This document shows, one piece after another, positions 1 to 64,000 of a DNA stretch of 64,000 bases. How positions within the stretch are numbered: position 1 is the first letter of the stretch; the number at the start of each line of letters is the position of its first letter. A program made the position numbers and the translations under genes. The notes under the pieces were generated by a model. That model searched no databases and was not told the origin of the DNA. It saw only the letters and a list, made by a program, of their open reading frames with translations. The stretch covers positions 56,825 to 120,824 of the forward strand of contig CAWAQY010000004.1 of assembly GCA_963784375.1 (NCBI GenBank). Direction: 5' to 3'. Origin of the DNA: an uncultured Chloroflexia bacterium. GTDB lineage: Bacteria > Chloroflexota > Dehalococcoidia > GIF9 > UBA5629.

Positions 1-386
1 AAAGCAGAGCTTAAAATTGATACTGATGAGCCGATTGTCATACTGCAGCCGATTCCCTGAATGATTCGAAATGAGATAATTATAGTACTGGAATGTGCCA
101 GAGCACAGAAAAAAGAAGAAATGGCAAAGAGTAACATCCCCAAGAAAAATAGCTTTCTCCTGCCATAGATATCTGCTAAACTCCCGGCTGGAACCAAGAA
201 TGCAGCAATCGCCAATACCCATGCATTGTTAATCCACCCTAATGTTGCTGCCGGGATGCCGAGATCTCTTCCTATTGAAGGTAAAGCAATATTCACGCAC
301 GGGTTCAACAGGGCAGTGGTGAAATTAACTAAACAGACTATCAGCAGCGTAAAATTTTTATTTGTATTTTCCGTTTCGTGTTCCAT
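1..386 (-). CDS. MFS transporter (DHA-type), N-terminal part; gene runs off the window start
   Basis: The reverse-complement translation starts MEHETENT, continues ...VNIALPSIGRDLGIPAATLGWINNAWVLAIAAFLVPAGSLADIYGRRKLFFLG and has MFS motif-A-like GRLAD/GRRK. It is a paralog of the MFS genes at 19310-20687 and 29442-30838. It is absent from the ORF track because it is truncated by the window edge. Confidence 0.7.
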   Translation of the reverse strand, partial: MEHETENTNKNFTLLIVCLVNFTTALLNPCVNIALPSIGRDLGIPAATLGWINNAWVLAIAAFLVPAGSLADIYGRRKLFFLGMLLFAISSFFCALAHSSTIIISFRIIQGIGCSMTIGSSVSILSSA

Positions 387-912
387 TTGCGCATACATTC
401 TTGAACAAGTTTAAATGAAAATAAACATTTATGGAAGGCTACGAATCATCGAGGGACTAACGTATCTGTTATAGTTTTGAAAAAGCGCCTGGGAACGCCA
501 GGCTCTTCAATAGGACAATACATTTGTATTAGGTTATTGCCGGAAGATCTGGTTGCAAATACAGTCTGCCTTTAGGCAGGAGTAATATATTTCTTAGTTC
601 CAGACTCATTTACGGATAATATCCCCTTTTTTAACTTGTATTGGATATTTCAAGCTATATGGGGATACGCAAAAGACGATAATGCCTCTGTGAGCAAGGG
701 AGGAATGACTGCGTTCCGTTTGAAAGAGAAACTCTTCCTAGCCGCCGTGATTTTGGCAATAGTAATGGTAATTTCTTCTTTGTGGCTGTTGCTGGGTATT
801 GGGCTTTTAGTCATTGGGTTTATTTGCCTAAATAACCTCTGTGATGCGCTGAACAACCTTAATTATCGAGGAATTGAAGAAGGTTGCAGGTGTCCTGCAG
901 GGGAAGCCGCCG

Positions 913-1302
913 CTATTTCTTCTCCAACATGGCACTAACCTGTTTGAGTAGCGCGTCCGGGCTTACCGGCTTATCAATGTACCCTTCTGCATCAAGCTCA
1001 AATCCGGCGCTGACTGGGATGTTTGTTTCGCCATGGTGCTGCGCAAAGCTGGTCAGGATTATGACCGGGATCTTAGCCAGTTTCGGGTCCTGTTTCAGCT
1101 GTTTGCAGACTTGGAATCCGTCCTTGGTGGGCATGATAATGTCCAGTAGAATGAGGTCGGGTTTTTCCTGCCGGGCTTTTTCCATGCCTGTGTCGCCGTC
1201 AAGGGCTGTAACGACCCTGTACTTGCTCTCAAGTACCTTCTTCGTGGCTTTAACAAAGACCGGATCGTCATCAACGAGAAGGATTTTCGCTGGTTCTGCC
1301 AT
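913..1302 (-). CDS. single-domain response regulator (CheY-like receiver)
   Basis: LLVDDDPVF...DLILLDIIMPTKDGFQVCKQLK has the receiver D-D-K signature. Its stop overlaps the start of the upstream kinase gene at 1302, which suggests translational coupling. Confidence 0.85.
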   Translation of the reverse strand: MAEPAKILLVDDDPVFVKATKKVLESKYRVVTALDGDTGMEKARQEKPDLILLDIIMPTKDGFQVCKQLKQDPKLAKIPVIILTSFAQHHGETNIPVSAGFELDAEGYIDKPVSPDALLKQVSAMLEKK

Positions 1303-2900
1303 TAATTACCTCCATATGCCGTATTTTTTGTAATTGTCGGGCTGGTAGAATTTACAATCCTGTGTCTTCGCAGAGCTTTTTCAACTCTTTGAAGGAGTAC
1401 TGTCGGCGAAATAGGCTTGTTTACATAATCATCAACTTTCAGGTCAGATTGAGTCTCCAACTCGTAACGGCGCCGGCTGCTCTCCTCTCTGATGGCGCTG
1501 AGAATAATGATCGGAAATTTCCGCTCTTTTAGTTCTTCAGACCGTTTGCACACCTCAAACCCGTCCATCTGGGGCATCAGTAGGTCGAGTAGAAGGATGT
1601 CGGGCTCTTTCTCCTTAATTTTCTCCAACGCCTCTTCGCCATTTTGTGCCGTGCGTACTTTGTAGCCTTGCGACTCCAGTAAGACTGAAGTGATACGACG
1701 TATCTCTGGGTCGTCGTCCGTGAGCAGGATATCGGCCCCGACAAAGGTATGCTGGTCCGGTTCGCCGTTCGCCGTTTCGGTCTCCAGCACTTTTGGCAGA
1801 TTGAAGCTGAAGCGGCTGCCTTTGCCGGTGTCAGGATCGGGGCTCTGTACCCAGATGGAGCCCCCGTGGGACTCGATAAGCTTCTTGGCGATGGACAAAC
1901 CCAGGCCAGCGCCTTCGGTCTCTACCCTGATCCCGCGGAAGAAATCGTTGAAGAGTTTTGGCTTGTCCTCCTCGGGAATGCCGATGCCGGTGTCTGCTAC
2001 GTCTATCTGTACCCTGTCCGTTGTCTCCTTCGAGGTGATAGTCACCGAGCCGCCATTTGGTGTGAACTTGACCCCGTTGCTGAGAAGGTTGGTGAGCACC
2101 TGCTGAAGCCGTTTCTGTGCACCGAGCACTGGAGTTAGCTGTTTCGATGCGTTATTCACGAGGGAGACCCCCTTGGGCCGTGCCAGACCAACGACATCAC
2201 CCACCGAGTCCTCGATCACCTGGTAAAGGTTGACCTTCTGCAAATCTGTCGCTTTAATCTCGGCATATGAGATATCGAGGATATTATCGATCATGTTGAG
2301 CAGGTCGGCAATCCGCTCCTTGCCGGCCAGGAGGAGCTCCTTTTGCTCTAGGTTGACTTCCCCGGCAAATCCCCCGGCGACAACTTCAATGGTACTCTGC
2401 GCAGTTGCGAGCGGGGCGCGGAGATCATGTGATGTGACAGAGAGAACATGTCCGAGAGTGTTGACTGTGCGGGAAAGTCGGCTGGAGACCACACGGATGA
2501 CCTCCCGGAAGACTTCGTAGCCGAACTCCTTGTCTTCATCGCATAGTTTGCGGACGGATTCGGCATCAAAGACGAGCACCTGGCTCGTTTCCAGAGCGGT
2601 GCCGGACGCAGGAGCAGGCAGATTGAGAAAAATAGTCCAGCCGATAAAACCATTGTTGCCAACGACATCAATCATGGCCTGTCGTCTCGTTCTGAGGCCT
2701 ATTCTTATCTCTATCTCAAGCGATACTTTTCCGTTGGTTACGATGTAAAAGTTAGGTAGAAGCGTGCCTTCTGTGAAGAGCCGCTGACCGGCGGCGAAGG
2801 TCTGTTCGGTAGCCAGAGTGGCAAGCTTGTCTATCTGCTGGTCAGTCAGGTTCCAGAAAAGCTCGGACTTCTTAATCAGCTCTGTTTTTGACGCAGCCAA
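1302..2900 (-). CDS. hybrid sensor histidine kinase with N-terminal cyclic-nucleotide-binding domain and C-terminal receiver
   Basis: The N-terminus has a cNMP-binding-like fold (FWNLTDQQIDKL...GQRLFTEG...FYIVTNGKV). It is followed by a HisKA H-box (SHDLRAPL), HATPase motifs (DTGIGIPEE...GAGLGLSIAKKLIESHGGSIW) and a receiver (ILLTDDDPEIRR...ILLLDLLMPQMDGFEV). Confidence 0.85.
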   Translation of the reverse strand: MAASKTELIKKSELFWNLTDQQIDKLATLATEQTFAAGQRLFTEGTLLPNFYIVTNGKVSLEIEIRIGLRTRRQAMIDVVGNNGFIGWTIFLNLPAPASGTALETSQVLVFDAESVRKLCDEDKEFGYEVFREVIRVVSSRLSRTVNTLGHVLSVTSHDLRAPLATAQSTIEVVAGGFAGEVNLEQKELLLAGKERIADLLNMIDNILDISYAEIKATDLQKVNLYQVIEDSVGDVVGLARPKGVSLVNNASKQLTPVLGAQKRLQQVLTNLLSNGVKFTPNGGSVTITSKETTDRVQIDVADTGIGIPEEDKPKLFNDFFRGIRVETEGAGLGLSIAKKLIESHGGSIWVQSPDPDTGKGSRFSFNLPKVLETETANGEPDQHTFVGADILLTDDDPEIRRITSVLLESQGYKVRTAQNGEEALEKIKEKEPDILLLDLLMPQMDGFEVCKRSEELKERKFPIIILSAIREESSRRRYELETQSDLKVDDYVNKPISPTVLLQRVEKALRRHRIVNSTSPTITKNTAYGGN

Positions 2901-3326
2901 TTATGCTCTCCTCTGTTCGTTCGGGGGGCTCTGTTCCAACAATAATAGCTTATAATCATTCGGAGCGCAATGAAAAATCCGTGTTTATCCCTTAAGAATG
3001 AATTCTTCGTCAATACGTTCCTCGGAATAACTTTTGGAACAAAGCCGTCGGCAGGTGTATTATCCGAGTTGCATTATAGCACAGGAGCAATTTTCACTAC
3101 AAAAGTCTTCGGTGCAATTTAATTTGATTCAATACGACTAGTTCGAATTCCATTTACGGTAAACACAAAGCTGGTTTTCAATTTGAGGGGTAGTTGATTA
3201 ATTATGAAGATTTGATTTGGTACTTTGAAAAGCCTGATACCTCTATAACAAAAAGGAGTCTGGGATTAAATCCCCAGACTCCTAATAAGGAGGGTTTAGT
3301 GCCGTCTTTGTTCAATATAAACGTAA

Positions 3327-4803
3327 CTATTTTTCCTTCAGTATTTTCAATGCCTTTTGTCTGGATTCCTGGGACCAGCTTTCAAAGTTCAGAATATCTG
3401 GAATATTATTAGGATCAGTCAGATGCCACTCGAATGGGAATCCGGCATCGATTACCACCGATGATCCGCCTTTTTGTTTTGTCACTCTGTCCTCCCATGA
3501 GTTCCTGGGCACGAGAGCCAAAGCTCCACCCCTGTCTTTGATAATCTGGATGCTCCGCTCCGGGTCGCTCCTGGTTGTCAACGCCCAGATAACCTGGTTA
3601 ATATTGGTGGGGTCGACATCATCATCAACGACGATAATCCAGGATGCTGCAGCGGCGATAAGGCAATGCTTATGGCTCCAGATGGCACTGGCGATTATTT
3701 GAGGTAGCCCGGACATTACTCTTTTGGCAGATACAATGCATAGCCCGACGCCGAAAGCGTGCGGGTGGAAAAATAAATCCTTTACACCGGGGATTTTCAA
3801 AGTATCGATCACATGGTTTTTCAGCAGGGCGGTACCGACAGGTGCTCCAGTTTATGCTGTCATCGGTCATCGGTGTTGATTCCATCGAACCGGTGTGTAT
3901 GGGATTATTCCTGTGGGTGATACATTTTACGTGGAATACCGGTTTCGGGAACTCAGCACCTCCGTAATAGCCGGCGGCTTCACCAAAGGGACCCTCCATC
4001 TTTAATTCGTCTGTAGGGACTTCCCCTTCGAGAATTATTTCGGCATTTGCGGGAACCGGGAGATCATTTGTCTCAGCTTTGATCAACTCAACGGGCGCTT
4101 GCCTCAATGCTCCAGCCATCTCAACTTCAGAAACACCTTCATCAAATGGCGAAGCTGATACAATCGGGTGGGTGGGGTCTTGCCCGATCACCACCGCCAG
4201 CGGCATCGGTTTGCCCAGAGCTTTGTATTTCTCATAGAGGATCCAGCTATGTTGTCCCGGAATGACCCACAACCCTGTCGTATTTTTGTCATGAATTCCC
4301 ATTCTATACATGCCCCAGTTGACCCAACCGCTATCCGGGTCTTTCATGATAACCGTATGGAAAGTACCGATATACCTGTGGCCGTCTTTGGCGTGCCATT
4401 TCGGTGTAGGTAGTTTAAAAAGGTCAACATCTTTTCCCTTCAGGATGTTTTCTTTGCAGGGTCCGCTTTTGACAATCACAGGCTTGACCGGATGCTTGGC
4501 ACGCTGGCGCCAGGTCTCGATGATTTCCCGAGCCGGCGTATTTATTGGAAGGCCCAGTGCCAGAGCGTATCTTCGATAGCTGGCTATGGTGTTAGTGAAG
4601 AATCTGCCGCCGGGATATCCGGTTATGTTTTCAAAAATGACTGCCGGAGCATTAATTCCTCCGGTCTCCCTATCAATCAATCTTTTTGAAATTGCCCCTA
4701 TCTCCTCTTCCCAATGTACTTCTTCTTTTATCCGCAGCAGCTCTCCCTCGCTCTCAAGTTTAGCCAGGAATTCCCGCAAATCTTTATACGCCATTAATCT
4801 CAA
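3327..4803 (-). CDS. UbiD-family (prFMN-dependent) decarboxylase; frameshifted near 3810-3860
   Basis: The N-terminus MAYKDLREFLAKLESEGELLRI is the canonical UbiD start, and the body matches UbiD/3-octaprenyl-4-hydroxybenzoate carboxy-lyase throughout. The C-terminal 161 aa continue in another frame (3327-3812). The local repeat tcatcggtcatcggtg at ~3855 could be a small duplication or an error. Confidence 0.8.
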
Positions 4804-4871
4804 TTACTCCATTATATTTTTAATTGCTGATGATCGATTAGAAACCCATGGAGGAACTAAATTTCACCAAT

Positions 4872-6312
4872 TCATTTCAGCGATGGCTCTTTTGCCGCGT
4901 TCTTGCCAGCGGCAAGCCCCTGGGAAGCGGAAGCAGAGGTCATTACCCCCAGTAAGTACGTTTTTGTGCACAGGCCGCCAGTTACTTCCCCGGCAGCATA
5001 GAGTCCCGGAATAGGTTCGGCATATTGGTTTAATACCTGGCCCTTTCCGTTTATCTTTAAGCCGCCTTTCATAGAGGTGGTTGAAGTAACGCATCTCACA
5101 GCGTAATAAGGTCCTTTATCTAATTTGAAAATCGGTGTTGGAATCCCGCCTTTCTGTACCCTTCTGCCAAAGACGGTATCGTAACCCTTTTTATCTATAT
5201 CCGAATTATATTTTTCTATCGTTTTGCTCAGACCTTTGGCATCGATACCGGCAATGTCGGCCAATTTTTCCAGAGTGGTTGCTTTCATTTGCTTGCAACG
5301 TTCCAGGGCAAGCATGAAATCTTTGCCTCCACCTTTGGCATAAGCTTCGCCAGCCGCCAAAATATCTTTCCTGGTTTTATCGCTCCAGATAATAAAGTAA
5401 CCGCCCGATTGTTGCATACCGGCTCCGGTCATGGGCCCATAGAAAGAGTCAGGATACGACTCATCGGCAAACCTTTGCCCTTTAGCGTTTACCATGATCC
5501 CACCGAAATTAAGTGCTCTCAGGGCATTGGAATGGGTTACGGCATCAACCGGCCAGGCCGGTGCAACAGCCTTTCCTATATCCTTTGTGGCAGCACCTAC
5601 AGCCAGCCCCATCTTTAGCCCGTCGCCCATATGGCTTGGAGGCATCACCGGTACGCAATCCACCATGTCAGGGGCGAACTCAGCTACCATTTCAGCATTT
5701 CTGCCAAATCCGCCGCTGGTTATAATTACGGCTTTCCTGGCTTTAAAATATTTAGTCTTGCCGCCCGCGGTAACTATGACTCCAGCCACTTTCCCCGTTT
5801 TGGGGTCCATGATCAAGGCGGGTAGCCCTGTGTTCGTTGAGTATCTCCACACCTTTTCTTCTCGCCCTATCTTCCAGAGCCTTGACTATTTTCAAACCCA
5901 TGTTACCTATTGATAAGGAGCCCAGGCCTCTGGGGACGCTGTGGCCTGGTAGATGAATTACCCCTGGGAATTTTACACCCTCATCCCGGATCATTTTGTA
6001 AACTTCAAGCTGGTTGTCGGCATAAGCTCTGGCTATTTCCGGTTCAGCTCCGCTTACTTCTACCATATCCTTGTAAAGAATTTCGGGTGAATCTTTAATC
6101 CCTTTTGCTTTTTGCTCGTCACTGCCTGCAGTATTGAAACTGCCCCATACCATCCTTAAGCTTCCACCGCACATCTTCCTTACTTCAAGTACAGTCGCGT
6201 TCAATCCTGCCTCGGCAACCTTTATCGAAGCCGGCAGCCCTGCGGTTCCTCCTCCAATGATAATGACATCGGATACGTGGTCCCATTTTTTTGGCATTTC
6301 TGATGCTGACAC
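4872..6312 (-). CDS. FAD-dependent oxidoreductase (fumarate reductase/succinate dehydrogenase flavoprotein-like, FAD_binding_2); frameshifted ~5760-5850
   Basis: The N-terminus has a dinucleotide fold VIIIGGGTAGLPASIKVAEAG..LE. The C-terminal part (4872-5852) carries ...VIITSGGFGRN..., GLYAAGEVTGG. The two ORFs overlap in different frames. Confidence 0.75.
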
Positions 6313-6336
6313 TGATTTTTCCTCCTCTTATTATTT

Positions 6337-6645
6337 TTATTTACTTTTGGAATGAAGCCTTTTCCATTTTTCCAGCAATTGTTTGCGACTCTCTTTGAAA
6401 TCCGGGTCCGGAACAGGGGCTCCTACCGGGCAAATCTCGGCGCACCTGGCCGAATCTCGAAACCCGACACATTCGGTGCATTTTTCAGGGTCGATGACAT
6501 ACGCGTTTTCGCCTTCACTGATTGCTTTGTTGAGGCACTCTACCTGGCACACACCGCACGCTAAACAGTCACTGTTAATTTTGTAAGCCATTGTCTTCTG
6601 GACTCCTCTATTGATTAATCGTTTGATATTTGGAAGAATGTACAA
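6337..6645 (-). CDS. 4Fe-4S dicluster ferredoxin-like protein
   Basis: Two cysteine clusters are present: CLACGVCQVEC and CTECVGFRDSARCAEICP. Confidence 0.7.
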   Translation of the reverse strand: MYILPNIKRLINRGVQKTMAYKINSDCLACGVCQVECLNKAISEGENAYVIDPEKCTECVGFRDSARCAEICPVGAPVPDPDFKESRKQLLEKWKRLHSKSK

Positions 6646-6891
6646 ATATCTGTTTTGTATATTGACAAATAACCAGCGGATTTATTAGTATAGAAATTAC
6701 AGTGAACCTATCTTACGCGATATCGCTTGAGATATGTTGGTCATTTTATAGGAAAAATAAACCGTTTGTCAAGGGTTTTTCGGGGATAAAACTAATAAAT
6801 TTTTCGTTGCCATTTAAGGCATACAATGTAGAAATATGTAACAAATGAACATATAATAGAAACGCTAATTGAGGATATTGAGGACACAAAA

Positions 6892-7402
6892 ATGCCAAAG
6901 AGCGATAAAAACAAGATTGTGAATAAAGAGGCATTTAAACACCGTACATCTCTGGACAAGGACTATGGTTTGTGGGTGCTTTTAAATCAGGCCAGGGATT
7001 CGGTGCACAAGGCACGGGAAAAAGAGTTGATGCAGTACGGTATTTCCAGCAGTCAGGCTGCTGTCATGTTTATTTCGAAGATGATTGATAGTGAAGTAAC
7101 CCCTGGCGAAATATCCAGGTGGCTCTTGAAAGAACCTCACACGGTTTCTGCTATCATTATCCAGGATGGAGAAGCAAGGTCTTGTAAAAAAAATGAAAAG
7201 TAAGGGCAAGAATAATAGCGTTAATATCTCCCTGACCAAAGCGGGAGAGGAAGCGTATATCAATTCCGAAAAAATCCAGTCCCTCAAGGATATAATATCA
7301 AAATTAAATGCAGATGAGATCGAGCAGTTAAGCTCTCTTTTAGCCCGGTTGCGCGACATCGCCATAGACTATACTTCGCGGTTCAGGGTACCTTTCCCAT
7401 AA
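6892..7402 (+). CDS. MarR-family transcriptional regulator (frameshifted ~7150-7170)
   Basis: It is a paralog of the 41855-42352 MarR (…YGISSSQAAVMFI…TPGEISRWLLKEPHTVS // MEKQGLVKK…LTKAGEEAY…LSSLLARLRD). It has two ORF pieces in frames offset by one and is divergent to the UbiD/flavoprotein/ferredoxin genes. Confidence 0.75.
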
Positions 7403-7556
7403 GTTTGTTCTTACTACTATACCTCTATAATTCTATTCCTTATTCTCCGTTTATTTTCATTAGTTCTGCGCATCTTTTAATTTTCGAAGATATTTCTCAA
7501 CAGGCATACGAGGTGCTAGAATTAGTAAAACAATAGTTATTTCAAAGGTATAAAAC

Positions 7557-8483
7557 ATGCAGGTCTTAAAAGATAAAAAGATAGGCATTGCTTTGGGTGG
7601 TGGTGGTGCTCGCGGATATTTCCATATTGGAGTTCTCAGTGTACTGGAAGAATATGATATCCATCCTCACATAATAGCGGGCACCAGCATGGGATCAATA
7701 ATCGGGGCCCTCTATTCCAGCGGCCTCAGTGCCGGAGAAATAAAAGAAATGGCAGTGGGTATGGATTGGAGGAAGCTCATAACCCTGGCAGATATAATCG
7801 TCCCCCTTAGTGGCTTGATCCGGGGTGGAAGAGTTACTTCTCTCCTTAAGTCCATAGTGAAAGCCAGGACATTTGCTCAATTGAAGAAAAACTTTGCCTG
7901 TGTGGCGACAGACCTCAATACTGGCGAACAGGTAGTCTTAAACGAAGGTTCGCTGATTGAAGCCGTCAGAGCCAGTTGTTCAATACCGGCTATTTTCACG
8001 CCGGTAAACTTGAAAGGACGATACCTTATTGATGGAGGTCTTGTCAACGTGGTTCCGGTCAGTGTGTGCCATGATATGGGTGCCGATTTTGTAATCGGAG
8101 TAAATGTTATTCCGGGACCGAGGGAGAAAGTATCCATGCAGGAAGCTTTTGAGAAGTATAAAAGCTACCAGATGCATTCCGCTCTTTCTGAAAATGAAAG
8201 CAGCACCTTATTTGATAACGAAATCAGTTCCCTGTTTGCCAAGGAGCCCAGGTTGCATGACGTGGTAAGCCAAACACTTTCGATAATCGAATATCGAATA
8301 GCCATGGAAAATCTGAAGCAGGCTGATATCGCGATTACCCCTTTCAATGGAAACATCGGATTCTGGCAGTTCAATAGGGCGGCAGATGCCATAAATGCCG
8401 GGGAGATATCTACAAGGTTGGCTTTGCAGAGAAGCGATATAGCCCGCGGCATAATTGACCAGCAACGTTCGACGGTCTTGTAA
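7557..8483 (+). CDS. patatin-like phospholipase (RssA family)
   Basis: It carries a GGGARG oxyanion motif, a GTSMG (GxSxG) nucleophile elbow and DGGLVNVVP (the catalytic Asp). Confidence 0.85.
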   Translation: MQVLKDKKIGIALGGGGARGYFHIGVLSVLEEYDIHPHIIAGTSMGSIIGALYSSGLSAGEIKEMAVGMDWRKLITLADIIVPLSGLIRGGRVTSLLKSIVKARTFAQLKKNFACVATDLNTGEQVVLNEGSLIEAVRASCSIPAIFTPVNLKGRYLIDGGLVNVVPVSVCHDMGADFVIGVNVIPGPREKVSMQEAFEKYKSYQMHSALSENESSTLFDNEISSLFAKEPRLHDVVSQTLSIIEYRIAMENLKQADIAITPFNGNIGFWQFNRAADAINAGEISTRLALQRSDIARGIIDQQRSTVL

Positions 8484-8525
8484 TAGTCGGGCAGGCAGTT
8501 TGTTTGACCTGCTAAGGAGGTTACC

Positions 8526-8819
8526 TTGGAAAAAGAAAATTCCGATAGAAGAAATCCAGGAAAGGATTTTCGCACTATGTTTGAAGCTTTTGGGAAAGCC
8601 ATGAGCGAAGTATTTAATGATCCCGAACTGAAAGAAAAGGCAAAGGAAATGGGAGAAAGCATATCCAAATCCGCGGAGACATTTGCCAGCAGATTCAAGG
8701 ATGAAGATGTAAAAAAGAAATTCAGCGAGGCGGGTGAAGCAGCCAAGGAATTCGGGAAAAGCATGGCCGATTATTTCCAGTCGGATAAAAAGAATAATGA
8801 TAGCGATAAGCAAAAATGA
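8526..8819 (+). CDS. small Lys/Glu-rich hypothetical protein
   Basis: An RBS (aaggagg) lies 7 nt upstream of a TTG start. The protein is low-complexity and KE-rich with no recognised domain. Confidence 0.4.
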   Translation: MEKENSDRRNPGKDFRTMFEAFGKAMSEVFNDPELKEKAKEMGESISKSAETFASRFKDEDVKKKFSEAGEAAKEFGKSMADYFQSDKKNNDSDKQK

Positions 8820-8909
8820 AGGTTGCGGGACATTGCATAAGCGGTCAAACTACACAGAATGCAATTTAATTGCCAGCATAATACTCTGGTGATTCAATTA
8901 CTTTAATCG

Positions 8910-9497
8910 ATGTCTAAACCGCAGTGGAACCTTCTCTACCTTACGGGCAGAACACGCTGGAATACAGGAATCACTCCTCCCGAGCTTGTGGAAGTTATTG
9001 AAGGAGGGCAAATTCCTCCTGGTCGCGCTCTGGATATCGGGTGTGGCACCGGTACCAATACAATTTACCTGGCGAAGCATGGTTTTCAAGCTGTAGGGGT
9101 CGATGTCGCTTTTCTGGCGATTATTCAGGCAAGGTATAAGGCATGGCGGTTGGGACTGCCGGTGAAGTTTTCAACCGGAGACATTCTCAAGCTGGGATTG
9201 CCCGAATACCCCGTTCTTAGCGCTCCCGTTGATTTTGCCCTGGATATCGGATGCCTGCATTCCATGGGAACAATGCACCTCCAGTCTTATACCTCAATGT
9301 TGCTGCGAGTTTTGGCTAGTGGAGGGTTCTACCTTCTCTATGCCTGGTGGCCGCATGAATTACAGGGACGCCCGGTCGGGCTTAAACCTGAAGAATTGAA
9401 AGCAGCTCTGGGTAACAGTTTTCATGCTATCTGGACTCGCCAGGGTGAGGAGGGCGGAATACCCGCATTTTGGTACTTGTTTCAAAAATTGTCATAG
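8910..9497 (+). CDS. class I SAM-dependent methyltransferase (TPMT/tellurite-MTase-like)
   Basis: Motif I is present (ALDIGCGTGTNTIYLAKHG), followed by an acidic loop (VGVDV). Confidence 0.7.
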   Translation: MSKPQWNLLYLTGRTRWNTGITPPELVEVIEGGQIPPGRALDIGCGTGTNTIYLAKHGFQAVGVDVAFLAIIQARYKAWRLGLPVKFSTGDILKLGLPEYPVLSAPVDFALDIGCLHSMGTMHLQSYTSMLLRVLASGGFYLLYAWWPHELQGRPVGLKPEELKAALGNSFHAIWTRQGEEGGIPAFWYLFQKLS

Positions 9498-9512
9498 GCA
9501 ATCCTGTTAATA

Positions 9513-10331
9513 TTACCTGACGGGTTTTATTGCTTTAGCGGCGATGAATTGTCCGGTAAGATATCTGGTAGGCTTGTTTTCAAGCCCATCCAATAAACCC
9601 AGTATTTTTCTGGCAAAAATAATAAGTCGGGTAGATTTGAGCCGGCGTACCAATAGTAAAAATGCTCTGACAAAGAAGCGTGGATTATGAATAATTGCCG
9701 TGCAATCAACGACTTTCAAACCCACTGTTACCAGCCCCTTTTTAAGCTCTCTTATACTACAGGTTTCACCGATAAAAAAATGATAGAGCCGCAAAGCTAT
9801 CCAGATCCTGAAAAAAGGCTCGGTTATATTACCCTTATTGTCCATTGTAATAATAAGACAGCCACCGGGTTTGAGAACTCTGCCTAATTCGGATAATGCT
9901 TCCAGGATTTCTTTCTTGTGATGGAAATGATCTAATGTTGAATCGGAAATTATCAGGTCGAAGGATTCATCAACAAATGGCAGCTGCCGGACATCACATG
10001 TCATATAATTAGCCTTTGCCTCCGGAGCGTGATGTGCAGTTGCTGACTTGGCCAGATATGTCACTTTGGTTGAAATATCTATTCCTGTGATAGTGGCGTT
10101 TGTTAGCATTACGTTCCAAAGAAATGATCGAGAAGGGTCAGTAGCTTCGGCAAAAAGATCGGTCTTGAGAATCCTGGTGATTTGATTGTTACCAATCCAT
10201 CTGGATATCAGTTCGGAATGTATGTTTCGGTATTGTTCAGCGAGCAGAGAGTCGAAACCGCTTTCCCCGGCTACTTTCTCCGCGCAAAGGTTCCAGTATT
10301 CTGCTTCAGCTGCCCTGGTTATTTCTTTCAT
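9513..10331 (-). CDS. class I SAM-dependent methyltransferase
   Basis: Rossmann MTase motifs are present: ...ITGIDIS..., FDLIISDSTLDHF and VLKPGGCLIITM. It lies downstream of the radical-SAM gene on the same strand. Confidence 0.7.
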   Translation of the reverse strand: MKEITRAAEAEYWNLCAEKVAGESGFDSLLAEQYRNIHSELISRWIGNNQITRILKTDLFAEATDPSRSFLWNVMLTNATITGIDISTKVTYLAKSATAHHAPEAKANYMTCDVRQLPFVDESFDLIISDSTLDHFHHKKEILEALSELGRVLKPGGCLIITMDNKGNITEPFFRIWIALRLYHFFIGETCSIRELKKGLVTVGLKVVDCTAIIHNPRFFVRAFLLLVRRLKSTRLIIFARKILGLLDGLENKPTRYLTGQFIAAKAIKPVR

Positions 10332-10407
10332 ACTTTTACACGATGACCATCTTAACCAGTATAATCCCCTTCAGACAATTGCTTCTTTTTAAAATATATA
10401 GACTTTC

Positions 10408-11403
10408 TTATAGAGCAGCGAATGAACAATTACTACACGATTCTATTGCTTTATAATTCTTGTTTACTATCAATCGTCTTATTCTGTTGAATTTATCTGA
10501 ATTCCATATTTCCCTCAAAGAAGATTCTTTTGCATTGCCAACAACTGTACTTCTATTCCAGTCGTTGCAGCAAATAATCACATCTCCATTGAAAAGGACG
10601 TTCATCTGGTAGAAAGGCATTTGACACCCTGCCCTGCGTTGAAGAGGTAATACTAAAGATCTACGAAGCCTGGAAAAATATCCTTTCGCATAGTAACCCT
10701 GATTAGACCTGAGGCTATCGTAATTGGGGAGGGTCCCTGCTCTGTTGGTTAGTTCCAGAACCCTGGTGGCGACCCCCATTTTATTCCAAAATCGCACTGC
10801 CTGGTATACCTCGTTCTGATTTTGCTCAGTGAATATAAAGGACAGTATTACTTTTTTTCTCATTTCTTTGTTTGATAAAAGGAAGCTTATGTTTCGCATA
10901 ACCTTCTCATAGTCCAGCCCGCAGTTGATGCGCTCGAACATTTCTTTGGAATATGCATTGAGGCTGACAATCAAACAATCAAGATTTGAGAGTAATATAT
11001 CAGTCAAAGTGAATCGATCCAGTAATTCTCCGTTAGTAACCAGTGTGGCTTCCTTGCCGGGGCTTTTTGATTTAAAGTATTTGATGAACTCAAAAGTCCT
11101 TTTATCGAGGAGTGGCTCATTGTGCAGTTCATACACAATTCCACACAGGAGCTGTTCCGGTATTGCTTCATCAACAATTTTACTGTGAAGATCCCGGGTC
11201 ATTGTCCCATGGACCAGGTTTTTGCTTATGCTATGATAAGGGCAAATTGAACACTGGCCATTGCATCCGGTTAGTGTTTGAATCTGTAATCTTAAAGGAA
11301 AATCCAGGCATTGGCCAGTTCTTTGAAATTTGAAATAAGTCCGGGCCAGGTAAAAATACAAAGGCAAATGCCAATATGCAAATGGATCTTTCTTGATTCT
11401 CAT
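10408..11403 (-). CDS. radical SAM / SPASM-domain protein
   Basis: A CNGQCSIC (CxxxCxxC) motif follows the N-terminal region. A C-terminal Cys-rich SPASM-like segment is present (GDVIICCNDW...CSNCSF). Confidence 0.75.
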   Translation of the reverse strand: MRIKKDPFAYWHLPLYFYLARTYFKFQRTGQCLDFPLRLQIQTLTGCNGQCSICPYHSISKNLVHGTMTRDLHSKIVDEAIPEQLLCGIVYELHNEPLLDKRTFEFIKYFKSKSPGKEATLVTNGELLDRFTLTDILLSNLDCLIVSLNAYSKEMFERINCGLDYEKVMRNISFLLSNKEMRKKVILSFIFTEQNQNEVYQAVRFWNKMGVATRVLELTNRAGTLPNYDSLRSNQGYYAKGYFSRLRRSLVLPLQRRAGCQMPFYQMNVLFNGDVIICCNDWNRSTVVGNAKESSLREIWNSDKFNRIRRLIVNKNYKAIESCSNCSFAAL

Positions 11404-11505
11404 TTTCCAATAGTATATATCTAATTCTGGCAGGGCGCGTATTCAGGCTATGATTGATTATCATGTGCAATGATGCTAGAATCAACGTACTGATAGGAAG
11501 TTACT

Positions 11506-11883
11506 ATGAGCGATGAAATGGGCATGATATACGACCAGGGAGGGCAAGCCAGGTTAATGATATTTCCTGACGGACGACTAATGGATTTCAGGGGTAGAAG
11601 CATTGGCTTCCTGGATTCGGGCAGTGTTTATGATTATAAAGGGAATCATTGCGGATGGTATGAAGAGGGAATTCTCAGGGACAAGAGCGGTGATTGTGCA
11701 GGATTTGGCGATGAGGTAGTTGATACATTACATCCCTCATTACCCCCAAAGAAGGTTAGATCTACACCCAGTCTGGTCGAAATAGAACCAAAGCGGCCGG
11801 AAATAAGAATAAATCCACCCCGGATTCGCCAAACAACTAACTGGTCTACCTGTTCCCCGATTTCATTGTTCTCTGAGCCTTAG
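11506..11883 (+). CDS. hypothetical protein
   Basis: It is an ORF in the intergenic region and no domain was recognised. Confidence 0.35.
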   Translation: MSDEMGMIYDQGGQARLMIFPDGRLMDFRGRSIGFLDSGSVYDYKGNHCGWYEEGILRDKSGDCAGFGDEVVDTLHPSLPPKKVRSTPSLVEIEPKRPEIRINPPRIRQTTNWSTCSPISLFSEP

Positions 11884-11946
11884 CAGCTCCATTTTCAGTT
11901 GACCTACAATGTTCTTGTCACTAATTTGGTATGGTAAATCAACAAT

Positions 11947-12141
11947 ATGAAAGGTACAAATCGTTTCAATATTAAAGCGGGTTTGAAGGTCTCAATAGTT
12001 TTGAAGGAAGACCAGCGCGCAGGAAAATTAACTGAAGGGATAGTTAAAGATATTCTGACTCATTCTTCCGATCACCCCTATGGTATCAAAGTCCGCCTGG
12101 AAAGCGGACAAATCGGCCGGGTGAAACAGATAATAATTTAA
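11947..12141 (+). CDS. ywbE: YwbE-family (DUF2196) small protein
   Basis: Sequence KVSIVLKEDQRAGKLTEGIVKDILT...GIKVRLESGQIGRV matches the YwbE family. Confidence 0.6.
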   Translation: MKGTNRFNIKAGLKVSIVLKEDQRAGKLTEGIVKDILTHSSDHPYGIKVRLESGQIGRVKQIII

Positions 12142-12170
12142 AACCATTCATATAGAGAAAGGCACGTTGA

Positions 12171-12623
12171 TTGTCTGCGATATTTGTCGATGCTGATTGC
12201 TGCCCGGTTAAACAGGAAATCTATCGAGTAGCCAAACGGTATGGATTAAAAGTGACTATGGTAGCTAACGCGCAGGTCAATGTACCCGGCGAAGATTGGC
12301 TCGAAATGGTTGTGGTGAGTGAACGTTTCGATGCGGCTGATGATTGGATAGTAGAGCATATTGCACGTGATGATATTGTAGTCTCCGGGGATATCCCGCT
12401 CGCTTCGCGATGCCTCAAAAAGGGAGCCCGGGTTGTAGGACCAAAGGGTCACGTTTTCACGAGGAGTTCCATCGGCAATACGCTGGCTAATCGGGATCTA
12501 ATGTCTCATTTGCGTGATATTGGAATAATGACCGGAGGCCCGGCTCCCTTCACCAAGAGGGACCATTCCCGCTTCCTGCGAAGCCTCGACGGGATCATCC
12601 AGGCCATCCGGAATGGGAAGTAG
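12171..12623 (+). CDS. yaiI: YaiI/YqgE-family protein (UPF0178, DUF188)
   Basis: It aligns along its full length with E. coli YaiI (IFVDADCCPVKQEIYRVAKRYGL...VANAQ...DIPLASRCLKKGA...RDHSRF). Confidence 0.7.
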   Translation: MSAIFVDADCCPVKQEIYRVAKRYGLKVTMVANAQVNVPGEDWLEMVVVSERFDAADDWIVEHIARDDIVVSGDIPLASRCLKKGARVVGPKGHVFTRSSIGNTLANRDLMSHLRDIGIMTGGPAPFTKRDHSRFLRSLDGIIQAIRNGK

Positions 12624-12752
12624 TCACTCCAACATTCATTTCAGTAGCCTGGTCTACCGGTCGCACTTTCTAACCGCACTTAACATAGGATTGCTCTTCT
12701 CAGTTCACATATCGCGACCGAAAAAACGACAAAATCTGCAGGCACATCATTT

Positions 12753-12763
12753 TGGTATATAAT
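12753..12763 (+). promoter_or_regulatory. putative extended -10 promoter element (TGgtaTATAAT) upstream of small ORF
   Basis: The sequence tttggtatataatga lies ~40 nt upstream of the RBS (aaaggag) and ATG at 12800. Confidence 0.3.
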
Positions 12764-12799
12764 GACATGACAGAGTGCAAAATAACAAAGGAGCTGAAA

Positions 12800-12979
12800 A
12801 TGGCAGAATTTGACTCGACAAAAATGGATAATGCAGCCAATGATGCATCGCTGGAGTTTGAAAAACTGATCGAAGCAAATCCAGATGGTGTTAAGGCTGT
12901 TCAAGATTGGGTAAAAAAATGGGTAGCGTCGGCCGGCTATAAGCGTCTTGGGAAGATCCTGGCCGAAAAATGGGAGTAG
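12800..12979 (+). CDS. small hypothetical protein (59 aa)
   Basis: The ATG at 12800 is preceded by aaaggagctgaaa. The longer track ORF from 12752 lacks an RBS. A hairpin plus T-tract follows at 12986-13011. Confidence 0.4.
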   Translation: MAEFDSTKMDNAANDASLEFEKLIEANPDGVKAVQDWVKKWVASAGYKRLGKILAEKWE

Positions 12980-12983
12980 GTTA

Positions 12984-13011
12984 TCGCAAGCGAATCTTGC
13001 TTCTCCTTTTT
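12984..13011 (+). terminator. putative intrinsic terminator (gcaag-cgaat-cttgc + ttctccttttt)
   Basis: A short stem-loop is followed by a T-rich run. Confidence 0.3.
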
Positions 13012-13067
13012 AACCGGTGGAATTACTAAGTAATTTAGTCTGATTTCGACCTTGGAACCGAGGCTCA

Positions 13068-13322
13068 ATGGCAAAGATTAAATTAGATTTGCATGACATT
13101 TTTAATAGAGGCATTAAAATTGATGCAGAACTTCACCGGGCTATAACGGAAGCTGTGGAGAGGAAGATAGATTTAGTGGAGATTATTCCCGGCAAGGGAT
13201 CAGGCCAATTAAAAAAACGAGTTTTACGCTTCCTGTCCCAGCCGGAGATCAAAATACTTTATCATCGTGTGGAGAAAGACGATAAGAATTTTGGCAGGAT
13301 TTTCGTACATTTCAAGCACTAG
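13068..13322 (+). CDS. Smr-domain protein
   Basis: The Smr signature is present (LDLHDIF...AITEAVERKIDLVEIIPGKGSGQLKKRV). Confidence 0.7.
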   Translation: MAKIKLDLHDIFNRGIKIDAELHRAITEAVERKIDLVEIIPGKGSGQLKKRVLRFLSQPEIKILYHRVEKDDKNFGRIFVHFKH

Positions 13323-13331
13323 ACCATCACT

Positions 13332-14090
13332 TCATAGATTATCTACAAAACGATCAATAAAAATCGTCATATTTTTCCTCGCCTGCCCGGCGTTTCTAGA
13401 GAGGTTGAATAATTTAATAAGATTCTGAGGATGTGTAGCCAAACGGGGAATTGCCAGTTTCCACTGTATGGCGCCATGGGAGTCTATAAAATCGATGGGC
13501 AAACTATCCCGGAGAGTGTCGGAAATCGCCCTGATAGCGATAAATGGAATCTGCCTGGCGAATGCAATTTGGGCGATCCAATAGTTTTCCATTTCCACGA
13601 CATCTGCACTGAAAGCGTTGAATAGAGCCTGTTTCTCCTCCTGGGTTGAGGCAGGTTTAGCCACGGTTACACTGCTTCCCTGGTAAAACCTGGTGGTTTG
13701 GCTTTGAATGGTTTGTTTGGCCAGAGCAATGAGAGAATCGTCTGAATTATAGTACTTACTTTTTGACGGTGTTGGTATTGCCTCATGCTCTCCAGCGCAA
13801 CAAAGCGTTACACAGATTACGATATCGCCAATCTTTAAGTGTTCGGTTAAAGCTCCGGCAAAACCAAGGGATATCAGGGCAGTTACCGGATAGTGGTCCA
13901 GAGCGAATCTCGTTGCCTCTTCTGCCTGATTTTTGCCTATTCCGGTTTGTACCAGCACAACATCTTTGTTTTTATAACTACCTTGGTAGAAATGACAGTC
14001 ATTCCAGCTGGATGTTTTATCGAGAACCATATGATTCCGGAGGTCTTTTATCTCCTCTTTTAAAGCTCCCATGATGATTAGCATCAACAA
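13332..14090 (-). CDS. PNP_UDP_1-family nucleosidase (MTA/SAH nucleosidase or futalosine-hydrolase-like)
   Basis: It aligns with MTAN (IIMGALKEE ~ IIGAMEEE; TGIGK; VEMEN; AIRAISD). Confidence 0.65.
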   Translation of the reverse strand: MLMLIIMGALKEEIKDLRNHMVLDKTSSWNDCHFYQGSYKNKDVVLVQTGIGKNQAEEATRFALDHYPVTALISLGFAGALTEHLKIGDIVICVTLCCAGEHEAIPTPSKSKYYNSDDSLIALAKQTIQSQTTRFYQGSSVTVAKPASTQEEKQALFNAFSADVVEMENYWIAQIAFARQIPFIAIRAISDTLRDSLPIDFIDSHGAIQWKLAIPRLATHPQNLIKLFNLSRNAGQARKNMTIFIDRFVDNL

Positions 14091-14368
14091 TATCCTTTAA
14101 AAAATGTAGTGATTATTAAAAAATGCTCTTTTCAATTTACCTAGTCCGATTGAAATTGAAGCAATCTTTCCTATTATAGCCTTTTCGATGAATTATGTGT
14201 TGTACTTCACCTGAAATCCACATTTCCTTTTCCTGAAAGATGTCACACAACCGGGCTGAATTGAAATAATCTAGTTACGTGCTTGACTACCCGGCTAAAT
14301 TGTTACTATTATGCAAGGGACATAGAGATAATTTTTTCCTGCCGAACAGGATTTCGAAAGGGAGACAA

Positions 14369-14900
14369 ATGAAACCGAGGTTCTATTTTGGTTTACTATT
14401 CCTTTTATGTAGCGGATTGCCGTTGATAACTGGATGTGCAGCTAAATATAGTTTGTCTATAGCGCCGACCCCTGACCGGGGAGGAAATATAATTTTGTCG
14501 CCCACCGTACCCGAATATAATTCGGGTACGCATGTCACGCGCAACTGCCCAACCCTTACCAGGTTGGCGGTTCAGTCACTGGAGTGGCGCAGTCGAAAAA
14601 GAATCTGGCAACAAAGTCTCCGTGTTGATGGACAAGGACAAGACCATCACCGCATATTTCGTAAAAACCTATTCACTATCGGTGACTACCGATCCTAAAG
14701 GGGCCGGATTACTTTCTGCGGGGAGCGGCGATTATGATATGGATACCGAAGTCGTTATTGATGTTCAACCTTACTTTGGCTGGCGCTTCGATAAATGGGG
14801 TGGTGATGTTTCAAGTACCAACAATCAAATCATAGTCAGGATGACTGGCGATAAAAAGATAATCGCTTACCTCATTAAAGATGAAGCAGATCAGCGTTAG
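14369..14900 (+). CDS. lipoprotein with two divergent InlB B-repeat (Listeria-Bacteroides repeat) domains; frameshifted ~14540
   Basis: A signal peptide with a lipobox is present (LPLITGCAA). Repeats GWRFSHWSG...ITAYFVK and GWRFDKWGG...IIAYLIKD are present. There are two overlapping ORF pieces. Confidence 0.65.
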
Positions 14901-15256
14901 TGTGATGGTTTTTCTAATCGCTCATCGAAAATGCCTTTTGCTGCCAGGAGATATTTCTTTAATTTTTGCTGATGTCAGTTGAATTCTGCTTGCGATAAAA
15001 GTTGCGTCCTTTACCAAGGTTTAGGAGATAAGAAAAGTGAGTGAAACCATTTGAGTAGGGTATCAAAATCCACAAAAATCTATGTAGCACTTGTTGTAGT
15101 TCTGGCAATTTCGAATGCGGTACAAGTCCTTTTGCCTTCCAACCCGAGCCTTGTGCCGGCTGCATCGCTTCCTGTATCCTATACCGGTTATGGCATTGGT
15201 GACCGCTGTCAATAGCTTTTGTCCCATACGGAGCTCTTGGCTTCATCGGGCTTACA

Positions 15257-15805
15257 TTGGCACGGAGGCTGGGATTCAGTTCCATCTGGAGTCCCGCAGT
15301 AAGTAACCGGCAGAGGTTTTTAGCTCCGGGCGCCATTGGGGTAGTGCTGGGGTTGTTTATAATTGTATCGGACGTCATATTCAGTGGGTTCAATGGAGTC
15401 GGCAGATTACAGCATCCGGCCTTTCCATCATCAATCTTTGCATCATTGAGCGCAGGGATTGGCGAAGAGATTTTGTTCCGTCTCTTTTTCATTTCCTTTT
15501 GGGTCTGGCTGATATCCAGCGTGATCCTGAGGGGGAAAGGACGTAATCAGGTTTTCTGGATTATCACCATCATTTCTGCTCTGGCCTTCGCCATTGGGCA
15601 TATCCCGGCTTTGATGGTGCTTTATAATTACACATCTTTCGATCAGATAACCCCGGCCCTCCTCGCTGAAATCGTGCTTCTTAACGGGTTAATTTCGATT
15701 TTTGCCGCCTACTACATGAGGAAATACGGGTTTCTGGCAGCGGCAGGAATCCACTTCTGGACAGATATTGTATGGCACGTGATATGGGGAGCCTTATCCC
15801 TTTGA
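15257..15805 (+). CDS. CPBP-family intramembrane metalloprotease (CAAX protease-like); N-terminus probably further upstream in other frames
   Basis: The CPBP motifs are present (GIGEEILFR, FAIGHI, FWTDIVWH). TM-like segments in shifted frames at 15050-15300 suggest additional frameshifts. Confidence 0.7.
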   Translation: MARRLGFSSIWSPAVSNRQRFLAPGAIGVVLGLFIIVSDVIFSGFNGVGRLQHPAFPSSIFASLSAGIGEEILFRLFFISFWVWLISSVILRGKGRNQVFWIITIISALAFAIGHIPALMVLYNYTSFDQITPALLAEIVLLNGLISIFAAYYMRKYGFLAAAGIHFWTDIVWHVIWGALSL

Positions 15806-15936
15806 TTCAAAGCAGACTACTATTGGTCATCTTGTTATAGTTATTTTAGATTTTAGCTGGGCTTTTTATTATTATTTTTGAGTTCAGTCATATACTTAAT
15901 GCGACAGGGATTGTTCACTAACAAAAGGAGTTTTGG

Positions 15937-16950
15937 TTGGTCTGGCTGAAATTCATCATTTGCCTGAGTGTGATAATAGTTGCCGGGAGCAAACTTGCGA
16001 AATACGGCGATATCCTCTCAGACAAAACCGGATTAGGTCGCGCCTGGGTAGGGATGGTTCTTCTGGCAGCGGTTACGTCCCTTCCTGAACTGGCTACTGG
16101 AGTAAGTTCCGTAGCTATTGTAGACAGACCAAATCTCACTGTAGGTGACTTGTTCGGTGCCAACATGTTCAATCTGGCAGCGATAGCAATTATAGATATT
16201 GTCTATCGCAGCGGGCCTGTACTGCGATATGTAGGCACCAGCATTATACTTAGCACCGCAGGTGGGATTTTTATCATCGCTATGTCGGCTGCGTTTCTGT
16301 ATCTGGCTCATAACAATATGCAATTCAGCTTGTTCAATTATATCGGGATTTACTCTCCGGTCCTTTTGTTGCTTTATCTTGCAATGCAATACATTCTATT
16401 TCGTTTTGCGAGAAAGCAACCACTCGAAAAAAGCGCGCAGCCATCAGTGGGCAACCAATTTAATTCACGAAAAGTTTATGTTTATTTTGCACTTGCGGCA
16501 GTGGCAGTGATTGCCAGCGGCACATGGTTGGCATTTATCGGTGAGGAGATAGCCGGTGTAACCGGGATCAGGTACAGCGTAGTGGGCACTCTGTTTCTAG
16601 CTCTTGCCACTACCGCACCTGAATTGACGGTATCTATCTCGGCTATTCGGCTCGGGTTCCCTGACCTGGCAGTCGGCAATCTGGTTGGCAGCAGTTTGTT
16701 CAATATGGGTGTTGTAATCTTTGTCGACGACCTGTTCTACACCAAAGGACCTTTACTTTCAGCTGTAAGCACAGAGCATATTTTTACCGCGTTTGTTGCC
16801 GTTATGATGAGCTGTATAGTGATTATTACTCTGATCTTTCGTCCTAATCAACCGTTCCGACGAATCTGGATTGGTGTAGATGCCATTTTGCTTTTGATTC
16901 TCTTTATCGGAGCATATATTGTGTTATTCAACCTCGGTCAAACTTCTTAG
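15937..16950 (+). CDS. Ca2+/cation antiporter (CaCA family, YrbG-like)
   Basis: Two alpha-repeats carry GTSLPE-like motifs (TSLPELATGV...GDLFGANMFN and TTAPELTVSI...GNLVGSSLFN). Confidence 0.8.
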   Translation: MVWLKFIICLSVIIVAGSKLAKYGDILSDKTGLGRAWVGMVLLAAVTSLPELATGVSSVAIVDRPNLTVGDLFGANMFNLAAIAIIDIVYRSGPVLRYVGTSIILSTAGGIFIIAMSAAFLYLAHNNMQFSLFNYIGIYSPVLLLLYLAMQYILFRFARKQPLEKSAQPSVGNQFNSRKVYVYFALAAVAVIASGTWLAFIGEEIAGVTGIRYSVVGTLFLALATTAPELTVSISAIRLGFPDLAVGNLVGSSLFNMGVVIFVDDLFYTKGPLLSAVSTEHIFTAFVAVMMSCIVIITLIFRPNQPFRRIWIGVDAILLLILFIGAYIVLFNLGQTS

Positions 16951-17089
16951 CGAATAAGGAATATGTCGTAAGATAAATTATAGCTGGAAGATGAATTCAG
17001 AAAGGCAGAAGTCGAGAAAATGGGCCTTCAACTTTTCGGGAGATAAGAGAAATCGCGAAGGAACAAAAATTTATTTATCGAGTGTGAGT

Positions 17090-17605
17090 TTATTTTGCAA
17101 GCGCAATTTCTACCGCTTCATCAACTCTTCCCGAGTATTGATTCTGCGCTTTGTCGTAAATGAAGGCCTGAGTTATTGTTTCTTTGCCTGCGCTCAAAGT
17201 TGATTTTAATTCTTCAAACGGAAAGAAATAAGTAGATCGTTTTCTCCCCGGCACTATTACTGGCAGCCGTGAACTTATGAATTCGGAAAAGACCCGTCTA
17301 TTGTAATTTGTTAAGAACCAGGCTTTCTGCACGTTAATGGTAGGGCTGCTTTCATTGACAATCGTGAACGCAAGCAATTGCTTACTTTCCGGATCAGATT
17401 TGATCGGCTGAGGGACAAGCTGAACTCTGACCTTTGCATAGGGTTTCCCTAATGCTGCAGAATATGCTTTGACAAACGCGTCCCCGATATCCAGCATAAT
17501 CCGAGATGGATCCATGGCTGATAATTGTACCATAATGCTGCGGAAGATGCACCAAGTCGAAATAAATCCGTTGGCTGAGCTTGTCGAAGCCATATTCAGT
17601 TGCAT
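17090..17605 (-). CDS. hypothetical protein
   Basis: It is a 171-aa ORF between convergent neighbours and no domain was recognised. Confidence 0.35.
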   Translation of the reverse strand: MQLNMASTSSANGFISTWCIFRSIMVQLSAMDPSRIMLDIGDAFVKAYSAALGKPYAKVRVQLVPQPIKSDPESKQLLAFTIVNESSPTINVQKAWFLTNYNRRVFSEFISSRLPVIVPGRKRSTYFFPFEELKSTLSAGKETITQAFIYDKAQNQYSGRVDEAVEIALAK

Positions 17606-17743
17606 ATGTCATCTATTTAGGCGTTATAATTATTTTAGGAATCCGGGGGTTTTATCACAATATCTGATTCTTTTGATCTACAGTGCGGAGACACAGGTTC
17701 GATTCTTTCTGAAAAATCTTGTTTTTGATGGTGAGGTGACAAC

Positions 17744-18850
17744 ATGGACTTCATTTCAATAGCCCGGCAAGCTCTGGTAACTGAAAAGTTTGCTGCCGCC
17801 ATCTACTCATACCTGGCGGAAAAATATAAAAATACAGCAACCGGCAAGGCTTTCAGCGAAGTATCCGAAATGGAGCGAAGACATATTTCTTTCTGGTCGG
17901 ATTTTTTGCAAAAAAGAGGCATTGATACCTCGTCAATCGGATATAGTTCTATAAATTTTATTCTCAATAAGCTTCTATTGAGAATTATCGGCAAGTCGCT
18001 CACCTTGCGCATCATGGAAAATGGGGAAAATCAAGCCGTAGACCTTTATAGTTCAATACTTGAAGAGCATGGACTCAGCGATGAAGAAAGGAAAAAATTG
18101 ACCGGTGTCATTGCCGATGAACTTGTCCATGAAGACATATTAATAGACGAACAAACGAACTTGGGGAGTTTGACTGCGTATATCAAGGATGCTGTCCTTG
18201 GCGTCAGTGATGGCCTCGTGGAAATACTCTCGGTGACAACGGGATTAGCCGGTGCCACCGGATCGCCTTTGGCAGTAGCTATAAGCGGCCTGGTGGTAGC
18301 AGTTGCCGGCGGTGTATCGATGGGAATCAGCACTTTTGCCAGCACCCGTTCTCAAAGACAGGTCCATGAAGGAACTTTAAAAAGACTGGTCTCCGCTTCA
18401 AAATTTGTGGGAAACGTTTTTAAACAAAGGGTGCTGGATTATCTTGTTAAAATGGGTTATAGCAATAAATTATCTAAAGAAATGGCGGAAGAGACAGCGC
18501 AGAATACCCGCCTTCTTTCCAGTACCGTTGCTGAGCAAGAATACGGTCTCAAAGAAGAGAATCTAGGCGACCCAACAAAGGCCGCACTTTATGGTGGATT
18601 TTCTAACTTAATAGCTGGGCTTATACCTCTGGCTCCTTATTTTTTCATACCGGATATCACCAGAGCAGTAATAGTTTCGCTTTTCCTGGCCATTATGTCT
18701 CTGGCAATCACAGGATTTTTTGTATCCGTCATTGCCTACGTGCCGCCGGGGAAGAAGGTAGTAGAGATGATTGTAACGGGAGTTGTGTCTGCAGCCATAA
18801 CCTATGGCATCGGCAGAATAGCCTCAGTCTTTCTGGGAGCGAATGTTTGA
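17744..18850 (+). CDS. ferritin-like/rubrerythrin domain fused to VIT1/CCC1-family metal (Fe/Mn) transporter
   Basis: The N-terminus is ferritin-like (FAAAIYSYLAE...EMERRHISFW). The C-terminus is a VIT1 membrane domain (AVLGVSDGLVEILSVTTGLAGA...). Confidence 0.8.
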   Translation: MDFISIARQALVTEKFAAAIYSYLAEKYKNTATGKAFSEVSEMERRHISFWSDFLQKRGIDTSSIGYSSINFILNKLLLRIIGKSLTLRIMENGENQAVDLYSSILEEHGLSDEERKKLTGVIADELVHEDILIDEQTNLGSLTAYIKDAVLGVSDGLVEILSVTTGLAGATGSPLAVAISGLVVAVAGGVSMGISTFASTRSQRQVHEGTLKRLVSASKFVGNVFKQRVLDYLVKMGYSNKLSKEMAEETAQNTRLLSSTVAEQEYGLKEENLGDPTKAALYGGFSNLIAGLIPLAPYFFIPDITRAVIVSLFLAIMSLAITGFFVSVIAYVPPGKKVVEMIVTGVVSAAITYGIGRIASVFLGANV

Positions 18851-18881
18851 TATTTAAGCAAATATCTACATAAAAAGAGAA

Positions 18882-18912
18882 GGCTGGATGATTATCATCC
18901 AGCCTTCTCTTT
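18882..18912 (+). terminator. Rho-independent terminator
   Basis: A perfect 10-bp stem (ggctggatga / tcatccagcc) with a 3-nt loop is followed by ttctcttt. Confidence 0.6.
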
Positions 18913-19061
18913 AATGGAGGGAGGTTTAAGTAATAATGTTTCTGGTATCCTGATCGCTAGTTATTAGTGTAGCAAGAGTTTGTGTGAACGATGTGGGGGA
19001 AATATGAAATAGTTATGAAGATTAATAATTCCTGATATACTAGAACAAAAAGAGGTGACAA

Positions 19062-19274
19062 ATGGACCTGTTAAATTCGATTTATCCTTGGATGGCAATA
19101 ATTATTCCCATCTTTCTGGCATGGACTTTACCCTGGAAAGCCGTGGCTTTGTGGAAGGCAGCCCGCAACAGACAGCTGGTGTGGTTTATCGTTCTGTTTC
19201 TGGTGAATACGCTGGCAATTCTTGAGATCATCTATATATTTGCCTTCAGCAAGAAGAAGACAGATAACGCCTAG
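19062..19274 (+). CDS. small membrane protein (2 TM)
   Basis: An RBS (agaggtg) precedes the start. The protein is hydrophobic and 70 aa long. Confidence 0.4.
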   Translation: MDLLNSIYPWMAIIIPIFLAWTLPWKAVALWKAARNRQLVWFIVLFLVNTLAILEIIYIFAFSKKKTDNA

Positions 19275-19309
19275 GATGGAATTGCGCTCAAGATTGTTTG
19301 CTGGGATTA

Positions 19310-20687
19310 CTAGCTTTTAACTAATTTACCCCTGGCGGCAGATATACAGACGCAGCAGAGGCAGAGCCCTGAAAATAGTATAAATGCCATTTTTATACTT
19401 TCCACGAAGGCAGAATAGTATTCCGGTGTCACCTGCGCCGTGCCCATGTAAAGGGAAAACAGCAGCAGGACAATACCCATACTCAATGTCATTCCTATGT
19501 TCCTGGTGGTCACGTCCATGGAAGCAACGACGCCAAAATATTTCCTTTCCACCGAGCTCATCACGGCATTGGTATTCGGGGCAGTAAACAATCCGTGACC
19601 GGCACCGATCAACATCGTGCTGACTATGATCACGGGCAGAGCAGCGTCTGTAATCCCCGCAACCAGGAGCAGCAACCCCACCAGCACTATGCCAATGCCG
19701 ATTGATACGATTACCCTGGGCTGAACCCGGTCGGAAAGTCTGCCTGCAAATGGAGAGAGGATCGCCTGGGAAATGGGCTGCGCTACCAGGACAAATCCGG
19801 CATCCTGGGGGTTGAATCCCTTGATATACTGCAAATAGAGGCTCAGCAACAACGGGATGGCATAGACCGAGCAATAGTAAATCAATTGGGTTAAGTTAGA
19901 AAATGCAAACAACCTGCTCCCGGTCAATAAATGGATATTGAGAATCGGGCTCTCAGTTTTCAATTCCCAGACTCACAAATACCGCTAATACCATGATACC
20001 CAGCGCAATAATCCAGGGCCCCCAGGCTGAGAGAAGTGAAGAAAACCCGTACATGATGCAAAATAATGTAATGCAAAAGAGCCCTGCGCCGACAATATCG
20101 AAATGCTCGCCTTTAGCCTCCGCCCATCTCCCTTTCACCCTGGAAAATATCATAATCAGGGACGGCAATTGAAAAATAAAGTAAAACAGGAAAACGCTTC
20201 TCCATCCCAGGTTCTGGGTGAGTACTCCTGCCACAGTAGGCCCGATTGAAAAACCCAGGGACACCATGGCGGCATTAATTCCCAGCACCTTTCCCCTCTC
20301 AGCAGCAGGGTATCCCGATGTGAGCATAGCGATAGCATTGCTGTAGGCTACGGCAAGACCTACTCCCTGCAGTACCCTGGCTATAATCAACATCCAAAAT
20401 GACGTTGATAAAGCCGATAAAAGTGCTGATGCCGTGGAAACGACCAGGCCTGCGATAAATAACCTCTTTATCCCCCAGACATCAGCCAGCCGTCCCAGAG
20501 GGAGTAAGAAAATGGCTGAAGATAGCCCGAATGCCTGAGATACCCAGCCCAGCTCTACGGCATTCATGGATAGCTCAATGCCCATCGCCGGCAAGGCAAC
20601 ATTAACACCGGTCACAATAACTGGACCTGTCAATGATGTTATTATGGAAATAACCAGGATGTAGTGTTTATCTCGATTTTCTGACAT
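19310..20687 (-). CDS. MFS transporter (DHA-type); frameshifted ~19960
   Basis: The N-terminal piece has ...LPAMGIELSMNAVELGW...PLGRLADVWGIKR. The C-terminal piece is in another frame. It is a paralog of 29442-30838. Confidence 0.75.
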
Positions 20688-20849
20688 AAAGCTTTGGGTT
20701 TACCGCCTCTCGATTTGTAATGAAAGGCGGGTCAATTGCTTAAAGAACTATTCCCGTTAACCGTGCCCAATTGTATCATTTTTACACTCAAAGTTTATGC
20801 TGGGAAGCCGATTGTGATAAAATCATAGAGCCTTTTCAGGAGACAAACT

Positions 20850-21620
20850 CTGCAAATATTAGTCACCAACGATGATGGAGTCTATTCCGATGGCCTTTGG
20901 GCACTGGTCAAAGAGCTTAAGGATATCGGGAAAGTAACTGTTTCTGCCCCGGATAGGGACCAGAGCGGGGTCGGCACTGCTGTATCCCTGCGGCAGCCTT
21001 TACGGTTTAAAGAGATAAAGGCTCCGCTAAGCGGCGTGAAAGCCTATTCCGTTGAGGGCACCCCCGGCGATAGTGTGATCCTGGCACTTCAGCATGTGGT
21101 TAAGGAAAGTGTAGACCTGGTAGTCTCCGGTATCAATGAAGGCCCGAACCTGGGAAATGACGTTTTCATTTCCGGAACCATAGGTGCAGCGCTGCAGGGG
21201 TATTTCTATGGCATACCGTCAATCGCTATTTCGGTAGCTGCATTTGAATCGCTTAATTTTAAAGTAGCCGCTGCAATGGCGAGATTGTTAGCTGAAGGAT
21301 TTCAAAAAAAACTATTGCCTAAAAGACTTCTGCTCAATGTAAATGTACCCAATCTGCCGGCGGAAAAAATCGGAGGCATCGAGATTACCAAACTGGGTGA
21401 CCGCAGCTTTACCGATAAGATTAACACGGGACATGACGGCAAGCGGAATTATTACTGGATCACCCGCGGCGTGCCTGAATGGAGCGTGGAAGCAGGCACA
21501 GACGTATGGGCTTTGGAGCAAAACCGGATTTCGATCAGCTCTTTCCCCGATCCGGCTAATTTGAACGGCCATAACAAGCAATTTTTTAAAGATATCGCAT
21601 CCGAACTTCTGGGAAAATAA
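20850..21620 (+). CDS. surE: 5'/3'-nucleotidase SurE (start uncertain, possible CTG/alternative start)
   Basis: The protein starts LQILVTNDDGVYSDGLWALV... and contains SAPDRDQSGVG. These are the canonical SurE N-terminal motifs. Confidence 0.8.
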   Translation: MQILVTNDDGVYSDGLWALVKELKDIGKVTVSAPDRDQSGVGTAVSLRQPLRFKEIKAPLSGVKAYSVEGTPGDSVILALQHVVKESVDLVVSGINEGPNLGNDVFISGTIGAALQGYFYGIPSIAISVAAFESLNFKVAAAMARLLAEGFQKKLLPKRLLLNVNVPNLPAEKIGGIEITKLGDRSFTDKINTGHDGKRNYYWITRGVPEWSVEAGTDVWALEQNRISISSFPDPANLNGHNKQFFKDIASELLGK

Positions 21621-21655
21621 CCCGGATTCCAAAATAAACAAAGAGGAGAAAGCAA

Positions 21656-22948
21656 ATGTCAGAAATTGTAATTGTCAGTGGAGTCAGGACGGCTATAGGT
21701 AGTTTTGGTGGTTCTTTGAAAGACGTTCCGGTAGTAAAGCTGGGAGCACTGGTTATCAAGGAAGCTTTAAAAAGAGCCGGATTGAGACCGAAAACCGGTA
21801 GTAAGTTATTAGGCTATGCACCGCAACCGTTAAAGGATGCAGGAATAGTAGACCTGGAGAAAAAATATCAAGATTGGGACAGCTCGCTCAAAGAGGTGCA
21901 GGTGGACGAAGTAATCATGGGAAACGTTCTTTCGGCAGGCCAGGGGCAGAATCCCGGCAGGCAGGCAACAATCCAGGCAGGATTGCCTAAAGAAACCAAC
22001 AGTTTTACAGTGAATAAACTCTGCGCATCCGGTTTGAAAGCAATAGCCCTTGGCGCTCAAGCCATAATGACCGGCGATGCCGAGATTATCGTGGCGGGCG
22101 GCATGGAAAATATGAGCGCTGTTCCTTATGCAATGCCCAGGGCAAGATGGGGGTACAGGATGGACCTGAATGGTGTAGGCGATGTCCTTGACCTGATGGT
22201 CTGGGATGGACTTTACGAAATATTTTACGGTTATCATATGGGTATGACCGCTGAGAATGTAGCGGCGAAATATGGTATTACCAGGCTAGACCAGGATGAA
22301 ATAGGGCTGCTCAGCCATCAGACGGGCCAGGGCTGCGATTACACAGGGTATTTTCAAGCAGGAAATAGTGCCTGTAGTCATACCGCAAAAGAAAGGCGAT
22401 CCCATCGTTTTCGATACCGACGAGCGGCCCATGGACACATCGCTGGAAAAGATGGCGAAATTGCCCACCATATTCAAAAAAGACGGCACGGTCACCGCAG
22501 GCAATGCTTCCGGTGTAAACGATGCCGCGGCTGCAGTAGTGCTTATGAGCAAAGAAAAAGCACGTGAGCTGAAACTGGAACCTATGGCAACCATCAAATC
22601 GTTTGCGTCGGGTGCAATTGATCCTGCTTACATGGGCGTAGGCCCTATTCCGGCTGTAAAGAAAGCTTTGGAAAAAGCCGGGTTAAGCGTTAAGAGATAT
22701 GGATGTCATCGAGCTTAACGAAGCTTTTGCCTCCCAGGCAGTAGCCTGTATGAGAGAACTGGGCATGAGCAAGGACAATACTAATATGCTGCGGCAGCGG
22801 CATTTCGCTGGGACATCCCATAGGCGCTACCGGTGCCAGGCTCATGGTTACTCTTCTGCATGAGATGAAGCGGAACAATCACAAGAGAGGCCTGGTAACC
22901 ATGTGCATCGGCGGCGGCCAGGGTATGGCCATGATCGTGGAAAGATAA
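21656..22948 (+). CDS. acetyl-CoA C-acetyltransferase (thiolase II); at least 3 frameshifts
   Basis: The active-site Cys region is present ([13 protein letters not shown]). The C-terminal motif [12 protein letters not shown] sits in a third frame at the gene end. Confidence 0.8.
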
Positions 22949-22958
22949 GGGAGCATTT

Positions 22959-23576
22959 TTGACCCAGCTAATTATTATCAGGCACGGGCAAACGGAGTGG
23001 AACCGGGTGGAAAGGTTTCGGGGCCGGGCGAATATTGACCTTGACGAGGTCGGCAAAAAACAGGCCGAGGCTAACTGCCCGGCGAATTACGGAATGGCCT
23101 GTTTCAATGCTCTACTATAGCCCGTTGAAACGTACCGAGACTGCTGCAGGTATTATTGCCGGACGGCTTAATCTTAAATCACAGCCTTTGCCGGGCATCA
23201 TGGACTTTGACTATGGTGAATGGCAGGGGCTTACTCCGGAAGAAGCAAAAGCAAAAAACGGCTTCGCTCTATACGCAGTGGTTTGAGAGCCCTCATCTGG
23301 CAAAATTCCCCGGAGGCGAAAGCCTTGGATGACCTCCGCCAGCGGGCAGGAAAAGCGGTCGACGAGGTGATACAACGAAATCCAGAGGGAACCGTTGCCG
23401 TCTTAACGCACAAGACAGTAATTCAGGTTTTATTACTGCATTTATTAAAGTTGGATAACTCCCGTTTCTGGCAGATGTCGCAGGATGTATCCGCCATCAA
23501 TATGTTCGAGGTTAAAGATGGACTCCCCTATGCCCGCATAATCAATGATACCTGCCATTTGAAAGATATAAGGTAA
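22959..23576 (+). CDS. histidine phosphatase family protein (phosphoglycerate-mutase/alpha-ribazole phosphatase-like); frameshifted
   Basis: The RHG motif is present (LIIIRHGQTEWN). Later segments (LYYSPLKRTETAA..., ...AVLTHKTVIQVLL) lie in other frames. Confidence 0.7.
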
Positions 23577-23670
23577 AGATCATTGATATGCCGGTGCTAC
23601 AATGTTAAAGTATTCCAGGTAAATCATAGTGTCATCAGGCGCATAATTTTCTGAGCGGCAGGAGGTTGAT

Positions 23671-24701
23671 TTGAAGAGAAAAGTGGGCATTATCAATGTT
23701 ACCGGCTATGCCGGCTCCGAACTGGCACGTTTGCTTTATAATCATCCGGAGGTAGAACTGACCTCGGTTACCGGCAGGAGTGCTGCCGGTCAGAAGCTTG
23801 CCGATGTTTTTCCTCATCTGGCTGATATCGATTTAACCGATAACTTCTGAACTGGAAGAAGTGGATATTGCTTTTTCTGCCATGCCGCATAAAGCCAGCG
23901 CTGAGGTAATAGTGCCTCTGATTAAAAAGGGAGTCAAGGTCATCGACATCAGCGCTGACTTCAGGCTTAAAGATGCGTCAGAATATCCTGCCTGGTATGA
24001 ATTTGCTCATCCCGCTCCCGATCTCCTGCGAGAAGCAGTATACGGATTGCCCGAGTTACATCGTTCCGCAATTGCCAAAGCCAGACTGGTAGCAAATCCC
24101 GGGTGCTATCCCACTTCGGCTTTGCTGGCATTAGCACCATTGATGAAAGAAGGATCTTATCAGCCGGATATTATCGTTGACAGCAAGTCGGTGTTTCCGG
24201 CTCGGGCAGGACTTTGAGTATGACCACGCACTTTTGCGAGGCAGCGGATAATGTCAGCGCTTATTCGTTGAAAGGACATCGCCATCTGCCGGAAATAACC
24301 CAGGAATTAAAGGTTCTGAACCCAGGACTATCTCCGTCAGTTCTTTTCGTACCGCATTTGATACCCATGACCAGGGGTATCTTGAGCACCTGTTATGTCA
24401 AAATCAAAGCGTGATAAGCTGGCTAAAGTAAAAGCTGATTTACTATCCATTTACCGGGAATTCTATAAAAAAGAACCTTTCGTAAGGGTAGTTGATCAGC
24501 CTCCGGGAACCAAGCAGACCCTGGGCAGCAACTTCTGCCTTATTCACCCTGCTTTTGATCACAGAACAGGCACTGCTGTGATAATCAGTTGTCATTGATA
24601 ACCTGGTAAAGGGTGCTGCTGGACAAGCCATTCAAAATATGAATATAATGGTTGGCTTTTCCGAGAAAGCAGGGCTGGAAGCACTTCCCGTTTATCCCTA
24701 G
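23671..24701 (+). CDS. argC: N-acetyl-gamma-glutamyl-phosphate reductase ArgC; multiply frameshifted
   Basis: Supporting motifs are [28 protein letters not shown] (catalytic Cys) and a C-terminal [18 protein letters not shown]. They are spread over 4 frames. Confidence 0.8.
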
Positions 24702-24707
24702 TAAGAA

Positions 24708-24783
24708 GCCCCCATCGTCTAGAGGCCTAGGACACGAGCCTTTCAAGCTCGCGACACGGATTCGAATTCCGTTGGGGGCACCA
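24708..24783 (+). tRNA. tRNA-Glu (anticodon UUC)
   Basis: It folds as a cloverleaf with acceptor gccccca/tgggggc, anticodon loop cuUUCaa, T-arm acgga-ttcgaat-tccgt and a CCA end. Confidence 0.85.
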
Positions 24784-24804
24784 ATTAGTTCCGGGGTAAA
24801 TATC

Positions 24805-25580
24805 TTACTTCAGGTGAAGTGATCTCAAGATTCTACCACCAATAAATCTAAGATGTGAACGTTTAACGCTGCACTTATTACACAATTCATAGCCAGGATG
24901 ATAATTTTGTTTTATCTCCTGGTAGCTGTCAGTGAACAGGTTGCCTAATTTATGTTGTAAACCAAAATCCCTGCAGCAGAGATATACATCTCCATTCGGT
25001 AGCATGGTAAAATCGGGATTGTCCCAATTGTAGCAATGCCCGCCCCTTTTCTCTTTAAGTAGAAATCCCCCTGGTGACGTTTTCTCTATTATCCGTTCGG
25101 AAATTGTCATTCATTATTTTCAAAGAAATGTTTGGTACAGTTTGTAATGCAGTGAAGATATTGTTTTTATTTTCTTCAGTTATTGGTATTTTCATAGTTA
25201 TGCCCATCCGGTAAATGAAGGCAAAATATTAAAAACGGGTAGGTCATTAATTCTGTCAAATCCTCGTGACTGATTCCACAAAGCGTAGTGAATAGCATTA
25301 AAGGATGTTGCTTCTCATGAGCAAGGCGGATGAATTTTATTGAATCTTTGTTCGCAAAAGGCTCGCAAAAACCTGAGAAGGCGATTGGTAGTTTAGGGGG
25401 CAAATGCTCTAATACAACAGTAAAATCATCTACAGATAACGTTTTGTTCTCATTTCCATAGTTATTTACTGTTATTTCTTGCGGGCAATATCGCAAACAA
25501 CCCACAGGACACCCGATTTTTGTGGTAACTTCCAGATATTCCAGTCTTTCCAAATCAACTACCAAGGATGCCATCTCCAC
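24805..25580 (-). pseudogene. radical SAM/SPASM-domain protein, split into two ORFs (paralog of 10408-11403)
   Basis: The upstream piece has a Cys-rich segment CPVGCLRYC. The downstream piece has a SPASM-like LPNGDVYLCCRDFG...CNKCS. Both pieces align with the 10408-11403 protein. Confidence 0.5.
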
Positions 25581-25629
25581 AGGATTAATTCACGACGATT
25601 TTCGCTCAAATTTTATCACTCTCGGTCAA

Positions 25630-26574
25630 TCAGTATTTAACACGGGATAGATCGATAAGTTTAAAATAGATATTGTAAAACGTACAAAATATCGACTGTC
25701 CCAGAAATGACAATAACGCGGCTCCGGCATATCCGATCCTGCAGTCCGTTTTAACAGCTTTTACTATATAACCTCTCCCCTTCAAAATCTCTCCTCCATA
25801 GACATAAAGCCAGCCGATGAAATACCAATAATTTGCTAAAATGCTTTTATGTTTTTCTATATCCTGCTTATGTTTATTCAAACAATACTCCAGGGCATGA
25901 GCAATATCAATTTTAGCATGAGAAAGCCCGGCCACATTGAATTTCGAAGGACTATCCGGGTGATAGTGCATTATTAACATGGGCTCCTTAATGTAGTTGA
26001 ACCGGTAATATTTTGCCAGCCTGATGAATAAGTCCGTATCTTCTGAATGAGAAAGACATTCATCAAAGATTCCTGCATTATCGAAACATTCCCGGCGTAT
26101 TAAAGTGGCTCCCATTCTCAGGCCGTTTCCCAATTTATAGATATTCTCACTTTGACTGGAAATTTCCCGGCACGATACATACATTCTCTGCTTTCCTTTT
26201 ACATCCCACCTGGGCCCATAGATCATCCCCACCTCTTTTGAACAATTTTCTAAAGCACCTACATATTTCTCAAGTTTTTCAGGTAGATATTCATCGTCGT
26301 CATCAAGGAATGCTACATATTTCCCCCTGGCAGCCATAATTCCCATATTTCGTGAGGCAGACACCCCTTTATTTTGGTCAGCGCGGATATATCTAATACG
26401 TTCGTCTGCAAATAGCTTGATAGTATCCTCCGTATTATCAATTGAAGCATCGTCCACAATAATTAATTCAAAGTCCTGGTATGTTTGATTCAGAACGCTT
26501 CGGATTGCCCTCGAAATAATCTGTGCTCTGTTATGCGTTGGAATAATAACACTGACAGTTGGATTTTTAGCCAT
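25630..26574 (-). CDS. family-2 glycosyltransferase
   Basis: GT2 signatures are present (VSVIIPTHNRAQI...LIIVDDASIDNT, DDDDEY). Confidence 0.8.
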   Translation of the reverse strand: MAKNPTVSVIIPTHNRAQIISRAIRSVLNQTYQDFELIIVDDASIDNTEDTIKLFADERIRYIRADQNKGVSASRNMGIMAARGKYVAFLDDDDEYLPEKLEKYVGALENCSKEVGMIYGPRWDVKGKQRMYVSCREISSQSENIYKLGNGLRMGATLIRRECFDNAGIFDECLSHSEDTDLFIRLAKYYRFNYIKEPMLIMHYHPDSPSKFNVAGLSHAKIDIAHALEYCLNKHKQDIEKHKSILANYWYFIGWLYVYGGEILKGRGYIVKAVKTDCRIGYAGAALLSFLGQSIFCTFYNIYFKLIDLSRVKY

Positions 26575-26710
26575 TTTTACACTTCAAATTTAATGGAGCA
26601 GTCTGTGGCAGTCGTTGTCGAAGGTATTTTATCATTAAATATCGATGGAGTTAATTCGGATAATCCTCGAATGCTTATAAATAGGTGAATGACCAGACTA
26701 AAATAGGGGA

Positions 26711-26782
26711 GCCCCCATTGTAGGCCTGGGGCACGTGCCTTTCAAGCTCGTGATACAGATTCGAATTCCGTTGGGGTCACCA
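26711..26782 (+). pseudogene. degenerate second copy of tRNA-Glu(UUC) (pseudo-tRNA / att-type direct repeat)
   Basis: It is about 80% identical to the 24708-24783 tRNA. It has a shortened D-arm and mismatches in the acceptor (C2:U71), anticodon and T stems. Confidence 0.6.
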
Positions 26783-26902
26783 CAATTATTCAAATCTAAC
26801 CCACTCGTAGTATAAACTCTTACTTTTTGTCCATTTTTGCGATTTTAATTTGTGCTTACGACTTTCCCATATTCGAAGTGAGGAACGTATAATGATTACA
26901 CA

Positions 26903-27109
26903 ATGCCAAAATGTGGCGGAAAAGTAGTCATTCAGGGATTGGGGTGTAAACCCTTAAATATCCCAATAGAAAATATTTATGACGCTTTAAAGGCATATCG
27001 TGGTGTGGAGGCAACAGCGGAAAAACTGGGATGCAGAGGTTATATCTTCAATAAGTTAAAATCGAATGGGATGAAATTGAAAGATGTGATTAGGTTCAAG
27101 TTAGCTTAA
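26903..27109 (+). CDS. small putative helix-turn-helix protein
   Basis: The segment ATAEKLGCRGYIFNKLKSNG resembles an HTH. It lies just after the pseudo-tRNA in the low-GC island. Confidence 0.35.
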   Translation: MPKCGGKVVIQGLGCKPLNIPIENIYDALKAYRGVEATAEKLGCRGYIFNKLKSNGMKLKDVIRFKLA

Positions 27110-27252
27110 TGAGTTGGCATCGAATGAGATAAGAATCTGATAAAAATTCTACTCACACGATGGAAGTGATACAATTGTCCAAAGAGATGAAATAAATATG
27201 AAAATGTGGTAGCTATTATCAAGGCTCTCATTGTTAAATTAGGAGGAAGGGC

Positions 27253-28080
27253 GTGGAACATACGATTAAGAATAACCTCAAGAAAAGCAATATCCCAAAA
27301 AAGTTAATCGGCAAGTTGTGGAAGCTATTTGGCTGGATAGCATTATTTTTATTAATTCTAGTTCCAATTGCTTTTTATCTCGAACATTTATTTCCTGATA
27401 ATTATTGGATTTATGCCGTTATGGGATTATCGGCTTTAATTACTTTAGTTATAATCTTCTATGGAATCGTAGCTAGGCAATACAGGGCTTTTTATTTCAC
27501 ATTATTTCCTCTAGCTGCATTGGTGTTCTTTACTCTTTACAATTATCAATATTTAGCTAATATATTAAATCCTTGGGCAGCAATAATGTTTGCCTTGGTA
27601 GCTATTCTTACAATCCTAGAAAATAACCTTCTCACTAGGGAAAGGAATAATCTATTCTCCAAACAGCGGGCTGAAGATAGAGATTTAGATTTTAAGAGGC
27701 GTTCATTGGATGAAATAGTAAAATGGACTAAGGAAATTTGGAAACTAATATTGATATCTAGAAAGCTTACCCAAACGAGTCTGATGGAATTGAGAGAAGT
27801 GTTACAAGTTCAAGAGATAGAAGGTCATTGGATGAAAGAAACCGCAGAAATTTTCGAAGCTGATTATACGAATATGGTTCTTGCAGTTTCCCACGTTCGG
27901 ACAAATCTTCGAACATATTTAGAAAAAATAATAGACAAGATGGCCGAATGCGAGGGTCTCAGCAATCCTGAAAATGCAATTCTGCAACTCTTGAATTCTC
28001 GTGAGCACTACACACTTATAGGTTCTTTAAGCGTTGTTCTTAATACAGCTTTCGCTGTAAAAAAAGTTTATAAGCTATAA
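27253..28080 (+). CDS. hypothetical membrane protein (N-terminal 4 TM + C-terminal coiled-coil-like region)
   Basis: An RBS (aggagg) precedes the start. The gene has AT-rich codon usage and no recognised domain. Confidence 0.45.
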   Translation: MEHTIKNNLKKSNIPKKLIGKLWKLFGWIALFLLILVPIAFYLEHLFPDNYWIYAVMGLSALITLVIIFYGIVARQYRAFYFTLFPLAALVFFTLYNYQYLANILNPWAAIMFALVAILTILENNLLTRERNNLFSKQRAEDRDLDFKRRSLDEIVKWTKEIWKLILISRKLTQTSLMELREVLQVQEIEGHWMKETAEIFEADYTNMVLAVSHVRTNLRTYLEKIIDKMAECEGLSNPENAILQLLNSREHYTLIGSLSVVLNTAFAVKKVYKL

Positions 28081-28357
28081 TCAAGGTAAATTTGAAATTG
28101 CCAACTTACTACTATTTTCCCTTTTCAAAGCTTCATGGGAACGAAGCATATTATCATGAATATTCAATTGGGGTTCCGCCCCCCGCTTAGGTTGAACTTA
28201 CTCGATACTTCTTGAACCTGGCTTTATAACTGGTATCAATATGTATCTAGTCTATGGCAGGGCGTATCAACAATTGTGTTTCTACGAAAACCTAAATTCC
28301 AAATACATTGATTTGATCTTGGTTCCGTCCCCAGGTTTTAACCCCGTTTACAAACTT

Positions 28358-29068
28358 TTAAAGAAACTTTGTGTTTAATCGGAAAACATCTGAGTCGCAA
28401 AGTTGCCGGCGATTCCTACGCCCATCTTGCGGAAAACAGGATTCATAATATTTTGCCGGTGGCCGGGAGAATCGAGCCATCCCTGAACCAGGGATGCAGC
28501 AGTGTTGATAACCCATGGCAACATTTTCCCCTACACAATGTGCTCCACATGTCTGGATACTCGTGGTCGCCCTGGCATCAAAACCTTCGTGGCTCATTAC
28601 ATTAGTTTTTACCATATCCAGGCTGTGCTGAAGAGCCAGTGAATCCAGAACGCCATCCCTGACCACCACCCCTAACCCGTTTGCTGCCCTCGCTTTATTT
28701 ATCAAAACAAGGACTTGTCCCTCCATGGATGGGTCCTGCGTCTGATTGAGAGTATTGTTGCTATTATTCTGGCTTTGTTGCCCTTCAATGAATAAATAAG
28801 CCGGTACATTTAAAGACTTGTTGATTGAGGGTTGGGTTGTCTGGGCTGATGGTGTTGACGGTTGTTGACTTTGCACGGGAGCTGTAGGGGGCTGTGCCGG
28901 GGCAGGCGTCTGCTGCTTAATGATGGTGGGTGGTTCAACCTTATTTTGGGTTTGGGGAACCTGAGGAGATTGAACGCTGGTAACTTTAACAGGTAAAGGC
29001 TCATCACAGGCCAGAGTGCCTGCGATTATTATTACAAATATAATAAATAGCTTAATAATCCTGTTCAT
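28358..29068 (-). CDS. secreted CAP/SCP (PR-1-like) domain protein with Pro/Gln-rich linker
   Basis: A signal/TM segment MNRIIKLFIIFVIIIAG is followed by a PQ-rich linker. The CAP-like core is NKARAANGL...HS..M...SHEGF...GENVAMGY. Confidence 0.6.
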   Translation of the reverse strand: MNRIIKLFIIFVIIIAGTLACDEPLPVKVTSVQSPQVPQTQNKVEPPTIIKQQTPAPAQPPTAPVQSQQPSTPSAQTTQPSINKSLNVPAYLFIEGQQSQNNSNNTLNQTQDPSMEGQVLVLINKARAANGLGVVVRDGVLDSLALQHSLDMVKTNVMSHEGFDARATTSIQTCGAHCVGENVAMGYQHCCIPGSGMARFSRPPAKYYESCFPQDGRRNRRQLCDSDVFRLNTKFL

Positions 29069-29441
29069 GATTGTCTCATTGTTTTAAAGAGATGATTTCC
29101 AGTGTCATTAGATTATATACACGTAAATAGGTACAAAGTAAAATAATCGACAACAATATCTCCTACCCGGAGGTTTTAAATTTGGGAAAATAGCTCTGAA
29201 AATGAGAAGTCAACCGATTTAAATCGGTTGACTTCTCCTAAGGGGGTTGATATGAAGAAAGCTCCAGTGCACCGCCGAAGCAAATATTCATTACATCAGT
29301 TACATTCTAATCTCAAAAAGTAAAAATACCGGTAAACAAATGATAAATTACCATCAATATTTGGTAAAAATAAAGTAAATTCCGCTACAATGTACGCTGT
29401 TTGCCTTCTTGTAAATTGGAACTGGATACTGCCTTTATAAA

Positions 29442-30838
29442 ATGGATAATTCATTAGATAAGCGTTTTGTACTGGTTATTGCTGCTCTGCCGAATTTCCT
29501 GTTCCCTTTCATGTCTACGGCAATGAACGTGGCATTGCCATCGATAAGCACGGAACTATCAATGAATGCTTTCTTATTGGGGTGGGTGGTGACCGGATAT
29601 CAGCTTGCCTCAGTAATTCTGGTATTGCCTATCGGCAGGCTGCAAGATATTTACAGCAGGAAAAATATTTTACTTGCCGGGGTGTTCCTTTCCACGGCTA
29701 CCTGCCTTATGCTGATGTTTGTTAATTCAGCTACCGAGCTTATTCTATTCCGGGTACTCCAGGGAATCGGAGGAATAATGAGCTTTACCACTTCCATGAC
29801 GATCCTGATTTCGGTCTTTCCGGCAGGGCAAAGAGGCAAAGCCCTGGGTTTTCTTTCCGCCGCAGCTTATGCCGGTCAATCTGCAGGTCCATTTGCAGGG
29901 GGTTTGCTTACCCACTATTTCGGCTGGAGGAGTATTTTCCTGGTAGGAGTACTGATAAGTTTGTTAACAGTCGCTCTTATTTTCTGGAAATTAAAAGGAG
30001 ATTGGGTTGAATCCAAAGGCGAAAAGTTTGATATACTCGGGACCAGTCATACTTGGTTTCGGCCTATTTGCCACGATATACGGACTGTCATCTCTTCCGG
30101 ACACTTCAGGATTATTCCTTGTTGGAATTGGTGTTGCAGGCCTGGTGGCATTTGTTTTCTGTGAATTAAAGGTAAAAAGCCCCATCCTGAATATAGACCT
30201 GTTCAGGAAAAACAGGGTTTTCGCTTTCTCCAGCATGGCAGCACTGATTAATTTCGGAGCAACCTGGCCGGTGGCTTTACTGTTGAGCCTCTATCTGCAA
30301 TACATCAAAGGTTTCGATCCGCAGATAGCAGGTTTCGTACTGATAACCCAGCCTGTAATCCAGGTACTTTGTGCTCCTCTCGCTGGAAGAATATCCGACA
30401 GGATTCAACCACGAATCGTTGCCTCAGCAGCTATGGCTCTCACCACAATCGGTCTTATTATGTTCTCTTTTCTGGATGCAGGGACAAGCATAGTCTATCT
30501 TCATCAGCACTCTGGTGCTGGTAGGGATAGGATTCGCCTTTTTTGGCGCTCCGAACAATAATGCAATCCTGAACTCAGTAGACAAGAAGTTCTACGGAAT
30601 TTCCTCGGCTATCATCTCAATGATGCGGCAGCTAGGGGTAATTATCGGCATGGGCACGATTATGATGTTGTTCTCAATCTACATCGGCAAAGCGCAGATA
30701 ACTCCCGAATATTACCCGCTTTTTTTGATTATAATGAAACTTGGATTTTCAATTTTTGCAGTGCTTTGTTTCGTAGGGATTTTTGCTTCTCTTTCCAGGG
30801 GAAAAACAAAGAATCAACCGGCCGCAATTGAAATTTAA
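29442..30838 (+). CDS. MFS transporter (DHA-type); 2 frameshifts
   Basis: Three overlapping ORF pieces are present. The motif PIGRLQDIYSRKN is found. It is a paralog of 19310-20687. Confidence 0.75.
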
Positions 30839-30888
30839 TTTGTCAATAGTAACTTCAGTTGCTTTTGAGATCGCCATCTCTAAGCAGG

Positions 30889-31176
30889 TTAAACGTTTAA
30901 TCTTTCCATTAAAGACAGGCTGAAGATGAGAGTAAACACGGTTACGATAAGTATTGCAATCATTCCATCAAGTTCTATTTTTCCATTGATCATCAAATAG
31001 CAGGCGAATACAATAGCTGCGGTACCGAAAGCGATCAGAGCACCTGCAGCAATTTTCCGCCACCATTCACCGATTCGCTCGAGCTTCCTGGCTGCAACGG
31101 CCGTTACCTGAGGTTCCTTAATACGTTCCATTTCAATATCTCCTAGATAATCAGAGTTCATTGTGCCACATGGCAA
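30889..31176 (-). CDS. small membrane protein
   Basis: It is a 95-aa protein with 2 TM segments. Confidence 0.35.
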   Translation of the reverse strand: MPCGTMNSDYLGDIEMERIKEPQVTAVAARKLERIGEWWRKIAAGALIAFGTAAIVFACYLMINGKIELDGMIAILIVTVFTLIFSLSLMERLNV

Positions 31177-31246
31177 TAAGGTACTGTTTTGTGGGGAACT
31201 TAAGTACCGGTGCTCAAGTGTCGCCGCGAGGTAAAGCAGGAAGAAA

Positions 31247-31684
31247 TCAATTCATCTGGAATGGGATCGCTATTTCTTCAACATCGTTTACCGAAAGAAT
31301 TACTTTGTAAGTCCCGCGAGGCCAGCCGTTGGCAAAACGTCTCATAAACATCGCCATGCGGCCTTCTGTTTTCACAAGTTCAGTCCAATTATCGATAACA
31401 TAATTATTTACTTCCGTTACCTCTCCCTTAACGTATATCCACTGGGCCGATACGCTCACGCCGAGGGAACCTTTGAGAGGCAGGAAAGAACAATATATCT
31501 GGGAGGGGTCAGTAGTAAATTTGACGGTGGGGTTAACCGGGTTGAGCTGTTTATCAAGTTCGGCGGATAACGCTATCTCTTTAAGGGAATTTGAATTAAA
31601 AGTGACAGCGCCGGTACAACTGATAATCGATAAAACAAACACCAGTAGAACCGTAAGGACACCCAATAGTTTGTGAGATATCAT
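31247..31684 (-). CDS. secreted hypothetical protein
   Basis: An N-terminal signal/TM segment is present (LLGVLTVLLVFVLSIISC). Confidence 0.4.
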   Translation of the reverse strand: MISHKLLGVLTVLLVFVLSIISCTGAVTFNSNSLKEIALSAELDKQLNPVNPTVKFTTDPSQIYCSFLPLKGSLGVSVSAQWIYVKGEVTEVNNYVIDNWTELVKTEGRMAMFMRRFANGWPRGTYKVILSVNDVEEIAIPFQMN

Positions 31685-31702
31685 ATGTTCATATTCCTCA
31701 AC

Positions 31703-32704
31703 TTATCTGGTTAATTCTTCCTTTGTTTTTTCAATTTGATTTATAAACACCGGATCGGTCGCCAATTTCATAGCACTTAACAGATCAGCTTTTGCCAGGG
31801 TATTTTTGCCCTGTGCCTGATAAAGCAAAGCTCTGCGGTAGTACGTTAACCCCGAATCGGGATCAAGCTTAATGGCAACATTTAAGTCATTGGCCGCCGC
31901 TTCGTTGTTTTTCAAATTATAATATATCCAACCTCGGTTGGCATATGCTTCAGCGAGGGAAGCATCAAGAGCGATGGCCCGGTTAAGGTCATTAAGGGCT
32001 TTGTCGAGTTGATCGTCAGCCAGGTAGGCAGCTCCTCTCATGCTGTACGCAATGGCTGAATCGGGAGCTCTGCTAATCGCTTTGTTCAGGTCTGCTATTT
32101 CCATGGTTGTCCACCCTTTGGATGCATATATTCTGGCTCTTTCGATATATGCTTCGGACATCTGCGGTTCAACATCAATAGTCTTACTCACAAACGCAAG
32201 CTGCCTGGATGAGCCGCCCCTGCTGCCTGTAAGCTACACCGAGGCGATAATATGCCAGCCCCATGTCGGGTTCTATGTCTTTTGCCAGCATCTGGTCAAT
32301 ATTAAGAGCGTTGTCCATGTCCGCCATTGCCATCTGCATTGAATTCAGCAAACTATAGGTAAGAGCACGGGCAAAATATGCCTCAGCGAAACGTGGAGAA
32401 AGCTCAATTGCCCTGCTCAGGTCTGCAGCGGCAAGTAGAATAAAGATGGTTGGCAGCGATAAGCAATGCCTCTCTTGTAGTAGGCATCAACGAACTGGGT
32501 ATTCTTTTCGATAGCTTTAGAGTATTGGGAAATGGCTTCCTGCCATTGCTGCCCGGCTGAATAGGCATCTCCTCGTTCAACAAACGTTTCCGCTTTTTCA
32601 GAGCAGGAAGCAAAAGCTAAAGTAGACGCGAAAAGTATAAGGAGGACTGAATTAACAAGCTTAGCGTTCAACGGTTTAAAAATCTCGTTGGGGAGAGAGC
32701 GCAC
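31703..32704 (-). CDS. TPR-repeat protein; frameshifted
   Basis: Multiple TPR units are present (AYANRGWIYYNLKNNEAAANDLNVAIKLDP...). The N-terminal piece with a signal sequence lies in another frame. Confidence 0.6.
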
Positions 32705-32754
32705 CTGATCTTACCCCTTACCATTTTTGAGTTATTATACTCAATTTCTAATGG

Positions 32755-33559
32755 TTAAGGGGGATTTGGACAAAGCGCGCCGGTACTATCCAGTCTGTTT
32801 CTGCCGATTTCAAGTAACTGCTTTTCGGCGGTTGAAGACAATCCAAGATCGGGTATAAGTCTTTCCATGTCTTCAAATTTGCCGAACCCACCCAGATAAC
32901 CGTTTACTCGCGTCGCTGCCGTAGAATTTGTCAGATCGTTATCATCCGGGTATTTCATCTGGAATTCTCTGAGAAGCCAGGGATACATTTTCAGATAGTA
33001 TTTCTGGTGATAATCCTCAGCTAGATAGAATGTTAGTATATGGTTTGAGCTCGGTATATACCTTCTGTCCCAGCCTGGTTTCTTCCTGTTGCATCGATTC
33101 CAGAGCTAACCTTTTTTGTTCTTCGTTAGCATAAAAGATTATTGACTTGTACTGAGTCGAATCGGACTCATAAACCGGGAAGTGGCTTTGCCAGAACACG
33201 GTGAGCAATCCCTGGTAGGAGATAACAGCGGGGTCGTAATCAACCTGGACAGTTTCGCTATAGTCACCGATTTTATAGTATGTAGGATTGTTGGAACTAC
33301 CGCCTGCATAGCCGACCCTGGTACGTATTACACCGTTAAGACTCCCGAACTGGGAGTCCGATCCCCAGAATCAGCCTAATGAAAAAGTCGCAGTTTCAAT
33401 TTTAGCTGGAGTTAAAGTATCAACCAATGGAATTTCAGACGTAGCCAATGTCATGCCGGTCTCCTGTTCAGCTTTGTTCGCACAAGCCCCTAATGCAGAA
33501 GGCACTAACAAACTGGCAAAAACCAAAATCAGTATCACTATATTTTTCATCATATTCAA
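32755..33559 (-). CDS. secreted/lipoprotein hypothetical; frameshifted into 3 pieces
   Basis: A signal peptide with lipobox-like LGAC is present (MMKNIVILILVFASLLVPSALGACANK). Confidence 0.4.
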
Positions 33560-33749
33560 TCTCTCTTTTCAACATAAACCTTCTAACGTGATTATATTTT
33601 ATCGTTAAAAAGGCTTCGGGTATGTGACTTCTGTCTCAGAAATATAAATAATACATCAGTGATGGAATGAAAGCGCTGGGGCAAGTAAATTCTGGGGAAA
33701 GATGCTTGGATTTTAACTATATCTAGGTATGACCCATCGTCGAAGTGTA

Positions 33750-34076
33750 CTAAAGGTTGCTCCACCTGGTTTTTAGCAGTTCCTGTTCGACAAGATAGAG
33801 CCTGCCGTCCTCGGTCGTTTCCACTACTTTGATATGCATCAACAACTGCAGAGCCTTGGGCTTATAATCTCTTAGTTTCATCATCCTGTCAATAAAACTC
33901 GGCGGTTTCAAGCCAAGTTCGTCCACAAACTTAGCATTACCGGGACTTAGTGCCCCATGCTTGCGGAAAATCTTGATTACTTTAGGGCAAGCCATAGCTA
34001 CCATGAGCTGGGGTAGAAAGATCATAGCTGCCAGCAAGACTATGACCATTCCAATTATAATTGCCCAATCATACAT
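33750..34076 (-). CDS. hypothetical membrane-anchored protein
   Basis: It is a 108-aa protein with a single N-terminal TM segment. Confidence 0.4.
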   Translation of the reverse strand: MYDWAIIIGMVIVLLAAMIFLPQLMVAMACPKVIKIFRKHGALSPGNAKFVDELGLKPPSFIDRMMKLRDYKPKALQLLMHIKVVETTEDGRLYLVEQELLKTRWSNL

Positions 34077-34154
34077 GAGACTTATCTCCTCTCGAATTTG
34101 CCCTTCATTTTACCCGATTTACAGAAAGCATGGAAATACAATTAACTGGACATG

Positions 34155-34742
34155 CTATGTCAATTTGAGAATCTGCTGCTTATGTTCTTCCAATGCTTTT
34201 GTGTACTGCGCATCGAGCTCATTGCTGGCTCTACGCCATTCATCCTGGAATTGCTGCTGAATCTGAACTTCCAGATTAGCGGCACCGCCCGGGCGTTGCT
34301 GCAATGCCTTGGCGGTTTCCTGGATTTTCTCCTCGAAATTTTTCTTAAACGTTGCAAATGTTTGCTGGCGTGCCTGATCGTAATACGACAGCAGGTTGTT
34401 AATAAGCTCAAAGATCGTATCAAGCTGTTTCTTATTTTCTTTGAGTAATCTTATTCCCGCCATCGCCCTGCTGGTGACTTTCTTGTCAGTTTCATTATGA
34501 GGAAGGCTTATGTTCCTCATGAATATTTCGTGAGCCCCCTGGACAATGTATTTCCTGCCTTCATTGCCTTTATATTTGTTTAATTCCGCATCCAGATCAT
34601 ACTTATCATCCTGTGTATATTTAGCAGCCATAGAACTTCCCAGCGGAATAAACTCAAGCTGCTTTAGTTCATCCTGAGTCGGTTTCCCAAGCAGCTCGGC
34701 TTTTTCCATTGCTTTTTCCCAGGCGCTTTTCATTTCTCCCAT
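34155..34742 (-). CDS. hypothetical protein (charged, helical)
   Basis: It is 195 aa long with no recognised domain, and lies upstream of 33750-34076 on the same strand. Confidence 0.4.
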   Translation of the reverse strand: MGEMKSAWEKAMEKAELLGKPTQDELKQLEFIPLGSSMAAKYTQDDKYDLDAELNKYKGNEGRKYIVQGAHEIFMRNISLPHNETDKKVTSRAMAGIRLLKENKKQLDTIFELINNLLSYYDQARQQTFATFKKNFEEKIQETAKALQQRPGGAANLEVQIQQQFQDEWRRASNELDAQYTKALEEHKQQILKLT

Positions 34743-34763
34743 TGCAGTCCTCCAGTTTTAATT

Positions 34764-35222
34764 TTAAGAGATATCAGATATGCCCCACCTTTTTCGATAT
34801 GCCTGTTTCAGTCCATTAAAAAGTGATTGAAACGATGGAGAAGTTATAGTATCGGTGGTCATGATATAAGCATCTTCACCGTTATCTGTATAGTAATGGC
34901 GGCGAATGCCCGCAGTATTAAACCCATATTTCTGATAAAGTGACCTTGCCAGATCATTCGAAACACGTACTTCGAGTGTAACTACCTGGGCTTTAAGCTG
35001 AAAAGCAAGATCAATGAGCGAAATAAACAACCCTTCTCCCACTCCCTGTCTCTGGTAGGTGCTTCTTACTGCAACAGTGGTAATATGTTCCTCCCCGGCC
35101 ATTAACCAGCAGCCAGCCATTCCGATGACACATTCGGTCAACGATCCCTGCACTACCGGTGTGGTATTATCCCGTATTGAAACCTCTTTTGAACCTATCC
35201 CAGATATTCTCCTTCTTATCAA
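34764..35222 (-). CDS. rimI: GNAT N-acetyltransferase (RimI-like)
   Basis: The acetyl-CoA-binding motif is present (...VRSTYQRQGVGEGL...LEVRVSNDLARSLYQKYGF). The N-terminus may be frameshifted. Confidence 0.65.
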   Translation of the reverse strand: MIRRRISGIGSKEVSIRDNTTPVVQGSLTECVIGMAGCWLMAGEEHITTVAVRSTYQRQGVGEGLFISLIDLAFQLKAQVVTLEVRVSNDLARSLYQKYGFNTAGIRRHYYTDNGEDAYIMTTDTITSPSFQSLFNGLKQAYRKRWGISDIS

Positions 35223-35616
35223 GTTTCTAATCCCGATTTCATGGTAAACTCATTACATTTATGTGCAACAATGTAATGGGCGAGGCTATTACTGTAACTC
35301 TTGTTTAAGCGAGGAATATGTGGGATGCGGCCATTGCGAGGGAAATGCCTCACGGTCAAGTTCCAGGGCCTGCGTGATATCCCTTTCCTCCATAAAACGG
35401 ATTAAATAATCAAGATTTTGTTTTATCGTAGCCATTTGACAATACCAGGAAAATTGTAGCACATTTCAAAAGGACATGGTGAGTTTTATCGCTGATTATT
35501 TTTCCTCTCCAAATTTTCTAGTTTACTGTATTTGTTGCGTTTGCTGACTGACTATAACTCTATTATTTTATCATGGGCTTGGGTATACTATTACTACAGT
35601 TTACCTAACTTTGTGG

Positions 35617-35961
35617 AGGTTGCCCATGAAAGAGCATGTCGTTGCCGAGATTTCGGTGGTTCCTCTGGGTACTGCAGGGAACCAGTCTCAGCCATTTTGT
35701 TGCAGGATGCACTGAGATACTCGATGGTATTAAAGATGTCTCATACCAGTTGACGCCAATGGGTACTATCATAGAAGGTTCCCTGGATAACAGTACTCGA
35801 AGTGGCCGGGCTATTACACGAAGCACCATTTAACAAAGGAGCTTTCCGCGTGCTCACCACTCTAAAAATTGATGATCGTAGAGATAAGAAAATAACCATG
35901 GATAGTAAAATCGAATCCGTGTTAAAGTGGCGGCCGAATACCCGGACAGGTAAGAAGAATT
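35617..35961 (+). CDS. MTH1187/YkoF-family (UPF0045) protein; frameshifted
   Basis: The sequence VAEISVVPLGT...SLS..VA...L...YQLTPMGTIIEG matches the MTH1187 family. Confidence 0.55.
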
Positions 35962-35964
35962 AAA

Positions 35965-36893
35965 ATGCCGCGACATCAGCGTTCAATTAGCCCCGTTGAA
36001 TAAAAAGGGGTTGTTGTTAGCCAACCCGATAATGACAGCCGCGGGCACTTCTGGCTATGGCACCGAATGGGATGAGCTGTTAGATGTTCAACAGCTTGGA
36101 GCTGTCGTCTGCAAAGGCACAACCCTCAAGCCGAGAGACGGCAATCCTCAACCGCGTTTGATAGAGACATCTTCAGGTCTGCTTAATTCGATCGGCTTGC
36201 AGAATATCGGGGTTGAAGCTGTAATAAAAGAAAAGGCTCCTGTCTGGAAGCAGTGGCGGGTTCCGGTTATTGTCAATATCGCCGGGGAAAGCATCGATGA
36301 ATACTGCAAGAGTGGCTGCAAGACTCAATGGTGTCCCCGGTATCAGCGGCATCGAAGTTAATATAAGCTGTCCCAATGTCAGTTGCGGCGGAATGGAATT
36401 CGGGATTGACCCTGAGGCCTCTGCCAGGGTTACCAGCGCCGTCAAATCTGCAACGGATTTGCCGGTTATGGTAAAACTCAGCCCTAATGTAACCGATATT
36501 ACTGAGATAGCTCTGGCAGTAGTCGAAGCAGGAGCAGATGCTATAACTCTGATTAATACGTTGCGCGGGATGATGATTAATACCGACAGGGGGAAACCTT
36601 CCCTGGGCAACATAATCGGCGGGCTTTCAGGACCTGCAATCAAACCTGTTGCCCTCTACATGGTGTACAGGGTTGCCCGTGCAGTCAAGGTGCCGGTGAT
36701 CGGATGCGGCGGAATTGCCTGCGCTGAAGATGCACTGCAATTCATTATGGCCGGTGCCAGTGCAATACAAATTGGAACGGCGGGCATGGCGGATCCGGCG
36801 CTATTCTTGAAAGTGCTCAAGGGAATTGTGCAGTATCTTGAAACCAGGAAAATAAAAAAGCTTAAAGATATCGTGGGAATCGCCAGCGAATAA
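35965..36893 (+). CDS. pyrD: dihydroorotate dehydrogenase catalytic subunit (class 1B-type PyrD); frameshifted, start uncertain
   Basis: Supporting motifs are LANPIMTAAGTSGYG, IEVNISCPNV, GLSGPAIKPVAL and IGCGGI. Confidence 0.8.
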
Positions 36894-36906
36894 TATCCTG
36901 CTCTCC

Positions 36907-37317
36907 TGTTACGTGGCAAAGACAACTTTCTTTTTTATAAAGTCGGCGATTTTATTTGTCGGGGTGCCAGGGCCGAAGACAGCTTTTACTCCTATTTTCT
37001 TCAGAGTATCGACATCCTCATCAGGTATGATGCCGCCGGCAATGACCATGGCATTGGTCGAGTCCTTTTTTCCGGAGGCCTTCTACAATTTGGGGAAATA
37101 GTTCCAGGTGAGCACCGGAAAGGATACTGAGTCCAACGACATCCACATCTTCCTGGATAGCAGTCTCAATTATCATTTCAGGCGTCTGACGAATGCCTGT
37201 ATAAATAACTTCCATGCCAGCATCCCTGAGTGCCCTGGCAACTACTTTGGCTCCACGGTCATGTCCGTCGAGTCCCGGCTTGGCTACCAGAACCCTGATT
37301 CTTCTCTCTTCTACCAT
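36907..37317 (-). CDS. cobalamin-binding domain protein (methylmalonyl-CoA mutase small/B12-binding subunit); frameshifted at C-terminus
   Basis: The sequence [35 protein letters not shown]...[13 protein letters not shown] carries the DxHxxG B12-binding motif. Confidence 0.8.
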
Positions 37318-37377
37318 CGGATTTCTCCTTCCATGCTTAACACGTTTATTATTTTCCTGACGTAAATTCGGGACTGA

Positions 37378-37791
37378 TTAATGACATCCTTCTGTTATCT
37401 CTGCCAGCTCAATGAGCACACCCCGGGTTGATTTAGGGTGCACGAACCCGATTTTCCCAACCAGGCCTTTGCGGCTTTTTTTATCGATAAGTTGATAGCC
37501 CTTTTCAGCTATTGTCTTTAAAGTAGAGTCGATATCATCAACTTCGAAGCAGATGTGATGTATCCCTTCTCCCTTATTCTCAACGAATTTGGCAACCCCG
37601 CCGTCTGGATCAATCGGTTCCAGCAATTCGATTTCGCTTCCATCACCGATGGGTATCAGGGCGGCTTTTACACCCTGCTCAGGAATGGTTTCAATTTTGC
37701 TGGGTTTAACACCAAAGAGGTTTTCGTAAAGCTTAACCGCTTCATCAATATTTTTAACGGCAATCGCTATATGGTGAACTTTTTTGATCAT
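37378..37791 (-). CDS. mce: methylmalonyl-CoA epimerase (VOC/glyoxalase family)
   Basis: The sequence HHIAIAVKNIDEAVKLYENLFG...GIHHICFEVDDID matches the epimerase family. Confidence 0.8.
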   Translation of the reverse strand: MIKKVHHIAIAVKNIDEAVKLYENLFGVKPSKIETIPEQGVKAALIPIGDGSEIELLEPIDPDGGVAKFVENKGEGIHHICFEVDDIDSTLKTIAEKGYQLIDKKSRKGLVGKIGFVHPKSTRGVLIELAEITEGCH

Positions 37792-37854
37792 ATATTTTCC
37801 TCTTGTGCGTTGTGAGCTATCGTGGAACTTGTCTGGAATTATTCTTCACTTTTA

Positions 37855-39510
37855 TTAAAATACCAGATATTCCTTCTGTGTTCCGAATACCTGACGAAGA
37901 ACATCGCACATTTCACCAATGCTGGCGTAAGCCTCTGCGCATTCCAAAAATGCCGGCATGGTATTTTCCTGGCTTTGTGCTGCGTGTTCCAGATTTTTCA
38001 AGCTCTTTTGAACCCGGCTATTGTCCCTTGTCTTTTTCACTTTGGCGAGCTGCTCTACCTGTTTTTCCTCCTTTTCCGGATTAAACTTGAGGAGAGGTAT
38101 CCTGGGGTAGGGTGACACGAATTTATTCACGCCAACTACTATGGATTTGCCCTCTTCGATATTCTTTTGCTGGCGATATGAGCTTTCCTGTATTTCTCTC
38201 TGCTGGAACCCTTCTTCAATAGCTGACACCGCACCGTTCAGACGGTCGATTTTAGCAATATATTTCTCTGCTTCCTTTTCCAGGGAATCGGTAAGCGATT
38301 CTACGAGGTAAGATCCGCCAAGGGGGTCGATCACATCACCTACTCCATTCTCAAAGGCCAGCAATTGCTGGGTGCGGAGGGCAATCGTTACCGCGTCTTC
38401 GGTAGGTACTGCATAGGCTTCATCAAAAGAGTTGGTATGAAGCGACTGAGTTCCACCAAGAATCGCTGCCAGGGCCTGAATTGCCACACGCACCACATTA
38501 TTATAAGGCTGCTGCGCAGTGAGTGTGCAGCCGGCAGTTTGAGTATGGAAGCGGAGCATCAGCGAACGCTGGTTCTGCGCCTTAAATCTCTGGCTCATTA
38601 TCTTGGCCCAGAGTCGGCGGGCAGCTCTGAACTTGGCAACTTCTTCAAATAGATTATTATGACTGTCAAAGAAGAATGAAAGCCTGCCGGCAAATTGGTC
38701 TACGCTAAGGCCGGCATCGAGGGCTGCCTGGACATAAGCAATGCCGTTTGCCAGGGTAAAAGCTATTTCCTGGGCTGCAGTGGCACCGGCTTCGCGGATA
38801 TGGTAGCCGCTGATGCTGATAGTATTCCAGTTCGGCACGTTCTTGCTGCAATAAGCAAATATATCCGTAGTCAGGCGCATGGAATGGCGCGGCGGGAAAA
38901 TATAGGTACCTCTGGCTATGTATTCCTTAAGGACATCGTTCTGGGTTGTGCCGTTTAGTTTATCTGGGCTCACGCCCTGCTTTTTAGCCAGGGCAATATA
39001 CATACCAAGCAAAACCGGTGCAGTAGCATTTATGGTCATCGAGGTACTGACTTTATCCAGTGGGATTTCTTTGAACAGAACCTCCATATCTGCCAGTGTA
39101 TCAATGGCAACTCCCACCTTGCCGACTTCACCTCGGGAGATGGGATGGTCCGAGTCATAACCTATCTGTGTAGGCAGATCAAATGCGACGCTGAGGCCGG
39201 TTTGTCCCTGATCCAGGAGATAACGATAGCGGCGGTTGGATTCTTCAGCAGTGGCAAAGCCGGCATACTGGCGCATGGTCCAGAATCTGCCTCGATACAT
39301 GGTTGGCTGGATTCCTCTGGTAAAGGGATGTTCACCGGGATAACCCAGGGAAGCCTGCATAATCAAAGCTTCCCATGTCTTCGGGGGAATACACGGGTTC
39401 CAGAGTTATACCGTCTCCGGTTTCAAAACTCTTTTGCCGCTCAGGTTTTTTAGAGAGTGCAGAAGCGAAAGTGGAACCTTTCCACTCTTGCTTGTTTTTG
39501 CTGGGCATGG
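37855..39510 (-). CDS. methylmalonyl-CoA mutase large (catalytic) subunit; N-terminal frameshift ~39366
   Basis: The 503-aa piece aligns with the MCM catalytic domain ([25 protein letters not shown]...). A further roughly 48 aa of N-terminus lie in another frame. Confidence 0.85.
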
Positions 39511-39658
39511 TGTGCCTCCTGATAAATCCGGGTGATAATATAGAGCGGATATTCTAGCACAATAGCAGAAGCTAAACCAACCGAGGTATCCAGGCTAAAT
39601 CTTGCGTCACGCCAAAATTGACGTCAGTGGATAGTATTTGCTAGAATCGGCTTCTTCA

Positions 39659-39798
39659 GGGGATATAGCTCAATTGGGAGAGCGTCCCGATTTGATCGGG
39701 AAGGTCATGATCTCCCACTTGTTGAAGAGGGGATATAGCTCAATTGGGAGAGCGTCCCGATTTGATCGGGAAGGTCATGATCTCCCACTTGTTGAAGA
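39659..39798 (+). repeat. two perfect tandem 70-bp tRNA-like units (acceptor 5'-half + D-arm + anticodon-like hairpin + 3'-acceptor-like, no T-arm)
   Basis: The units are 39659-39728 and 39729-39798. The 5' 26 nt are identical to the 5' end of the adjacent tRNA-Ala. The hairpin tcccg-atttgat-cggga replaces the anticodon arm, and atgatctccca resembles the tRNA 3' end tatctccacca. Confidence 0.7.
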
Positions 39799-39874
39799 GG
39801 GGATATAGCTCAATTGGGAGAGCGCTGCGTTCGCATCGCAGAGGTCGGGGGTTCGAATCCCCCTATCTCCACCA
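39799..39874 (+). tRNA. tRNA-Ala (anticodon CGC)
   Basis: It folds as a cloverleaf with the G3:U70 Ala identity pair. The anticodon loop is uuCGCau, the T-arm is ggggg-ttcgaat-ccccc, and it ends in CCA. Confidence 0.85.
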
Positions 39875-39892
39875 ATGTGTTTTAATATATTT

Positions 39893-40139
39893 CGTAATGT
39901 TTTACGCATATATTCTTCAAAGTGAATTGACCAGACAATACTATATTGGCTCAACTCAGGATGTAACTACGCGAATAAAAGAACACAACGCTGGTAGGAC
40001 CCCTTCAACAAAAGCACACCGCCCGTGGAAAGTGGTTTATACCGAACCTTTTAACTCGCTGAGTGAAGCAAGACAAAGAGAACGTCAGATTAAATCCTGG
40101 AAGAATCCCAAATATATGATCAAAACCCTCGGAATATAG
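39893..40139 (+). CDS. small GIY-YIG nuclease-superfamily protein (UPF0213/YhbQ-like)
   Basis: The GIY-YIG core is MFYAYILQS...YYIGSTQDVTTRIKEHNAG...KSWK. Its last codons and stop lie inside tRNA-derived sequence. The track ORF 39744-40139 is an artefact that runs through the tRNA. Confidence 0.7.
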
Positions 40140-40248
40140 CTCAATTGAGAGAGCATCGCGTTCGCATCGCAGAGGTCGGAGGTGCCGATTTTATACGGCA
40201 TCCCGCATGAACTATGAATCGGGTGTTCGAATCCCCCTATCTCCACCA
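40131..40248 (+). pseudogene. degenerate tRNA-Ala(CGC) copy carrying a 41-nt hairpin insertion between variable region and T-arm
   Basis: It is homologous to 39799-39874 on both sides of the insertion. There are mismatches in the acceptor, anticodon and T stems. The insertion forms a 7-bp stem (ggtgccg/cggcatc). Confidence 0.6.
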
Positions 40249-40298
40249 TAAATTAAAAAATTCGGCAATGTTTTTACCACGAGCTATAATTATGGTCA

Positions 40299-41501
40299 TC
40301 AATCACGGACACTTCGCTCCTCGGAAACACTTATGGCTCGCCATCCTGTCTCCTTTATAAAAACAACAGCGACAATGCCCAATAATGCTAACGATGCCCA
40401 AAAGACAAAGGGTAACCCATAGCTGATGTTGGCTAAGCTGTTGCCGAGCGGGGGTGCTCCAAACCCACCTATTTGACAGATGGCAATCACCAATCCTATA
40501 GCTGTTGCGGAATATTTCACCCCTATTTCCTTGTTCTCCAGGCACAAGGTAGTGATTAATGGGGGACCTATACCAAAAACACTCAATATAATAACAATGA
40601 CCCATACCAGTTCATTATGTGTGATGGACAGCAGACCAACGCCGATACCACCCACAGCAAATGCCCCAAAAAGACAAAATTTTCTCGAGCCAATCCTATC
40701 GGATAAAAATGTAAGCGGGATAACCACTAAAGCACTCATACCGCTGTAAATAGCCAGCGTCCCGTCAGCCGCCGCGGCATCCCACCCATTCCCACGTAGA
40801 TAAAGAGGTAGGAACCCGGCCATCCCCTGGACGCAGCCATAATAAGCTAATAGACAAAGTCCAAGCAGCCAGACAGCTTTGATGCGTAAAAGATGTGAAA
40901 ACGCCTGACGGAAAGGAAATGGTTTGACAACATCAGCAGACTTAACTTGAACTGGTTCCTTTACAGTGAGCAGCCAGAGCAAGCTAAATATAATGCTCAC
41001 ACCTCCGTACAGAAACAGCACATTTTCCCAGCCGCCGAGCCACGGTGAGAGGATAGTGGCACTAATGAGCGGACCAAGTGCGAATCCAAGTCCACCACCT
41101 GCTCCCATCAACCCCTGGGCAAGTCCCTGCTGTCGCCATGATACTGACAAGCCGGCAACCACAGTTATAGCAGGTATGCTTGCAGAACTCAGGACGCCCC
41201 ATAAAAAAGTAGTTACCATCAGACTTACAAAGTTGTCTGATAATCCCCTGAGAGCACCCGTTAGTCCTGCCAAAAAACAAAAGAGAACCAGGGTGCGTTT
41301 GACACCCAGCCGATCGCAGAGTAACCCGCCTATCGGCATAATGAATATGCTGCCAAATGAAATCATTCCCCAGACCATTCCTACCTGTACCAGGTCCAAT
41401 CCCAACTCCCCGGATATCTCCTTAAATAAAACAGGCATGCACCTCATCGGCATGTTTACGGCAAATCCAAAAGTGCACGCTGCAGGATAAGTACATACCA
41501 T
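40299..41501 (-). CDS. MFS transporter
   Basis: It is a 400-aa protein with 12 TM segments and MFS motif A-like GGLLCDRLGVKR. Confidence 0.75.
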   Translation of the reverse strand: MVCTYPAACTFGFAVNMPMRCMPVLFKEISGELGLDLVQVGMVWGMISFGSIFIMPIGGLLCDRLGVKRTLVLFCFLAGLTGALRGLSDNFVSLMVTTFLWGVLSSASIPAITVVAGLSVSWRQQGLAQGLMGAGGGLGFALGPLISATILSPWLGGWENVLFLYGGVSIIFSLLWLLTVKEPVQVKSADVVKPFPFRQAFSHLLRIKAVWLLGLCLLAYYGCVQGMAGFLPLYLRGNGWDAAAADGTLAIYSGMSALVVIPLTFLSDRIGSRKFCLFGAFAVGGIGVGLLSITHNELVWVIVIILSVFGIGPPLITTLCLENKEIGVKYSATAIGLVIAICQIGGFGAPPLGNSLANISYGLPFVFWASLALLGIVAVVFIKETGWRAISVSEERSVRD

Positions 41502-41854
41502 CTAATCTGTGGGGGATTACCAGTTTCAGCTAAAGACAATTGTCCTCTTAACAACCTTGCAATGTTTTGCAAAGACTACGTCGTGATTCTTTGGAGAATG
41601 GAGTTAGTGTCTTATCGTGCAGAATTTTCGTGTTACATTGTATTCCTGTGTTATATAGTCAGTCAATCATGTAAAATCGCTAAAACTTTTAAATGATTTA
41701 CTATGTTGTCCCGGTACGATGCCACCTTTGTTTCCGACAACAAGACCCTTTTGACTTCGGAAGAGGTTCCAAAACTGTGTTCAGTAGTTTAAAAAACACA
41801 AAATGACGAAAAGTTTGGAATGCTCTATTCCAGGCAGTTATTGTGTGGCCTATG

Positions 41855-42352
41855 CTACGGGAAAAACACTGTGTTTCTCTTGGTGAGGGCTTGTAACGCC
41901 TTGCCCCGTATCTTTTCTAATAATGAACTTAGCTGCTGGCGCTCTTTTTCGGAGAGGCAAGACATTAGTTCTCGGATTGACTCTCTTCTCATTGAGTGTT
42001 TATAGGCTTGCTCTCCTTTTTTTGTTAATGCAATGTGTACCTCATTCTTTTTTTTGCCTAAGCCATTAGTCTTACTCACGTAACCTTGTTTTTCCATCCT
42101 GGTCAAAATTTTGGAAACCGAATGCGGTTCTCTTAATATCCACTTCGATATTTCACCAGGTGTAGATTTTCTTTTTAGTTTACTAAGAACCTTAACAATA
42201 AATAGGACCGCAGCCTGCTCAGTTGTAATACCATATTGACTGAGTTCTCTACTCCTCACTCTGAATACTGTGTCTCTCGCCTGGTGAAGTAACCACCAGG
42301 TTTTAAAATACTTATCTTTTGAAAAATAATCTCTCATCTTAACCCTAAACAT
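41855..42352 (-). CDS. MarR-family transcriptional regulator
   Basis: The wHTH is present (YGITTEQAAVLFIV...PGEISKWILREPHSVSKILTRMEKQGYV). It is divergent from the molybdoenzyme gene. Confidence 0.8.
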   Translation of the reverse strand: MFRVKMRDYFSKDKYFKTWWLLHQARDTVFRVRSRELSQYGITTEQAAVLFIVKVLSKLKRKSTPGEISKWILREPHSVSKILTRMEKQGYVSKTNGLGKKKNEVHIALTKKGEQAYKHSMRRESIRELMSCLSEKERQQLSSLLEKIRGKALQALTKRNTVFFP

Positions 42353-42488
42353 TCAATATCGTTGATACCTATAAGTTATTCTCCCCTGCACATAAATCTT
42401 ATATGCAAAGTTTGAGTAACTGCTATTTCTTTACTCAGTAATATTTTAGCACGTGTTGAAAATAAAAAGCTAGGTATTTACAAAACTA

Positions 42489-42517
42489 TTGACAAGGAAT
42501 GTGAGATAAGGTAATAT
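42489..42517 (+). promoter_or_regulatory. sigma70-type promoter (TTGACA-17 bp-TAATAT) facing the molybdoenzyme gene
   Basis: The -35 element is consensus and the spacer is 17 bp. The -10 element matches the consensus in 5 of 6 positions. It lies about 140 nt upstream of ATG 42658. Confidence 0.5.
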
Positions 42518-42529
42518 TGTGCATATTAT

Positions 42530-42555
42530 AGTTCCATGGAATATGTTATGGAACT
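42530..42555 (+). promoter_or_regulatory. inverted repeat agttccat-N10-atggaact (contains palindrome ttccatggaa); candidate MarR operator
   Basis: A perfect 8-bp inverted repeat lies immediately downstream of the -10 element, in the MarR/molybdoenzyme divergent intergenic region. Confidence 0.45.
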
Positions 42556-42657
42556 TATCACAGGCAATATCATAAAGTGCTTGTTCGACTCATTATAGTT
42601 GAACTAATTAACAAGTGTTTATTACCAAAACATAGTCTCTAAGAGGAGTGAACTAAA

Positions 42658-45413
42658 ATGTCAGACAGAAAAAATGAGTTAAAGGCTCGACCTGAGGCTA
42701 TACCTGCTAAAGGATCAGAATCAGAGGGGGCGGAGAAGACATTCATAAAAGCACTCGGCCTTGGTGGTGTGGTTGGTGGAGGGGCTCCCTGCGCGGTTGA
42801 TGTTAAAGATGGAAAAATAGTCAGGATTAGACCGTTCCATTTTGACTGGAAATATGACAAGAAAGATTTCAATCCCTGGCAGATTAAGGCGCGGGGTAAA
42901 GTTCTTAACGCGATTTTAAAATCACAACCATCCCCTTTCTCCATGGCCTACAAGAAACGAGCTTTTTCTCCCAACAGAATTAAATATCCCTTGAAGAGGG
43001 TTGACTGGGACCCTAACGGCGAGAGAAATACCCAAAACCGTGGCAAGAGTAAATACGTCCGAATTTCGTGGGATGAAGCCACCGATATCGTCGCCAGTGA
43101 GCTAAAGAGAGTGCAAAAAAAATACGGGCCATATGCTGTTATGGCACAAATAGACGGACATGGGGAAAGTAAGTTATTGCATTTTCCTCATGGCTGTCCG
43201 GCATTGCTCCTTAGTAAGATGGGAGGTTTCACCCAGCAGGTAAGACAGCCGGATAGCTGGGAAGGCTGGTACTGGGGAGCAAAACATGTCTGGGGGGAGG
43301 GAAGTGTGGGTATGATGGACCCGGCGGACAATATGATAAATGATATATCGCAGAATAGCGACATGGTACTGTGGTGGGGAGGCGATCCGGAAACAACACA
43401 ATGGGGGATGACCGGGCAGACTGTGAGTCGTACATGCTATTTCTGGTCAGAAATTGGTATAAAACAGGTGTATATTTGCCCTGATCTGAACTACGGAGCC
43501 GCGATCCATGCCGATAAATGGATCCCTATACTGCCTAATACGGATGCTGCTCTGCAACTGGCAATTATATATATCTGGATAAAAGAAGGGACCTACGATA
43601 AGGAATACGTGGAAACACATTCCGTGGGTTTCGACAAAGTTCAAGCATATGTTATGGGTAATGAAGATGGAATTCCCAAAACACCTGAATGGGCATCTCC
43701 CAAATGCGGTGTCCCGGAATGGACAATCAAAGCCCTGGCGAGAGAGTTCGGCTGCCAAAACTACCTCAACGCCCATGCTGCTGGAGGTGGCATGATAAGG
43801 GGGCCATACTCGCATGAACCCTGCAGGTTGGAATGCATTCTACTGGGGATGCAGGGGCTGGGAAAGCCAGGAGTTCACCAGTTCCGAACAACTCAGGGAA
43901 AGCCCAGAGCTGATGTGCCTCATATCTGCTCGTTTACCATATCGCAAGTTCAGGGTGCGGTTGGGAAGAAGGATGACCCAAGAGCAAGATCTTCTTTTCC
44001 AGAGGTATGGTATTACAGCTACGGTTGGGCCGAGTACTAGCGAACCAATAAATCTCCCCATGCTTTCGCGGGTTACTCTCCAGTGCTTCACGAAACAGCA
44101 TATTCCCAAAGACTCTCATCCAGGAGGCGATACTTAATCCGCCTATCAGCTATTGGGGTACCGGAGCAATTATGGATGCAACTGAAGGCCAGTTCGTGAA
44201 ATATAACTATCCGATACCCAAAGAAGAAGGCGGCACAGAAATACACATGATATGGACCGATACCCCATGCAGGACTACCTGCTGGAATTGTGGTAACAAG
44301 ACATTGGAAGCAATGGAAAGCCCCAAGATTGAATGCATTGTCGCCCAGCACCAGTGGCTTGAGAACGATTGCCTGATTGCCGATATAATCCTGCCGGTTA
44401 GTACCACGTTAGAGGTAAATGATATCACGACCAACACCAGGTGGGGTGAGGATATCCAGAGTGCGGGACTTCAAAGGCAAGCCATTGGGCATGTCGGCGA
44501 GTCCTTGAGCGACTATGAGATTGTGCTGGAAATAGCCAAAAAGCTGGGACTTTATGAGGAGGTTTCGGGGGGTAAGTCCGAAGAAGAATGGATTAGGTAC
44601 ATTTTTGATGTACGTTTTAATTTATCAGAGCATCTCAGCTGGGAAGAATTCGAAAAGAAGAGTTACTATCCCTTTCCTACCGCCCCGGATTGGGAAAAGG
44701 ACCCGGCTGGCTTAATAAAGTTCTACAAGGACCCCGAAGCCAATCCCTTACCGACGCCGTCAGGTAAACTGGAGTTCTACTCCGAGAGATTAGCCAGGCA
44801 CTTTCCTGATGATAAGGAGAGGCAGCCCATACCGAAATGGATTGAAAGAGGGGAGACTCATGATGAAAGAATCTCCGGTGAAAGGGCTAAGAAGTATCCA
44901 CTGCTCATGATGTCCAACCACCCAAGGTGGAGAATGCATGCTCAGTGCGATGATATAAGTTGGACGAGGGAAGCCCCAACCTGTAAGGTGAAGGGTCCGG
45001 ATGGTTATATGTATGAGCCTCTCTGGATACACCCCTCAACTGCTGCGAAGAGAGGTATTAAGAATGGAGACATCGTCAATGCTTATAACGAGAGGGGAGG
45101 TGTCCTTTGCGGCGCCTATGTGAGTGAGAGAATAATGCCTGGGGTAGTATCTGTGGACCATGGGGCAAGGTGTGACTGGATAATATACGGAGAGCTTGAT
45201 AGAGGTGGTGCTATTAACCTCATAGCTCCAAATGCTGTAACCTCGAAGAATTGTAACGGACAGGCCACCAGCGGCTTCCTGGTTGAGGTTGAAAAGGTAA
45301 CCCTGGCCCAGATGGAAGAATGGAAGAATCGATATCCGGAAACCTTGAATAGAGAATATCACCCGGCTTCCGGACTACGCTTTAACGCCTGGGTTGAAGG
45401 AGGTATGGAATAA
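42658..45413 (+). CDS. molybdopterin (bis-MGD) oxidoreductase, pyrogallol-phloroglucinol transhydroxylase large-subunit (AthL)-like; at least 3 frameshifts between 43900 and 44170
   Basis: It aligns with Pelobacter acidigallici AthL along the whole length, with no N-terminal Fe-S motif and no Tat signal. Matching segments include WQIKARGK~WKIEARGK, DPNGERNTQNRG~DPNGERNPQLRG, RISWDEATDIVASEL, PDSWEGWYWGAKHVWG, DKEYVETHSVGFDKV...GIPKTPEWA, GMQGLGKPG and the C-terminal NGDIVNAYNERGGV~NGDLIRAYNDRGSV. Confidence 0.75.
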
Positions 45414-45621
45414 ATGAAAGTTTTTATTCATGATGTTTCTATCTGCAATGGAACATGTCAAAAGTTATGAGCTCAAAGCTTTTTAAAACAAGTCTTTATA
45501 AATTGCAGATTGTAAATGCATAAGAGTAAAGATATAATGTTAGTTGTTATAACTACCCTGGCTAAATCATCTGTACCACAATTTCTTTGAGCGGAGCTAA
45601 AGAGCGGAAAAGGGCCTTGCT

Positions 45622-46359
45622 TTGACAGACTCAAAAGATGAAGATATAAGAATCCGCGCTTCCGCTATTATCGAATTAGGCAAAACGAGGCAGCGAGAAG
45701 CCGTAAGACCATTAACCACCATTCTTGAGGACAAGGACGAGGTTGAATGGATAAGAGCGTGCGCAGCCATCGCCCTGGGAAGAATATCCGGTGATGAAGT
45801 AGTGCCTCCGTTATTACATGCCCTGCGAGAAGACAGCCCGATGGTATGCAGGTGTGCAATTGTGGCTTTGGGTGACACGAAAAACGAGCGAGCGATACAA
45901 CCCCTCAAAGAGATTCTTGAAAATGTCCTTAAGATAGACCTTCATGCCCTGACCATAAAAGTATTGGGGAATATCGGCGGTCCGGAAGTTACTTCACTAT
46001 TAATTCAGGCTTTGGAAAGTGCCAACAGCCAGGTCAGATGTAATGCTGCCTGGGCACTCGGTGAGCTTCGAATCAGGGATGCTGTTATTCCTTTGCTGAA
46101 GCTATTGAAGGATGATGATACGTGTCTGCGGGCAGTTGCCGCCTCTTCGTTAGGTTTGATAGGAGATAAACGAGCCGTCGAGCCATTAATAGAAACCTTA
46201 AGCGATGAGGCTGAGACGGTAAGGACAGTTGTGGTTTCCTCTTTAGGTTATCTTGGCGATAGACAGGCAATCGAACCACTTAATAAAGTTCTTGATGATA
46301 ATAGTCTGCAGGTACGGAGGCAAGTGGTTATATCTTTGGACAAACTCCAGACGGCATGA
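45622..46359 (+). CDS. HEAT-repeat (PBS-lyase-like) protein
   Basis: At least 6 repeats of the A.ALG...AV..L type are present. Confidence 0.7.
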   Translation: MTDSKDEDIRIRASAIIELGKTRQREAVRPLTTILEDKDEVEWIRACAAIALGRISGDEVVPPLLHALREDSPMVCRCAIVALGDTKNERAIQPLKEILENVLKIDLHALTIKVLGNIGGPEVTSLLIQALESANSQVRCNAAWALGELRIRDAVIPLLKLLKDDDTCLRAVAASSLGLIGDKRAVEPLIETLSDEAETVRTVVVSSLGYLGDRQAIEPLNKVLDDNSLQVRRQVVISLDKLQTA

Positions 46360-46432
46360 AAATCGATATCGGTAGACACAATAAATCCAGGATATTTGGC
46401 AATTGCCGAATATCAAAAAAGGAGCACGTATA

Positions 46433-47921
46433 ATGGATGACAGGAAATCGGAACTGGAGATGTTAGTTGGCAAAAAAAATGTTTTCGATGATCGGGAAAT
46501 GTTGGAACGTTATTCCAGGGACAATAGCTTTGCCGCTGCAATGTTGCCGGAGTTTGTGGTAAAACCGATCAATGGGGATACCATTCAGAAAATTGTCAAT
46601 TGGGCTAAAAAAACCAGGACACCTCTGATTCCAGTAAGCTCGGGGCCACCACACTTTCATGGCGGCACGGTCCCCGGCGTTTCCGGGAGTGTCGTCATCG
46701 ACCTCAGTGGAATGAAAAAGATTATTAAAGTTAACCGCCGAAACAGGTTAGCAATAATTGAGCCCGGTGTAACTTATGGCGAGCTACAGCCAGTATTGGC
46801 GAAGGAAAATATGCGGCTTTCTATGCCATTACTTCCACGGGCTAAAAAGTCCGTTATAGCCAGTTTATTGGAGCGCGAACCAAGGTTAAACTGCCGTTAC
46901 CAGTGGTCTTCACTTGATCCCTTGCGCTGTCTTGAAATTGTATGGGGTGATGGAAACAAGTTCTATTCAGGTGGAGTGGGCAGCTATCTATCGGTAGATA
47001 AAGAAGGTGATACAAATTTCGAAGAACAGTTTAAGCAGGAGAAATGGCAGGTAGACCCATCAGGTCCCGCACAAACTGATTTCTACAGGTTCCTTACAGC
47101 GGCCCAGGGGAGCATCGGAATTGCCACCTGGGCATCAGTGAAATGCGAGGTTTTACCCGAAATTCACAAGACTATTCTTTGTACCTGGTAAAAAGCTCGC
47201 TGATCTGATTGATTTCACTTACAAACTGCTCAGGTTCCGATATGCTGATGAGCTTTTTATAGTGAACGGAGTGAACCTGGCATATATGCTTGGGAATACC
47301 CCTGACCAAATCCAGACACTTAAGAAGCAATTTCCACCGTGGATTGCCATAGTCGGGTTAGCTGGCCGGACTGAGCTGCCAGTTGAACGAGTCGAGTTCC
47401 TCGAAAAAGACATCGCTGAAATCGCTAAACAATTCGGCCAAGAATTTGTACAAAAGATACCGGGAGTTGAAAGCTCAAAGGTGTTGGACTCGTTAATAGG
47501 TCAGCCTCGCGAACCTTATTGGAAACAGGGATATAAGGGAGGATGCCAGGATATCTTTTTCATCACCACCCTTGATAAAACGCCCGATTTCTTAAAGACA
47601 ATGTACTCGGTAGCAGAAACTTCAAGTTACCCGACTTCAGATATTGGCGTGTACATACAACCTCGGCATCAGGGTGCAAATTGTCATTGTGAGTTCAACT
47701 TACCTTACGTTCCCGACGAACGCGACGCATCCTCGATTAAGGCTCTCTTCATTAAAGCCAGCCAGGCGCTGTTGGATCAGGATGCATTTTTTACCCGGCC
47801 TTACGGTATCTGGGCTGAAATGGCCTTCAAACGAAATGACCAGAACACCCATTTACTAAAGAAAATAAAGGAAACCTTCGACCCTAACGGAATAATGAAT
47901 CCGGGAAAGTTGTGTTTTTAG
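46433..47921 (+). CDS. FAD-linked oxidase (FAD_binding_4, GlcD/D-lactate dehydrogenase-like); frameshift ~47190-47260
   Basis: The PCMH-type FAD domain is present (VVKPINGDTIQKIVNWAKKTRTPLIPVSSG...). The C-terminal motif FDPNGIMNPGKL is also present. Confidence 0.7.
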
Positions 47922-47973
47922 GTCTTCCTAACAATGTACGTTCCGAAAGTTAAAATCAAAAAGGAGGAATAAA

Positions 47974-49206
47974 ATGGCACTAGAAGATTACCGGGCTGAT
48001 AAGGAAAGATGCAGTCTCTGTTCTTACTGCAAATGGATTCCACAGGATAAGATCAAGAGCTGGAGGTTTGCTAAAGGCTGCCCCAGCATTGCCTACAGCA
48101 ATTTTAATTCTTATTCAGCACGAGGACGTTTTGCTGTTGCCCGTTCACTGCTGGACGGAAAAGCTGAATATACCGATAGAGTGCTGGATATAATTTATAA
48201 AGATTTGAGCTGCGGTTCCTGCGATGTAAGCGACAAGGTGTGCCGATATAACCTGGAGCCGCTGCAAAACATACTGGAACTAAAAGCCAGAGCTGTCATG
48301 GACGGTCAACTTCTGCCTCAGCATATCCCCATCATTGATAATCTCAAGAAAGAAGACACTATGATGCTGGGTATGGTTAAAGAGAAGCGCGGTGAATGGG
48401 CAAATGGTCTGGATGTCAAGGATCTTACTAAAGAGAAAGCTGAGATTGCCTTTTTTGCCGGCTGCCGGTTCAGTTATGACCAGGAGTTGTGGAAAGTGCC
48501 GCGGGCGGCGATAACTCTGTTTAAGAAAGCCGGGGTTGATATCGGGATTATGGGGCGTGATGAAAGCTGCTGTGGCGGCCGAGCTTACCAGATGGGCTAC
48601 CAGGGAGAATTCGTAAAATTTGCCGAAAATAATATCGAAGCCTGGAAAACAGCAGGAATAAAAACTGTTGTCACATCCTGCTCCGATGGCTACTATACCT
48701 TTAAGCGTCTCTATCCCAAGCTGGGCTCTAAAGTTGAAGTGCTGCATACCGTGGAGTTCGTCGAACGCCTCATCAAGCAAGGTAAATTAAAGTTCAAGCG
48801 GCCTGTTCCAATGACGGTAACCTATCATGACCCCTGCCATCTGGGCAGACAGGGAGAGCCATATGTTCCCTGGAACGGCAAGGAAAGGAAAATCTTCAAC
48901 CAGGTGGTGATATATGACCCGCCGAAGCCCAGGTATAATGGGGCCTGGGGAATTTACGACCCGCCCCGAGAAGTGCTTAAGAGCATCCCCGGTCTAAAGC
49001 TGGTGGAGATGGAAAGAATCAGGGAGTATGCCTGGTGCTGCGGTGCCGGTGGCGGTTGTATTGATGCCTATCCTGAGTTTTCCGACTGGACGGCCGGGGA
49101 AAGAATTGAGGAGGCAAAATCAACCGGAGCTGAAGCTATTGTAACCGCCTGTCCCTGGTGCGAACATAGTTTCATCGATGCTGTCAAGCGGATGGCGGGA
49201 AGATGA
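47974..49206 (+). CDS. Fe-S oxidoreductase with two CCG (Cys-rich) domains, HdrD/GlcF-like
   Basis: The N-terminus has CSLCSYC. Two CCG motifs are present (FFAGC...CCGG and YHDPCHLGR...CCGAGGGC). Confidence 0.75.
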   Translation: MALEDYRADKERCSLCSYCKWIPQDKIKSWRFAKGCPSIAYSNFNSYSARGRFAVARSLLDGKAEYTDRVLDIIYKDLSCGSCDVSDKVCRYNLEPLQNILELKARAVMDGQLLPQHIPIIDNLKKEDTMMLGMVKEKRGEWANGLDVKDLTKEKAEIAFFAGCRFSYDQELWKVPRAAITLFKKAGVDIGIMGRDESCCGGRAYQMGYQGEFVKFAENNIEAWKTAGIKTVVTSCSDGYYTFKRLYPKLGSKVEVLHTVEFVERLIKQGKLKFKRPVPMTVTYHDPCHLGRQGEPYVPWNGKERKIFNQVVIYDPPKPRYNGAWGIYDPPREVLKSIPGLKLVEMERIREYAWCCGAGGGCIDAYPEFSDWTAGERIEEAKSTGAEAIVTACPWCEHSFIDAVKRMAGR

Positions 49207-49324
49207 AGGTCTTTGATATTATCGAACTGGTCAGCAGGCGACGAATAGTTAGCAATCCAAAAGATTTGAAGTTTTAGTTTCGAGGTTATAGGATCAAAAC
49301 TTAAAGTGAGAAGAGAAAGGAGAA

Positions 49325-50894
49325 ATGGCTAATTCGAAAGAAATATATCAGGAATTCGAAGCCATCGTAGGACCGGACAACATTTCGGATGATCCCGCCG
49401 TGCTGGACACATATGTGACTCCTATGGCGCAGGCTCAGCATCATATGGGGCCGGTTTATGGTGTAACTACACCCAGAGGATTGGCTATTTTGATGCCCGG
49501 AAGCACAGAAGAAGTCCAGACGATAGTCAAAGTTTGTAACAAATACAAGATAAAATTCCATGCCGCCAGCACATTCTGGACATCACGCGCAAATATTTGT
49601 GATGACAATGCTATTACGCTGGATATGAGACGCATGGACCGGATTCTGGAGATAAATGAGAAGAACCAGTATGCCGTAATCGAGCCTTATGTGATCGGCG
49701 CCACGCTTCAGGCTGAGGCCATGAAGGTTGGTTTGAATACTACTATTATCGGTGCCGGCTCCAGCTGTTCTCCTCTGGCCAGTGCCTGCTCCAACGGCGG
49801 TCCATCGCCCTTTGCCCTATATGGCGGTCTTACCCGCGAGAATCTACTGTCTTTTGAATGGGTAATGCCGAACGGCGAGATTCTGAGGTCGGGGTCTCTG
49901 GGGAAGGGTTGGGCTGGTTTTGTGATGATGGGCCGGGCCTCGGTATTAGAGGACTAATGATGGGACCCAGGGAAGTATGGGAGCTATGGGCGTATTTACC
50001 AAATGCGCGATTAAGCTGTTTCCCTGGCCGGGGCCTGCCGGATTTCCCAGTGACGGAATAATCCCGGCTTATAAAGCCATGCTGCCACCTAATATCGTGG
50101 GACATACATTGGCCTGGCCATCCTGGGAAGCTTATGCCAACGGTCTTTACAGAATCTGGGATAGCGATATCAGCGGTTATTATTCTCACCGGCAATATAA
50201 TATGTTCGGCAGAGACCTCAAAGGGGCCATGATCAAAATCCTGGCCGACCCAACCAAGACACTTAACGACCTCGAGGAGCTGATGAAGGACCCGGAATTA
50301 CGCAGAAAAACAGAGGAGATGAAACGCGATTTTCAGATTATTCTGGCCGGTATGACGCAGAGGGATATCGAATGGCAGGAGAAAGTCCTGGACAAAATAC
50401 TGGCCGAGACCGGGGGCTGGAAAGCATCTCTGATGGAAGAAGCCGGTATTAAAGACTGGAGCCTGCTCTTCTTGCTCAGGTTGGGACATAAGAATTTGAA
50501 TTTTGTTTTTGCCGGCGGCTATGAAGGTTGTTTTGGGATTGGCGGAGTTCCGGATTATTCCTGCCCCAAAGTTGAAATGGCAGGTGAGTTCAAACGGAAA
50601 TGGGAACAGGAACACGACGCTTTCGTGGCGGCTGGAGGAGATTGTATGATGGGCGGTATGGGCGGTATCGGAGGCGGAGGGATAACCGCCTGGGAGAACT
50701 TCACTCATTTTGACTCACACGATGCAAAATCGGTGAAGGAAACACATGAATTTTTTGAAGCTACATCCAAGTTCGGCAAAGAAAACGGACTGGGCGCAAT
50801 GGAGAGAATGTACGCAATATCCAGGCGGGATGACGGCTACGGATTGACTAAAGAAGAGCAGGAGAAAAAGGCATCGGCTTCGGCAAGCCTTTAG
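49325..50894 (+). CDS. FAD-linked oxidase, VAO/PCMH-family-like (approx 520 aa); 2 frameshifts ~49900-49980
   Basis: The FAD_binding_4 domain is present (TPRGLAILMPGSTEEVQTIVKVCNKYKI...). A long C-terminal substrate domain follows. Confidence 0.65.
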
Positions 50895-51205
50895 CATACG
50901 AATACCAGTGGAAAATCAGGGAGTTTCTTGATCCTAATCATCTTGGCGATACCTATTACGTGACGCTAGAACCAAAATAAATAATAAAATTATTATAAGA
51001 AACGGGTTTACTAATTTAAACAATCCATCGGAATGTTACCTCCCTTTGCAAACCTTAAAATAATTGGTAGCGTTTTGGACACACTTCGAGGTTAAAACAA
51101 GAGAAGGAATCCGTGTTTCTAATTTGACCTAACTTGATTCGACCTTTTATCGGCGTGTGATAAAGAACGAAAGGACCCTATAATCATCTTGACGCTCGCC
51201 GTGCC

Positions 51206-51442
51206 TCAATTTAATGGTGACTTCTGTTGTCTTTCCCACTTTTCGAAAATGGCCTGAGCAACCCAGGTTGCTACCGGAAGCCCAAGAATGGTGGCTGCAC
51301 CTCGCGCTACTCTCCATGCGAGGATGGGCAGATTCTTGATGTGGATATCTGTTGTTGGTCCGTTCTTTTTGATTTTGAGCTTCTCCATGCGAAGTCCTAA
51401 AGCGGGTGACGAAGTATCTGTTAGTGTATGTAATGGTTTCAT
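51206..51442 (-). CDS. ribbon-helix-helix (Arc/CopG/FitA-like) antitoxin-type protein, orphan
   Basis: The segment TDIHIKNLPILAWRVARGAATILGLPVATWVAQAIFE resembles the LHIRNLPDEL... RHH family. Confidence 0.35.
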   Translation of the reverse strand: MKPLHTLTDTSSPALGLRMEKLKIKKNGPTTDIHIKNLPILAWRVARGAATILGLPVATWVAQAIFEKWERQQKSPLN

Positions 51443-51682
51443 ATCAATGATCTCGTCGTATTGTTGACAACTGTTACGGTGACTTAATCATGCCATTTTT
51501 TAATCTCATTTCTTATTATCATAAGGCATGACTATGGAAATATAATTAAGATTTTGTGAAATTTATATGGAATTCGCTAGAAACAAAGCCTGGCCAGTGG
51601 ATTTAGGAACCTTGGAAACTTAATAATGATTTTGGTGATAAAACTGGCTTGTAGCACAACGGTGTTAACTGATAAAACGCTG

Positions 51683-52693
51683 CTACCACTCAATAGTATC
51701 AATTTGTTTAACAATACCCATGCTAGCCCAAATAGAAGGCAACCCTGGCTGCGGGAAAAGGCTTCTGGCTATGTAATCTTTCCCGGTTACCACATCAACG
51801 ATTTTGTCTGCATTAATACCAGGTCTGAAATCAGTACAGTCAATATATACCAAGCCATGGTCAATAGTTTGGAATGCATTGAGAGCGTGCCCACCGCCGG
51901 TAGGATTACTTTTGCTTGGTCCCACCTGAATACAAACATACGCCGCTCTAATCCCCGCGGACTCCGCATCGTTATGAACTCTTTCAGCAAAATCAGCGCA
52001 AACAAATTTCCCCAAAACGTAAGGAATTTGATCGGTATTATCTTTATAAAGGAAAGATTTTAGTTGCTCCCAGGTTGGATTGGAGGCACCGGGATTATTC
52101 TTGAGTATTATGAGATGCCCATCCGCACCTGCTACCACACCTCTGGTTACACGAACATATTCTTCATTTGGTTTTAAAGTATTACTATTTGTGGGATTTT
52201 GAGCGGACTCGTATGTGGTCTGCGCCTGTTGAGATATGGTTATAGTAACCTGGGGCATATTTTGTATCGTTGGAGGAAGACTTGCTGCATTTTGATTCTT
52301 ATTGGCATCAACAACAGCGAAATCTGCCCTATTTACAACCAGATCGACATTTTCAGTGATCTTCCCTCCAGTACTTAATACATCATTTACCACATCATCA
52401 TTTGAAATGATTAAAGAGACCGAAGCCAATGCTACTACACTCAGTACCGTGCAAAGTATCAAGGCTTTTGAGATAATCCCCAAATTTACTCGTTCAGTAG
52501 TATTGTTTTCATTTGGCCTACCAAACAAGTTCGGCGTTTTTAGCTTATAGGTATCATTTAGTTGGCCAATAGTAAATCTCATTTTACAATAGGGATTAAT
52601 GCATTCGTATAATCCCCAGTTAGGGTTAAACCAGAGCGACGCGTTGCCGCAATTTAGACATCTACAGTTACTCATCATTTCCTTGCCCCTCAA
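51683..52693 (-). CDS. zinc-ribbon + TM + transglutaminase-like cysteine-protease-domain protein
   Basis: The N-terminus has a zinc ribbon (CRCLNCG...CINPYC), followed by a TM helix. The C-terminus has the transglutaminase-like core (VCADFAERVHNDAESAGIRAAYV...GGGHALNAF...IDCTD), which supplies a Cys-His-Asp triad. Confidence 0.55.
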   Translation of the reverse strand: MRGKEMMSNCRCLNCGNASLWFNPNWGLYECINPYCKMRFTIGQLNDTYKLKTPNLFGRPNENNTTERVNLGIISKALILCTVLSVVALASVSLIISNDDVVNDVLSTGGKITENVDLVVNRADFAVVDANKNQNAASLPPTIQNMPQVTITISQQAQTTYESAQNPTNSNTLKPNEEYVRVTRGVVAGADGHLIILKNNPGASNPTWEQLKSFLYKDNTDQIPYVLGKFVCADFAERVHNDAESAGIRAAYVCIQVGPSKSNPTGGGHALNAFQTIDHGLVYIDCTDFRPGINADKIVDVVTGKDYIARSLFPQPGLPSIWASMGIVKQIDTIEW

Positions 52694-52883
52694 TGATATT
52701 CTGCTTTTGTGAAGGCGAGTTTACTTCAGGTTGCCACCAAAATAGAGTTCCACACTTCCTGCAGAGTTTATCACCCGGGATAACTGGATACATGCATTCA
52801 GGGCAGATATAGTTTTCTTGCATTTTATTCTTACCGATAGTTATCTTCCGACTGAAATATATGTTTACTTCACTTTTTTGCAT
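52668..52883 (-). CDS. double zinc-ribbon small protein
   Basis: The pattern YICPECMYPVIPGDKLCRKCG is present. The real start is probably the internal M (MQENY). Confidence 0.5.
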   Translation of the reverse strand: MQKSEVNIYFSRKITIGKNKMQENYICPECMYPVIPGDKLCRKCGTLFWWQPEVNSPSQKQNIIEGQGNDE

Positions 52884-53338
52884 TCGATATGCTTATTAAA
52901 AAAGCCTTCCAGTAGTTTGGGAATCTCAATACTCATTGGAGTCACAGGGCCGTGTCGTGATGAACTTTTACTCTGGGGAACGGTTCCATGATTAGCATTT
53001 ATATGTCGCTGCTGTTGGCGTTGGTTCAGATTTGTTGACACCGATTCCTGACTATCAACTGTGGGCCGAGGCCGTCCGGACTGTTCATGCCATCCTGGTT
53101 GCTGGTACCATGTTTGTTGCTGCCCGTTATTCTGATGACCGTGCAAGAAAGGTAGCGAAGGAGGTATTTGCTGCGCTACCCAATTTAAGCTAATGCCACA
53201 ATTACCACAAAACCTGTCTCCATAGGACACCGGTGCCCTACAATTGGGACAATAATCCGTCTGCCACATGACTGCTACTCTTTCTTTTGAGAACTGCTTC
53301 ATCCATAACTGTTCTCTACTATAGAAACGATGTAGCAT
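52865..53338 (-). CDS. double zinc-ribbon protein with Gln-rich tail
   Basis: The pattern YCPNCRAPVSYGDRFCGNCG is present. The real start is probably the internal M (MWQTDY). Confidence 0.5.
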   Translation of the reverse strand: MLHRFYSREQLWMKQFSKERVAVMWQTDYCPNCRAPVSYGDRFCGNCGISLNWVAQQIPPSLPFLHGHQNNGQQQTWYQQPGWHEQSGRPRPTVDSQESVSTNLNQRQQQRHINANHGTVPQSKSSSRHGPVTPMSIEIPKLLEGFFNKHIECKKVK

Positions 53339-53600
53339 GATTAAAAGTTTACGCCCAAAATATTACAACCATGGTGCAAACCGCAGGGTACACTCCCAAT
53401 CTGTTACCCCTTTTTGACAAAAAGAGTGTAATACCTTATTCTTAATAATGCCATCGACTATTGGCGGTGAGCGTTGTGCAAATAGAATACTAAAGAGCGC
53501 TTGGATCAGTAATGACCGAGACGTGGAATAGAGCGGTTGATTTTAGGCCTTCTCGGCAATGCTGAGAAGGTTTTTTATTTTAAATGCAGACTTAAATCAC

Positions 53601-54497
53601 ATGAAAACGATAGGTTTTATCGGTGCCGGAATTACAGGGACATCTTTAGCTGTACGCCTTCACCAAAAAGGCTATCGGATCACTGCAGTATCCAGCCGGA
53701 CTCTCTCCTCCGCAGAAGAACTAGCTAAAAGGATACGAAATTGTCAGGTCTGCAATTCAGCTCAAGAAGTTGCCGATAAAGCTCAGTTTATTTTCATCAC
53801 TACACCGGATGATAGTATCAACGAAGTAGCTATCGGGGTTCGCTGGCACAAAGGGCAAAACGTAGTGCATTGCAGCGGAGTTCATTCTACAAGTATCATT
53901 GAATCGGTAACACAATGTGGAGCTAAACCAGGCTGCTTCCACCCTTTGCAGACTTTTGCCGGTATAGAAAAGGCTATTGAGAATCTACCCGGGTCTACGT
54001 TTGCCATCGAATCTGAAGAGCCACTTTTAACCATGCTTAAGGAAATGGCTACGGTAATAGGGGGAAACTGGGTAATTCTTAAAGCCAGTGATAAAATACT
54101 CTATCACACCGCAGCGGTCTTTGCCTGCAACTATCTGGTCACCCTTATTAAACTTGCTACTGATTTGTGGCAGGACTTTGGAGTATCGAGAGAACAGGCA
54201 ATCAAAGCGCTCATGCCTCTGCTTCGGGGTACTTTGAGCAACATTGAAAACATCGGTTTGCCTGGTTGCCTGACTGGTCCCATTGCCAGAGGAGACTTGG
54301 GCACCATTAGAAAACACCTTGAGGCATTAGAAGCAGATAAGCCTCATCTACTGAATAGTTATAGTCAACTGGGGTTACAAACTATACCCATTGCTCTTGA
54401 GAAAGGGAAAATTGATTTAGAAACAGCGCAGGAGCTGCAAGCACTATTAATGAAACAAATACAGGGAGTACTCGAATCGCCAGCGGTTGGTAAGTAA
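53601..54497 (+). CDS. Rossmann-fold NAD(P)-binding protein (F420/NADP-oxidoreductase N-domain + DUF2520-like C-domain)
   Basis: The dinucleotide-binding motif is present (IGFIGAGITGTSLAVRL). The track ORF starts earlier, at 53559, without an RBS. Confidence 0.6.
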   Translation: MKTIGFIGAGITGTSLAVRLHQKGYRITAVSSRTLSSAEELAKRIRNCQVCNSAQEVADKAQFIFITTPDDSINEVAIGVRWHKGQNVVHCSGVHSTSIIESVTQCGAKPGCFHPLQTFAGIEKAIENLPGSTFAIESEEPLLTMLKEMATVIGGNWVILKASDKILYHTAAVFACNYLVTLIKLATDLWQDFGVSREQAIKALMPLLRGTLSNIENIGLPGCLTGPIARGDLGTIRKHLEALEADKPHLLNSYSQLGLQTIPIALEKGKIDLETAQELQALLMKQIQGVLESPAVGK

Positions 54498-54581
54498 GAT
54501 AGGAATTCCTGATTCTATTCAATAAAAAGCGGGCAACCTTTAATGGTTGCCCACAAGCTCAATTCACGATACCCGGATTAT

Positions 54582-55584
54582 TTATAATCCTGAGGATTTC
54601 AATACACGTAATGCTCTCAATGTTACCCATTTATTGGGTTGCTTCTTAGCACCAAAATTAACCCATGTTTTACCGGTATAGTCATATTCTAACAACCAAC
54701 GCCCCAGGGCATCTTGCTTCTCATTGATTATCTTCATCGCTTTTGCCAACCGTGGATCATTGCCATAACCTAAACCGACTAGAGCTTCAACAATCTGCAA
54801 TAAGTCCGTCACATAGAAGACCGGAAAACCGAACTTCCACCAATTCCCACTGGGTTTATTGCTATAGCCGCAGGGATAATCCGCCTTTGCCGGGTCTGTG
54901 CTGAAAAGAAAATCCACTCCTGTGTGAATGGCATTGTCGATCAAGGGCGTCCTTTTTCCTTCGGCAATTTACTGAAAGCAAGCATCACTTTTACTGCCCC
55001 CCAGGCACAGGGCAGTTTATTATTTGAACCGCAGGCGAAGTTTGGTCCGCATTTCCCGGCATAGTAGCGCACCGGGGCCTCTTTATCTGTCATTGGCGCT
55101 ATACCTTCACCTGTGACGCTTCTTGCCATCCACTCAAATGTCTTATCTAAACGAGAGTCTTTACAACCCAAATCCAGAAGAGAGGCACAAAGATTACCTT
55201 GCAAACAGTCCACTGTCCCCGAAGGAAGTCCGTTCACTGTGAATTGCCCGTTTTCCGTCAGAGCATGATCCAGTACATAAGAGCAGGCAGAGGTTATTCG
55301 ATTGTCTATTTCAAGGGATGCACCAAGTTGGGCTAATAAGATAACCGACCACACCGTTCCAGTGTATTTGGGATAGTATCCTGCTCCCGGTTTTTCCCAG
55401 TACCCTTCTTCTTCATATTTGATAGAACTTGTGCAATCTGACCTTTTTCATGCGCTTGCTTCTTGGCCGTCGCCAATTCCTTTGTATCGGCATCAATCAG
55501 GTCACGTAAAGCAAGATATCTCACGCCTATATCGTCTGGTTCCAGCAACCAATCAACTGGTTTTTTCTCCATCGTCCTGTTCAT
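54582..55584 (-). CDS. hypothetical protein, possibly alpha/alpha-toroid prenyltransferase/squalene-oxidase-repeat-like; split into 3 ORFs
   Basis: It has a QW-like motif (EKQDALGRW). Three consecutive overlapping ORFs are present. The call is weak. Confidence 0.3.
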
Positions 55585-55827
55585 ATCAGCATATTATACT
55601 TTCAAACCTATCGACTTCAAGGTTGGATAGTTAATGTAATAAACATCACGATGGTCTGCCACAGAGGTCGGCGTGGTTGTTGCCAATGCCGTGACGCCAA
55701 CATTTATCGCGCAGCAAGGGTCTACGCCCGCTCATTCGGAGGATATAGTCTGGTTTGATGGCAATGGAGATGGAAACGGTTAGACTTTAACGGTAAGTTA
55801 ATCAGAAACTATTGTTTTTTTTAGCAA

Positions 55828-56428
55828 CTAAGTTCTGATGATTGAGGTACGAAAGACTTTCCAAAGACTTTCGTATTTCTTTTCAAGGTTAAAATCATAG
55901 TTGCTTAAAGCCCAGATATTTACCAGTCCTTGTATCATACCAAACAGAATAAGTGCGGCTGCTTCAATATCTATATCCTCTTTGACCTCTCCGGTCTTTA
56001 TCCCTTCAGATAATAGATGTTTCAAGCTGATTACATAGTTATTTATGACCTCAGAAACCTTTTTGTTTAGTTTTTTATCGCCAAAACTGATAATTTCGGC
56101 TATAACCTGAAAAGATATACCTTTCCTTTGCTGTATTGTTGACAGATGGTTCTTTAACACAGTGTCGAGAAACTCTAAGCGAAGTGAAGTTTGTATAAAT
56201 ATGGTCGTTGATATCTGTCAGAAGGTCATCTGCAATTTGGTCAGCCAATCCGGACAAGACCTCACCTTTACTTTTAAAATGTCGATAAATAGCTCCCTCA
56301 GATATACCAACTTCTTTGGCGATTTTGCCAACAGTCACATGTTCACTCCCATGTTTTACCACCAGTTTTCGGGCAGCATCAATTATCTGGTCTTGCCTTA
56401 TATTTGATTTAAGACGTTTTTTAACCAT
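55828..56428 (-). CDS. TetR/AcrR-family regulator; frameshifted
   Basis: The N-terminal HTH is present (IIDAARKLVVKHGSEHVTVGKIAKEVGISEGAIYRHF). The C-terminal piece lies in another frame. Confidence 0.65.
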
Positions 56429-56980
56429 TCAGAATACCTGCAAATTATTGTACCCCTTTATCCTATCACAAAAGACACCCGATAACACTAATTTTCACAA
56501 CTTTTTTTAGGGTAGCTATGCCTGGGGTATTGACAAAGTAATCATTGTCGTTTAATATGTAAGCGTTTACTTTCTAAATATATATTTCATTTTATTTAGT
56601 AGTATTTTAGCGCTAACATAGCGACATTTTAACAAAAGAATCAAGGGGATATACAGTGGGGATTTTTAAAAAGAAAATAATTAAAGAAATACCAGGAGGA
56701 GCCTGGGGGCATTTAATATATACACATAAAATGGATGTTGATATCCTCGCGAGATGATATACGCTGTGTCGAGCGCGAAGGACTCCTTGAAGGTAAATGG
56801 AAGGTGCGTTTTCTCCGAGTTTTCAGCTTATCAGAAACAAAGGAGAAGGGAATAACAATTGATGGATGGGAAACTTTTGACCAGCATCCCGAACTGATAC
56901 TCTTCGAAGGCTATTGGCAGGAATATTCAAATGAGGCAAATCTTCAACGGAAAAGAACAATTGAATAATTTATTTTTAGA

Positions 56981-57181
56981 TTGAAAGGAGAACAGGAAAT
57001 GTCACAACAGAATGCACCAGAACAAAAGAAACCTGAAATAAAGATTGGGGAAGAAATAAAAAAGAAAAAAGGGTTCTGGGGAAAATTTATGACATTTTTG
57101 ATGATGGGTGGTTTTATTGTAGTTCTTATAGTTATTGTTGCACTATTTATTGCTATTTCATTGGTATTTAAGTGCAAGTAA
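56981..57181 (+). CDS. small membrane protein
   Basis: An RBS (aaggag) precedes the start. A single TM segment is present. Confidence 0.4.
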   Translation: MKGEQEMSQQNAPEQKKPEIKIGEEIKKKKGFWGKFMTFLMMGGFIVVLIVIVALFIAISLVFKCK

Positions 57182-57621
57182 CGAGGTAAATTCTCACATA
57201 TGCTCTGGCTTAGTCCATTTGTCTCGTTGCGCCCTGTGCTGATTAATGTTTTTACCTTAAATCCGTCTCTTCTAGTATGCTCTTTACCGCGAGGGTAAAT
57301 ATGCGGGCTTTTGAACCTATTTTATTTTAGAACCCGCCCGAGTTTCAGTTTATGTAGGCGATCAAGGATAAATGCTGGTCTCGCTCCCATCTTTTTTTTG
57401 TACAATTCGTGCAGTTTTTAACATTTAATTAATATTTTAATCCTACAATAAAAATATATCTCTATTCAGCAGAAAATACTCGGAACCTATAGTCTGATTA
57501 TTGACCTGATCAGCAAGGTATCCAGTTTTTTTATTTATAGACTAAATCTTAAAGGAGTAGACAAGTGGCACGGAGACAGAAATACACGAAGACACTAAAA
57601 ATAAAAAGGAAGTAGAACGCG

Positions 57622-58414
57622 GTGGCAAAAAGTTCTGGTTCTGAGGAGGGAACTAAGGCGCTTGCCATAAGGAAAACTGAAAGAAAAATGGAGCTGGCTA
57701 ACAAGCAGGAAACAATGACGCCTGTCAGAAAAAAGACCAGCCGTGCCATTAAAGCAAATTCAGTTGCTCTCAAGGTGTCCAGGACAAAATCGACCAAAGT
57801 AGCAAACGAAATTGGAGAATCGACGACAGAACTATCAAACGATAGATTAGCAGCCGCCGGCAATGGTGGGGTATTGGACGGCAATTCCGATAAAAAACGC
57901 AGCTCTTTTATTCCCAGGATACACTTTTCCGTACATTTTGATAGTATTATTATTAATTTTTTGTGCTGTGCCGATGATAGAAATTAGCTACCAGGTACCG
58001 GTTCCCTACCAGGCCGTTGAAACTTATACCGAACAAGAACCATATGTTGACTCTGTTTCTTATTCTGAAAAACAACCTTATACAACTACTCAAGCCTATG
58101 TTGTGAGCCAGCCCTACACGGTGACGGTGCCTTATGTGGTATATCCACAGCCGGTACCACCTCCTCCGACTACGAATAACGTCACTCCCCCGCATCCGCC
58201 TCTCCCTCCACAGCCACAGGTCTACTATCGTGAAGTTACAAAGTACATGGATGTAACGCAGTATAAGGACATAACCCAATATCAAGACATACAGAAAACA
58301 AGAAACGAAACGAAGGTCAGGCCTGTCCAGAAGCAAAGAACGGTAACCAGGATCAGGATGGAAACCCGGCACAAAGTCGTTCCGATTCTTTACTACCTGA
58401 TATCGTATGAATAA
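57622..58414 (+). CDS. Pro/Tyr/Gln-rich repetitive membrane protein; frameshifted, start uncertain
   Basis: It contains a TM segment and degenerate repeats of the (Q/E)PY(T/V)... type, a PPPPTTNNVTPPHPPLPPQPQ tract, and YKDITQYQDIQ repeats. Confidence 0.4.
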
Positions 58415-58531
58415 TAGGGTTGCACTTCCTCTCCCGCAAGGGGCGAGGAGATATGAGTATTTTTATGCAACTTGGTATTGATTAAGCTAAAGTTAAAACT
58501 GCCTCCTGATGTAAGAGTAGTCACTATTGCA

Positions 58532-59065
58532 CTAAGATAGCAGGTGGGTTATCAAAATCCTCAGACCGATAGCGATAAGTACTATTCCGCCTACCAGTTC
58601 TGCTCTTTCCCCAACTAATTTACCGGCTCTCCTGCCGATGAGGAATCCGATTGCTGTGATGATTAAGGCAACTATCCCGATTGTTACCGCTGGCAAGGGC
58701 AATATTTATATCCAGAAACGCAAAGGATAATCCTACAGCGAGAGCATCAATGCTGGTAGCCAGAGATAATGTAATCAGAACCAAGCCTTTGGTTACATCC
58801 GTCTTTTTGTTATCATCATCATCTCATGAAACGACTCCCAGATCATTTTACCGCCGATACCGGCCAGCAGGAGGAAAGCCAGCCAGTGGTCAAAACCTGA
58901 AATAAAATCAACAATGGTGCGGCCTGCCAACCAACCCAGGATTGTCATCACAGTCTGGAAAATTCCGAAGGATAGCGATACACGCAGCACCTGTATGCGG
59001 GAGATGGTTTTCATGGCGATACTGCTGCTGATGGCTACCGCAAAACAGTCTGCAGAATAAACCAA
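58532..59065 (-). CDS. mntP: manganese efflux pump MntP; frameshifted
   Basis: The N-terminal 90 aa align with MntP (ADCFAVAIS...LGWLAG...DHWLAFLLLAGIGGKMIWE). The C-terminal part (…LATSIDALAVGLSF…) lies in two other frames. Confidence 0.7.
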
Positions 59066-59100
59066 GCGCTATAAGTCAGAATGGATAGTACTATCCATTT

Positions 59101-59646
59101 ATTCGCCTTTTATCTTTAAAGGTATTCCCGCTGCCAGGAAATAGACTTCGCTGGCATGACGTGCCAGAGCCTGGTTAGCCTTTCCCAGAAGGTCACGATA
59201 AATACGGCCGATCATATTATCAGGTACCAATCCCAGCCCCACTTCGTTAGAAACGATGATGCAATGTGCCGGCATGGCGGTTATAGCAGTGATCAGTTCA
59301 TTTATTTCGGCAGCAACCCGTATTTCGGCTTCACCGCACTGATTTCATTTTCCAGCAAATTTGAGATAAGCAGGGTAATGCAATCGATGATCACGACCTG
59401 GGCGTCGTTAGTTTTTGCGGCTTTCAGGGCTCTGCCCACCTGGCGAGGTGCTTCCAGCGTCCGCCATGATTCAGGACGGTTCTTTTTATGTTCTTCTATT
59501 CTGGTCTTCATTTCTTCGTCCAGGGGTTCTCCGGTGGCGACGAAAACGACTTTCTTTCCCAGCTGGCCGGCGAGTTTCTGGGCAAAGGTACTTTTGCCGC
59601 TGCGGGCACCACCCAGTAATAGTATGATTTTTCTCTTGTCCGGCAT
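59101..59646 (-). CDS. cobU: adenosylcobinamide kinase/adenosylcobinamide-phosphate guanylyltransferase CobU/CobP; C-terminal frameshift
   Basis: A P-loop is present (LLLGGARSGKS). The C-terminus continues in another frame. Confidence 0.8.
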
Positions 59647-59648
59647 TT

Positions 59649-60388
59649 TTATAATCTCCAGAACAATAACAGAATTATGAGTACCAGCACCTCCGATATC
59701 TCATTGAGCGCTCCATAGACATCGCCGGTAAGCCCCCCCAGTCGAGAGTTAAAATAGCTGGCAATGCCAAGAGTAATCAGCCACAGCGCTGCCATAAGCG
59801 CTAAACCCCACCAACCAAGCAAAGCTACTGAAACAACTAGTGCGACAACTGTGGCTACGGTCATTCTCTTCCACGTTGCCCCCTGCTTGAATGCCAGCCC
59901 CATTCCTGAACTCTTGGCATAAGGGAATGTCGTAAGGGCTGTGACGATTATCCAGCGACTCAGCGTGGGCATCAATAACAGTGCCGGCCCCAGTAACCAT
60001 ACTGGTAAGTGACGATAATGAAACATATTTTAAAAGAAGAAGCAGTATGGCGGCGATAATGCCAAAGGCACCTACGCGGCTATCTGCCATGATTTCCAAT
60101 CTTCTTTCCCGTGTTTTGCCGCTGACGGTACCGTCGAAGGTATCCATTAACCCGTCAAGGTGATGAGCACCGGTCATGACAGCCAGGGCAATTATGAGCA
60201 GGACGCTGGTCACAGGCCGGGGCAAAATGAAAGATAAACCATAGTTGAGGACAAGCAGCAGTCACTCCCAGCACAAGCCCTACCAGCGGGAAATAAGATA
60301 ATGAGCGGCCGAAGTCCTCTTTGCCTTTCCCCCAGCGCTGAGGCAGCGGGAATATGGTGAGAAATTTGAAAGCAGTGAGAAATCCCAT
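59649..60388 (-). CDS. cobS: adenosylcobinamide-GDP ribazoletransferase (cobalamin synthase) CobS; frameshifted into 3 pieces
   Basis: The sequences FLTAFKFLTIFPL... and GAHHLDGLMDTFDG... match CobS. It is a membrane protein. Confidence 0.8.
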
Positions 60389-60393
60389 CTGTA

Positions 60394-61468
60394 TTAAGCT
60401 CCCTGTTTCTTCAATGATTCTGCTTCGGATACCCCCGCATCAGCAAAGGTTGCCATCTGGGTCAGTATTTTCACCGAAGCTTCGGCAAGGGAAATACCAA
60501 GTGCGGCACCGGTGCCTTCTCCCAGGCGCATATTCAGTTTAAGCAGCGGTTTTAATCCAAGGTATTCCAGGAGGAGTTCATGCCCTGGCTTCTGCAGAAA
60601 GGTGAGCTGCAATGAGATATTCTTTCATCCTGGGACATAATCTGGTGGCAATAAGCGCAGCGGCGCCGGAGATAAAACCGTCGACGACCACAGGAATTCT
60701 GTGCGCGGCCCCTGCTACTATGACACCGGCCAGGCCGCCAATTTCAAAGCCGCCGACTTTGGCCAGCACGTCAAGGGCATCGGTGGGGTCCGGTTTGTTC
60801 ACTGCCAGCGCTTTTTCAATTACACTCACTTTGTGAGCTAGCTGTTTGTCATCGATGCCGGTGCCCCGTCCGGTTATCTTGGCTGCGGGATAACCGCTGA
60901 AGGCGGCAAAAATAGCGCTGCTGGCAGTAGTATTGCCAATGCCCATATCACCGGTACCCAGGATATCCAGCCCCTTGCTAACCTCAGCCTCGACCAGCTC
61001 TATACCTGTTTCTATCGAATCAATTGCCTGCTGTCTTGTCATTGCGGGCCCCTGTGCCATGTTTTTAGTGCCGAAGTCGATCATTTTGCAAATAAGCCCG
61101 GGCGTTGGCGGGAAGCCCCCAACCACCCCCATGTCAACCACGATGACACGTGCGCCGATATGCCGGGTAAGAACATTGATACCAGCACCACCGTTTAGGA
61201 AATTGAGCACCATCTGCCGTGTTACTTCCTGCGGGTAAAGCGTTACTCCTTCGGCAACCACGCCGTGGTCAGCCGCCATGGTGATAATAGCCTTTTGTTC
61301 CAGTGTGGGTGAAGGATCAGCTTTGATGCCGGCAATTTGAACGGATAATTCTTCCAGCCTGCCCAGGCTGCCATGAGGCTTGGTCAGGTTGTCCTGACGC
61401 CGGCGGGCAGCTTCCATTGATTTGTTATCAAGAGGTTGTATTGAATCGAGTGCCTGTTGTAATTTCAT
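60394..61468 (-). CDS. cobT: nicotinate-nucleotide--dimethylbenzimidazole phosphoribosyltransferase CobT; C-terminal frameshift
   Basis: A 296-aa piece aligns with CobT (HGVVAEGV...GDMGIGNTT). The last 72 aa lie in another frame. Confidence 0.8.
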
Positions 61469-61562
61469 TTACATGCTTTTTCTCCCCAATGTTATTTCAT
61501 AAATCTTTTGCATATCGAGGTTTTTTCTGACTACGTCAGCCAGTTTATCATACTGCTCTTCT

Positions 61563-62987
61563 TTATTCAGGGCAGTGGTCGAGGCTTGCAGGCAGCCCCC
61601 GAATCTGTCTCAACCGGCTCAGGAATGCCCTGGTAAAATCGGCATTGTGGAACACTCCGTGAATATATGTCCCCAGGAGCAGGCCGCTGGAGCTGATAGC
61701 ACCGTCACAATATTCTTCCTCTCCGGCAGGTGTTTCCACAATTTTAAAAGCCGGAGGATGGCTCTGATTGCTGGTCTGTCCCATATGTATTTCGTATCCG
61801 GTGACCTCCAGTCCATTCATACCCTGAAGCAAGCCGGAATCGGCAACCACCTGCGCTTTTACCTGGGTGGTGGTTTTTACACTGGCGAATATAGTTTCAT
61901 TATCCAGCAATCCCAGACCTTCCGCATATGCGTCCTTGCTCTCAGTATTCTGTGGGTCAGCTATACTTTTGCCCATCATCTGAAAGCCGCCGCATACACC
62001 TACTACCGGAGTCCCCGATTTAGCCTTATCAATGACAGCTTGGGCCAAGCCGCATTTGTGAAGGTAGTTTAAGTCAGCGATGGTGGTTTTAGTGCCGGGC
62101 AAAATGATCAGATCAGGATTATTGAGTTGCGAAGAGTGGTTTACATAATGAACTGCACAGCCCTGTTCTTTGAGCGGGTCGAAGTCATCAAAGTTAGCAA
62201 TATGCGGCAAATAAATGACTGCTACCTGAAGCATCCCTTTGCCGGAAGAATCGTCCCTGTCGTCGAAATACACGGAATCTTCTTGGGCTATAGTAATGCC
62301 TCGATAAAAGGGGATAACTCCCAGCACCGGTTTGTGAGCGAGCTTCTCCAGCATTTTCAGCCCTGGATTCAGCAGCTCTATGTCACCGCGGAACTTGTTA
62401 ATAATAAGTCCTTTCACCGTGGCACGCTCCTGTCTGGTCAGCAGCTTTAATGTGCCCACCATCGAGGCAAACACTCCGCCGCGGTCGATATCACCCACCA
62501 GCAACACGGGGGCTTTTGCCATGAGGGCCACCCTCATGTTCACTATTTCCCTGTCTCTGAAGTTTATCTCGGCAGGACTACCTGCTCCCTCGATCACCAC
62601 GATCTCATAATGTGAGCGCAGTTTATTCAGGGAATCCCTGATTATTTCCAGAAGATGCGGCGTATAGCGGTAGTAGTCGCTGGCACTCAGGTTTTGGGCT
62701 ACCTTGCCCAGGACAATTACCTGTGATCTGGCATCTTCTTCCGGTTTGAGTAGAATGGGGTTCATGTGGATTGACGGCTCTACGCGAGCTGCTTCAGCCT
62801 GAGCCGCCTGGGCACGGCCGATTTCGCCGCCTTCATTAGTAACGAATGAATTGAGCGCCATATTCTGGGCTTTAAAAGGAGCAACGGAGTAGCCGTCCTG
62901 CCGGAAAATGCGGCACAGGGCGGCAACCATAATGCTTTTGCCTACCGATGAGGCAGTCCCCTGAATCATGATTACTTTGGCTGGCAT
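61563..62987 (-). CDS. cobQ: cobyric acid synthase CobQ/CbiP
   Basis: The N-terminal ATPase is present (IMIQGTASSVGKS). A C-terminal glutamine amidotransferase domain is present (GVCGGFQMMG). Confidence 0.85.
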   Translation of the reverse strand: MPAKVIMIQGTASSVGKSIMVAALCRIFRQDGYSVAPFKAQNMALNSFVTNEGGEIGRAQAAQAEAARVEPSIHMNPILLKPEEDARSQVIVLGKVAQNLSASDYYRYTPHLLEIIRDSLNKLRSHYEIVVIEGAGSPAEINFRDREIVNMRVALMAKAPVLLVGDIDRGGVFASMVGTLKLLTRQERATVKGLIINKFRGDIELLNPGLKMLEKLAHKPVLGVIPFYRGITIAQEDSVYFDDRDDSSGKGMLQVAVIYLPHIANFDDFDPLKEQGCAVHYVNHSSQLNNPDLIILPGTKTTIADLNYLHKCGLAQAVIDKAKSGTPVVGVCGGFQMMGKSIADPQNTESKDAYAEGLGLLDNETIFASVKTTTQVKAQVVADSGLLQGMNGLEVTGYEIHMGQTSNQSHPPAFKIVETPAGEEEYCDGAISSSGLLLGTYIHGVFHNADFTRAFLSRLRQIRGLPASLDHCPE

Positions 62988-63004
62988 ACTATTGGAATAA
63001 ATCC

Positions 63005-63802
63005 TTAATTATCTCTATTAATATTAGTTCGAACTACAAGAGTAGCCGGTAGCTTATTAACCGGATGGGGACAAACGCAGACATCGACCCCGTAGACATC
63101 TTTAATGGTCTTGGCGTTCACTACGGCCTCAGGTGTTCCCTGGCTATAGATCATCCCGTTGTGAAGTATTACCAGGCGGTTACAATATTGAACTGCCAGG
63201 TTTAAATCGTGCAGTGCAATTAACACAATCAGGTCTTGCTCGCGGCAAAGCCGGAGAACCAGTTCTAATGTTTCAACCTGGTAGTTAATATCGAGATGTG
63301 CAGTGGGTTCATCGAGGAGGAGTATTCTCGGTTCCTGCGCCAGGGCTCTTGCGATAACAAGCCGCTGTTTTTCTCCGCCGGAAATCTCTGCAATCCTTCT
63401 TTCTGCCAGATGTTCGGTGTGAGTTGCCTCCATGGCTTTTTGAACAATAGCCAGATCTTTGTTGCTTTCATATCGCAGCAGCCCAAGATGAGGTGTTCGT
63501 CCCATCAATACTAGCTCCAGTGCAGTAAACAGATCAGGGAGTACCGGATTCTGGGGAACTATCGCTACCAGCCGGGCCAGGTCATTGTGTTTAAGCTGCT
63601 CGATTGTGTGTCCATCGATATAGATATGCCCTGTCTGGGGCTTCAACATGCGAATAATACTTCGGAGCAGGGTGGATTTCCCTGAGCCGTTTGGGCCGAT
63701 TATGCCTACGAGTTCACCGGGAATTGCTTCCAGGTTTATATTCCTGAGAATAGTTTGCTTGCCATATCCCAGGCTGACCTGGTCTAATCGTAAAGCTAAC
63801 AT
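63005..63802 (-). CDS. ABC transporter ATP-binding protein (FepC/BtuD-like, iron-siderophore/cobalamin importer family)
   Basis: Walker A is present (GPNGSGKST), followed by the ABC signature (SGGEKQR) and Walker B (LLLDEP). Confidence 0.85.
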   Translation of the reverse strand: MLALRLDQVSLGYGKQTILRNINLEAIPGELVGIIGPNGSGKSTLLRSIIRMLKPQTGHIYIDGHTIEQLKHNDLARLVAIVPQNPVLPDLFTALELVLMGRTPHLGLLRYESNKDLAIVQKAMEATHTEHLAERRIAEISGGEKQRLVIARALAQEPRILLLDEPTAHLDINYQVETLELVLRLCREQDLIVLIALHDLNLAVQYCNRLVILHNGMIYSQGTPEAVVNAKTIKDVYGVDVCVCPHPVNKLPATLVVRTNINRDN

Positions 63803-63808
63803 TTAAAA

Positions 63809-64000
63809 TAATACCTTTTTCTTTTTTCTCAGCAGGTACAGGAAGAATGGTGCTCCGATAAATGCGGTTATCACTCCGATCGGTATTTCCGTTGGTGCCA
63901 TCACGGTGCGGGCGGCAGTATCAGCCAGTATCAAAAAAATGGCTCCGGAGAGAGCAGCCAATGGAAGCAGAAAACGATGATCAGGTCCCCAGAGAATGCG
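63809..64000 (-). CDS. FecCD-family ABC permease (BtuC-like), C-terminal end only (gene continues past window end)
   Basis: The reverse-complement translation gives ...[52 protein letters not shown]. Confidence 0.7.

Follow-up and report, generated by a model that had tools for sequence, protein, structure and literature searches.

A MarR-associated ferredoxin–flavoprotein–UbiD operon in an uncultured Dehalococcoidia bacterium, probably part of an undescribed oxygen-free breakdown route for plant polyphenol acids

Co-directional genes for a UbiD-family decarboxylase, a FAD flavoprotein and a ferredoxin, divergent from a MarR-family regulator, raise the question of which reaction sequence they serve, and whether they act together with a molybdoenzyme cluster resembling pyrogallol transhydroxylase (AthL) 35 kb away in the same window (the whole 64,000-nucleotide stretch analysed here). 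The gene content, order and orientation given in the initial annotation were confirmed (Table 1), although it did not mention that three of the four genes, those for UbiD, the flavoprotein and MarR1, are not intact open reading frames, each carrying one extra base. The ferredoxin–flavoprotein–UbiD unit is clearly bounded, with a terminator hairpin at its end and, at its start, the highest-scoring promoter-like site of the region, followed by a palindrome placed between that site and the ferredoxin start. The GATATCGC-N4-GATAT core of this candidate operator recurs in the orthologous intergenic region of related locus L086 (3788-3804); it is the only operator-like motif found to be shared, and a weak one. 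The operon is putatively under MarR control. Paralogy of MarR1 and MarR2, the regulator beside the molybdoenzyme cluster, is clear (E = 7e-50 over 155 aa), although their description as close paralogues was overstated.

Table 1. Features of the UbiD locus and of the molybdoenzyme module, with positions in the window
Feature	Position	Strand	Basis or detail
Intrinsic-terminator-like hairpin, 12-bp stem, 7 G-C pairs, then T-rich tail	3254..3283	-	just 3' of UbiD stop
UbiD-family (prFMN-dependent) decarboxylase, ~488 aa, one extra base ~3841	3327..4794	-	Pfam UbiD_N, UbiD, UbiD_C
FAD_binding_2 flavoprotein, 479 aa, 50.7 kDa, one extra base ~5815	4872..6312	-	Pfam FAD_binding_2 E = 5e-60
YfhL/Alvin-type 2x[4Fe-4S] ferredoxin, 84 aa, intact	6337..6591	-	NF033683 profile match
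34-bp palindrome, core GCGATATCGC, candidate MarR operator	6705..6738	no strand	repeat search: 18-nt arms, 83% complementary
Promoter-like site TTGACA-18-TAAAAT of the ferredoxin–flavoprotein–UbiD operon	6743..6772	-	11/12 consensus bases, consensus match only
MarR1, MarR-family regulator, ~169 aa, divergent from operon, one extra base ~7157	6892..7402	+	Pfam HTH_27, MarR_2
MFS transporter, downstream of MarR2	40299..41501	-	Pfam MFS_1 E = 1e-38
MarR2, paralogous MarR, divergent from molybdoenzyme cluster	41855..42352	-	50% identity to MarR1
AthL-like molybdopterin enzyme, two frameshifts	42658..45413	+	Pfam AhtL-like_1st, Molybdopterin, Molydop_binding
HEAT-repeat protein, FAD_binding_4 (split), CCG-domain Fe-S protein, second FAD_binding_4 (split)	45622..50894	+	Pfam; downstream of molybdoenzyme

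With three of four genes broken, each by a single-base insertion outside homopolymer runs, the cluster might be taken for a decaying relic, the frameshifts being real and the operon non-functional in its host; this seems improbable. At least 20 frame breaks occur across the window, approximately one per 3 kb, affecting argC, pyrD, msrA, thiolase, methylmalonyl-CoA mutase and cobS among others, and recA, recX and rny are split in the same manner in contigs of the related assembly ERZ25039477. Because similar breaks span the whole window, an error-prone assembly is indicated rather than decay of the UbiD cluster, and its frameshifts are most probably assembly errors. The UbiD break was located between NWSTC and GTALL by the intact orthologue P0001 (93% identity, 488 aa), to which identity downstream of the shift (94%) is as high as upstream, with no further stops; that of the flavoprotein was located by intact orthologue P0241 (79% identity, 480 aa), and the intact counterpart of MarR1 is the divergent MarR of L086 (66% identity, 165 aa).

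The decarboxylase belongs to the UbiD family, passing the TIGR00148 cut-off of 245 with 304 bits, and its EGPFGE motif, together with R164, E223, E267 and E272, is invariant in the clade alignment. It scores under every equivalog cut-off, including those of the quinone-pathway enzymes that the initial annotation had raised as an alternative identity, namely ubiquinone UbiD (186 against 788 bits) and the menaquinone MqnL type (233 against 496), and that of the VdcC/LpdC-type hydroxyarylic acid decarboxylases (303 against 650); AroY is remote (118 bits). Among solved structures, phenazine-1-carboxylate decarboxylase PhdA (7PDA) comes closest, at only 276 bits, with Fdc1 at 194 bits. The protein belongs to an uncharacterised clade, distinct from the quinone-pathway, VdcC/LpdC and AroY enzymes. 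Gallate is the leading candidate substrate, the step from gallate to pyrogallol being putative; no UbiX gene is present in the window.

The initial annotation gave no role to the flavoprotein and ferredoxin. The ferredoxin is of the Alvin type, exceeding the NF033683 cut-off of 86 with 99.6 bits. Its cysteine motifs are CxxCxxCxxxC and CxxCx8CxxxCP, and the solved proteins most similar to it are 1RGV (80.9 bits), which we take to be the Thauera aromatica ferredoxin, 2FGO and 1BLU. Electron donation to dearomatising benzoyl-CoA reductase is the sole defined role of this class (PMC2984482). The flavoprotein is ~29% identical to Fcc3 and UrdA, and all of its NCBIfam scores fall below cut-offs. 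Across 116 relatives, the positions of Fcc3 H365, R402, H504 and R544 are occupied by a gap, E/D, T and Y; as read from this alignment, the active site is not that of a fumarate reductase, every catalytic residue of such enzymes being gone family-wide. The flavoprotein's Tyr452 is as many residues away from the GLYAAG motif as Tyr487 is in KstD1. In fold, the predicted structure (AlphaFold, mean pLDDT 90.5) is no farther from the ketosteroid and cyclohexanone dehydrogenases (TM 0.76-0.78) than from Fcc3 (0.77).

The best solved relative of the molybdoenzyme is the pyrogallol hydroxytransferase large subunit (4v4c, 410 bits), the DMSO/TMAO reductases scoring ~250 bits. AthL His144, Asp174 and the Mo ligand Ser175 are kept; Arg153 and Tyr404 are not conserved, and the enzyme may therefore carry out a different chemistry. 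No BthL-like beta subunit lies beside it, nor did the window yield any genes for ring hydrolysis or the phloroglucinol pathway (cyclase-family hydrolase, BKACE).

Cooperation between the UbiD module and the distant AthL-like cluster, as proposed initially, is backed by gene neighbourhoods conserved across no fewer than five related contigs; along with the identities of the genes and the paralogy of the two MarRs, this link is the part of the earlier interpretation that is supported. Ferredoxin, flavoprotein and/or UbiD orthologues directly adjoin molybdoenzyme orthologues in L001, L002, L086, L090 and the P0001 contig, the AthL-like orthologues of the first three being 56-63% identical to the window enzyme. 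Gene order in L002 is ferredoxin (71% identity), flavoprotein (70%), UbiD (79%) and AthL-like enzyme (63%/56%); in L001, BthL-like, AthL-like (62%/56%), binding protein, UbiD paralogue, flavoprotein (76%), binding protein and UbiD (81%); and in L086, AthL-like, the divergent MarR, ferredoxin (77%), flavoprotein (79%), MFS and AthL-like. L090 has two AthL-like genes and two tandem flavoprotein genes (58%), and on the P0001 contig the UbiD gene is followed by those for an 899-aa molybdopterin enzyme and an MFS protein; MFS genes flank the module in L086 and the P0001 contig as well. In L088, a single co-directional cluster (ferredoxin, 68%; flavoprotein, 57%; molybdoenzyme; FAD_binding_4, CCG and FAD_binding_4, the last three 38-42% identical to the window set) joins both window modules. 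Among 80 control GTDB loci with 33–45%-identical UbiDs, neither the flavoprotein (0/80) nor a comparable AthL-like neighbour (0/80) occurs. The neighbourhoods of the relatives also contain transporters of the TRAP, Tct, ABC and MFS types, as well as genes resembling Amidohydro_2 decarboxylases; in human-gut contigs, a 52%-identical UbiD lies between AthL/BthL-like genes and a transporter, its neighbours including carboxylate transporters. The ferredoxin–flavoprotein pair is the more constant molybdoenzyme partner: UbiD is an optional member, since it is absent from L086, where the pair is present, and a 60%-identical relative adjoins an OYE/Pyr_redox_2 enoate-reductase-like gene in L084 and L085, the former having no molybdoenzyme.

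Because its counterparts in related genomes directly adjoin pyrogallol-transhydroxylase-like molybdenum enzymes, the operon probably belongs to an undescribed oxygen-free breakdown route for plant polyphenol acids. We tentatively favour, at somewhat less than even probability, a split system in which the putatively MarR-repressed operon and the 40-51 kb MarR module (MFS, AthL-like, HEAT, FAD_binding_4/CCG) would together degrade (poly)hydroxylated aromatic acids by decarboxylation, hydroxyl rearrangement and ferredoxin-driven ring reduction. The prFMN-dependent UbiD would strip CO2 from a hydroxybenzoate, gallate being the leading candidate, to give a polyphenol; the AthL-like molybdoenzyme would then move or add a hydroxyl to yield a meta-hydroxylated ring of the phloroglucinol or resorcinol type; and the flavoprotein, with low-potential electrons from the adjacent ferredoxin, would reduce the ring in its keto tautomer, giving a cyclohexanedione-type compound that could then be opened by hydrolysis. 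Resorcinol reductase has been described as ferredoxin-dependent (PMC10470551). None of the enzymes has a characterised close relative, and all substrate assignments rest on gene context; in what order and in which direction the reactions run is likewise inferred. The flavoprotein could act oxidatively as a desaturase.

In its original form, the proposal was of a gallate decarboxylase feeding a true pyrogallol–phloroglucinol transhydroxylase, in which case the flavoprotein and ferredoxin would be mere accessories, for example in redox upkeep of the molybdoenzyme or anaerobic prFMN maturation. Gallate decarboxylation followed by transhydroxylation is the textbook route of tannin breakdown (PMC10470551), and the adjacency of UbiD clade members to AthL-like genes in Chloroflexota, accompanied by a BthL-like beta subunit in the human-gut contigs, agrees with it, as do AthL being the best solved relative of the molybdoenzyme and the retention of Ser175, Asp174 and His144. 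We nevertheless regard it as rather doubtful, given that the window UbiD falls outside the VdcC/LpdC family, which holds the known UbiD-type gallate decarboxylase, and that Arg153 and Tyr404 of AthL have no conserved counterparts in the molybdoenzyme. The gut cluster has a second, more VdcC-like UbiD (437 bits), which could be the gallate enzyme; L086 and L090 combine the ferredoxin–flavoprotein pair with AthL-like genes but have no UbiD, and the pair is therefore not a UbiD accessory.

Action on a side chain rather than the ring, with an Fdc1-like UbiD acting on a hydroxycinnamic-type acid and the flavoprotein reducing a vinyl group or enoate in the manner of vinylphenol reductase VprA or the enoate reductases, would accord with a weak NCBIfam match to VprA (161 bits), with the place of Fdc1 among the solved relatives and with the enoate-reductase-like neighbour in L084 and L085. 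The VprA score is far under the 600-bit cut-off, the flavoprotein lacks the Arg/His residues that bind enoate carboxylates, and repeated adjacency to AthL-like molybdoenzymes is left unexplained, making this an unlikely reading. Little probability likewise attaches to an oxidative role, in which the flavoprotein, like KstD and cyclohexanone dehydrogenase, would desaturate or aromatise an alicyclic ketone or ketoacid, with the ferredoxin serving as acceptor and UbiD decarboxylating the resulting aromatic acid. Tyr452 would fit such a role, as would weak NCBIfam matches to the aromatising desaturases ChcC1/ChcC2 and the resemblance of the predicted structure to KstD, delta4-KSTD and cyclohexanone dehydrogenase. 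The NCBIfam scores are far under their cut-offs; a very low-potential Alvin-type ferredoxin would presumably be a poor acceptor for desaturation, and the nearby aromatic-acid transporters and AthL-like enzymes point to phenol breakdown.

Compared with characterised UbiD enzymes (PhdA 7PDA, HudA/PA0254, VdcCD, Fdc1, AroY, UbiD), the window protein has the common three-domain architecture and keeps the EGPFGE motif and the Arg, Glu and metal-ligand positions, although its gene has no adjacent small subunit of the VdcD or PpcC type. The flavoprotein shares the two-domain FAD_binding_2 fold of Fcc3, UrdA, KstD, delta4-(5alpha)-KSTD and cyclohexanone dehydrogenase (TM 0.76-0.85), the GLYAAGE FAD motif of the soluble fumarate and urocanate reductases and ketone desaturases, and the tyrosine of KstD; it differs in lacking equivalents of Fcc3 His365, Arg402, His504 and Arg544 and any cytochrome or FMN_bind domain, and in being paired with a dedicated Alvin-type ferredoxin. 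As in T. aromatica, that ferredoxin is encoded within an anaerobic aromatic-catabolism cluster, but its putative acceptor in the window is a simple flavoprotein rather than an ATP-dependent benzoyl-CoA reductase, and CoA-thioester chemistry is not evident at the window cluster.

In Pelobacter acidigallici and Eubacterium oxidoreducens, gallate decarboxylase is followed by the AthL/BthL transhydroxylase and an NADPH-dependent phloroglucinol reductase. Both that route and the window combine a non-oxidative aromatic-acid decarboxylase with an AthL-type molybdoenzyme, that of the window aligning with AthL over its full length and keeping His144, Asp174 and Ser175. The window differs in that its decarboxylase comes from another, uncharacterised UbiD clade; its molybdoenzyme, lacking an adjacent BthL subunit and conserved Arg153 and Tyr404, is accompanied by a FAD_binding_4/CCG complex and a HEAT protein; its putative reductase is, in place of an SDR, a FAD_binding_2 flavoprotein linked to a ferredoxin; and its genes are split over two loci, both apparently MarR-controlled.

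The fermentative resorcylate/resorcinol pathway of the Clostridium co-culture KN245 has no known genes that could be compared with those of the window and, unlike the present proposal, is not known to include a molybdoenzyme. Its purified resorcinol reductase is reportedly a FAD protein with subunits of ~49.5 kDa, against 50.7 kDa for the window flavoprotein. As far as the pathway is outlined in PMC10470551, citing Kluge, Tschech and Fuchs 1990, resorcylate decarboxylase precedes resorcinol reductase, so that hydroxybenzoate decarboxylation followed by ferredoxin-dependent ring reduction would be the same logic as that proposed for the window.

All four gene identities put forward by the initial annotation at 3327-7402, namely a ferredoxin, an FAD flavoprotein and a UbiD-family protein, divergent from a MarR regulator (MarR1), were borne out by ORF listing, translation and family searches of each protein. 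Bounded by a promoter-like site, a palindrome and a terminator hairpin, the three reverse-strand genes are predicted to form an operon with clear limits. MarR1 falls in the MarR family (Pfam HTH_27, 27.1 against a cut-off of 22.2; MarR_2, 26 against 27), and its divergent arrangement, together with the palindrome, corresponds to the operator layout predicted for MarR regulators. Just past the 3' end of the operon is an uninterrupted gene for a hybrid protein that combines domains for cNMP binding, HisKA, HATPase and receiver functions; a cNMP_binding gene is also found near the closest UbiD orthologue on its own contig.

Coordinates of genes, sites and sequence breaks in the window
Feature	Position	Strand	Basis or remark
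Hybrid protein gene, 532 aa	1302-2900	-	cNMP-binding, HisKA, HATPase, receiver domains
Terminator hairpin	3283..3254		12-bp stem; immediately 3' of the UbiD stop
UbiD-family protein, 488 aa	4794..3327	-	UbiD_N, UbiD, UbiD_C; TIGR00148
FAD_binding_2 flavoprotein, 479 aa	6312..4872	-	Pfam FAD_binding_2, E = 5e-60
Ferredoxin, 84 aa	6591..6337	-	NF033683
Candidate repressor site, 34-bp palindrome	6705-6738		between promoter-like site and ferredoxin start
Promoter-like site, TTGACA-18-TAAAAT	6772..6743	-	best such site in the region
MarR1 regulator	6892..7402	+	HTH_27, MarR_2; divergent from the three - strand genes
Extra base in UbiD	~3841		alignment to P0001
Extra base in flavoprotein	~5815		alignment to P0241
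Extra base in MarR1	~7157		alignment to L086 MarR
Group of methyltransferase, radical-SAM/SPASM and beta-flower genes	9513-11883
Radical-SAM/SPASM enzyme	10408-11442
Small '4-fold beta flower' protein	11506-11883
Methylmalonyl-CoA mutase large and B12-binding subunits, epimerase	37021-39553
ORF with GIY-YIG nuclease domain	39726-40139		domain in C-terminal half
tRNA-Ala (CGC)	39799-39874		within upstream part of the GIY-YIG ORF
MarR2 regulator	41855..42352	-
Inverted repeat	42530-42571		MarR2/molybdoenzyme intergenic region
AthL-like molybdoenzyme	42658-45413	+	two frameshifts
HEAT-repeat protein, then GlcD/GlcF/GlcE-like trio (FAD_binding_4 - CCG - FAD_binding_4)	45622-50894		after the AthL-like gene
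Rfam pan motif	53449-53528	+	37.8 bits; gathering score 36.2
Rossmann/DUF2520 gene	53559-54497		just downstream of the pan motif
CobS, CobT, CobQ and ABC ATPase	59749-63802
Examples of split genes	19310-20699, 21638-22800, 22972-24598, 29415-30838, 31703-33370, 35954-36893, 39332-39553, 42658-45413, 46403-47921, 49325-50894, 55828-56428, 59749-60439

The frames of UbiD (ORFs of 377 and 161 aa), the flavoprotein and MarR1 are each interrupted, every gene comprising two overlapping ORFs with one extra base apiece; the breaks were placed by alignment to intact orthologues, these being P0001 for UbiD (93% identity), P0241 for the flavoprotein (79%) and the MarR of the related contig L086 (66%), and homopolymer runs are absent at all three sites. 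Pfam scans of all longer ORFs found at least 20 split genes in the 64 kb, approximately one per 3 kb and housekeeping genes included, among them two MFS transporters, a thiolase, a histidine phosphatase, argC, a TPR protein, msrA, pyrD, both methylmalonyl-CoA mutase genes, two FAD_binding_4 genes, a TetR regulator and cobS. Programmed frameshifting was rejected, as the shifts are scattered over unrelated genes and have no common motif. Since shifts occur throughout the window, since the same splitting affects recA, recX and rny in the related assembly ERZ25039477, and since identity between UbiD and P0001 is as high past the shift as before it, the frameshifts are probably assembly errors, a pattern that fits an unpolished long-read assembly.

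The link drawn by the initial annotation between this operon and the AthL-like molybdoenzyme encoded ~35 kb away holds, in that orthologues of both modules are adjacent in related contigs (identities to the window proteins in brackets). Contig L002 carries ferredoxin (71%), flavoprotein (70%), UbiD (79%) and AthL-like (63%/56%) genes in succession, followed by further UbiD and AthL-like genes, and L001 has the order BthL-like, AthL-like, binding protein, UbiD paralogue, flavoprotein (76%), binding protein and UbiD (81%); on the contig of P0001, UbiD (93%) is followed by an 899-aa molybdopterin enzyme and an MFS gene. Two further arrangements are without UbiD, which is an optional member of the gene set: in L086 an AthL-like gene is followed by a divergent MarR (66%), ferredoxin (77%), flavoprotein (79%), an MFS gene and a second AthL-like gene, and L090, the informative contig among at least five true family members recovered by a metagenome scan with the flavoprotein alignment, features two AthL-like genes, an ABC transporter and two tandem flavoproteins (58%). 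In L088, ferredoxin (68%) and flavoprotein (57%) precede a different molybdoenzyme and then a FAD_binding_4 - CCG - FAD_binding_4 trio that is 38-42% identical to the trio following the window molybdoenzyme; L088 therefore unites both window modules in one cluster. The control set consisted of GTDB loci from an alignment-based UbiD scan, which gave only 33-45%-identical relatives, and neither the flavoprotein nor a comparable AthL-like neighbour was present in any of these loci (0/80 in each case); a GTDB genome scan with UbiD as a single protein found no relative. Genes nearby in the relatives encode transporters of the TRAP/TAXI, Tct, ABC and MFS types and members of Amidohydro_2, the family to which resorcylate-type decarboxylases belong, and point to carboxylated aromatic substrates.

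The L002 island (15657-21479 of that contig) is large and holds no fewer than three AthL-like paralogues, alongside three of UbiD and a phenylphosphate-carboxylase gamma-like gene, and its content suggests a family of parallel polyphenol-specific modules. A cross-phylum case is provided by the human-gut metagenome contig L167 (3619-12019; also L168 and L169), where a compact cluster comprises an SSF transporter, a VdcC-like UbiD, an AthL-like alpha subunit, a Fer4_11 beta subunit, a second UbiD (52% identical to that of the window) and a CitMHS transporter; the other UbiD is the more VdcC-like (437 bits), and the cluster is likely a gallate/pyrogallol locus of a gut bacterium with 57.5% GC.

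The initial annotation had raised the possibility that the UbiD protein converts gallate to pyrogallol upstream of the transhydroxylase-like enzyme. Membership of the UbiD family is clear, with matches to UbiD_N, UbiD and UbiD_C and a TIGR00148 score of 304 bits against a cut-off of 244.85, and N159, R164, E223, E267, G268, P269, G271 and E272, a set that spans the catalytic Glu-Arg-Glu residues and the Mn/K ligand positions, are invariant in an alignment of 21 sequences of the clade, in which the EGPFGE motif is kept; from their spacing, the catalytic residues are presumably the equivalents of Fdc1 R173, E277 and E282. Placement against characterised enzymes, by NCBIfam profile cut-offs and bit scores to PDB entries, gave 302.7 bits against a cut-off of 650 for the VdcC/LpdC type (NF041204), 269 against 565 for the phenylphosphate carboxylase alpha subunit, 232.8 against 495.9 for the MqnL type (TIGR03701; SCO4490) and 185.8 against 788 for UbiD proper (NF008175). 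Placement in the VdcC/LpdC-type hydroxyarylic acid decarboxylase subunit C family, which includes gallate decarboxylase, was rejected on the NF041204 score and on the missing small D-subunit gene: no small ORF separates the flavoprotein gene from UbiD, and none follows UbiD, whose stop is succeeded by the terminator. The AroY protocatechuate decarboxylase is likewise not close: among solved relatives PhdA scored 276 bits, HudA 229, VdcC 221, Fdc1 194 and UbiD 166, and AroY (5o3m/5ny5), at only 118 bits, stands below all of these and below TtnD and HmfF. A bona fide ubiquinone/menaquinone decarboxylase was rejected on the NF008175 and TIGR03701 scores, and since every score lies below its equivalog cut-off, the grouping with ubiquinone/menaquinone UbiD or MqnL-type enzymes that would have undone the link to the molybdoenzyme was not found. 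By these scores, the window UbiD falls outside every characterised subgroup, with gallate as a candidate substrate only. No UbiX match was found in the window or the syntenic loci by tblastn with an approximate E. coli UbiX query, and the same query gave strong matches in more than 20 control loci.

In sequence, the flavoprotein comes closest, among solved proteins, to Fcc3 fumarate reductase and to urocanate reductase (~160 bits, ~29% identity). A soluble fumarate/urocanate reductase was nevertheless rejected, given that four fumarate-binding or protonating residues are replaced family-wide: in the window protein and 115 relatives, Fcc3 His365 corresponds to a gap, Arg402 to Glu/Asp, His504 to Thr and Arg544 to Tyr; the TIGR01813 score is 249 bits against a cut-off of 285. 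Tyr452, conserved in 114 of 116 family members, lies 17 residues past the G of GLYAAG, the same spacing as Tyr487 of KstD1 (4c3x), which polarises the steroid 3-keto group. NCBIfam KstD models gave 141-156 bits against cut-offs near 790, and an AlphaFold model of the flavoprotein (mean pLDDT 90.5) superposed with TM scores of 0.76-0.78 on delta4-KSTD, KstD1 and cyclohexanone dehydrogenase, 0.77 on Fcc3 and up to 0.85 on UrdA. On this residue pattern the active site may be KstD-like rather than fumarate-reductase-like. A UbiD-specific maturation role was rejected because the flavoprotein is present without UbiD in L086 and L090.

Resorcinol-reductase activity has been known since 1990 and, to our knowledge, its genes have never been identified; the enzyme is reported to be an FAD protein of ~49.5 kDa. 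The mass of the window flavoprotein is 50.7 kDa. Its ferredoxin partner is of the Alvin/YfhL type (NF033683, 99.6 bits against a cut-off of 86), with the CxxCx8CxxxCP second motif in its sequence and 1RGV (top), 2FGO, 1BLU and 2ZVS as best solved relatives. For this ferredoxin class a single role has been defined, the supply of electrons to the dearomatising benzoyl-CoA reductase in Thauera aromatica (PMC2984482), and a dependence on ferredoxin is stated for the resorcinol reductase from fermenting bacteria in the passage of PMC10470551 that cites Kluge et al. 1990. From the residue replacements, the KstD-like Tyr, the ferredoxin class and the resorcinol-reductase parallel, we infer that the pair may act as a ferredoxin-driven reductase of a phenol or enone, not of a carboxylate enoate.

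The molybdoenzyme itself aligns over its full length to AthL (4v4c, 410 bits; DMSO/TMAO reductases, ~250 bits) and matches the AhtL-like first domain (PF21423, 43.3 against 27). AthL His144, Asp174 and the Mo ligand Ser175 are identical in the window enzyme and in the intact L002 orthologue (500 bits); Arg153 and Tyr404, which we take to be substrate-pocket residues, differ, Arg153 aligning to Pro in the window enzyme and Ala in L002, and Tyr404 to Pro in L002. Pfam scans found no Fer4_11 gene, the kind that would encode a BthL Fe-S beta subunit, in the window, and because no BthL subunit is adjacent, the FAD_binding_4/CCG trio may be the redox partner of such beta-subunit-less AthL-like enzymes. 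The regulators of the two modules are paralogues at 50% identity, and a copy of the motif from the first candidate operator, GATATCGC-N4-GATAT, with two mismatches, lies between MarR2 and the molybdoenzyme gene; a shared operator was rejected as a co-regulation claim, since this single copy is too weak, and it is retained only as a lead. This intergenic region contains a perfect 8-bp inverted repeat, AGTTCCAT-N10-ATGGAACT, which abuts the two-mismatch copy and is a possible MarR2 operator.

Several other features of the window were recorded. All named best matches of the methylmalonyl-CoA mutase are to a 'Chloroflexi/Chloroflexota bacterium' (80-82% identity) and point to an uncultured member of the Chloroflexota as the source. 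Pan motif RNA is typical of Chloroflexi, and its presence, as a candidate pantothenate-related cis-regulator, is consistent with a Chloroflexota origin. The mutase and epimerase genes, together with the cobalamin salvage/late-synthesis genes, fit a B12-dependent propionate/succinate metabolism. The methyltransferase, radical-SAM/SPASM and beta-flower genes may constitute a peptide-modification locus, and the GIY-YIG gene proper probably begins downstream of the tRNA-Ala.

In a working model, a phenolic effector would cause the MarR repressor to release the operon, the UbiD enzyme would decarboxylate an imported (poly)hydroxybenzoate, the AthL-like enzyme would reposition or add a hydroxyl group, perhaps with the FAD_binding_4/CCG complex as redox partner, and the flavoprotein, if it works in the reductive direction, would reduce the resulting meta-hydroxylated ring. 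Several points count against the model: downstream ring-hydrolysis genes were not seen in the window, AthL Arg153 and Tyr404 are not conserved, UbiD is an optional member, and the flavoprotein could instead work oxidatively.

Anaerobic breakdown of tannins, flavonoids and lignin fragments bears on carbon storage in peat and sediment and on gut polyphenol metabolism, and we know of no gene for several of its enzymes. A 2013 publication recorded AthL-like genes from sediment Chloroflexi without describing their partner enzymes (PMC3971608); a literature search found no publication naming both 'transhydroxylase' and 'UbiD', nor the partner set in the searchable literature. The conserved set of UbiD, Alvin-type ferredoxin, flavoprotein with a putatively KstD-like site and AthL-like enzymes provides clonable candidates for three steps, these being a decarboxylase feeding transhydroxylase-type enzymes, a ferredoxin-dependent ring reductase and new reaction types in the AthL family. 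Should these assignments prove wrong, a testable cluster would remain that is well defined, widely distributed and of unknown function. That the ferredoxin-flavoprotein pair encodes a dearomatising polyphenol reductase that depends on ferredoxin and is akin to resorcinol reductase is a speculative proposal, and we consider it rather unlikely; if true, the pair would form, with the new clade of UbiD and the AthL-like enzymes, an SDR-independent route not described before, by which Chloroflexota of sediment and soil degrade polyphenols from tannin and lignin anaerobically. Overall, the window system is similar to the gallate/pyrogallol/phloroglucinol pathway, but differs from it in decarboxylase clade, reductase type and accessory proteins.

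Follow-up and report, generated by a model that had tools for sequence, protein, structure and literature searches.

The DNA that follows the tRNA-Glu(UUC) gene in the window (the whole stretch of 64,000 nucleotides from an uncultured Chloroflexia bacterium analysed here) is probably the immobile remnant of at least one DNA insertion at the 3' side of that gene. As the latest recognisable event, a two-gene surface-glycan module, comprising genes for a family-2 glycosyltransferase (GT2) and a short CX3CX3C SPASM-like enzyme, would have been placed beside tRNA-Glu, and the same insertion would have duplicated the tRNA gene as a whole. The copy next to argC would have stayed functional, and the distal one, being redundant, would have degenerated into a pseudogene. 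The orphan genes of the AT-rich DNA at 26.8-28.2 kb would most simply be an older or co-inserted foreign piece, and the genes of normal GC content out to 34.15 kb may be older content of this variable interval, specific to the lineage.

A functional tRNA-Glu and its degenerate full-length copy

The tRNA-Glu(UUC) gene at 24708-24783 (plus strand), with an encoded CCA end, is called by ARAGORN, scores 61.6 bits with the Rfam tRNA model and folds into a cloverleaf (MFE -30.7 kcal/mol, z -3.55), in agreement with an earlier note on this DNA that had taken it to be functional. It follows argC (23671-24700, plus strand; N-acetyl-gamma-glutamyl-phosphate reductase) with a spacing of 8 nt that is the same in relatives; the pair is conserved and argC serves as the left anchor of the region.

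The degenerate direct repeat at 26711-26782 (plus strand) extends over 72 nt from tRNA position 1 to the CCA; it carries nine substitutions and has lost 4 nt from the D arm. Identity is 89% across the gap-free 61-nt part, the repeat as a whole is 12% diverged and the longest identical block measures 20 nt. A 25-nt tRNA probe matched at the sites of the two copies only, with a chance expectation of 0. ARAGORN does not call the second copy, and its score of 28.2 bits in the Rfam tRNA model lies below the gathering score of 29. The acceptor, anticodon and T stems each contain one uncompensated mismatch (three non-standard pairs in all), the D arm is truncated, and the MFE fold shows no cloverleaf (-18.2 kcal/mol, z +0.82). 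Alignment, Rfam and fold agree in bearing out the shortened D arm and the stem mismatches that had been proposed. Neither the paired cloverleaf nor the model detection expected of a functional tRNA is found at 26711-26782, and the pseudo-tRNA is not to be counted as a gene in annotation. Since it shares a compensated G28-C42 pair and a T-stem state, both lineage-specific, with the window tRNA-Glu, the pseudo-tRNA originated within this lineage; among the aligned relatives the G28-C42 pair is confined to the window.

The shared states and the completeness of the repeat, with its sharp ends at position 1 and the CCA, would also fit a local, non-mobile duplication of tRNA-Glu by slippage or unequal recombination, after which one copy decayed and the intervening genes arrived or rearranged independently. 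The location of the pseudo-tRNA off any compositional boundary, in the middle of the AT-rich stretch and not at its edge, points the same way, as does the lack of a recombinase. A tandem duplication, however, would have copied flanks together with the tRNA, and no other duplicated sequence was found alongside the tRNA copy. Moreover, the DNA between the copies is compositionally atypical, the interval is a hotspot of insertion in which two relatives retain att-like scars (see below), and of the approximately 25 relatives with a tRNA-Glu gene not one shows a further copy close to argC; two intact tRNA-Glu genes in relatives, which the earlier note had named as the sign of a simple duplication, are thus not what is seen. 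We consider a local duplication unlikely and infer that an insertion made the repeat.

A further reading concerns the fate of the copy, which may have been co-opted such that its antisense strand forms the promoter of the GT2-SPASM operon and has been kept for that role, instead of being a neutral scar. A consensus scan returned a candidate sigma-70-like site, TTGAAA-17-TACAAT (26717-26745, minus strand, 10/12), which should be taken as a lead only. It is directed at the GT2 operon, with the GT2 start some 135 nt downstream of it, its putative -35 element corresponds to the anticodon loop read in reverse complement, and the putative -10 box and the 17-nt spacing would, as read from the sequence, have been created by C9>T and the 4-nt deletion. 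Promoter-like matches are nevertheless common in the AT-rich region (26 found versus 15 expected), chance alone would yield about 0.1 sites this good in the spacer, and the other seven substitutions find no such explanation. Retention as a promoter is very doubtful on this evidence.

The position after tRNA-Glu in relatives

Non-syntenic DNA begins after position 24783, and because of synteny with the backbone gene of relatives the variable interval of the window is set at 24784-34154. Its right anchor is a conserved DUF6657-like backbone gene (34155-34742, minus strand; 50-67% identity in tblastx), homologues of which occur with conserved downstream synteny in loci L003-L007, L083, L087, L088 and L091. 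The distance from tRNA-Glu to the backbone gene amounts to 0.32, 0.40, 0.61, 0.84, 2.3, 3.4, 3.9, 6.8, 7.9 and 9.37 kb in ten loci, and the cargo in this gap is unrelated among them. Sites that are nearly empty (0.3-0.8 kb) are present in L004, L005, L006 and L087, a distant comparison as the closest relatives available share about 74% ArgC identity or less. L007 and L091 have 89% DNA identity, and their homology ends exactly at the 3' end of the tRNA, just past which L091 carries defence-like genes. In L083 and L087, att-like 27-nt repeats of the tRNA 3' end (25/27 and 23/27 matches, respectively) lie 4 nt from the backbone gene and span the T arm to the CCA only; no tRNA repeat was found at the synteny boundary of the window at about 34.1 kb. 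The same 26-nt tRNA-Glu 3' end adjoins, in four viral contigs, ORFs with hallmarks of tyrosine integrases as read by eye. Judged by these comparisons of gene order and sequence, genes turn over in Dehalococcoidales at a hotspot immediately 3' of tRNA-Glu, a position of recurrent gene exchange in a poorly known, uncultured group of Chloroflexota at which surface-glycan, defence-like and orphan genes enter and leave.

Composition and extent of the segment

GC content is 0.33-0.40 over approximately 24.75-28.25 kb versus a window mean of 0.45 (sd 0.04), and at 24.8-28.2 kb GC3 z-scores range from -1.5 to -2.5 and tetranucleotide z-scores reach 2.8. The compositional shift is modest; comparable GC dips occur at 41.5-42.5 and 55.5-57.5 kb of the window, and tetranucleotide peaks of equal size at 1-3 and 56-58 kb. 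Only the 24.8-28.2 kb part shows the differing composition expected of an island. The AT-rich tract had been thought to run past the pseudo-tRNA to a right boundary at about 29.1 kb. It does continue to about 28.2 kb but does not include the gene for a secreted CAP/SCP-domain protein (28375-29068, minus strand), the composition of which is normal (GC 0.47-0.49, GC3 z -0.6); the boundary lies at 28.2 kb by composition and at 34.15 kb by synteny.

Within the AT-rich part beyond the pseudo-tRNA, a 68-aa ORF (26903-27109, plus strand) has no match in Pfam, NCBIfam, PDB, PADLOC or PHROGs and is left without an assigned family; the label of a small HTH protein that it had been given is not supported by Pfam, NCBIfam or PDB. 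The adjacent gene for a membrane/helical protein of 275 aa (27253-28080, plus strand) is the most AT-rich in the window, with the lowest GC3 of 54 ORFs (0.325, z -2.5). Its product is a near-orphan that matched only itself among 5.8 billion proteins, gave 14 remote matches with E-values of at least 6e-10 in an exhaustive HMMER search and has no match in PADLOC or PHROGs. The CAP domain of the next protein, which had been noticed before, is real (Pfam E 1.9e-12) but becomes detectable only once the single frameshift in the gene has been stitched. The distal interval of normal GC content (29442-34076) encodes, according to Pfam, an MFS transporter in three pieces, two small membrane proteins, a lipoprotein, two TPR proteins, an MsrA that is a candidate selenoprotein, and one more small membrane protein; its sole tblastx match to the intervals of relatives is that of 33753-34094 to L003. 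Much of the content of 28-34 kb could be due to genes being gained and lost in the ordinary way.

The cargo between the two tRNA copies

Pfam matches place both a GT2 gene and a radical-SAM/SPASM-like gene between the tRNA copies, just as first described. The GT2 gene (25630-26574, minus strand) is intact (Glycos_transf_2, E 4e-39; GC3 0.385, z -1.5); its best non-self homologue is 47% identical, and its homologues are located in polysaccharide clusters. It lies directly upstream of the SPASM-like gene on the same strand (24805-25580, minus strand), which encodes a short protein of about 255 aa with a SPASM domain (Pfam E 1.5e-6) and is read in three frames as a consequence of two 1-nt indels. 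Once stitched, the protein can be aligned over its full length with intact homologues of 250-270 aa (best 59%) and keeps all invariant residues of the family. The N-terminal motif of this family is an invariant CX3CX3C as opposed to the canonical radical-SAM CX3CX2C; the window copy gives no match to Pfam Radical_SAM, and some homologues give only weak ones. Homologues recur in glycan clusters with AglB/STT3, GT2 and Wzm/Wzt, and in L163 the gene directly follows a GT2 gene as it does in the window. These neighbourhoods suggest a role of the two-gene cargo in surface-glycan modification, and annotation should take note of these short SPASM-like proteins with CX3CX3C as a conserved family linked to glycan clusters. 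The proposal that the cargo had been duplicated from the intact gene at 10408-11403 is not supported: identity amounts to only 26% over 77 aa and 42% over 31 aa, and the two genes share the superfamily alone instead of being recent paralogues.

The SPASM-like gene had also been described as split, and the segment as a probably decayed remnant. The frame breaks of the gene are not evidence of decay because backbone genes are equally broken. Approximately nine frame changes occur in 21.6-24.7 kb, and argC alone is distributed over five frames in the assembly, at points where relatives keep the frame; stitched from three-frame translation, ArgC is 67-74% identical to Dehalococcoidales ArgC proteins. 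The three-frame reading of the SPASM-like gene is probably an indel error of the assembly. The term "decayed" fits the tRNA copy but not demonstrably the genes, and the numerous assembly frameshifts should not be read as pseudogenes.

The pervasive frameshifts in conserved genes, and the long-read style contig names of related assemblies in the same collections, raise the question whether the second tRNA copy or the whole junction was produced by faulty assembly or insufficient polishing of error-rich long reads. The copy differs, however, mainly by substitutions and one 4-nt deletion, unlike the single-base indels elsewhere, its flanks are unique on both sides, and the GT2 and orphan genes next to it have unbroken reading frames, all of which renders such an artefact extremely improbable.

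Mobility genes and possible routes of insertion

The absence of an integrase, already noticed in the first reading, is upheld by a six-frame Pfam scan of 24784-29450, in which neither an integrase or transposase nor a fragment of one was detected, and by Pfam searches of the ORFs out to 34.1 kb, which revealed no recombinase gene. PHROGs and PADLOC scans found no integrase, excisionase or transposase, none of the ORFs inspected beside tRNA-Glu in about 20 relatives is an integrase, and no similarity of the segment to plasmid or phage records was found. The view of the segment as a tRNA-targeted integrative element holds in part: the hotspot and the att-like scars in relatives speak for it, the lack of an integrase, the repetition of the whole tRNA and the lack of a second scar farther downstream against it.

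Two routes of insertion appear about equally probable. The first would involve a site-specific integrase that acted in trans or was lost later, and an attP with a long tRNA-like segment; crossover by integrases normally duplicates the 3' part of a tRNA gene and not the whole. In the second, the tRNA-Glu of the chromosome would have undergone Campbell-type homologous recombination with a whole tRNA-Glu copy borne by a circular DNA. One could go further and regard tRNA-Glu in Dehalococcoidales as a recombinase-independent cassette-exchange site, at which modules carried on circular DNA with a whole tRNA-Glu (surface-glycan genes in the window, defence-like genes in L091) would be exchanged by Campbell-type recombination and the leftover tRNA copy might be reused as an operon promoter. 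Such exchange would account for the duplication of the tRNA over its full length as well as for the finding of no integrase next to tRNA-Glu in the relatives examined; as a general scheme we regard it as quite unlikely.

Comparison with known systems

A tRNA-linked islet with a repeat scar is biology that is already well known. Genomic islands and islets of this kind arise by site-specific integration into the 3' part of tRNA genes, for which Williams reportedly devised a scheme of sublocations in 2002. The window segment resembles them in its position immediately 3' of a tRNA gene, the direct tRNA repeat on its far side, its atypical composition and the different cargo at the same site in relatives, two of which (L083 and L087) have the classic repeat from T arm to CCA. 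It differs in having no integrase or other mobility gene and in its repeat, which comprises the entire tRNA, has diverged by 12% and is located within the AT-rich tract and not at its end.

Cis-mobilisable elements (CIMEs) are att-flanked DNA segments without their own recombinase that are left by accretion. The window segment is likewise short, flanked by att-like repeats, recombinase-less and located beside a tRNA gene, but its repeats, with a longest identical block of 20 nt, are too diverged to be assumed active. We know of no partner element with an integrase for it.

[quoted passage not shown] Members of this ssrA-GI family have a DsiB/CcrB-type serine recombinase module and reductive dehalogenase cargo, and for some islands that have no integration module, fixation or mobilisation in cis is assumed (PMC3146451). 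We tried and rejected membership of the window segment in this family: the target is tRNA-Glu, the repeat measures 72 nt instead of 20 bp, neither a recombinase domain nor a DsiB/CcrB-type module was found, and the cargo consists of glycan and orphan genes. The segment and the ssrA islands nevertheless come from the same bacterial class.

A dead copy of tRNA-Glu lies downstream of the functional gene

The functional tRNA-Glu(UUC) gene at 24708-24783 is called by ARAGORN, scores 61.6 bits with the Rfam tRNA model and folds into a cloverleaf (-30.7 kcal/mol, z -3.55). On the same strand and 1999 nt downstream, a second copy at 26711-26782 spans the tRNA from position 1 to the CCA. Relative to the first copy, it has nine substitutions and lacks 4 nt of the D arm. 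The likeness of the two copies ends at both tRNA ends, and a 25-nt probe for the 3' end matches only these two sites, with none expected by chance. The distal copy is dead by all tests run. It is not called by ARAGORN, its score of 28.2 bits lies below the 29-bit threshold of the Rfam tRNA model, which reports a shortened D arm and non-standard pairing in the acceptor, anticodon and T stems, and folding yields no cloverleaf (z +0.82). ARAGORN, Rfam and folding thus agree with an earlier note, which had described a functional gene and a degenerate copy from the sequence alone. Its stem changes are all uncompensated, as expected under neutral decay. It may be asked whether the pseudo-tRNA has taken on another role, since two of its mutations create the -10 box and the spacing of a TTGAAA-17-TACAAT motif on its antisense strand, directed at the neighboring glycosyltransferase gene. 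Such a promoter is an unproven lead, because matches of this kind are common in this AT-rich DNA. No further tRNA-Glu scar was found in 26.8-34.3 kb, where even the best match scored lower than the mean of shuffled sequence.

The origin of the pseudo-copy was assessed in an alignment of 12 tRNA-Glu sequences. In the window tRNA, positions 28 and 42 form a compensated G-C pair; in relatives, these positions are C-G or U-G. The window tRNA also has a T-stem pair, C50-G64, that occurs in none of the aligned relatives and, among the other relatives, only at the locus L087. The pseudo-copy matches the window tRNA on both sides of both pairs. These common states therefore trace it to the tRNA-Glu of this lineage or of a very close relative, and, judged from the aligned sequences, a distant donor is not its source.

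The tRNA-Glu site is variable in related genomes

The window comes from an uncultured member of the Dehalococcoidales. The succession of argC and tRNA-Glu within about 10 nt is conserved across the class. The closest ArgC matches in genome and metagenome collections share 67-74% identity, and no relative above 74% was present in genome or metagenome contigs. On the other side, synteny with many relatives covers a DUF6657-like backbone gene (34155-34742, minus strand) and its neighbours farther along, which places the variable interval of the window at 24784-34154. The content of this interval is unrelated from genome to genome, and the distance from tRNA-Glu to the backbone gene is 0.32 kb in L006, 0.40 kb in L005, 0.61 kb in L004, 0.84 kb in L087, 2.3 kb in L003, 3.4 kb in L007, 3.9 kb in L088, 6.8 kb in L083, 7.9 kb in L091 and 9.37 kb in the window. 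L007 and L091 are 89% identical at the DNA level upstream; their homology breaks off precisely where the tRNA ends and is back after 0.6 kb in L007 and 5.1 kb in L091. The stretch concerned in L091 (11112-16171, compared with 11112-11686 in L007) carries a defence-like cassette of an AAA_15/AAA_21 ATPase, a DUF4276 protein and a CAP12/Pycsar-type TIR protein, which is absent from its sister genome. A cassette exchange is also seen between the 92% identical MAGs of L082 (11240-12256; 1.0 kb with one unknown 280-aa ORF) and L083 (11241-13324; 2.1 kb with three unknown ORFs). It begins 130 nt past tRNA-Glu, and homology returns afterwards.

Furthermore, the 3' part of tRNA-Glu, from the T stem through CCA, recurs as a 27-nt direct repeat in L083 (17908-17934, 25/27 matches) and in the same place in L087 (2577-2606, 23/27 matches), where weaker similarity may reach back to the anticodon arm. 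Both repeats are degenerate, lie 4 nt from the backbone gene and bound integrase-less inserts of 6.8 kb and 0.8 kb, respectively. These short scars are not detected by the Rfam tRNA model. Two intact tRNA-Glu genes in close relatives, which the earlier note had named as evidence for a simple duplication, were not encountered: no second tRNA-Glu was found in any of the relatives, which share at most 74% ArgC identity with the window. A purely local duplication of tRNA-Glu is accordingly an improbable source of the pseudo-copy and less likely than an insertion, because nothing besides the tRNA is duplicated, two copies occur in no relative and the site is a demonstrated hotspot. L004 and L007 also have a tRNA-Ala(CGC) downstream of tRNA-Glu; in the window it lies at 39799-39874 (plus strand), followed by a small ORF at about 39900-40139 (plus strand) that by eye resembles a GIY-YIG (UPF0213-type) nuclease.

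Gene content and composition of the islet

Two genes, both on the minus strand, lie between the tRNA copies: an intact GT2 glycosyltransferase (25630-26574, Pfam E 4e-39) and a short SPASM-containing gene that reads in three frames (24805-25580). The first gene past the pseudo-tRNA is a 68-aa ORF (26903-27109) without a detectable family. Neither Pfam nor PDB supports its description as an HTH protein, even at E <= 10, and a resemblance to Fis-type HTH proteins seen by eye is a lead only. It is followed by a near-orphan 275-aa membrane/helical protein (27253-28080), which matches only itself among 5.8 billion proteins and has 14 remote matches in an exhaustive HMMER search, and by a secreted protein (28375-29068) whose CAP domain becomes recognisable after repair of one frameshift.

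Between about 24.75 and 28.25 kb the GC content drops to 0.33-0.40, compared with a window mean of 0.45 (sd 0.04). GC3 is 0.385 for the GT2 gene and 0.325, the lowest of 54 ORFs, for the 275-aa orphan; the CAP gene and everything beyond it have normal composition. An AT-rich islet reaching to about 29.1 kb, as first proposed, thus holds for 24.8-28.2 kb but stops there. Tetranucleotide deviation at 25-28 kb reaches z 2.8 and is equalled at 1-3 kb and 56-58 kb, so that the compositional signal is real but modest and not unique within the window. Low GC (0.35-0.39) also occurs at 41500-42500 and 55500-57500; the latter region equals the tRNA-Glu islet in tetranucleotide deviation and has an ORF that by eye looks like a frameshifted TetR-type regulator.

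The variable interval further encodes an MFS transporter, small membrane proteins, TPR proteins and MsrA. Between the CAP gene and the MFS gene, a perfect 34-bp palindrome without spacer (29204-29237, GAGAAGTCAACCGATTT/AAATCGGTTGACTTCTC) could be an operator-like site, with no adjoining regulator gene. The lipoprotein-type MsrA (32755-33559, minus strand; one frameshift near 33010-33030) matches the Pfam "Selenoprotein MsrA helical domain". It has an in-frame TGA (33371-33373) at the position of the catalytic Cys (ATFSLG-TGA-FWGSD), and an 8-bp hairpin begins 14 nt past this TGA. These features make it a candidate for a selenocysteine enzyme, the hairpin being SECIS-like.

The SPASM-like gene is neither a mark of decay nor a recent duplicate

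The frame breaks in the SPASM-like gene could be read as decay. Five frames are needed to read argC in this assembly. Measured against relatives, genes change frame internally about nine times in 21.6-24.7 kb and four to five times in 34.1-39.6 kb. The 9.4-kb variable interval contains about seven such changes and is therefore damaged no more than the backbone. Once stitched, the SPASM-like protein can be aligned over its whole length to intact homologues of 250-270 aa (best identity 59%), and it keeps all invariant family residues, including an invariant CX3CX3C. The simplest reading is an indel error of the assembly, or damage that is very recent at most, and the split is rejected as a mark of decay since backbone genes are equally broken. 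Throughout the window, single-base frameshifts occur in conserved housekeeping genes at about one per 0.35-1.2 kb (for example 21656-22948, 22953-23582, 23671-24700 with argC, 29442-30838 with the MFS gene, and 35680-36900); a thiolase and a phosphoglycerate-mutase-like gene are also affected. Such pervasive frameshifts point to an unpolished long-read assembly and not to real pseudogenes.

The proposed paralogy with the intact radical-SAM/SPASM gene at 10408-11403 comes down to a common superfamily. With 26% identity over 77 aa and 42% over 31 aa, a recent duplicate is ruled out. The short SPASM-like family (250-270 aa) has its CX3CX3C in place of the canonical radical-SAM CX3CX2C; most members are without a precomputed Pfam domain, and of the few with a name most are labelled "hypothetical". 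Homologues occur in clusters with AglB/STT3, GT2, methyltransferase and Wzm/Wzt genes, at locus L163 directly after GT2 as in the window, and polysaccharide clusters hold GT2 homologues. By gene context, the cargo resembles a module for modifying surface glycans.

Mobility genes and the origin of the islet

A six-frame Pfam scan of 24784-29450 revealed no integrase, transposase, excisionase or fragments thereof, and no recombinase is present among the distal ORFs out to 34.1 kb, in agreement with the earlier note, which had seen no integrase. In relatives, none of the ORFs examined immediately behind tRNA-Glu is an integrase, and plasmid and phage DNA records showed no similarity to the islet. 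Searches of the island proteins with PADLOC and PHROGs, a check suggested in the earlier note, gave nothing relevant: only generic glycosyltransferase, radical-SAM and CAP-like (sporulation protein) matches and one marginal SLATT-like match. A 95-aa two-helix membrane protein at 30889-31176 (minus strand) has marginal PADLOC matches to SLATT-type proteins (E 0.0018) and ThsA (E 0.0065), probably driven by composition. In viral contigs, the same 26-nt tRNA-Glu 3' end was detected in four high-GC contigs from other phyla, none from Dehalococcoidia, each with an adjacent ORF bearing tyrosine-integrase hallmarks as read by eye. This suggests that the segment serves as a phage attachment site in other phyla.

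We favour, with moderate confidence, a fixed insertion scar at a tRNA-Glu hotspot. The GT2 and SPASM-like pair would have arrived along with the tRNA duplication, and the redundant distal copy would then have decayed. Crossover in the T loop or anticodon loop does not normally leave a whole-tRNA repeat. The insertion could have been catalyzed by an integrase that was later lost or that acted in trans, with a long tRNA-like segment in its attachment site. Alternatively, Campbell-type homologous recombination via a complete tRNA-Glu copy on circular DNA would have needed no integrase. The remnant of a tRNA-targeted integrative element originally proposed is partly supported: the tRNA repeat is real and the site is a hotspot; the absence of a recombinase and the atypical whole-tRNA repeat count against such an element.

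Comparison with known systems

The short repeats that run from T stem to CCA in L083 and L087 are scars of the classic kind. The segment in the window works like a tRNA-linked genomic islet; it is not an integrase-bearing integrative element because a recombinase is absent. Within the same class, low-GC islands are stacked behind ssrA in Dehalococcoides, each marked by a 20-bp repeat and some without an integration module (PMC3146451). The islet is similar to these but does not belong to the ssrA island family, because its target is not ssrA and the DsiB module is absent. We class it as an islet or scar without a recombinase at a tRNA hotspot, which is a known kind.

Follow-up and report, generated by a model that had tools for sequence, protein, structure and literature searches.

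In T4/T6-like phages, the free-standing GIY-YIG homing endonuclease SegB resides in a tRNA gene cluster, cuts inside tRNA genes at RAWTSGAAC (the T-loop box) and drives recombination-dependent tandem amplification of the segment carrying the tRNA and segB, and truncated gene copies arise (PMC13096335). A phylogenomic survey of prokaryotic Slx1-like GIY-YIG proteins reported neither tRNA linkage nor a hairpin in cis (PMC1564403). The locus described here, which lies in a 64,000-nucleotide stretch of DNA from an uncultured Chloroflexia bacterium (the window), resembles that of SegB in placing a GIY-YIG gene among tRNA genes, and it belongs to a recurrent arrangement of gene, hairpin and tRNA that we refer to as the module. 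Our literature searches, which covered GIY-YIG proteins and tRNA, UPF0213/YhbQ, COG2827, Dehalococcoidia and tRNA fragments and had most subscription journals outside their scope, yielded no description of the module. Since none was found in Rfam or in the openly searchable literature, it is apparently undescribed, an earlier description being possible. The features of the window locus are as follows.

39618..39647, + strand: sigma-70-like predicted promoter, TTGACG-18 nt-TAGAAT (with TG), 10 of 12 matches in a consensus scan
39659..39728, + strand: unit 1, a 5'-type hairpin pseudo-tRNA unit (TRF, Rfam tRNA, model R1)
39729..39798, + strand: unit 2, identical to unit 1 throughout (100%; R1 69.4 bits)
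39799..39874, + strand: functional tRNA-Ala(CGC) (ARAGORN; Rfam 71.2 bits; minimum-free-energy fold a cloverleaf)
39897..40139, + strand: GIY-YIG nuclease gene, 80 aa (Pfam PF01541, E 2.5e-17; profile and AlphaFold matches)
40130..40248, + strand: degenerate full-length tRNA-Ala(CGC) copy, the pseudo-tRNA (Rfam tRNA 24.8 bits; alignment to the functional tRNA)
40183..40223, + strand: 41-nt double-hairpin insert, ends uncertain by 1 to 2 nt, TGCCG-ATTTTATA-CGGCA followed by TCCCG-CATGAACTATGAAT-CGGG (the fold shows the first hairpin)
40249..40275, + strand: weak, possible vestige of a duplicate of the spacer between tRNA and ORF, with its start codon (direct repeat D3)

The interval between the neighboring mutase and MFS transporter genes measures ~790 bp, and its sole ORF is the 80-aa GIY-YIG gene. 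Our analysis confirmed the anatomy given in the earlier note, including the two perfect tandem 70-bp units, the functional tRNA-Ala(CGC) and the interrupted pseudo-tRNA. TRF reported a 70-bp period with 2.4 copies and 100% matches at 39658-39824, the third, partial copy being the 5' 26 nt of the functional tRNA-Ala(CGC); the copy number of two perfect units is as assembled. Similar tandem units, with slightly different copies, occur in independent assemblies (L015, L122 and L090). Each unit consists of the first 26 nt of tRNA-Ala (26/26 identical), the hairpin TCCCGATTTGATCGGGA, AGGTC and a 22-nt tail, and lacks a T arm; its core sequence is GGGAGAGCG-TCCCGATTTGATCGGGA-AGGTC. The hairpin, a TCCCGAT/ATCGGGA stem closed by a TTG loop, occupies 39685-39701 in unit 1 and 39755-39771 in unit 2.

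The tRNA-Ala(CGC) that follows has G3:U70 and an encoded CCA and is the sole tRNA called in the locus (39799-39874) by ARAGORN and Rfam. Rfam, run at gathering and permissive thresholds on the window and at gathering on 12 related loci, found tRNA and rRNA only, besides an unrelated pan motif. The predicted promoter ends 11 nt upstream of unit 1, and a consensus scan found no second promoter-like site between the units and tRNA-Ala; both units, the tRNA-Ala and the ORF are thus probably carried on one transcript. The GIY-YIG gene has the orientation of tRNA-Ala, starts 22 nt past its end and runs into the pseudo-tRNA, whose 5' end supplies the last 10 nt of the gene. That the 3' end of this ORF is tRNA-derived had been recognized before, and it applies also to L017, L146 and L149, where a tRNA-like gene likewise supplies the last codons through its acceptor or D-arm. 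The pseudo-tRNA has acceptor and D-loop changes, one anticodon-stem mismatch and a 3' terminal CCA, and it is interrupted at the T-stem/T-loop boundary, where the Rfam alignment shows an insertion of ~41 nt. The direct repeat D3 (TAAATTAAAAAATTCGGCAATGTTTT versus TGTTTTAATATATTTCGTAATGTTTT) has 77% identity over 22 nt, the likeness ending just past the ATG, and is weak evidence of a second spacer copy.

The match of the 80-aa protein to Pfam PF01541 (63.4 bits against a cut-off of 22.6, E 2.5e-17) places it in the GIY-YIG superfamily, and the catalytic-type residues Y5, Y16, R26, H30 and E62 show little or no variation across the family alignment of 33 relatives. Profile comparison gave matches to PDB 1zg2 (8e-10), PDB 1ywl (2e-9) and SLX1 (3e-5), with I-TevI at 0.2. 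Nearest to the AlphaFold model (pLDDT 96.7) are BH0048 and the nuclease domain of Slx1, the TM score being 0.67-0.75 to Slx1 versus 0.48 to I-TevI, and the UPF0213 proteins BH0048 (PDB 1zg2) and EF2693 (PDB 1ywl) have the same fold, family and single-domain architecture. Judged by these models, the protein is a minimal prokaryotic Slx1-like/UPF0213 GIY-YIG protein with no extra domain. It has neither an I-TevI-lineage domain nor a DNA-binding domain and does not conform to the classical I-TevI/Seg type of homing enzyme, which leaves site-specific nicking of the tRNA-Ala gene, raised in the earlier note, a conjecture. It has been proposed that minimal proteins of this kind represent the ancestral state of the GIY-YIG superfamily. 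NCBIfam and PADLOC, run on the locus, returned no family above noise. The protein family comprises 4,729 clusters (50% identity) at E<=1e-10; many of its mis-called N-terminal extensions are translated tRNA genes, which speaks for a position beside tRNA genes throughout the family, although at least one sub-branch (P0081-type) has a defence-island-like context without tRNA.

About 20 distinct protein-anchored loci were obtained, from Chloroflexi, Deltaproteobacteria and other genomes; the protein-anchored genome scan relied on a single peptide pattern (15 loci), so that the family counts obtained with it are lower bounds. What the loci share is a tRNA gene with a minimal Slx1-like GIY-YIG gene immediately 3' of it in the same orientation; tRNA-derived units follow or precede the nuclease gene. 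In 17 of the 20 loci the hairpin is present just 3' of the gene, ~12 nt past the stop codon, and the stop codon lies 1-16 nt upstream of the hairpin or within it. This linkage of gene, hairpin and tRNA bears out the earlier view that the rearrangement is tied to a tRNA-dwelling GIY-YIG gene. It is seen at tRNA-Ala (CGC, GGC and TGC), Ile, Val and Asn genes and holds down to ~45% protein identity, in Deltaproteobacteria and in AT-rich genomes. The window is an exception in that the unit after its GIY-YIG gene lacks the hallmark hairpin. An intact functional tRNA always stands beside the gene. Different genomes carry the module at different tRNA loci and among different neighbors; tandem gene copies occur in L005, and internally deleted or frameshifted copies in L002, L020 and L089.

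A hairpin-anchored search yielded at least 120 metagenome stretches with parts of the module. The hallmark of a unit is the replacement of the anticodon arm by a near-invariant 7-bp stem, TCCCGAT/ATCGGGA, with a random loop of 3-5 nt. Among the matches listed, this stem was found 159 times, with a few compensatory variants, and the loop between CCCGAT and ATCGGG, of which more than 40 sequences occur, has a length of 3 nt (111 cases), 4 nt (79) or 5 nt (7). In L147, a relative at greater distance, the same place is taken by another hairpin, with a TCCGCC/GGCGGA stem. The few stem mismatches have no strand bias (G-T versus A-C) and thus do not separate RNA from DNA readings. Flanks are local: among the matches listed, 28 of 87 5' parts were identical to the adjoining tRNA over 26/26 nt, and 32 of 49 3' parts over 28/28 nt. 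The order 5' unit(s), tRNA-Ala, GIY-YIG gene, 3' unit was found, among the matches listed, in L015, L030, L047, L067, L103, L107, L116, L118 and L139, and L015 is like the window in having two tandem 5' units plus the T-arm insert. Arrays of units without an ORF occur in L020, L137 and L140, and some arrays lie in rRNA spacers.

Among the matches listed, the GIY-YIG family is the sole protein family associated with the hairpins. All 67 of the 67 GIY-YIG genes among the matches listed have the same strand orientation as the units, and a GIY-YIG gene lies within 800 nt in 19 of the 42 fully flanked hairpin loci listed. According to the earlier note, the locus would lose significance if relatives carried such units without a GIY-YIG gene; from the hairpin side many units do lack one, yet the hairpin is near 17 of 20 genes, and the meaning of the finding is altered, not lost. 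A covariance model, R1, was built from 32 units of other loci and comprises the acceptor 5' strand, D arm, TCCCGAT/ATCGGGA and AGGTN. On the window, it scored 39659-39706 and 39729-39776 at 69.4 bits each (E 1.5e-16), the functional tRNA-Ala at 50.8 and the pseudo-tRNA at 27.0. By this score, together with the same-strand placement next to tRNA-Ala(CGC) and the 26/26-nt flank identity, the window units can be assigned as bona fide members of the hairpin pseudo-tRNA unit family. The alignment that R1 made of the protein-anchored loci mixed functional tRNAs with units and was left out of the covariation counts.

The 41-nt insert of the pseudo-tRNA, whose first half folds into a 7-bp-stem hairpin as first described, recurs at the same T-arm position in L003 (a tRNA-Ala GGC locus), L015 (a TGC locus) and L043. 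Its stems change compensatorily across loci, for example from TCCCG/CGGGA to TTCCG/CGGAA. The pattern search for the insert was mostly noise, and four independent instances were accepted as true.

One pair of loci allowed a presence/absence comparison: L033, made up of tRNA-Ala, gene, 3' unit and terminator, and L126, with 5' unit, tRNA-Ala and terminator, have flanks that are ~90% identical. This single pair could fit repeated insertion, as had been suggested for the window locus, in that the loci differ in parts of the module; the excision that was suggested along with it was not borne out. A search by the MFS neighbor for an empty site orthologous to the window locus found none syntenic and none with a tRNA among the three closest relatives (69-83% identity), and no close relative of the source genome was found in the collections. 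Phages were considered as a vehicle and rejected, as 2.9 million viral contigs contained zero hairpin matches and only two distant relatives of the protein.

We propose, with about an even chance of being right, that the module is a selfish, homing-type, recombination-driven nuclease element living at bacterial tRNA genes. Its first component would be the minimal Slx1-like GIY-YIG gene of ~80-85 aa directly 3' of a tRNA gene, probably co-transcribed with it, and its second one or more tRNA-derived hairpin units with the TCCCGAT/ATCGGGA stem and an arbitrary 3-5-nt loop. The nuclease would break DNA at or near tRNA-like sequence, and homologous-recombination repair, using the tRNA-derived flanks as homology arms, would copy the gene and a hairpin unit into tRNA loci; the same repair would yield local duplications, truncations and ORF-less remnants. 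The two 70-bp units of the window would then be ORF-less 5' remnants, composed of a chromosomal promoter, a tRNA 5' part and the element's hairpin and amplified in tandem via unequal recombination. The tRNA-Ala(CGC) is the working gene and the GIY-YIG gene is intact. The pseudo-tRNA would be the element's 3' unit; the recurrent 41-nt double hairpin divides its T arm, and its anticodon arm is of the CGC type, perhaps through conversion by the adjoining tRNA. The conserved stem-loop is most likely the cis recognition element of the nuclease, and the varying spacing between the stem halves makes its reading as a hairpin more probable than as a duplex palindrome.

Tandem and damaged gene copies, ORF-less arrays, the variety of loci and the L033/L126 pair can be seen as signs of a selfish life cycle. 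Against a homing element stand the absence of a DNA-binding domain, the descent of the protein from the Slx1-like and not the homing-enzyme lineage, the fact that more than half of the hairpin units among the matches listed are without a nearby GIY-YIG gene, the missing hallmark hairpin in the window's own unit after the gene, and the yield of a single presence/absence pair. If the target lies inside the tRNA, classical immunity by target disruption would not apply, because an intact functional tRNA always remains beside the gene. A narrower, structure-guided form of the proposal is possible, and we hold it only tentatively: a minimal Slx1-like nuclease lacking its own DNA-binding domain would find its substrate through one conserved stem-loop presented on a tRNA-derived cloverleaf, the cloverleaf being either single-stranded DNA folded to mimic a four-way junction or an RNA partner. 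In this way the nuclease would spread its gene to the tRNA genes of different bacterial phyla, with the hairpin pseudo-tRNAs as its footprints.

The best surviving alternative, which we nevertheless consider unlikely, places the hairpin pseudo-tRNA at the RNA level, as an untranslated region acting in cis on the nuclease mRNA, 3' in most loci and 5' in others, or as a stable tRNA-derived small RNA. The stem-loop, bound as RNA, would control the nuclease through processing by the enzymes of tRNA maturation or through its stability, termination or translation, or serve as RNA partner or antidote of the protein, and the window units would be leader RNAs freed when RNase P matures the tRNA. Such a role would suit the constant placement of the hairpin on the ORF strand and apparently in the same transcript (among the matches listed), the position of the stop codon, within the hairpin or 1-16 nt short of it, and the promoter directly upstream of window unit 1; the variable loop length, too, argues for stem-loop recognition. 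Selection on RNA is further hinted at by UUCG-type D-loop hairpins with a G-U pair in some units and by L033, in which the T arm of the unit and a U run resemble a terminator. However, G-U is not favored over A-C among the stem mismatches, and an RNA role alone leaves unexplained the duplication of tRNA parts, the local flank identity, the ORF-less arrays in rRNA spacers and the presence/absence differences. The GIY-YIG enzymes known so far, moreover, act on DNA (PMC1564403).

A passive origin of the repeats appears clearly less probable still. They would have arisen where a highly transcribed tRNA gene underwent slippage or unequal crossing-over, the GIY-YIG gene being an unrelated passenger that uses the tRNA promoter; the tandem and perfect nature of the repeats, the match of the flanks to the adjoining tRNA and the many unit arrays without a nuclease gene nearby would all fit. 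Yet an identical 7-bp stem is found in different phyla and at different tRNA isotypes, tracking the protein family, and the 41-nt insert recurs across loci. Passive decay is also disfavored because the stem is kept while the loop randomizes.

Two further origins seem highly improbable to us: that an integrase-type integrative element left the units behind as attachment sites, or that the assembly collapsed or expanded a repeat. Short-read assemblies do make errors at perfect short tandem repeats, and integrative elements are known to duplicate parts of tRNA genes; integrase-type islands and prophages reportedly restore an intact tRNA and leave a displaced partial copy. A likeness to such sites exists in L001 and L005, where the native 3' flank follows the displaced copy. 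In contrast to an integrase island, the element here is ~350 bp long and has no integrase, tRNA 5' parts are duplicated rather than 3' parts alone, and the anticodon arm of the displaced copy has been replaced. The ~790-bp window locus between the mutase and transporter genes has no integrase, and the same layout, with non-identical copies, is present in many independent assemblies.

Finally, the earlier note regarded the 70-bp units as T-arm-less tRNA-like units, with a UUG-like anticodon and an acceptor-like 3' tail. The Rfam tRNA model (RF00005) does align the acceptor, D arm, anticodon-like arm and 3' tail of each unit with the T arm deleted (26.9 bits), and U33 and A37 stand within a 7-nt loop. 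The relaxed-cutoff search proposed earlier recovered the units and the pseudo-tRNA (24.8 bits), but all below the gathering score of 29, and none has a cloverleaf with a T arm at a score reaching threshold. The tail GATCTCCC pairs at 6/7 positions with the acceptor 5' strand, which is at chance level given that about half of shuffled tails reach 6/7 or better, and the tails of 73 homologous units show no sequence relationship, so that the conserved acceptor strands of armless tRNAs are missing. The UUG triplet is one of many arbitrary 3-5-nt loops of this hairpin, and hairpin units have neither a conserved anticodon nor a conserved 7-nt loop. That the units work as T-arm-less tRNAs or as tRNA-like adaptors, with UUG for an anticodon and G3:U70 for alanine identity, can practically be dismissed, given that they are uncalled by ARAGORN, have no CCA and a predicted 70-nt fold that is not a cloverleaf, that the loop is frequently 8-9 nt across the family, and that bacterial EF-Tu and the ribosome, to our knowledge, require a T arm. 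The missing T arm itself was correctly observed, and on family membership the units are best described as truncated, ORF-less 5' units of a pseudo-tRNA family.

If the module is indeed a recombination-driven nuclease element at tRNA genes, a function and a natural substrate would be gained for a very large "hypothetical" family (4,729 clusters), and the recurrent pseudo-tRNAs and mis-called odd-anticodon tRNAs beside tRNA-Ala genes and in rRNA spacers would be accounted for. The link between GIY-YIG enzymes and tRNA gene amplification, recently shown in phages, would then reach cellular chromosomes. The invariant 7-bp stem with its free loop offers a compact, testable problem of protein-nucleic acid recognition. 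For annotation, units should be flagged and not counted as tRNA genes, and nuclease ORFs should not be extended into the upstream tRNA.

Among other known systems, in type III toxin-antitoxin loci (ToxIN), short tandem RNA-coding repeats are transcribed together with a small nuclease gene that follows them. The window locus resembles them in this layout, but here a functional tRNA lies between repeats and gene, the protein has a GIY-YIG DNase fold, and most protein-anchored loci have no upstream repeats. In REP/RAYT and IS200/IS605 systems, a conserved stem-loop occurs in multiple, often tandem copies and is tied to Y1 (HUH) transposases. The module likewise has a short stem-loop linked to one nuclease family and many orphan copies; unlike in those systems, the nuclease is GIY-YIG, no Y1 transposase accompanies the hairpins, and the units sit on tRNA scaffolds and are confined to tRNA loci. 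The repeats downstream of E. coli tyrT are reportedly tandem, each containing part of the tRNA, and are attributed to unequal recombination. They hold the tRNA 3' end only and, unlike the module, have no substituted hairpin, nuclease gene or cross-phylum conservation. By analogy, phage SegB would be the closest functional counterpart of the module: SegB, encoded by phages, belongs to the I-TevI/Seg lineage and is far larger than 80 aa, and its loci have no equivalent of the conserved-hairpin pseudo-tRNAs, whereas the enzyme described here is Slx1-like and is encoded on cellular chromosomes.

The tandem repeat at 39658-39824 has a 70-bp period, 2.4 copies and 100% identity (TRF); the repeat runs on into a bona fide tRNA-Ala(CGC), whose 5'-most 26 nt form the partial third copy. 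The locus totals ∼790 bp, is flanked by genes for a methylmalonyl-CoA mutase and an MFS transporter, and comprises the following features:

39659-39728, + strand: unit 1 (TRF)
39729-39798, + strand: unit 2 (TRF)
39799-39874, + strand: bona fide tRNA-Ala(CGC) (ARAGORN; Rfam, 71.2 bits)
39897-40139, + strand: GIY-YIG ORF, 80 aa (GIY-YIG domain match, E 2.5e-17)
40130-40248, + strand: degenerate tRNA-Ala(CGC) copy, the pseudo-tRNA (24.8 bits)
40183-40223, + strand: 41-nt insert splitting the pseudo-tRNA T arm (two hairpins)

The earlier note had described tandem 70-bp units, a real tRNA, a GIY-YIG ORF and an interrupted pseudo-tRNA; all were found again, and since the TRF, ARAGORN, Rfam and ORF results match it, that description is accurate. 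Each unit consists of an acceptor 5' strand and D arm (26/26 nt identical to tRNA-Ala(CGC)), the hairpin TCCCGAT-TTG-ATCGGGA, AGGTC and a 22-nt tail without a T arm. A sigma-70-like promoter (TTGACG-18-TAGAAT, a good match) ends 11 nt upstream of unit 1, and both units therefore lie between the tRNA promoter and the tRNA. The GIY-YIG ORF follows the tRNA after 22 nt, and its 3'-terminal 10 nt are the 5' start of the pseudo-tRNA, downstream of which there is a weak trace of another spacer and an ATG. The pseudo-tRNA, which is the 3' unit here, has a CGC-type anticodon arm where the hallmark hairpin would stand, perhaps through conversion back to the sequence of the neighboring tRNA. The neighboring mutase gene appears frameshifted (segments 39332-39508 and 37855-39366, both on the - strand): its N-terminal ∼50 codons (MPSKNK...) are in a different frame from the remainder, indicating a 1-nt indel near 39345-39360 that may stem from a sequencing error or else mark a pseudogene or recoding. 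Elsewhere in the window, a pan motif (Rfam RF01749; 53449-53528, + strand) scored 37.8 bits, barely over the gathering score of 36.2.

The nearest protein relatives (61 to 74% identity) came from MAGs of Dehalococcoidia and other Chloroflexi. On their contigs, the gene lies 2 to 30 nt 3' of a full tRNA-Ala on the same strand (anticodon CGC in L001, GGC in L003 and TGC in L005; L numbers denote compared loci). A partial tRNA copy begins ∼12 nt past the stop codon, with the D-stem 3' strand and TCCCGAT-N-ATCGGGA in place of the anticodon arm, followed by variable loop, T arm, acceptor 3' strand and CCA. L003 carries a 41-nt insert as in the window, at the identical T-arm position; the gene occurs in two tandem copies in L005, and an internally deleted copy precedes an intact one in L002. 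In L001 and L005, it is the pseudo-tRNA, not the working tRNA, that is followed by the encoded CCA and the native downstream flank. Scanning one genome per species with the protein yielded 15 further loci of like layout, including tRNA-Ile (L012) and tRNA-Val (L013) sites. In 17 of 20 distinct protein-anchored loci, the hairpin lies only a few nucleotides from the stop codon; in one more, L013, Ns cover the expected position.

The stem was unchanged even in L145 (a deltaproteobacterial MAG, tRNA-Asn, 47% protein identity), in L146 (55% identity), where the C-terminal codons DSSAG-stop are the D arm AGCTCAGCTGGCTAG, and in L149 (an AT-rich genome, tRNA-Val, 45% identity), where the stop codon falls inside the hairpin loop. 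A relative with 43% identity (L147) has a differing hairpin, TCCGCC-TCA-GGCGGA, at the equivalent place, a sequence-level hint that the stem may co-vary with the protein clade. On that IMG/VR contig, the GIY-YIG relative lies between direct repeats of a tRNA 3' part (1350-1830). Neither a tRNA nor the hairpin was found near the more distant P0081-type relative (43% identity; L150/L151, 1201-1461), whose gene has an AbiEii-family gene on one side and DUF7695 plus an HsdR-like helicase on the other; this branch is possibly defence-linked.

We also ran the pattern GAGARCGTCCCGATN{3,5}ATCGGGAAGG on metagenome stretches and viral contigs. It matched at least 120 metagenome stretches and none of 2.9 million viral contigs. 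The collected loci contain at least 197 hairpins in all, against a chance expectation of ∼0.4 per megabase for the 12 fixed hairpin bases. Among the matches listed, hairpins almost always adjoin a real tRNA, chiefly tRNA-Ala with any anticodon, and also occur within Ile-Ala rRNA spacers. GIY-YIG genes in the listed loci were on the strand of the units in 67 of 67 cases. Where a locus extended at least 800 nt to each side of the units (42 loci), the gene was no more than 800 nt away in 19. The commonest class (75 of 197 hairpins among the matches listed) is that of the window, with acceptor 5' strand, D arm, hairpin, AGGTN and a truncated or degenerate remainder, often in tandem upstream of a real tRNA (L015, L090, L122, L111, L028 and L081). 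Covariance model R1, trained on 32 hairpin units all from loci other than the window, gave the two window units 69.4 bits (E 1.5e-16) and the real tRNA only 50.8 bits. The order 5' unit(s)-tRNA-Ala-gene-3' unit recurs exactly as in the window in L015, L030, L047, L067 and L103, and also in L107, L116, L118 and L139; the alternative order 5' unit-gene-tRNA-Ala is found in L008, L016, L026, L037, L083, L109, L110, L114 and L124.

Several loci deserve separate mention. The ∼6.4-kb 16S-23S spacer of L140 (4582-10983) contains tRNA-Ile, tRNA-Ala and at least five hairpin pseudo-tRNA units, and similar arrays lie 3' of tRNA-Ala(TGC) in other rRNA spacers (L049, L137, L044 and L128). ARAGORN labels complete hairpin units as tRNA-Glu(ttc), tRNA-Phe(gaa) or tRNA-Gly(tcc) (L069 58-228, L128, L135 and L011), and such calls in public genomes are likely false annotations. 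Having A3:U70 and no U8, the L069 copy is probably disabled as an alanine acceptor. A tRNA-Ala(TGC)-like gene in L010 (456-503 and downstream) stops directly past the anticodon (..CCTGCTTTGCAC/CCGTGAAGCC..), which may reflect an intron or a truncation.

The hairpin is colinear with the tRNA anticodon arm, its TCCCG/CGGGA stem being lengthened by A-T and T-A pairs at 32/38 and 33/37. Among the hairpins listed, the 7-bp stem is nearly invariant (159 TCCCGAT/ATCGGGA, 4 CCCCGAT/ATCGGGG, and a few TCCCGAC/GTCGGGA or single mismatches), whereas the loop varies in length (3, 4 or 5 nt) and comes in more than 40 sequences. The UUG "anticodon" ascribed to the window units is therefore no anticodon. The reading of these units as armless tRNAs likewise fails: with the T arm deleted, each scores 26.9 bits against the Rfam tRNA model, below the gathering score of 29, and the loop is arbitrary. 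The commonest loops are the Ala-type triplets TGC and GGC, which fits decay from tRNA-Ala. Since the stem halves stand at variable spacing, recognition of a stem-loop (single-stranded DNA, cruciform or RNA) seems likelier than binding of duplex DNA by a dimer.

The same motif or other hairpins replace the D arm in L008, L100, L119 and L126, and hairpins split the T loop between GGTTC and GAATCC in L022, L030, L096, L104 and L118. The 41-nt insert comprises a TGCCG/CGGCA and a TCCCG...CGGG hairpin, with compensatory changes in L015 and L043. In the 5' units of L100, L119, L126 and L076, the D loop is exchanged for a long hairpin with a UUCG, CGGG or CGCG loop, containing a G-U pair in L126, which suggests selection on structure in some units. 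Unlike the stem, the tRNA-derived flanks are usually local: among the loci listed, 28 of 87 5' parts (26/26 nt) and 32 of 49 3' parts (28/28 nt) are identical to the adjoining tRNA.

Several features are signs of mobility and turnover. The gene is found at various tRNA-Ala isoacceptors with neighbors unrelated between genomes, and tandem, deleted, frameshifted and fragmentary copies occur, as do ORF-less arrays. L033 and L126 have flanks ∼90% identical and differ in content: tRNA-Ala(GGC), gene, 3' unit and terminator in the former, 5' unit, tRNA-Ala(GGC) and terminator in the latter. Over its last 21 nt, the L033 insert matches the local tRNA perfectly in variable loop and T arm. Relative to the tRNA, the gene lies on one side in L107 and on the other in L114 (flanks 85% identical). 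Compared with the 98% identical L047, L009 has ∼1 kb more (868-1880) between tRNA-Ala(GGC) and the GIY-YIG gene, containing a 256-aa ORF on the opposite strand with no assigned function; this suggests a further insertion at one and the same spot.

The protein falls within the Slx1-like minimal GIY-YIG family, outside the I-TevI/Seg lineage, and this family has had no assigned function so far. A PDB profile search retrieved the UPF0213 proteins BH0048 and EF2693 (∼1e-9), SLX1 (∼1e-5) and I-TevI at merely 0.2. The AlphaFold model (pLDDT 96.7) is nearest to BH0048 and the Slx1 nuclease domain (TM 0.67 to 0.75) and farther from I-TevI and UvrC (∼0.48); positions matching the catalytic Tyr, Tyr, Arg, His and Glu are conserved. 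The family numbers 4,729 clusters at 50% identity (E ≤ 1e-10). About half of 59 representatives with N-terminal extensions have a tRNA-translated start (such as AQLVE..., ...GSSP..., ...VRIP... and ...GFESP...), placing the gene directly 3' of tRNA genes of many isotypes family-wide. A 2006 phylogenomic survey regarded stand-alone Slx1-like domains as a minimal, possibly ancestral GIY-YIG form, and their tRNA linkage goes unmentioned there (PMC1564403).

The proposal that fits best is a selfish element persisting at tRNA genes through nuclease-stimulated homologous recombination. In this model, homology arms would come from the tRNA-derived parts, and the nuclease would have its cis element in the conserved stem-loop. 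A single crossover 3' of the hairpin, between an element-borne hairpin tRNA-like gene and the chromosomal tRNA, would restore the tRNA and place the gene next to it, followed by a displaced 3' unit bearing the native CCA and flank, which is the main architecture. If crossover or conversion took place on the 5' side and the ORF was then lost, promoter-proximal 5' units like those of the window could remain, and unequal recombination between repeats could produce tandem copies. Were the target inside the tRNA sequence, the working tRNA beside the gene would also face cutting and would have to escape it.

A viable alternative, compatible with a selfish element, is a role at the RNA level, with the hairpin unit serving the nuclease mRNA as a UTR or partner RNA. 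In every case the hairpin lies within the same apparent transcript as the gene, the stop codon abuts it, and some units use RNA-style hairpins or a terminator. An assembly artefact could affect copy number only. Passive tRNA-linked repeats leave the cross-phylum invariance of the stem without account. An integrase origin was ruled out by the locus content. No Rfam family covers the hairpin units, and a description of the module was not found in the literature searched, which covered few subscription journals; the module has a real chance, though one below even odds, of being a new kind of structure-guided element.

For recombination at tRNA genes stimulated by the nuclease, the closest experimental precedent is the phage GIY-YIG enzyme SegB. 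It cleaves within tRNA genes at a T-loop motif and brings about tandem amplification of tRNA-Tyr together with segB, a process that depends on UvsX/UvsY and gives rise to truncated gene copies (PMC13096335). In the present family, deletions and interruptions in non-functional copies hit the T loop more often than any other part, which is suggestive only. In its working, the module would resemble a free-standing homing-endonuclease locus in a tRNA cluster; its protein belongs to a Slx1-like lineage separate from the I-TevI/Seg homing endonucleases.

Follow-up and report, generated by a model that had tools for sequence, protein, structure and literature searches.

The window analysed in this work is the whole 64,000-nt stretch of DNA. 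Its genes have a Dehalococcoidales-like background, which agrees with the Dehalococcoidia-like background proposed in the first-pass annotation. The genes and features at the locus are listed below.

40299–41501, minus strand: MFS transporter gene, downstream of and co-directional with marR (Pfam MFS_1, 8e-39)
41855–42352, minus strand: gene of a putative MarR-type winged-helix regulator, transcribed away from the athL-like gene (HTH_27, 28 bits)
42489–42517, plus strand: sigma-70-like promoter TTGACA-17-TAATAT (consensus scan, 10/12; a pattern match only)
42530–42555, no strand assigned: inverted repeat AGTTCCAT-N10-ATGGAACT, candidate operator (perfect 8 bp, repeat search)
42658–45413, plus strand: athL-like gene of a bis-MGD molybdoenzyme, about 900 codons with two frameshifts (PDB phmmer, Pfam)
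45414–45470, plus strand: bthL remnant, 13 codons (45414–45452, MKVFIHDVSICNG), then 5 unrelated codons and a stop
45510–45538, plus strand: promoter-like site TTGTAA-17-TATAAT ahead of the HEAT gene, in A/T-rich sequence
45622–46359, plus strand: gene of a HEAT-repeat (PBS-lyase-like) protein, the first gene of a conserved module (HEAT_2, 1.7e-47)
46433–47921, plus strand: FAD1, VAO/PCMH-superfamily flavoprotein with FAD_binding_4, about 495 aa, one frameshift near 47165–47175
47974–49250, plus strand: gene of an HdrD/GlcF-like Fe-S protein with two CCG domains (PF02754, 2e-30, 105 bits, two stretches)
49325–50980, plus strand: FAD2, second VAO/PCMH-superfamily flavoprotein, about 553 aa (FAD_binding_4, 8e-20)

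The best PDB phmmer match of the athL-like protein is AthL (4v4c_A, 4e-83 and 1e-41). The N-fragment matches AthL at 4e-83 and the next structure, TMAO reductase, at 1e-35. The whole-protein homologue L006 matches the same two at 3e-128 and 1e-77, and no other solved structure comes nearly as close as AthL/BthL of Pelobacter acidigallici (PDB 4V4C/4V4D/4V4E). Molybdopterin (PF00384, 63 and 33 bits) and Molydop_binding (PF01568, 61 bits) are matched above their cut-offs, which places the protein in the DMSO-reductase (bis-MGD) superfamily, and AhtL-like_1st (PF21423) is matched with 45.5 bits (cut-off 27). As in P. acidigallici AthL, the AhtL-like N-domain replaces the Fe4S4 domain and a Tat signal is absent: the protein has no Pfam match to Molybdop_Fe4S4 (PF04879), and neither a twin-arginine motif nor more than one Cys occurs in its N-terminus (MSDRKNELKARPEAIPAKG...). 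The first-pass annotation, which had described an AthL-like member of the DMSO-reductase family without an N-terminal Cys4 cluster or a Tat signal, is confirmed on these points by PDB phmmer and Pfam. Placement in another DMSO-reductase clade was considered against the gap between 4e-83 and 1e-35. Judged from its sequence, the protein, probably a cytoplasmic enzyme, belongs to the pyrogallol-phloroglucinol-transhydroxylase branch and not to a polysulfide or tetrathionate reductase clade.

H144, D174, S175, and W176 are invariant in the window protein and 82 homologues. Ser175 is reportedly the Mo ligand of AthL and Asp174 and His144 the catalytic pair, and all three are present, including the Mo-coordinating Ser that the first-pass annotation had proposed to check. 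The pocket for substrate and cosubstrate, reportedly formed in AthL by Arg153, Tyr152, Trp354, Tyr404, and Tyr560, is changed. Arg153 is replaced with Pro, Tyr152 with Phe, and Trp354 with Gly, and Tyr560 sits in an AthL-only insertion that is missing from the window protein. The Tyr404 position falls inside the frameshift zone of the window and is not clearly conserved; homologues show F, Y or H. The protein is also only ~37% identical to P. acidigallici AthL, and unlike that system it has had its bthL deleted. The replaced pocket residues and a BthL that is only a 13-codon stub do not fit a pyrogallol-phloroglucinol transhydroxylase proper. The AthL branch is not limited to transhydroxylation, since RhLS, the resorcinol hydroxylase of Azoarcus anaerobius, is an AthL/BthL homologue that works as a redox hydroxylase on a phenol other than pyrogallol. 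Unlike the window locus, RhLS keeps its small subunit.

The HTH_27 score of the MarR-type protein is above its cut-off of 22.2 bits, and the scores for PF01047 MarR (21.4, cut-off 24.6) and PF12802 MarR_2 (24.5, cut-off 27) are below theirs. Its NCBIfam matches to BilQ and HpaR are weak. The divergent MarR-type gene and the near-consensus sigma70 site of the first-pass annotation are both present. The operator repeat had been placed over the promoter; its arms (42530–42537 and 42548–42555) lie 13 nt downstream of the -10 hexamer and do not overlap it. The MFS transporter is a possible MarR-regulated efflux or uptake gene, and it is as likely a target of any control by MarR as the athL-like gene.

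The athL-like gene is read in three frames (frame 1 to ~43917, frame 2 at 44015–44110, and frame 0 from 44112), with one frameshift between 43918 and 44014 and another at 44111 within cccaaag. No stops were found inside any of the three segments. Across the three frames the protein is 70–72% identical to the intact 879-aa ORF of L006, and intact, orthologue-grade ORFs of 872–881 aa are found in L006, L015, L020, and L025. The same splitting affects at least five genes in other parts of the window (DHO_dh, UbiD, FAD_binding_2, and two MFS), and the deposited gene calls on the source contig (134,946 nt) are already fragments. At 2 in 2.75 kb, frameshifts are no denser in athL than in FAD2 (3 in 1.66 kb), in FAD1, in the CCG gene or in other genes across the window. 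Because genes elsewhere are split alike and intact orthologues exist, the frameshifts are assembly noise that is spread window-wide and not specific to the cluster.

BthL contains three [4Fe-4S] clusters and a beta-barrel domain, and the transhydroxylase is reportedly an alpha-beta heterodimer. The ancestral athL-bthL order, with adjacent stop and start codons, is preserved in the window as a stub that starts directly after the athL stop codon. The stub corresponds to the first 13 BthL residues and is identical to the BthL-like N-terminus of L001 at 12 of the 13 by tblastn. The DNA alignment to L001 covers the athL 3' end and the stub with near-identity, and homology ends at AATGG. No other BthL-like sequence was found in the 64-kb window at E ≤ 1e-5, so the statement of the first-pass annotation that no BthL lies next to the gene is right for an intact gene and wrong for the adjoining stub. 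A BthL-like gene follows athL immediately in 65 of the 77 informative full-length homologues. In the closest related contigs (L086/L087, with 93% identity in the CCG protein and 77% in the HEAT protein), the BthL C-terminus lies just upstream of the same HEAT gene. The arrangement of the alpha subunit had been called non-canonical unless a BthL-like gene adjoined it; the stub and the BthL of L086/L087 come close to such a gene and indicate a canonical ancestry. The beta-less layout thus reflects no design of its own: the bthL of the window seems to have been lost through a ~0.8 kb deletion from a canonical athL-bthL pair, and the loss is recent, since the stub is still present.

AthL-like genes without BthL were identified in L006, L015, L020, L025, the P0139 contig, and the window. 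A stub of ~27 codons follows the intact athL-like gene of L020, an independent MAG. The P0139 contig (JGI) has an intact 897-aa AthL-like gene and a HEAT-sized gene 144 nt further on, with no BthL between them. These two cases show that such deletions occur in nature, and bthL has been lost repeatedly in this AthL subclade while the alpha gene stays intact. The missing bthL might instead reflect a fault of the assembly or a structural variant present in a minority, in an organism that truly carries a canonical athL-bthL pair upstream of HEAT, as the assembly is error-prone, L086/L087 have BthL at that very position, and the stub hardly differs from the 5' ends of functional bthL genes. We consider this quite improbable, however, because typical long-read consensus errors are indels of 1–2 nt and not clean losses of ~0.8 kb, and because the L020 stub and the beta-less P0139 contig show such losses elsewhere. 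The athL-like gene could also be a pseudogene that has been decaying after the loss of bthL, with at least some of its frameshifts genuine. The truncated bthL, the two athL frameshifts within 200 nt, a variable loop ~20 residues longer than in homologues, and the reported heterodimer would fit such decay. This is unlikely in view of a frameshift density no higher than in the neighbouring genes, an ORF that retains its identity to intact homologues without stops, and the intact beta-less genes of the four L loci and the P0139 contig.

The HEAT, two FAD, and two-CCG proteins that had been described downstream are all present, although FAD2 extends to 50980 and not 50894. The HEAT protein is 77% identical to that of L086/L087 and 55–63% identical to those of L083, L084, L085, and L089. 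The ORF of the CCG protein spans 47974–49206, and its last ~20 codons are frameshifted after ~49188, with the C-terminus in another frame. This protein is 93% identical to the 425-aa P0121. Its translation contains two N-terminal Cys-cluster motifs (CxxCxxC...C and CxxCx6C) ahead of the two CCG domains, as in HdrD/GlcF/GlpC-type proteins, and its homologues also match Fer4_8. FAD2 contains three frameshifts and was pieced together from four segments of a tblastn comparison with the 553-aa protein of L086, with the true stop at 50978–50980. The A/T-rich region around the promoter-like site upstream of HEAT is partly conserved with L086/L087.

Two FAD_binding_4 subunits and an Fe-S subunit with two CCG domains make up the module as in GlcDEF and the GlcD-plus-HdrD-like D-lactate dehydrogenases, and GlcD is the best NCBIfam match of both flavoproteins. 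Unlike GlcDEF, the module has a D-F-E-like gene order and an associated HEAT protein, FAD2 has 553 aa whereas GlcE has ~350 aa, and the scores are far under the equivalog cut-offs (glcD, 45–65 bits versus 567.9; GlcF, 28.6 versus 333). The top Foldseek matches of a FAD1 homologue model are VAO/PCMH 4-phenol oxidases (E ~1e-17, TM ~0.55), the group of vanillyl-alcohol oxidase, eugenol oxidase, and p-cresol methylhydroxylase (PCMH); sequence matches cover the FAD-binding domain only. An aldehyde dehydrogenase accompanies the triad in relatives, as it does PCMH, where it performs the next pathway step (PMC1924859). Unlike in PCMH-type oxidases, the partner in the module is a CCG Fe-S protein and not cytochrome c. 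The triad neighbours in L102, L105, L119, and L136 pass NCBIfam TIGR01722 MMSDH with 510–542 bits (cut-off 448.5). AOR, Fe-ADH or Zn-ADH genes lie near the triad in L089, L084, and L083, and a methylmalonyl-CoA mutase gene and an epimerase-like gene occur in the window at a distance of 4.5 kb upstream. The CoA-acylating methylmalonate-semialdehyde dehydrogenase beside the triad in distant relatives (CCG identity 57–68%) points to hydroxy-acid metabolism, and its repeated pairing suggests a 3-hydroxy-acid substrate.

Conservation of the FAD1-CCG-FAD2 triad extends to 61 metagenome loci, with CCG identities as low as 53%, and the triad occurs without AthL in most loci with long readable flanks. 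Neither AthL nor BthL lies near the triad in L083, L089, L090, L093, L150, L151, and L152. HEAT-FAD1-CCG-FAD2 is an autonomous conserved module with its own promoter-like region, and the first-pass claim that it forms one module with the transhydroxylase is not supported. None of the 79 AthL-like genomic loci carries the HEAT/FAD/CCG genes, whereas AthL or BthL adjoins them in 4 of ~10 close contexts (the window, L086/L087, the P0139 contig, and L149). The latter is above chance, so some functional link between AthL and the module may exist in a narrow Dehalococcoidales sublineage.

It is doubtful that this link amounts to a single MarR-controlled operon in which the beta-less AthL-type enzyme cooperates with the HEAT, flavin, and CCG proteins, for example as its replacement electron-transfer partner in a new anaerobic polyphenol (de)hydroxylation module. 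All the genes are co-directional with short gaps (athL to HEAT, 209 nt in the window and 144 nt in the P0139 contig), a beta-less AthL stands beside HEAT in both, and phenol-oxidising VAO/PCMH enzymes lead the Foldseek matches for FAD1. Read-through from athL into HEAT is possible, because no terminator-like site was found in that gap of the window. These points, together with the four adjacencies, are set against the recent loss of bthL that the stub records, the BthL kept in L086/L087 and L149, and the separate promoter-like region ahead of HEAT. L006, L015, L020, and L025, which belong to the subclade and are likewise beta-less, have no triad nearby, and the triad is widespread without AthL and paired with MMSDH. 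In L149 the AthL/BthL pair is even on the opposite side of the triad, past a transposase fragment. We likewise give little weight to a coupling in which the flavin/HdrD-like proteins trade electrons with the AthL-type enzyme for phenolic (de)hydroxylation in a narrow Dehalococcoidales lineage. If true, the BthL ferredoxin subunit would be dispensable, which would explain its repeated deletion in the window and the P0139 contig.

AthL/BthL-like operons are on record for two sediment Chloroflexi, RBG-2 and RBG-1351 (Hug et al., 2013; PMC3971608), the latter being the nearest genomic neighbour of Dehalococcoidia, and for DEH-C11, a single cell of the Dehalococcoidia (Wasmund et al., 2016; PMC4959651). 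Given these reports of 2013 and 2016, the metabolism, which the first-pass annotation had described as not usually attributed to the lineage, is not new to it. They concern the same enzyme family in related lineages and habitats, with several paralogues per genome. However, they describe alpha-plus-beta pairs, whereas the beta gene of the window is truncated and followed by the HEAT/flavin/CCG module. L035 (Chloroflexi bacterium RBG_13_51_18), where BthL follows downstream, shares ~70% identity with the N-terminal query. As both kinds of genes were already known in this bacterial group, the finding is for the most part an ordinary one.

The locus is probably best explained as two neighbouring, separable transcription units in a Dehalococcoidales genome with an indel-rich assembly. 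The gene identities, the stub, the separateness of the two modules, and the assembly noise are shown by the data, whereas the substrates, electron acceptors, and regulation of both units are what we infer. In the first unit, an AthL-branch molybdoenzyme transcribed divergently from the marR-MFS pair would hydroxylate, or transfer hydroxyl groups among, phenolics other than pyrogallol. The ~0.8 kb deletion would have removed bthL and spared its first 13 codons, and the alpha subunit, if still working, would act by itself or together with a BthL from another genomic location. The second unit, HEAT-FAD1-CCG-FAD2, with its own promoter-like region and GlcDEF-resembling layout, would oxidise a hydroxy-acid or alcohol and may pass the electrons through the Fe-S/CCG subunit to a quinone or thiol/disulfide acceptor.

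If this ordinary reading is true, its value is mostly corrective: the locus is a deletion derivative with assembly noise beside a separate module, and AthL-like genes have been known in the group since 2013. The catalytic dispensability of the transhydroxylase Fe-S subunit is an idea of long standing. The repeated loss of bthL fits that idea, and the natural alpha-only variants are material for testing it. The flavin/CCG genes form a separate, widespread, and uncharacterised module of Dehalococcoidales and other anaerobes, and the triad is a conserved enzyme whose recurring MMSDH partner gives a concrete substrate hypothesis, namely 3-hydroxy-acids.

The gene inventory proposed by the first-pass annotation was borne out by the ORF listing and the Pfam and NCBIfam scans, except that FAD2 does not end at 50894. 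The genes of the cluster and four other genes that are discussed below are as follows.

Features of the window
41855-42352, minus strand, MarR-type gene
42658-45413, plus strand, DMSO-reductase-family molybdoenzyme (athL-like gene)
45622-46359, plus strand, HEAT-repeat protein
46433-47921, plus strand, FAD1, FAD_binding_4 protein
47974-49206, plus strand, CCG protein (HdrD/GlcF-like Fe-S protein) with two CCG domains
49325 to stop codon at 50978-50980, plus strand, FAD2, second FAD_binding_4 protein
3327-4803, minus strand, UbiD-family decarboxylase (UbiD_N, UbiD, UbiD_C), adjoining the next gene
4872-6312, minus strand, FAD_binding_2 flavoprotein, adjoining the decarboxylase
37378-37791, minus strand, methylmalonyl-CoA epimerase-like Glyoxalase_4 protein, 4.5 kb upstream of the cluster
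37855-39366, minus strand, methylmalonyl-CoA mutase (1e-224), 4.5 kb upstream of the cluster

[quoted passage not shown] Among solved structures, AthL stands clearly closest (4e-83 versus 1e-35 for TMAO reductase with the N-terminal fragment; 3e-128 versus 1e-77 with an intact homologue). The profile search identified the Pfam AhtL-like N-terminal domain (45.5 bits). The Fe4S4 domain was absent from the Pfam scan of the protein and the twin-arginine motif was absent from its N-terminus. Residues 11-871 of AthL were rebuilt from the printed alignment, and the PDB sequence served to check the numbering, which reproduces His144, Arg153, Asp174, Ser175, and Tyr404. The roles assigned to these and other AthL residues follow Messerschmidt et al. 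(2004). His144, Asp174, Ser175, and Trp176 are invariant in the alignment of 82 full-length homologues and the window protein, so that the serine of the molybdenum site is conserved. Arg153 is replaced by Pro in the window protein and in 70 of the 82 homologues, and the window protein has Phe for Tyr152 and Gly for Trp354. Tyr560 sits in an insertion that only AthL has. The position of Tyr404 is occupied by Phe, Tyr, or His among the homologues and lies inside the frameshift zone in the window. Taken together with about 37% overall identity to AthL, these findings place the window protein in the AthL branch, but it is no orthologue of the pyrogallol enzyme.

The AthL family is large. At least 589 relatives were found in the scan of species-representative genomes, and the best 79 loci among them (64-74% identical) belong to Dehalococcoidia, Actinomycetota, Desulfobacterota, Oscillospiraceae, and Acidobacteriota. 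The exhaustive representative search gave 336 clusters (50% identity) at E <= 1e-30. The metabolism had been regarded as one not usually attributed to this lineage, which does not hold: two AthL/BthL operons each (BthL being the Fe-S small subunit) have been reported in the sediment Chloroflexi RBG-2 and RBG-1351, the latter described there as the nearest genomic neighbour of Dehalococcoidia (Hug et al. 2013, PMC3971608), and the Dehalococcoidia single cell DEH-C11 carries three AthL/BthL copies (Wasmund et al. 2016, PMC4959651). Tandem duplicated AthL-BthL pairs also occur on single contigs of related loci (L001, 6502-13438; L003, 6449-13508), where TRAP or ABC transporters adjoin.

A BthL-like gene, with the architecture Fer4_11 plus CarboxypepD_reg-like barrel, starts at or adjacent to the athL stop codon in 65 of the 77 informative full-length homologues. 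The absence of an adjacent Fe-S beta subunit stands insofar as no BthL-like sequence was found in the 64-kb window at E <= 1e-5, but a stub of 13 codons follows the athL stop codon directly. This stub, MKVFIHDVSICNG at 45414-45452, was found by a relaxed search and matches a BthL-like N-terminus at 12 of 13 positions. The DNA of the 3' end of athL, stub included, matches the L001 athL-bthL junction almost exactly until the homology breaks off after AATGG; next come five codons of unrelated sequence and a stop. For the genes downstream, the closest relatives are L086 and L087 (CCG protein 93% and HEAT protein 77% identical). In each of these contigs the HEAT gene is immediately preceded by the last 47-71 residues of a BthL-like protein. 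The stub and these C-termini therefore point to athL-bthL-HEAT-FAD1-CCG-FAD2 as the ancestral order, and about 0.8 kb of bthL appears to have been lost in the window lineage, as assembled. The supposedly non-canonical architecture would thus be a canonical athL-bthL pair with a deletion, and because of the stub the idea that AthL was designed from early on to work without a beta subunit was rejected for the window.

The window protein clusters in the neighbour-joining tree with those of L006, L015, L020, and L025, all of which are without BthL, and with that of L024, which has BthL. The independent MAG MFD04408.bin.2.47 (L020) has a bthL stub of about 27 codons at 12604-12710 (MKAFIINIGICNG...CQIVCKDEHV) with a breakpoint different from that of the window, and its preceding AthL-like gene is intact (881 aa). 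The tree grouping and the different breakpoint thus indicate that bthL was lost more than once in this subclade, with the alpha genes kept intact. Hydantoinase A/B-type genes are present on both flanks of the L020 AthL-like locus.

Reading through the athL-like gene of the window takes three frames: frame 1 as far as about 43917, then frame 2 (44015-44110), and finally frame 0, which begins at 44112. FAD1 has one frameshift, FAD2 has three, and the CCG gene lacks its final ~20 codons through a frameshift. Decay confined to the cluster was rejected because at least five other genes of the window are split likewise: the dihydroorotate dehydrogenase (35996-36361 / 36270-36893), the UbiD-family decarboxylase (3670-4803 / 3327-3812), the FAD_binding_2 flavoprotein (5752-6312 / 4872-5852), and two MFS transporters. 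The deposited gene calls of the source contig are already fragments, and related long-read ENA contigs show the same type of gene breakage. Recoding (Sec, Pyl, or a programmed frameshift) was suggested by the top 120 protein matches, all of which are at most 728 aa. However, the protein search gives no match longer than about 1.75 times the query (a 416-aa query gave at most 728 aa, and a 249-aa query at most 435 aa), so that fragment queries yield fragments only and mimic a family-wide truncation. The matches also break at differing places, and L006, L015, L020, and L025 carry intact AthL-like ORFs of 872-881 aa. Both recoding and cluster-specific decay were therefore dropped, and the frameshifts of the cluster are assembly noise. 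The window looks like an unpolished long-read assembly. Single-base frameshifts split many of its genes (e.g. 35996-36893, 19310-20687, and 29442-30561), and long stretches (22567-25176, 32191-34155, and 55354-57622) lack any ORF of at least 120 aa. The segment from 'GKPR' to 'IPKTL' (43918-44014) has 64 residues in the window protein versus 42-45 in the homologues; the ~20 extra residues coincide exactly with both athL frameshifts and may represent either a genuine insertion in a loop or a small duplication that arose locally in the assembly.

The genes downstream of athL have a distribution of their own. Homologues of the CCG protein are 424-425 aa long with up to 93% identity, and many come from Dehalococcoidales. 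The metagenome scan gave 61 loci with the FAD1-CCG-FAD2 triad, whose order is kept even where the CCG protein is as little as 53% identical; the closer loci also have the HEAT gene. Within flanks of up to 10 kb, neither AthL nor BthL was found beside the triad in L083, L089, L090, L093, L150, L151, and L152, or in the distant L102, L105, L107, L110, L119, L126, and L136. None of the best 79 AthL loci has the HEAT, FAD, or CCG genes, and the idea that athL is syntenic with the flavin/CCG genes as a conserved feature was rejected; the two are joined only in a few close relatives. A TTGTAA-17-TATAAT site lies in the 209-nt gap 5' of HEAT, in an A/T-rich stretch partly conserved with L086 and L087. 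The conserved triad, the AthL-free loci, the 79 AthL loci, and this promoter-like site together mark HEAT-FAD1-CCG-FAD2 as an independent unit.

The exceptions, which are close relatives throughout, are L086 and L087 with BthL upstream of the module, L149, where a canonical AthL-BthL pair lies past a transposase fragment on the downstream side of the triad, and a JGI contig (P0139) where an intact 897-aa AthL-like gene is followed after 144 nt by a HEAT-sized gene and the triad, without BthL. AthL or BthL adjoins the module in four of about ten close contexts (including the window), which is above chance, and a functional link between AthL and the module is therefore kept as a minority possibility. 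The several AthL paralogues per genome make chance adjacency to other operons likelier. In the close relative L085 (region 6219-13701), two DDE_Tnp_1 transposase copies, a group II intron reverse transcriptase, and a DDE_3 transposase come after the triad; mobile elements may account for the variable neighbourhood of the triad.

A near-consensus promoter with an overlapping operator had been described upstream of the athL-like gene. The promoter-like hexamers and an 8-bp inverted repeat are present, but the repeat sits 3' of the -10 hexamer and does not overlap the promoter. An MFS transporter lies 3' of the MarR gene on the same strand, and a MarR-like gene turned up close to just one of the 79 AthL loci (L061). 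Control of athL by MarR is plausible. In L087 (370-410) an A/T-rich stretch 5' of HEAT contains palindromic elements (GTTATATAAC and ATTATATGATATAAT); the stretch is partly kept at 45525-45550 of the window and may be an operator for some regulator. An IclR-type gene is located upstream of HEAT in L089 and L151.

The enzyme families of the phloroglucinol pathway are the SDR-type PGR, the 'cyclase' DPGC, and the BKACE TAL (PMC10470551). None of the three was found among the ~40 window ORFs scanned. The UbiD pair is 38 kb from athL. Gallate and phenolic-acid decarboxylases are among UbiD enzymes, so an AthL substrate could conceivably be supplied there.

Even with profiles, the similarity of the two flavoproteins to known structures is limited to the FAD-binding domain, and their best NCBIfam match, GlcD, scores far below the cut-off. 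The gene neighbourhood tells more. An aldehyde dehydrogenase adjoins the triad in L102, L105, L119, and L136, and all four pass the NCBIfam model of CoA-acylating methylmalonate-semialdehyde dehydrogenase (510-542 bits; cut-off 448.5). Aldehyde:ferredoxin oxidoreductase, Fe-ADH, or Zn-ADH is close to the triad in other loci. The mutase and epimerase-like genes of the window fit the methylmalonate-semialdehyde dehydrogenase beside the triad in these distant relatives. Judging from gene neighbourhoods, the module would be a dehydrogenase of GlcDEF-like type with a hydroxy-acid as its substrate (perhaps 3-hydroxyisobutyrate or 3-hydroxypropionate) and with electrons leaving via the HdrD/GlcF-like subunit.

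The first-pass annotation was largely right, its AthL assignment included, and the architecture resolves into a canonical athL-bthL pair that has undergone a deletion, a neighbouring flavin/Fe-S dehydrogenase operon that is autonomous, and an assembly with many errors. The repeated loss of bthL in the subclade and the widespread, uncharacterised FAD1-CCG-FAD2 module are still of interest.
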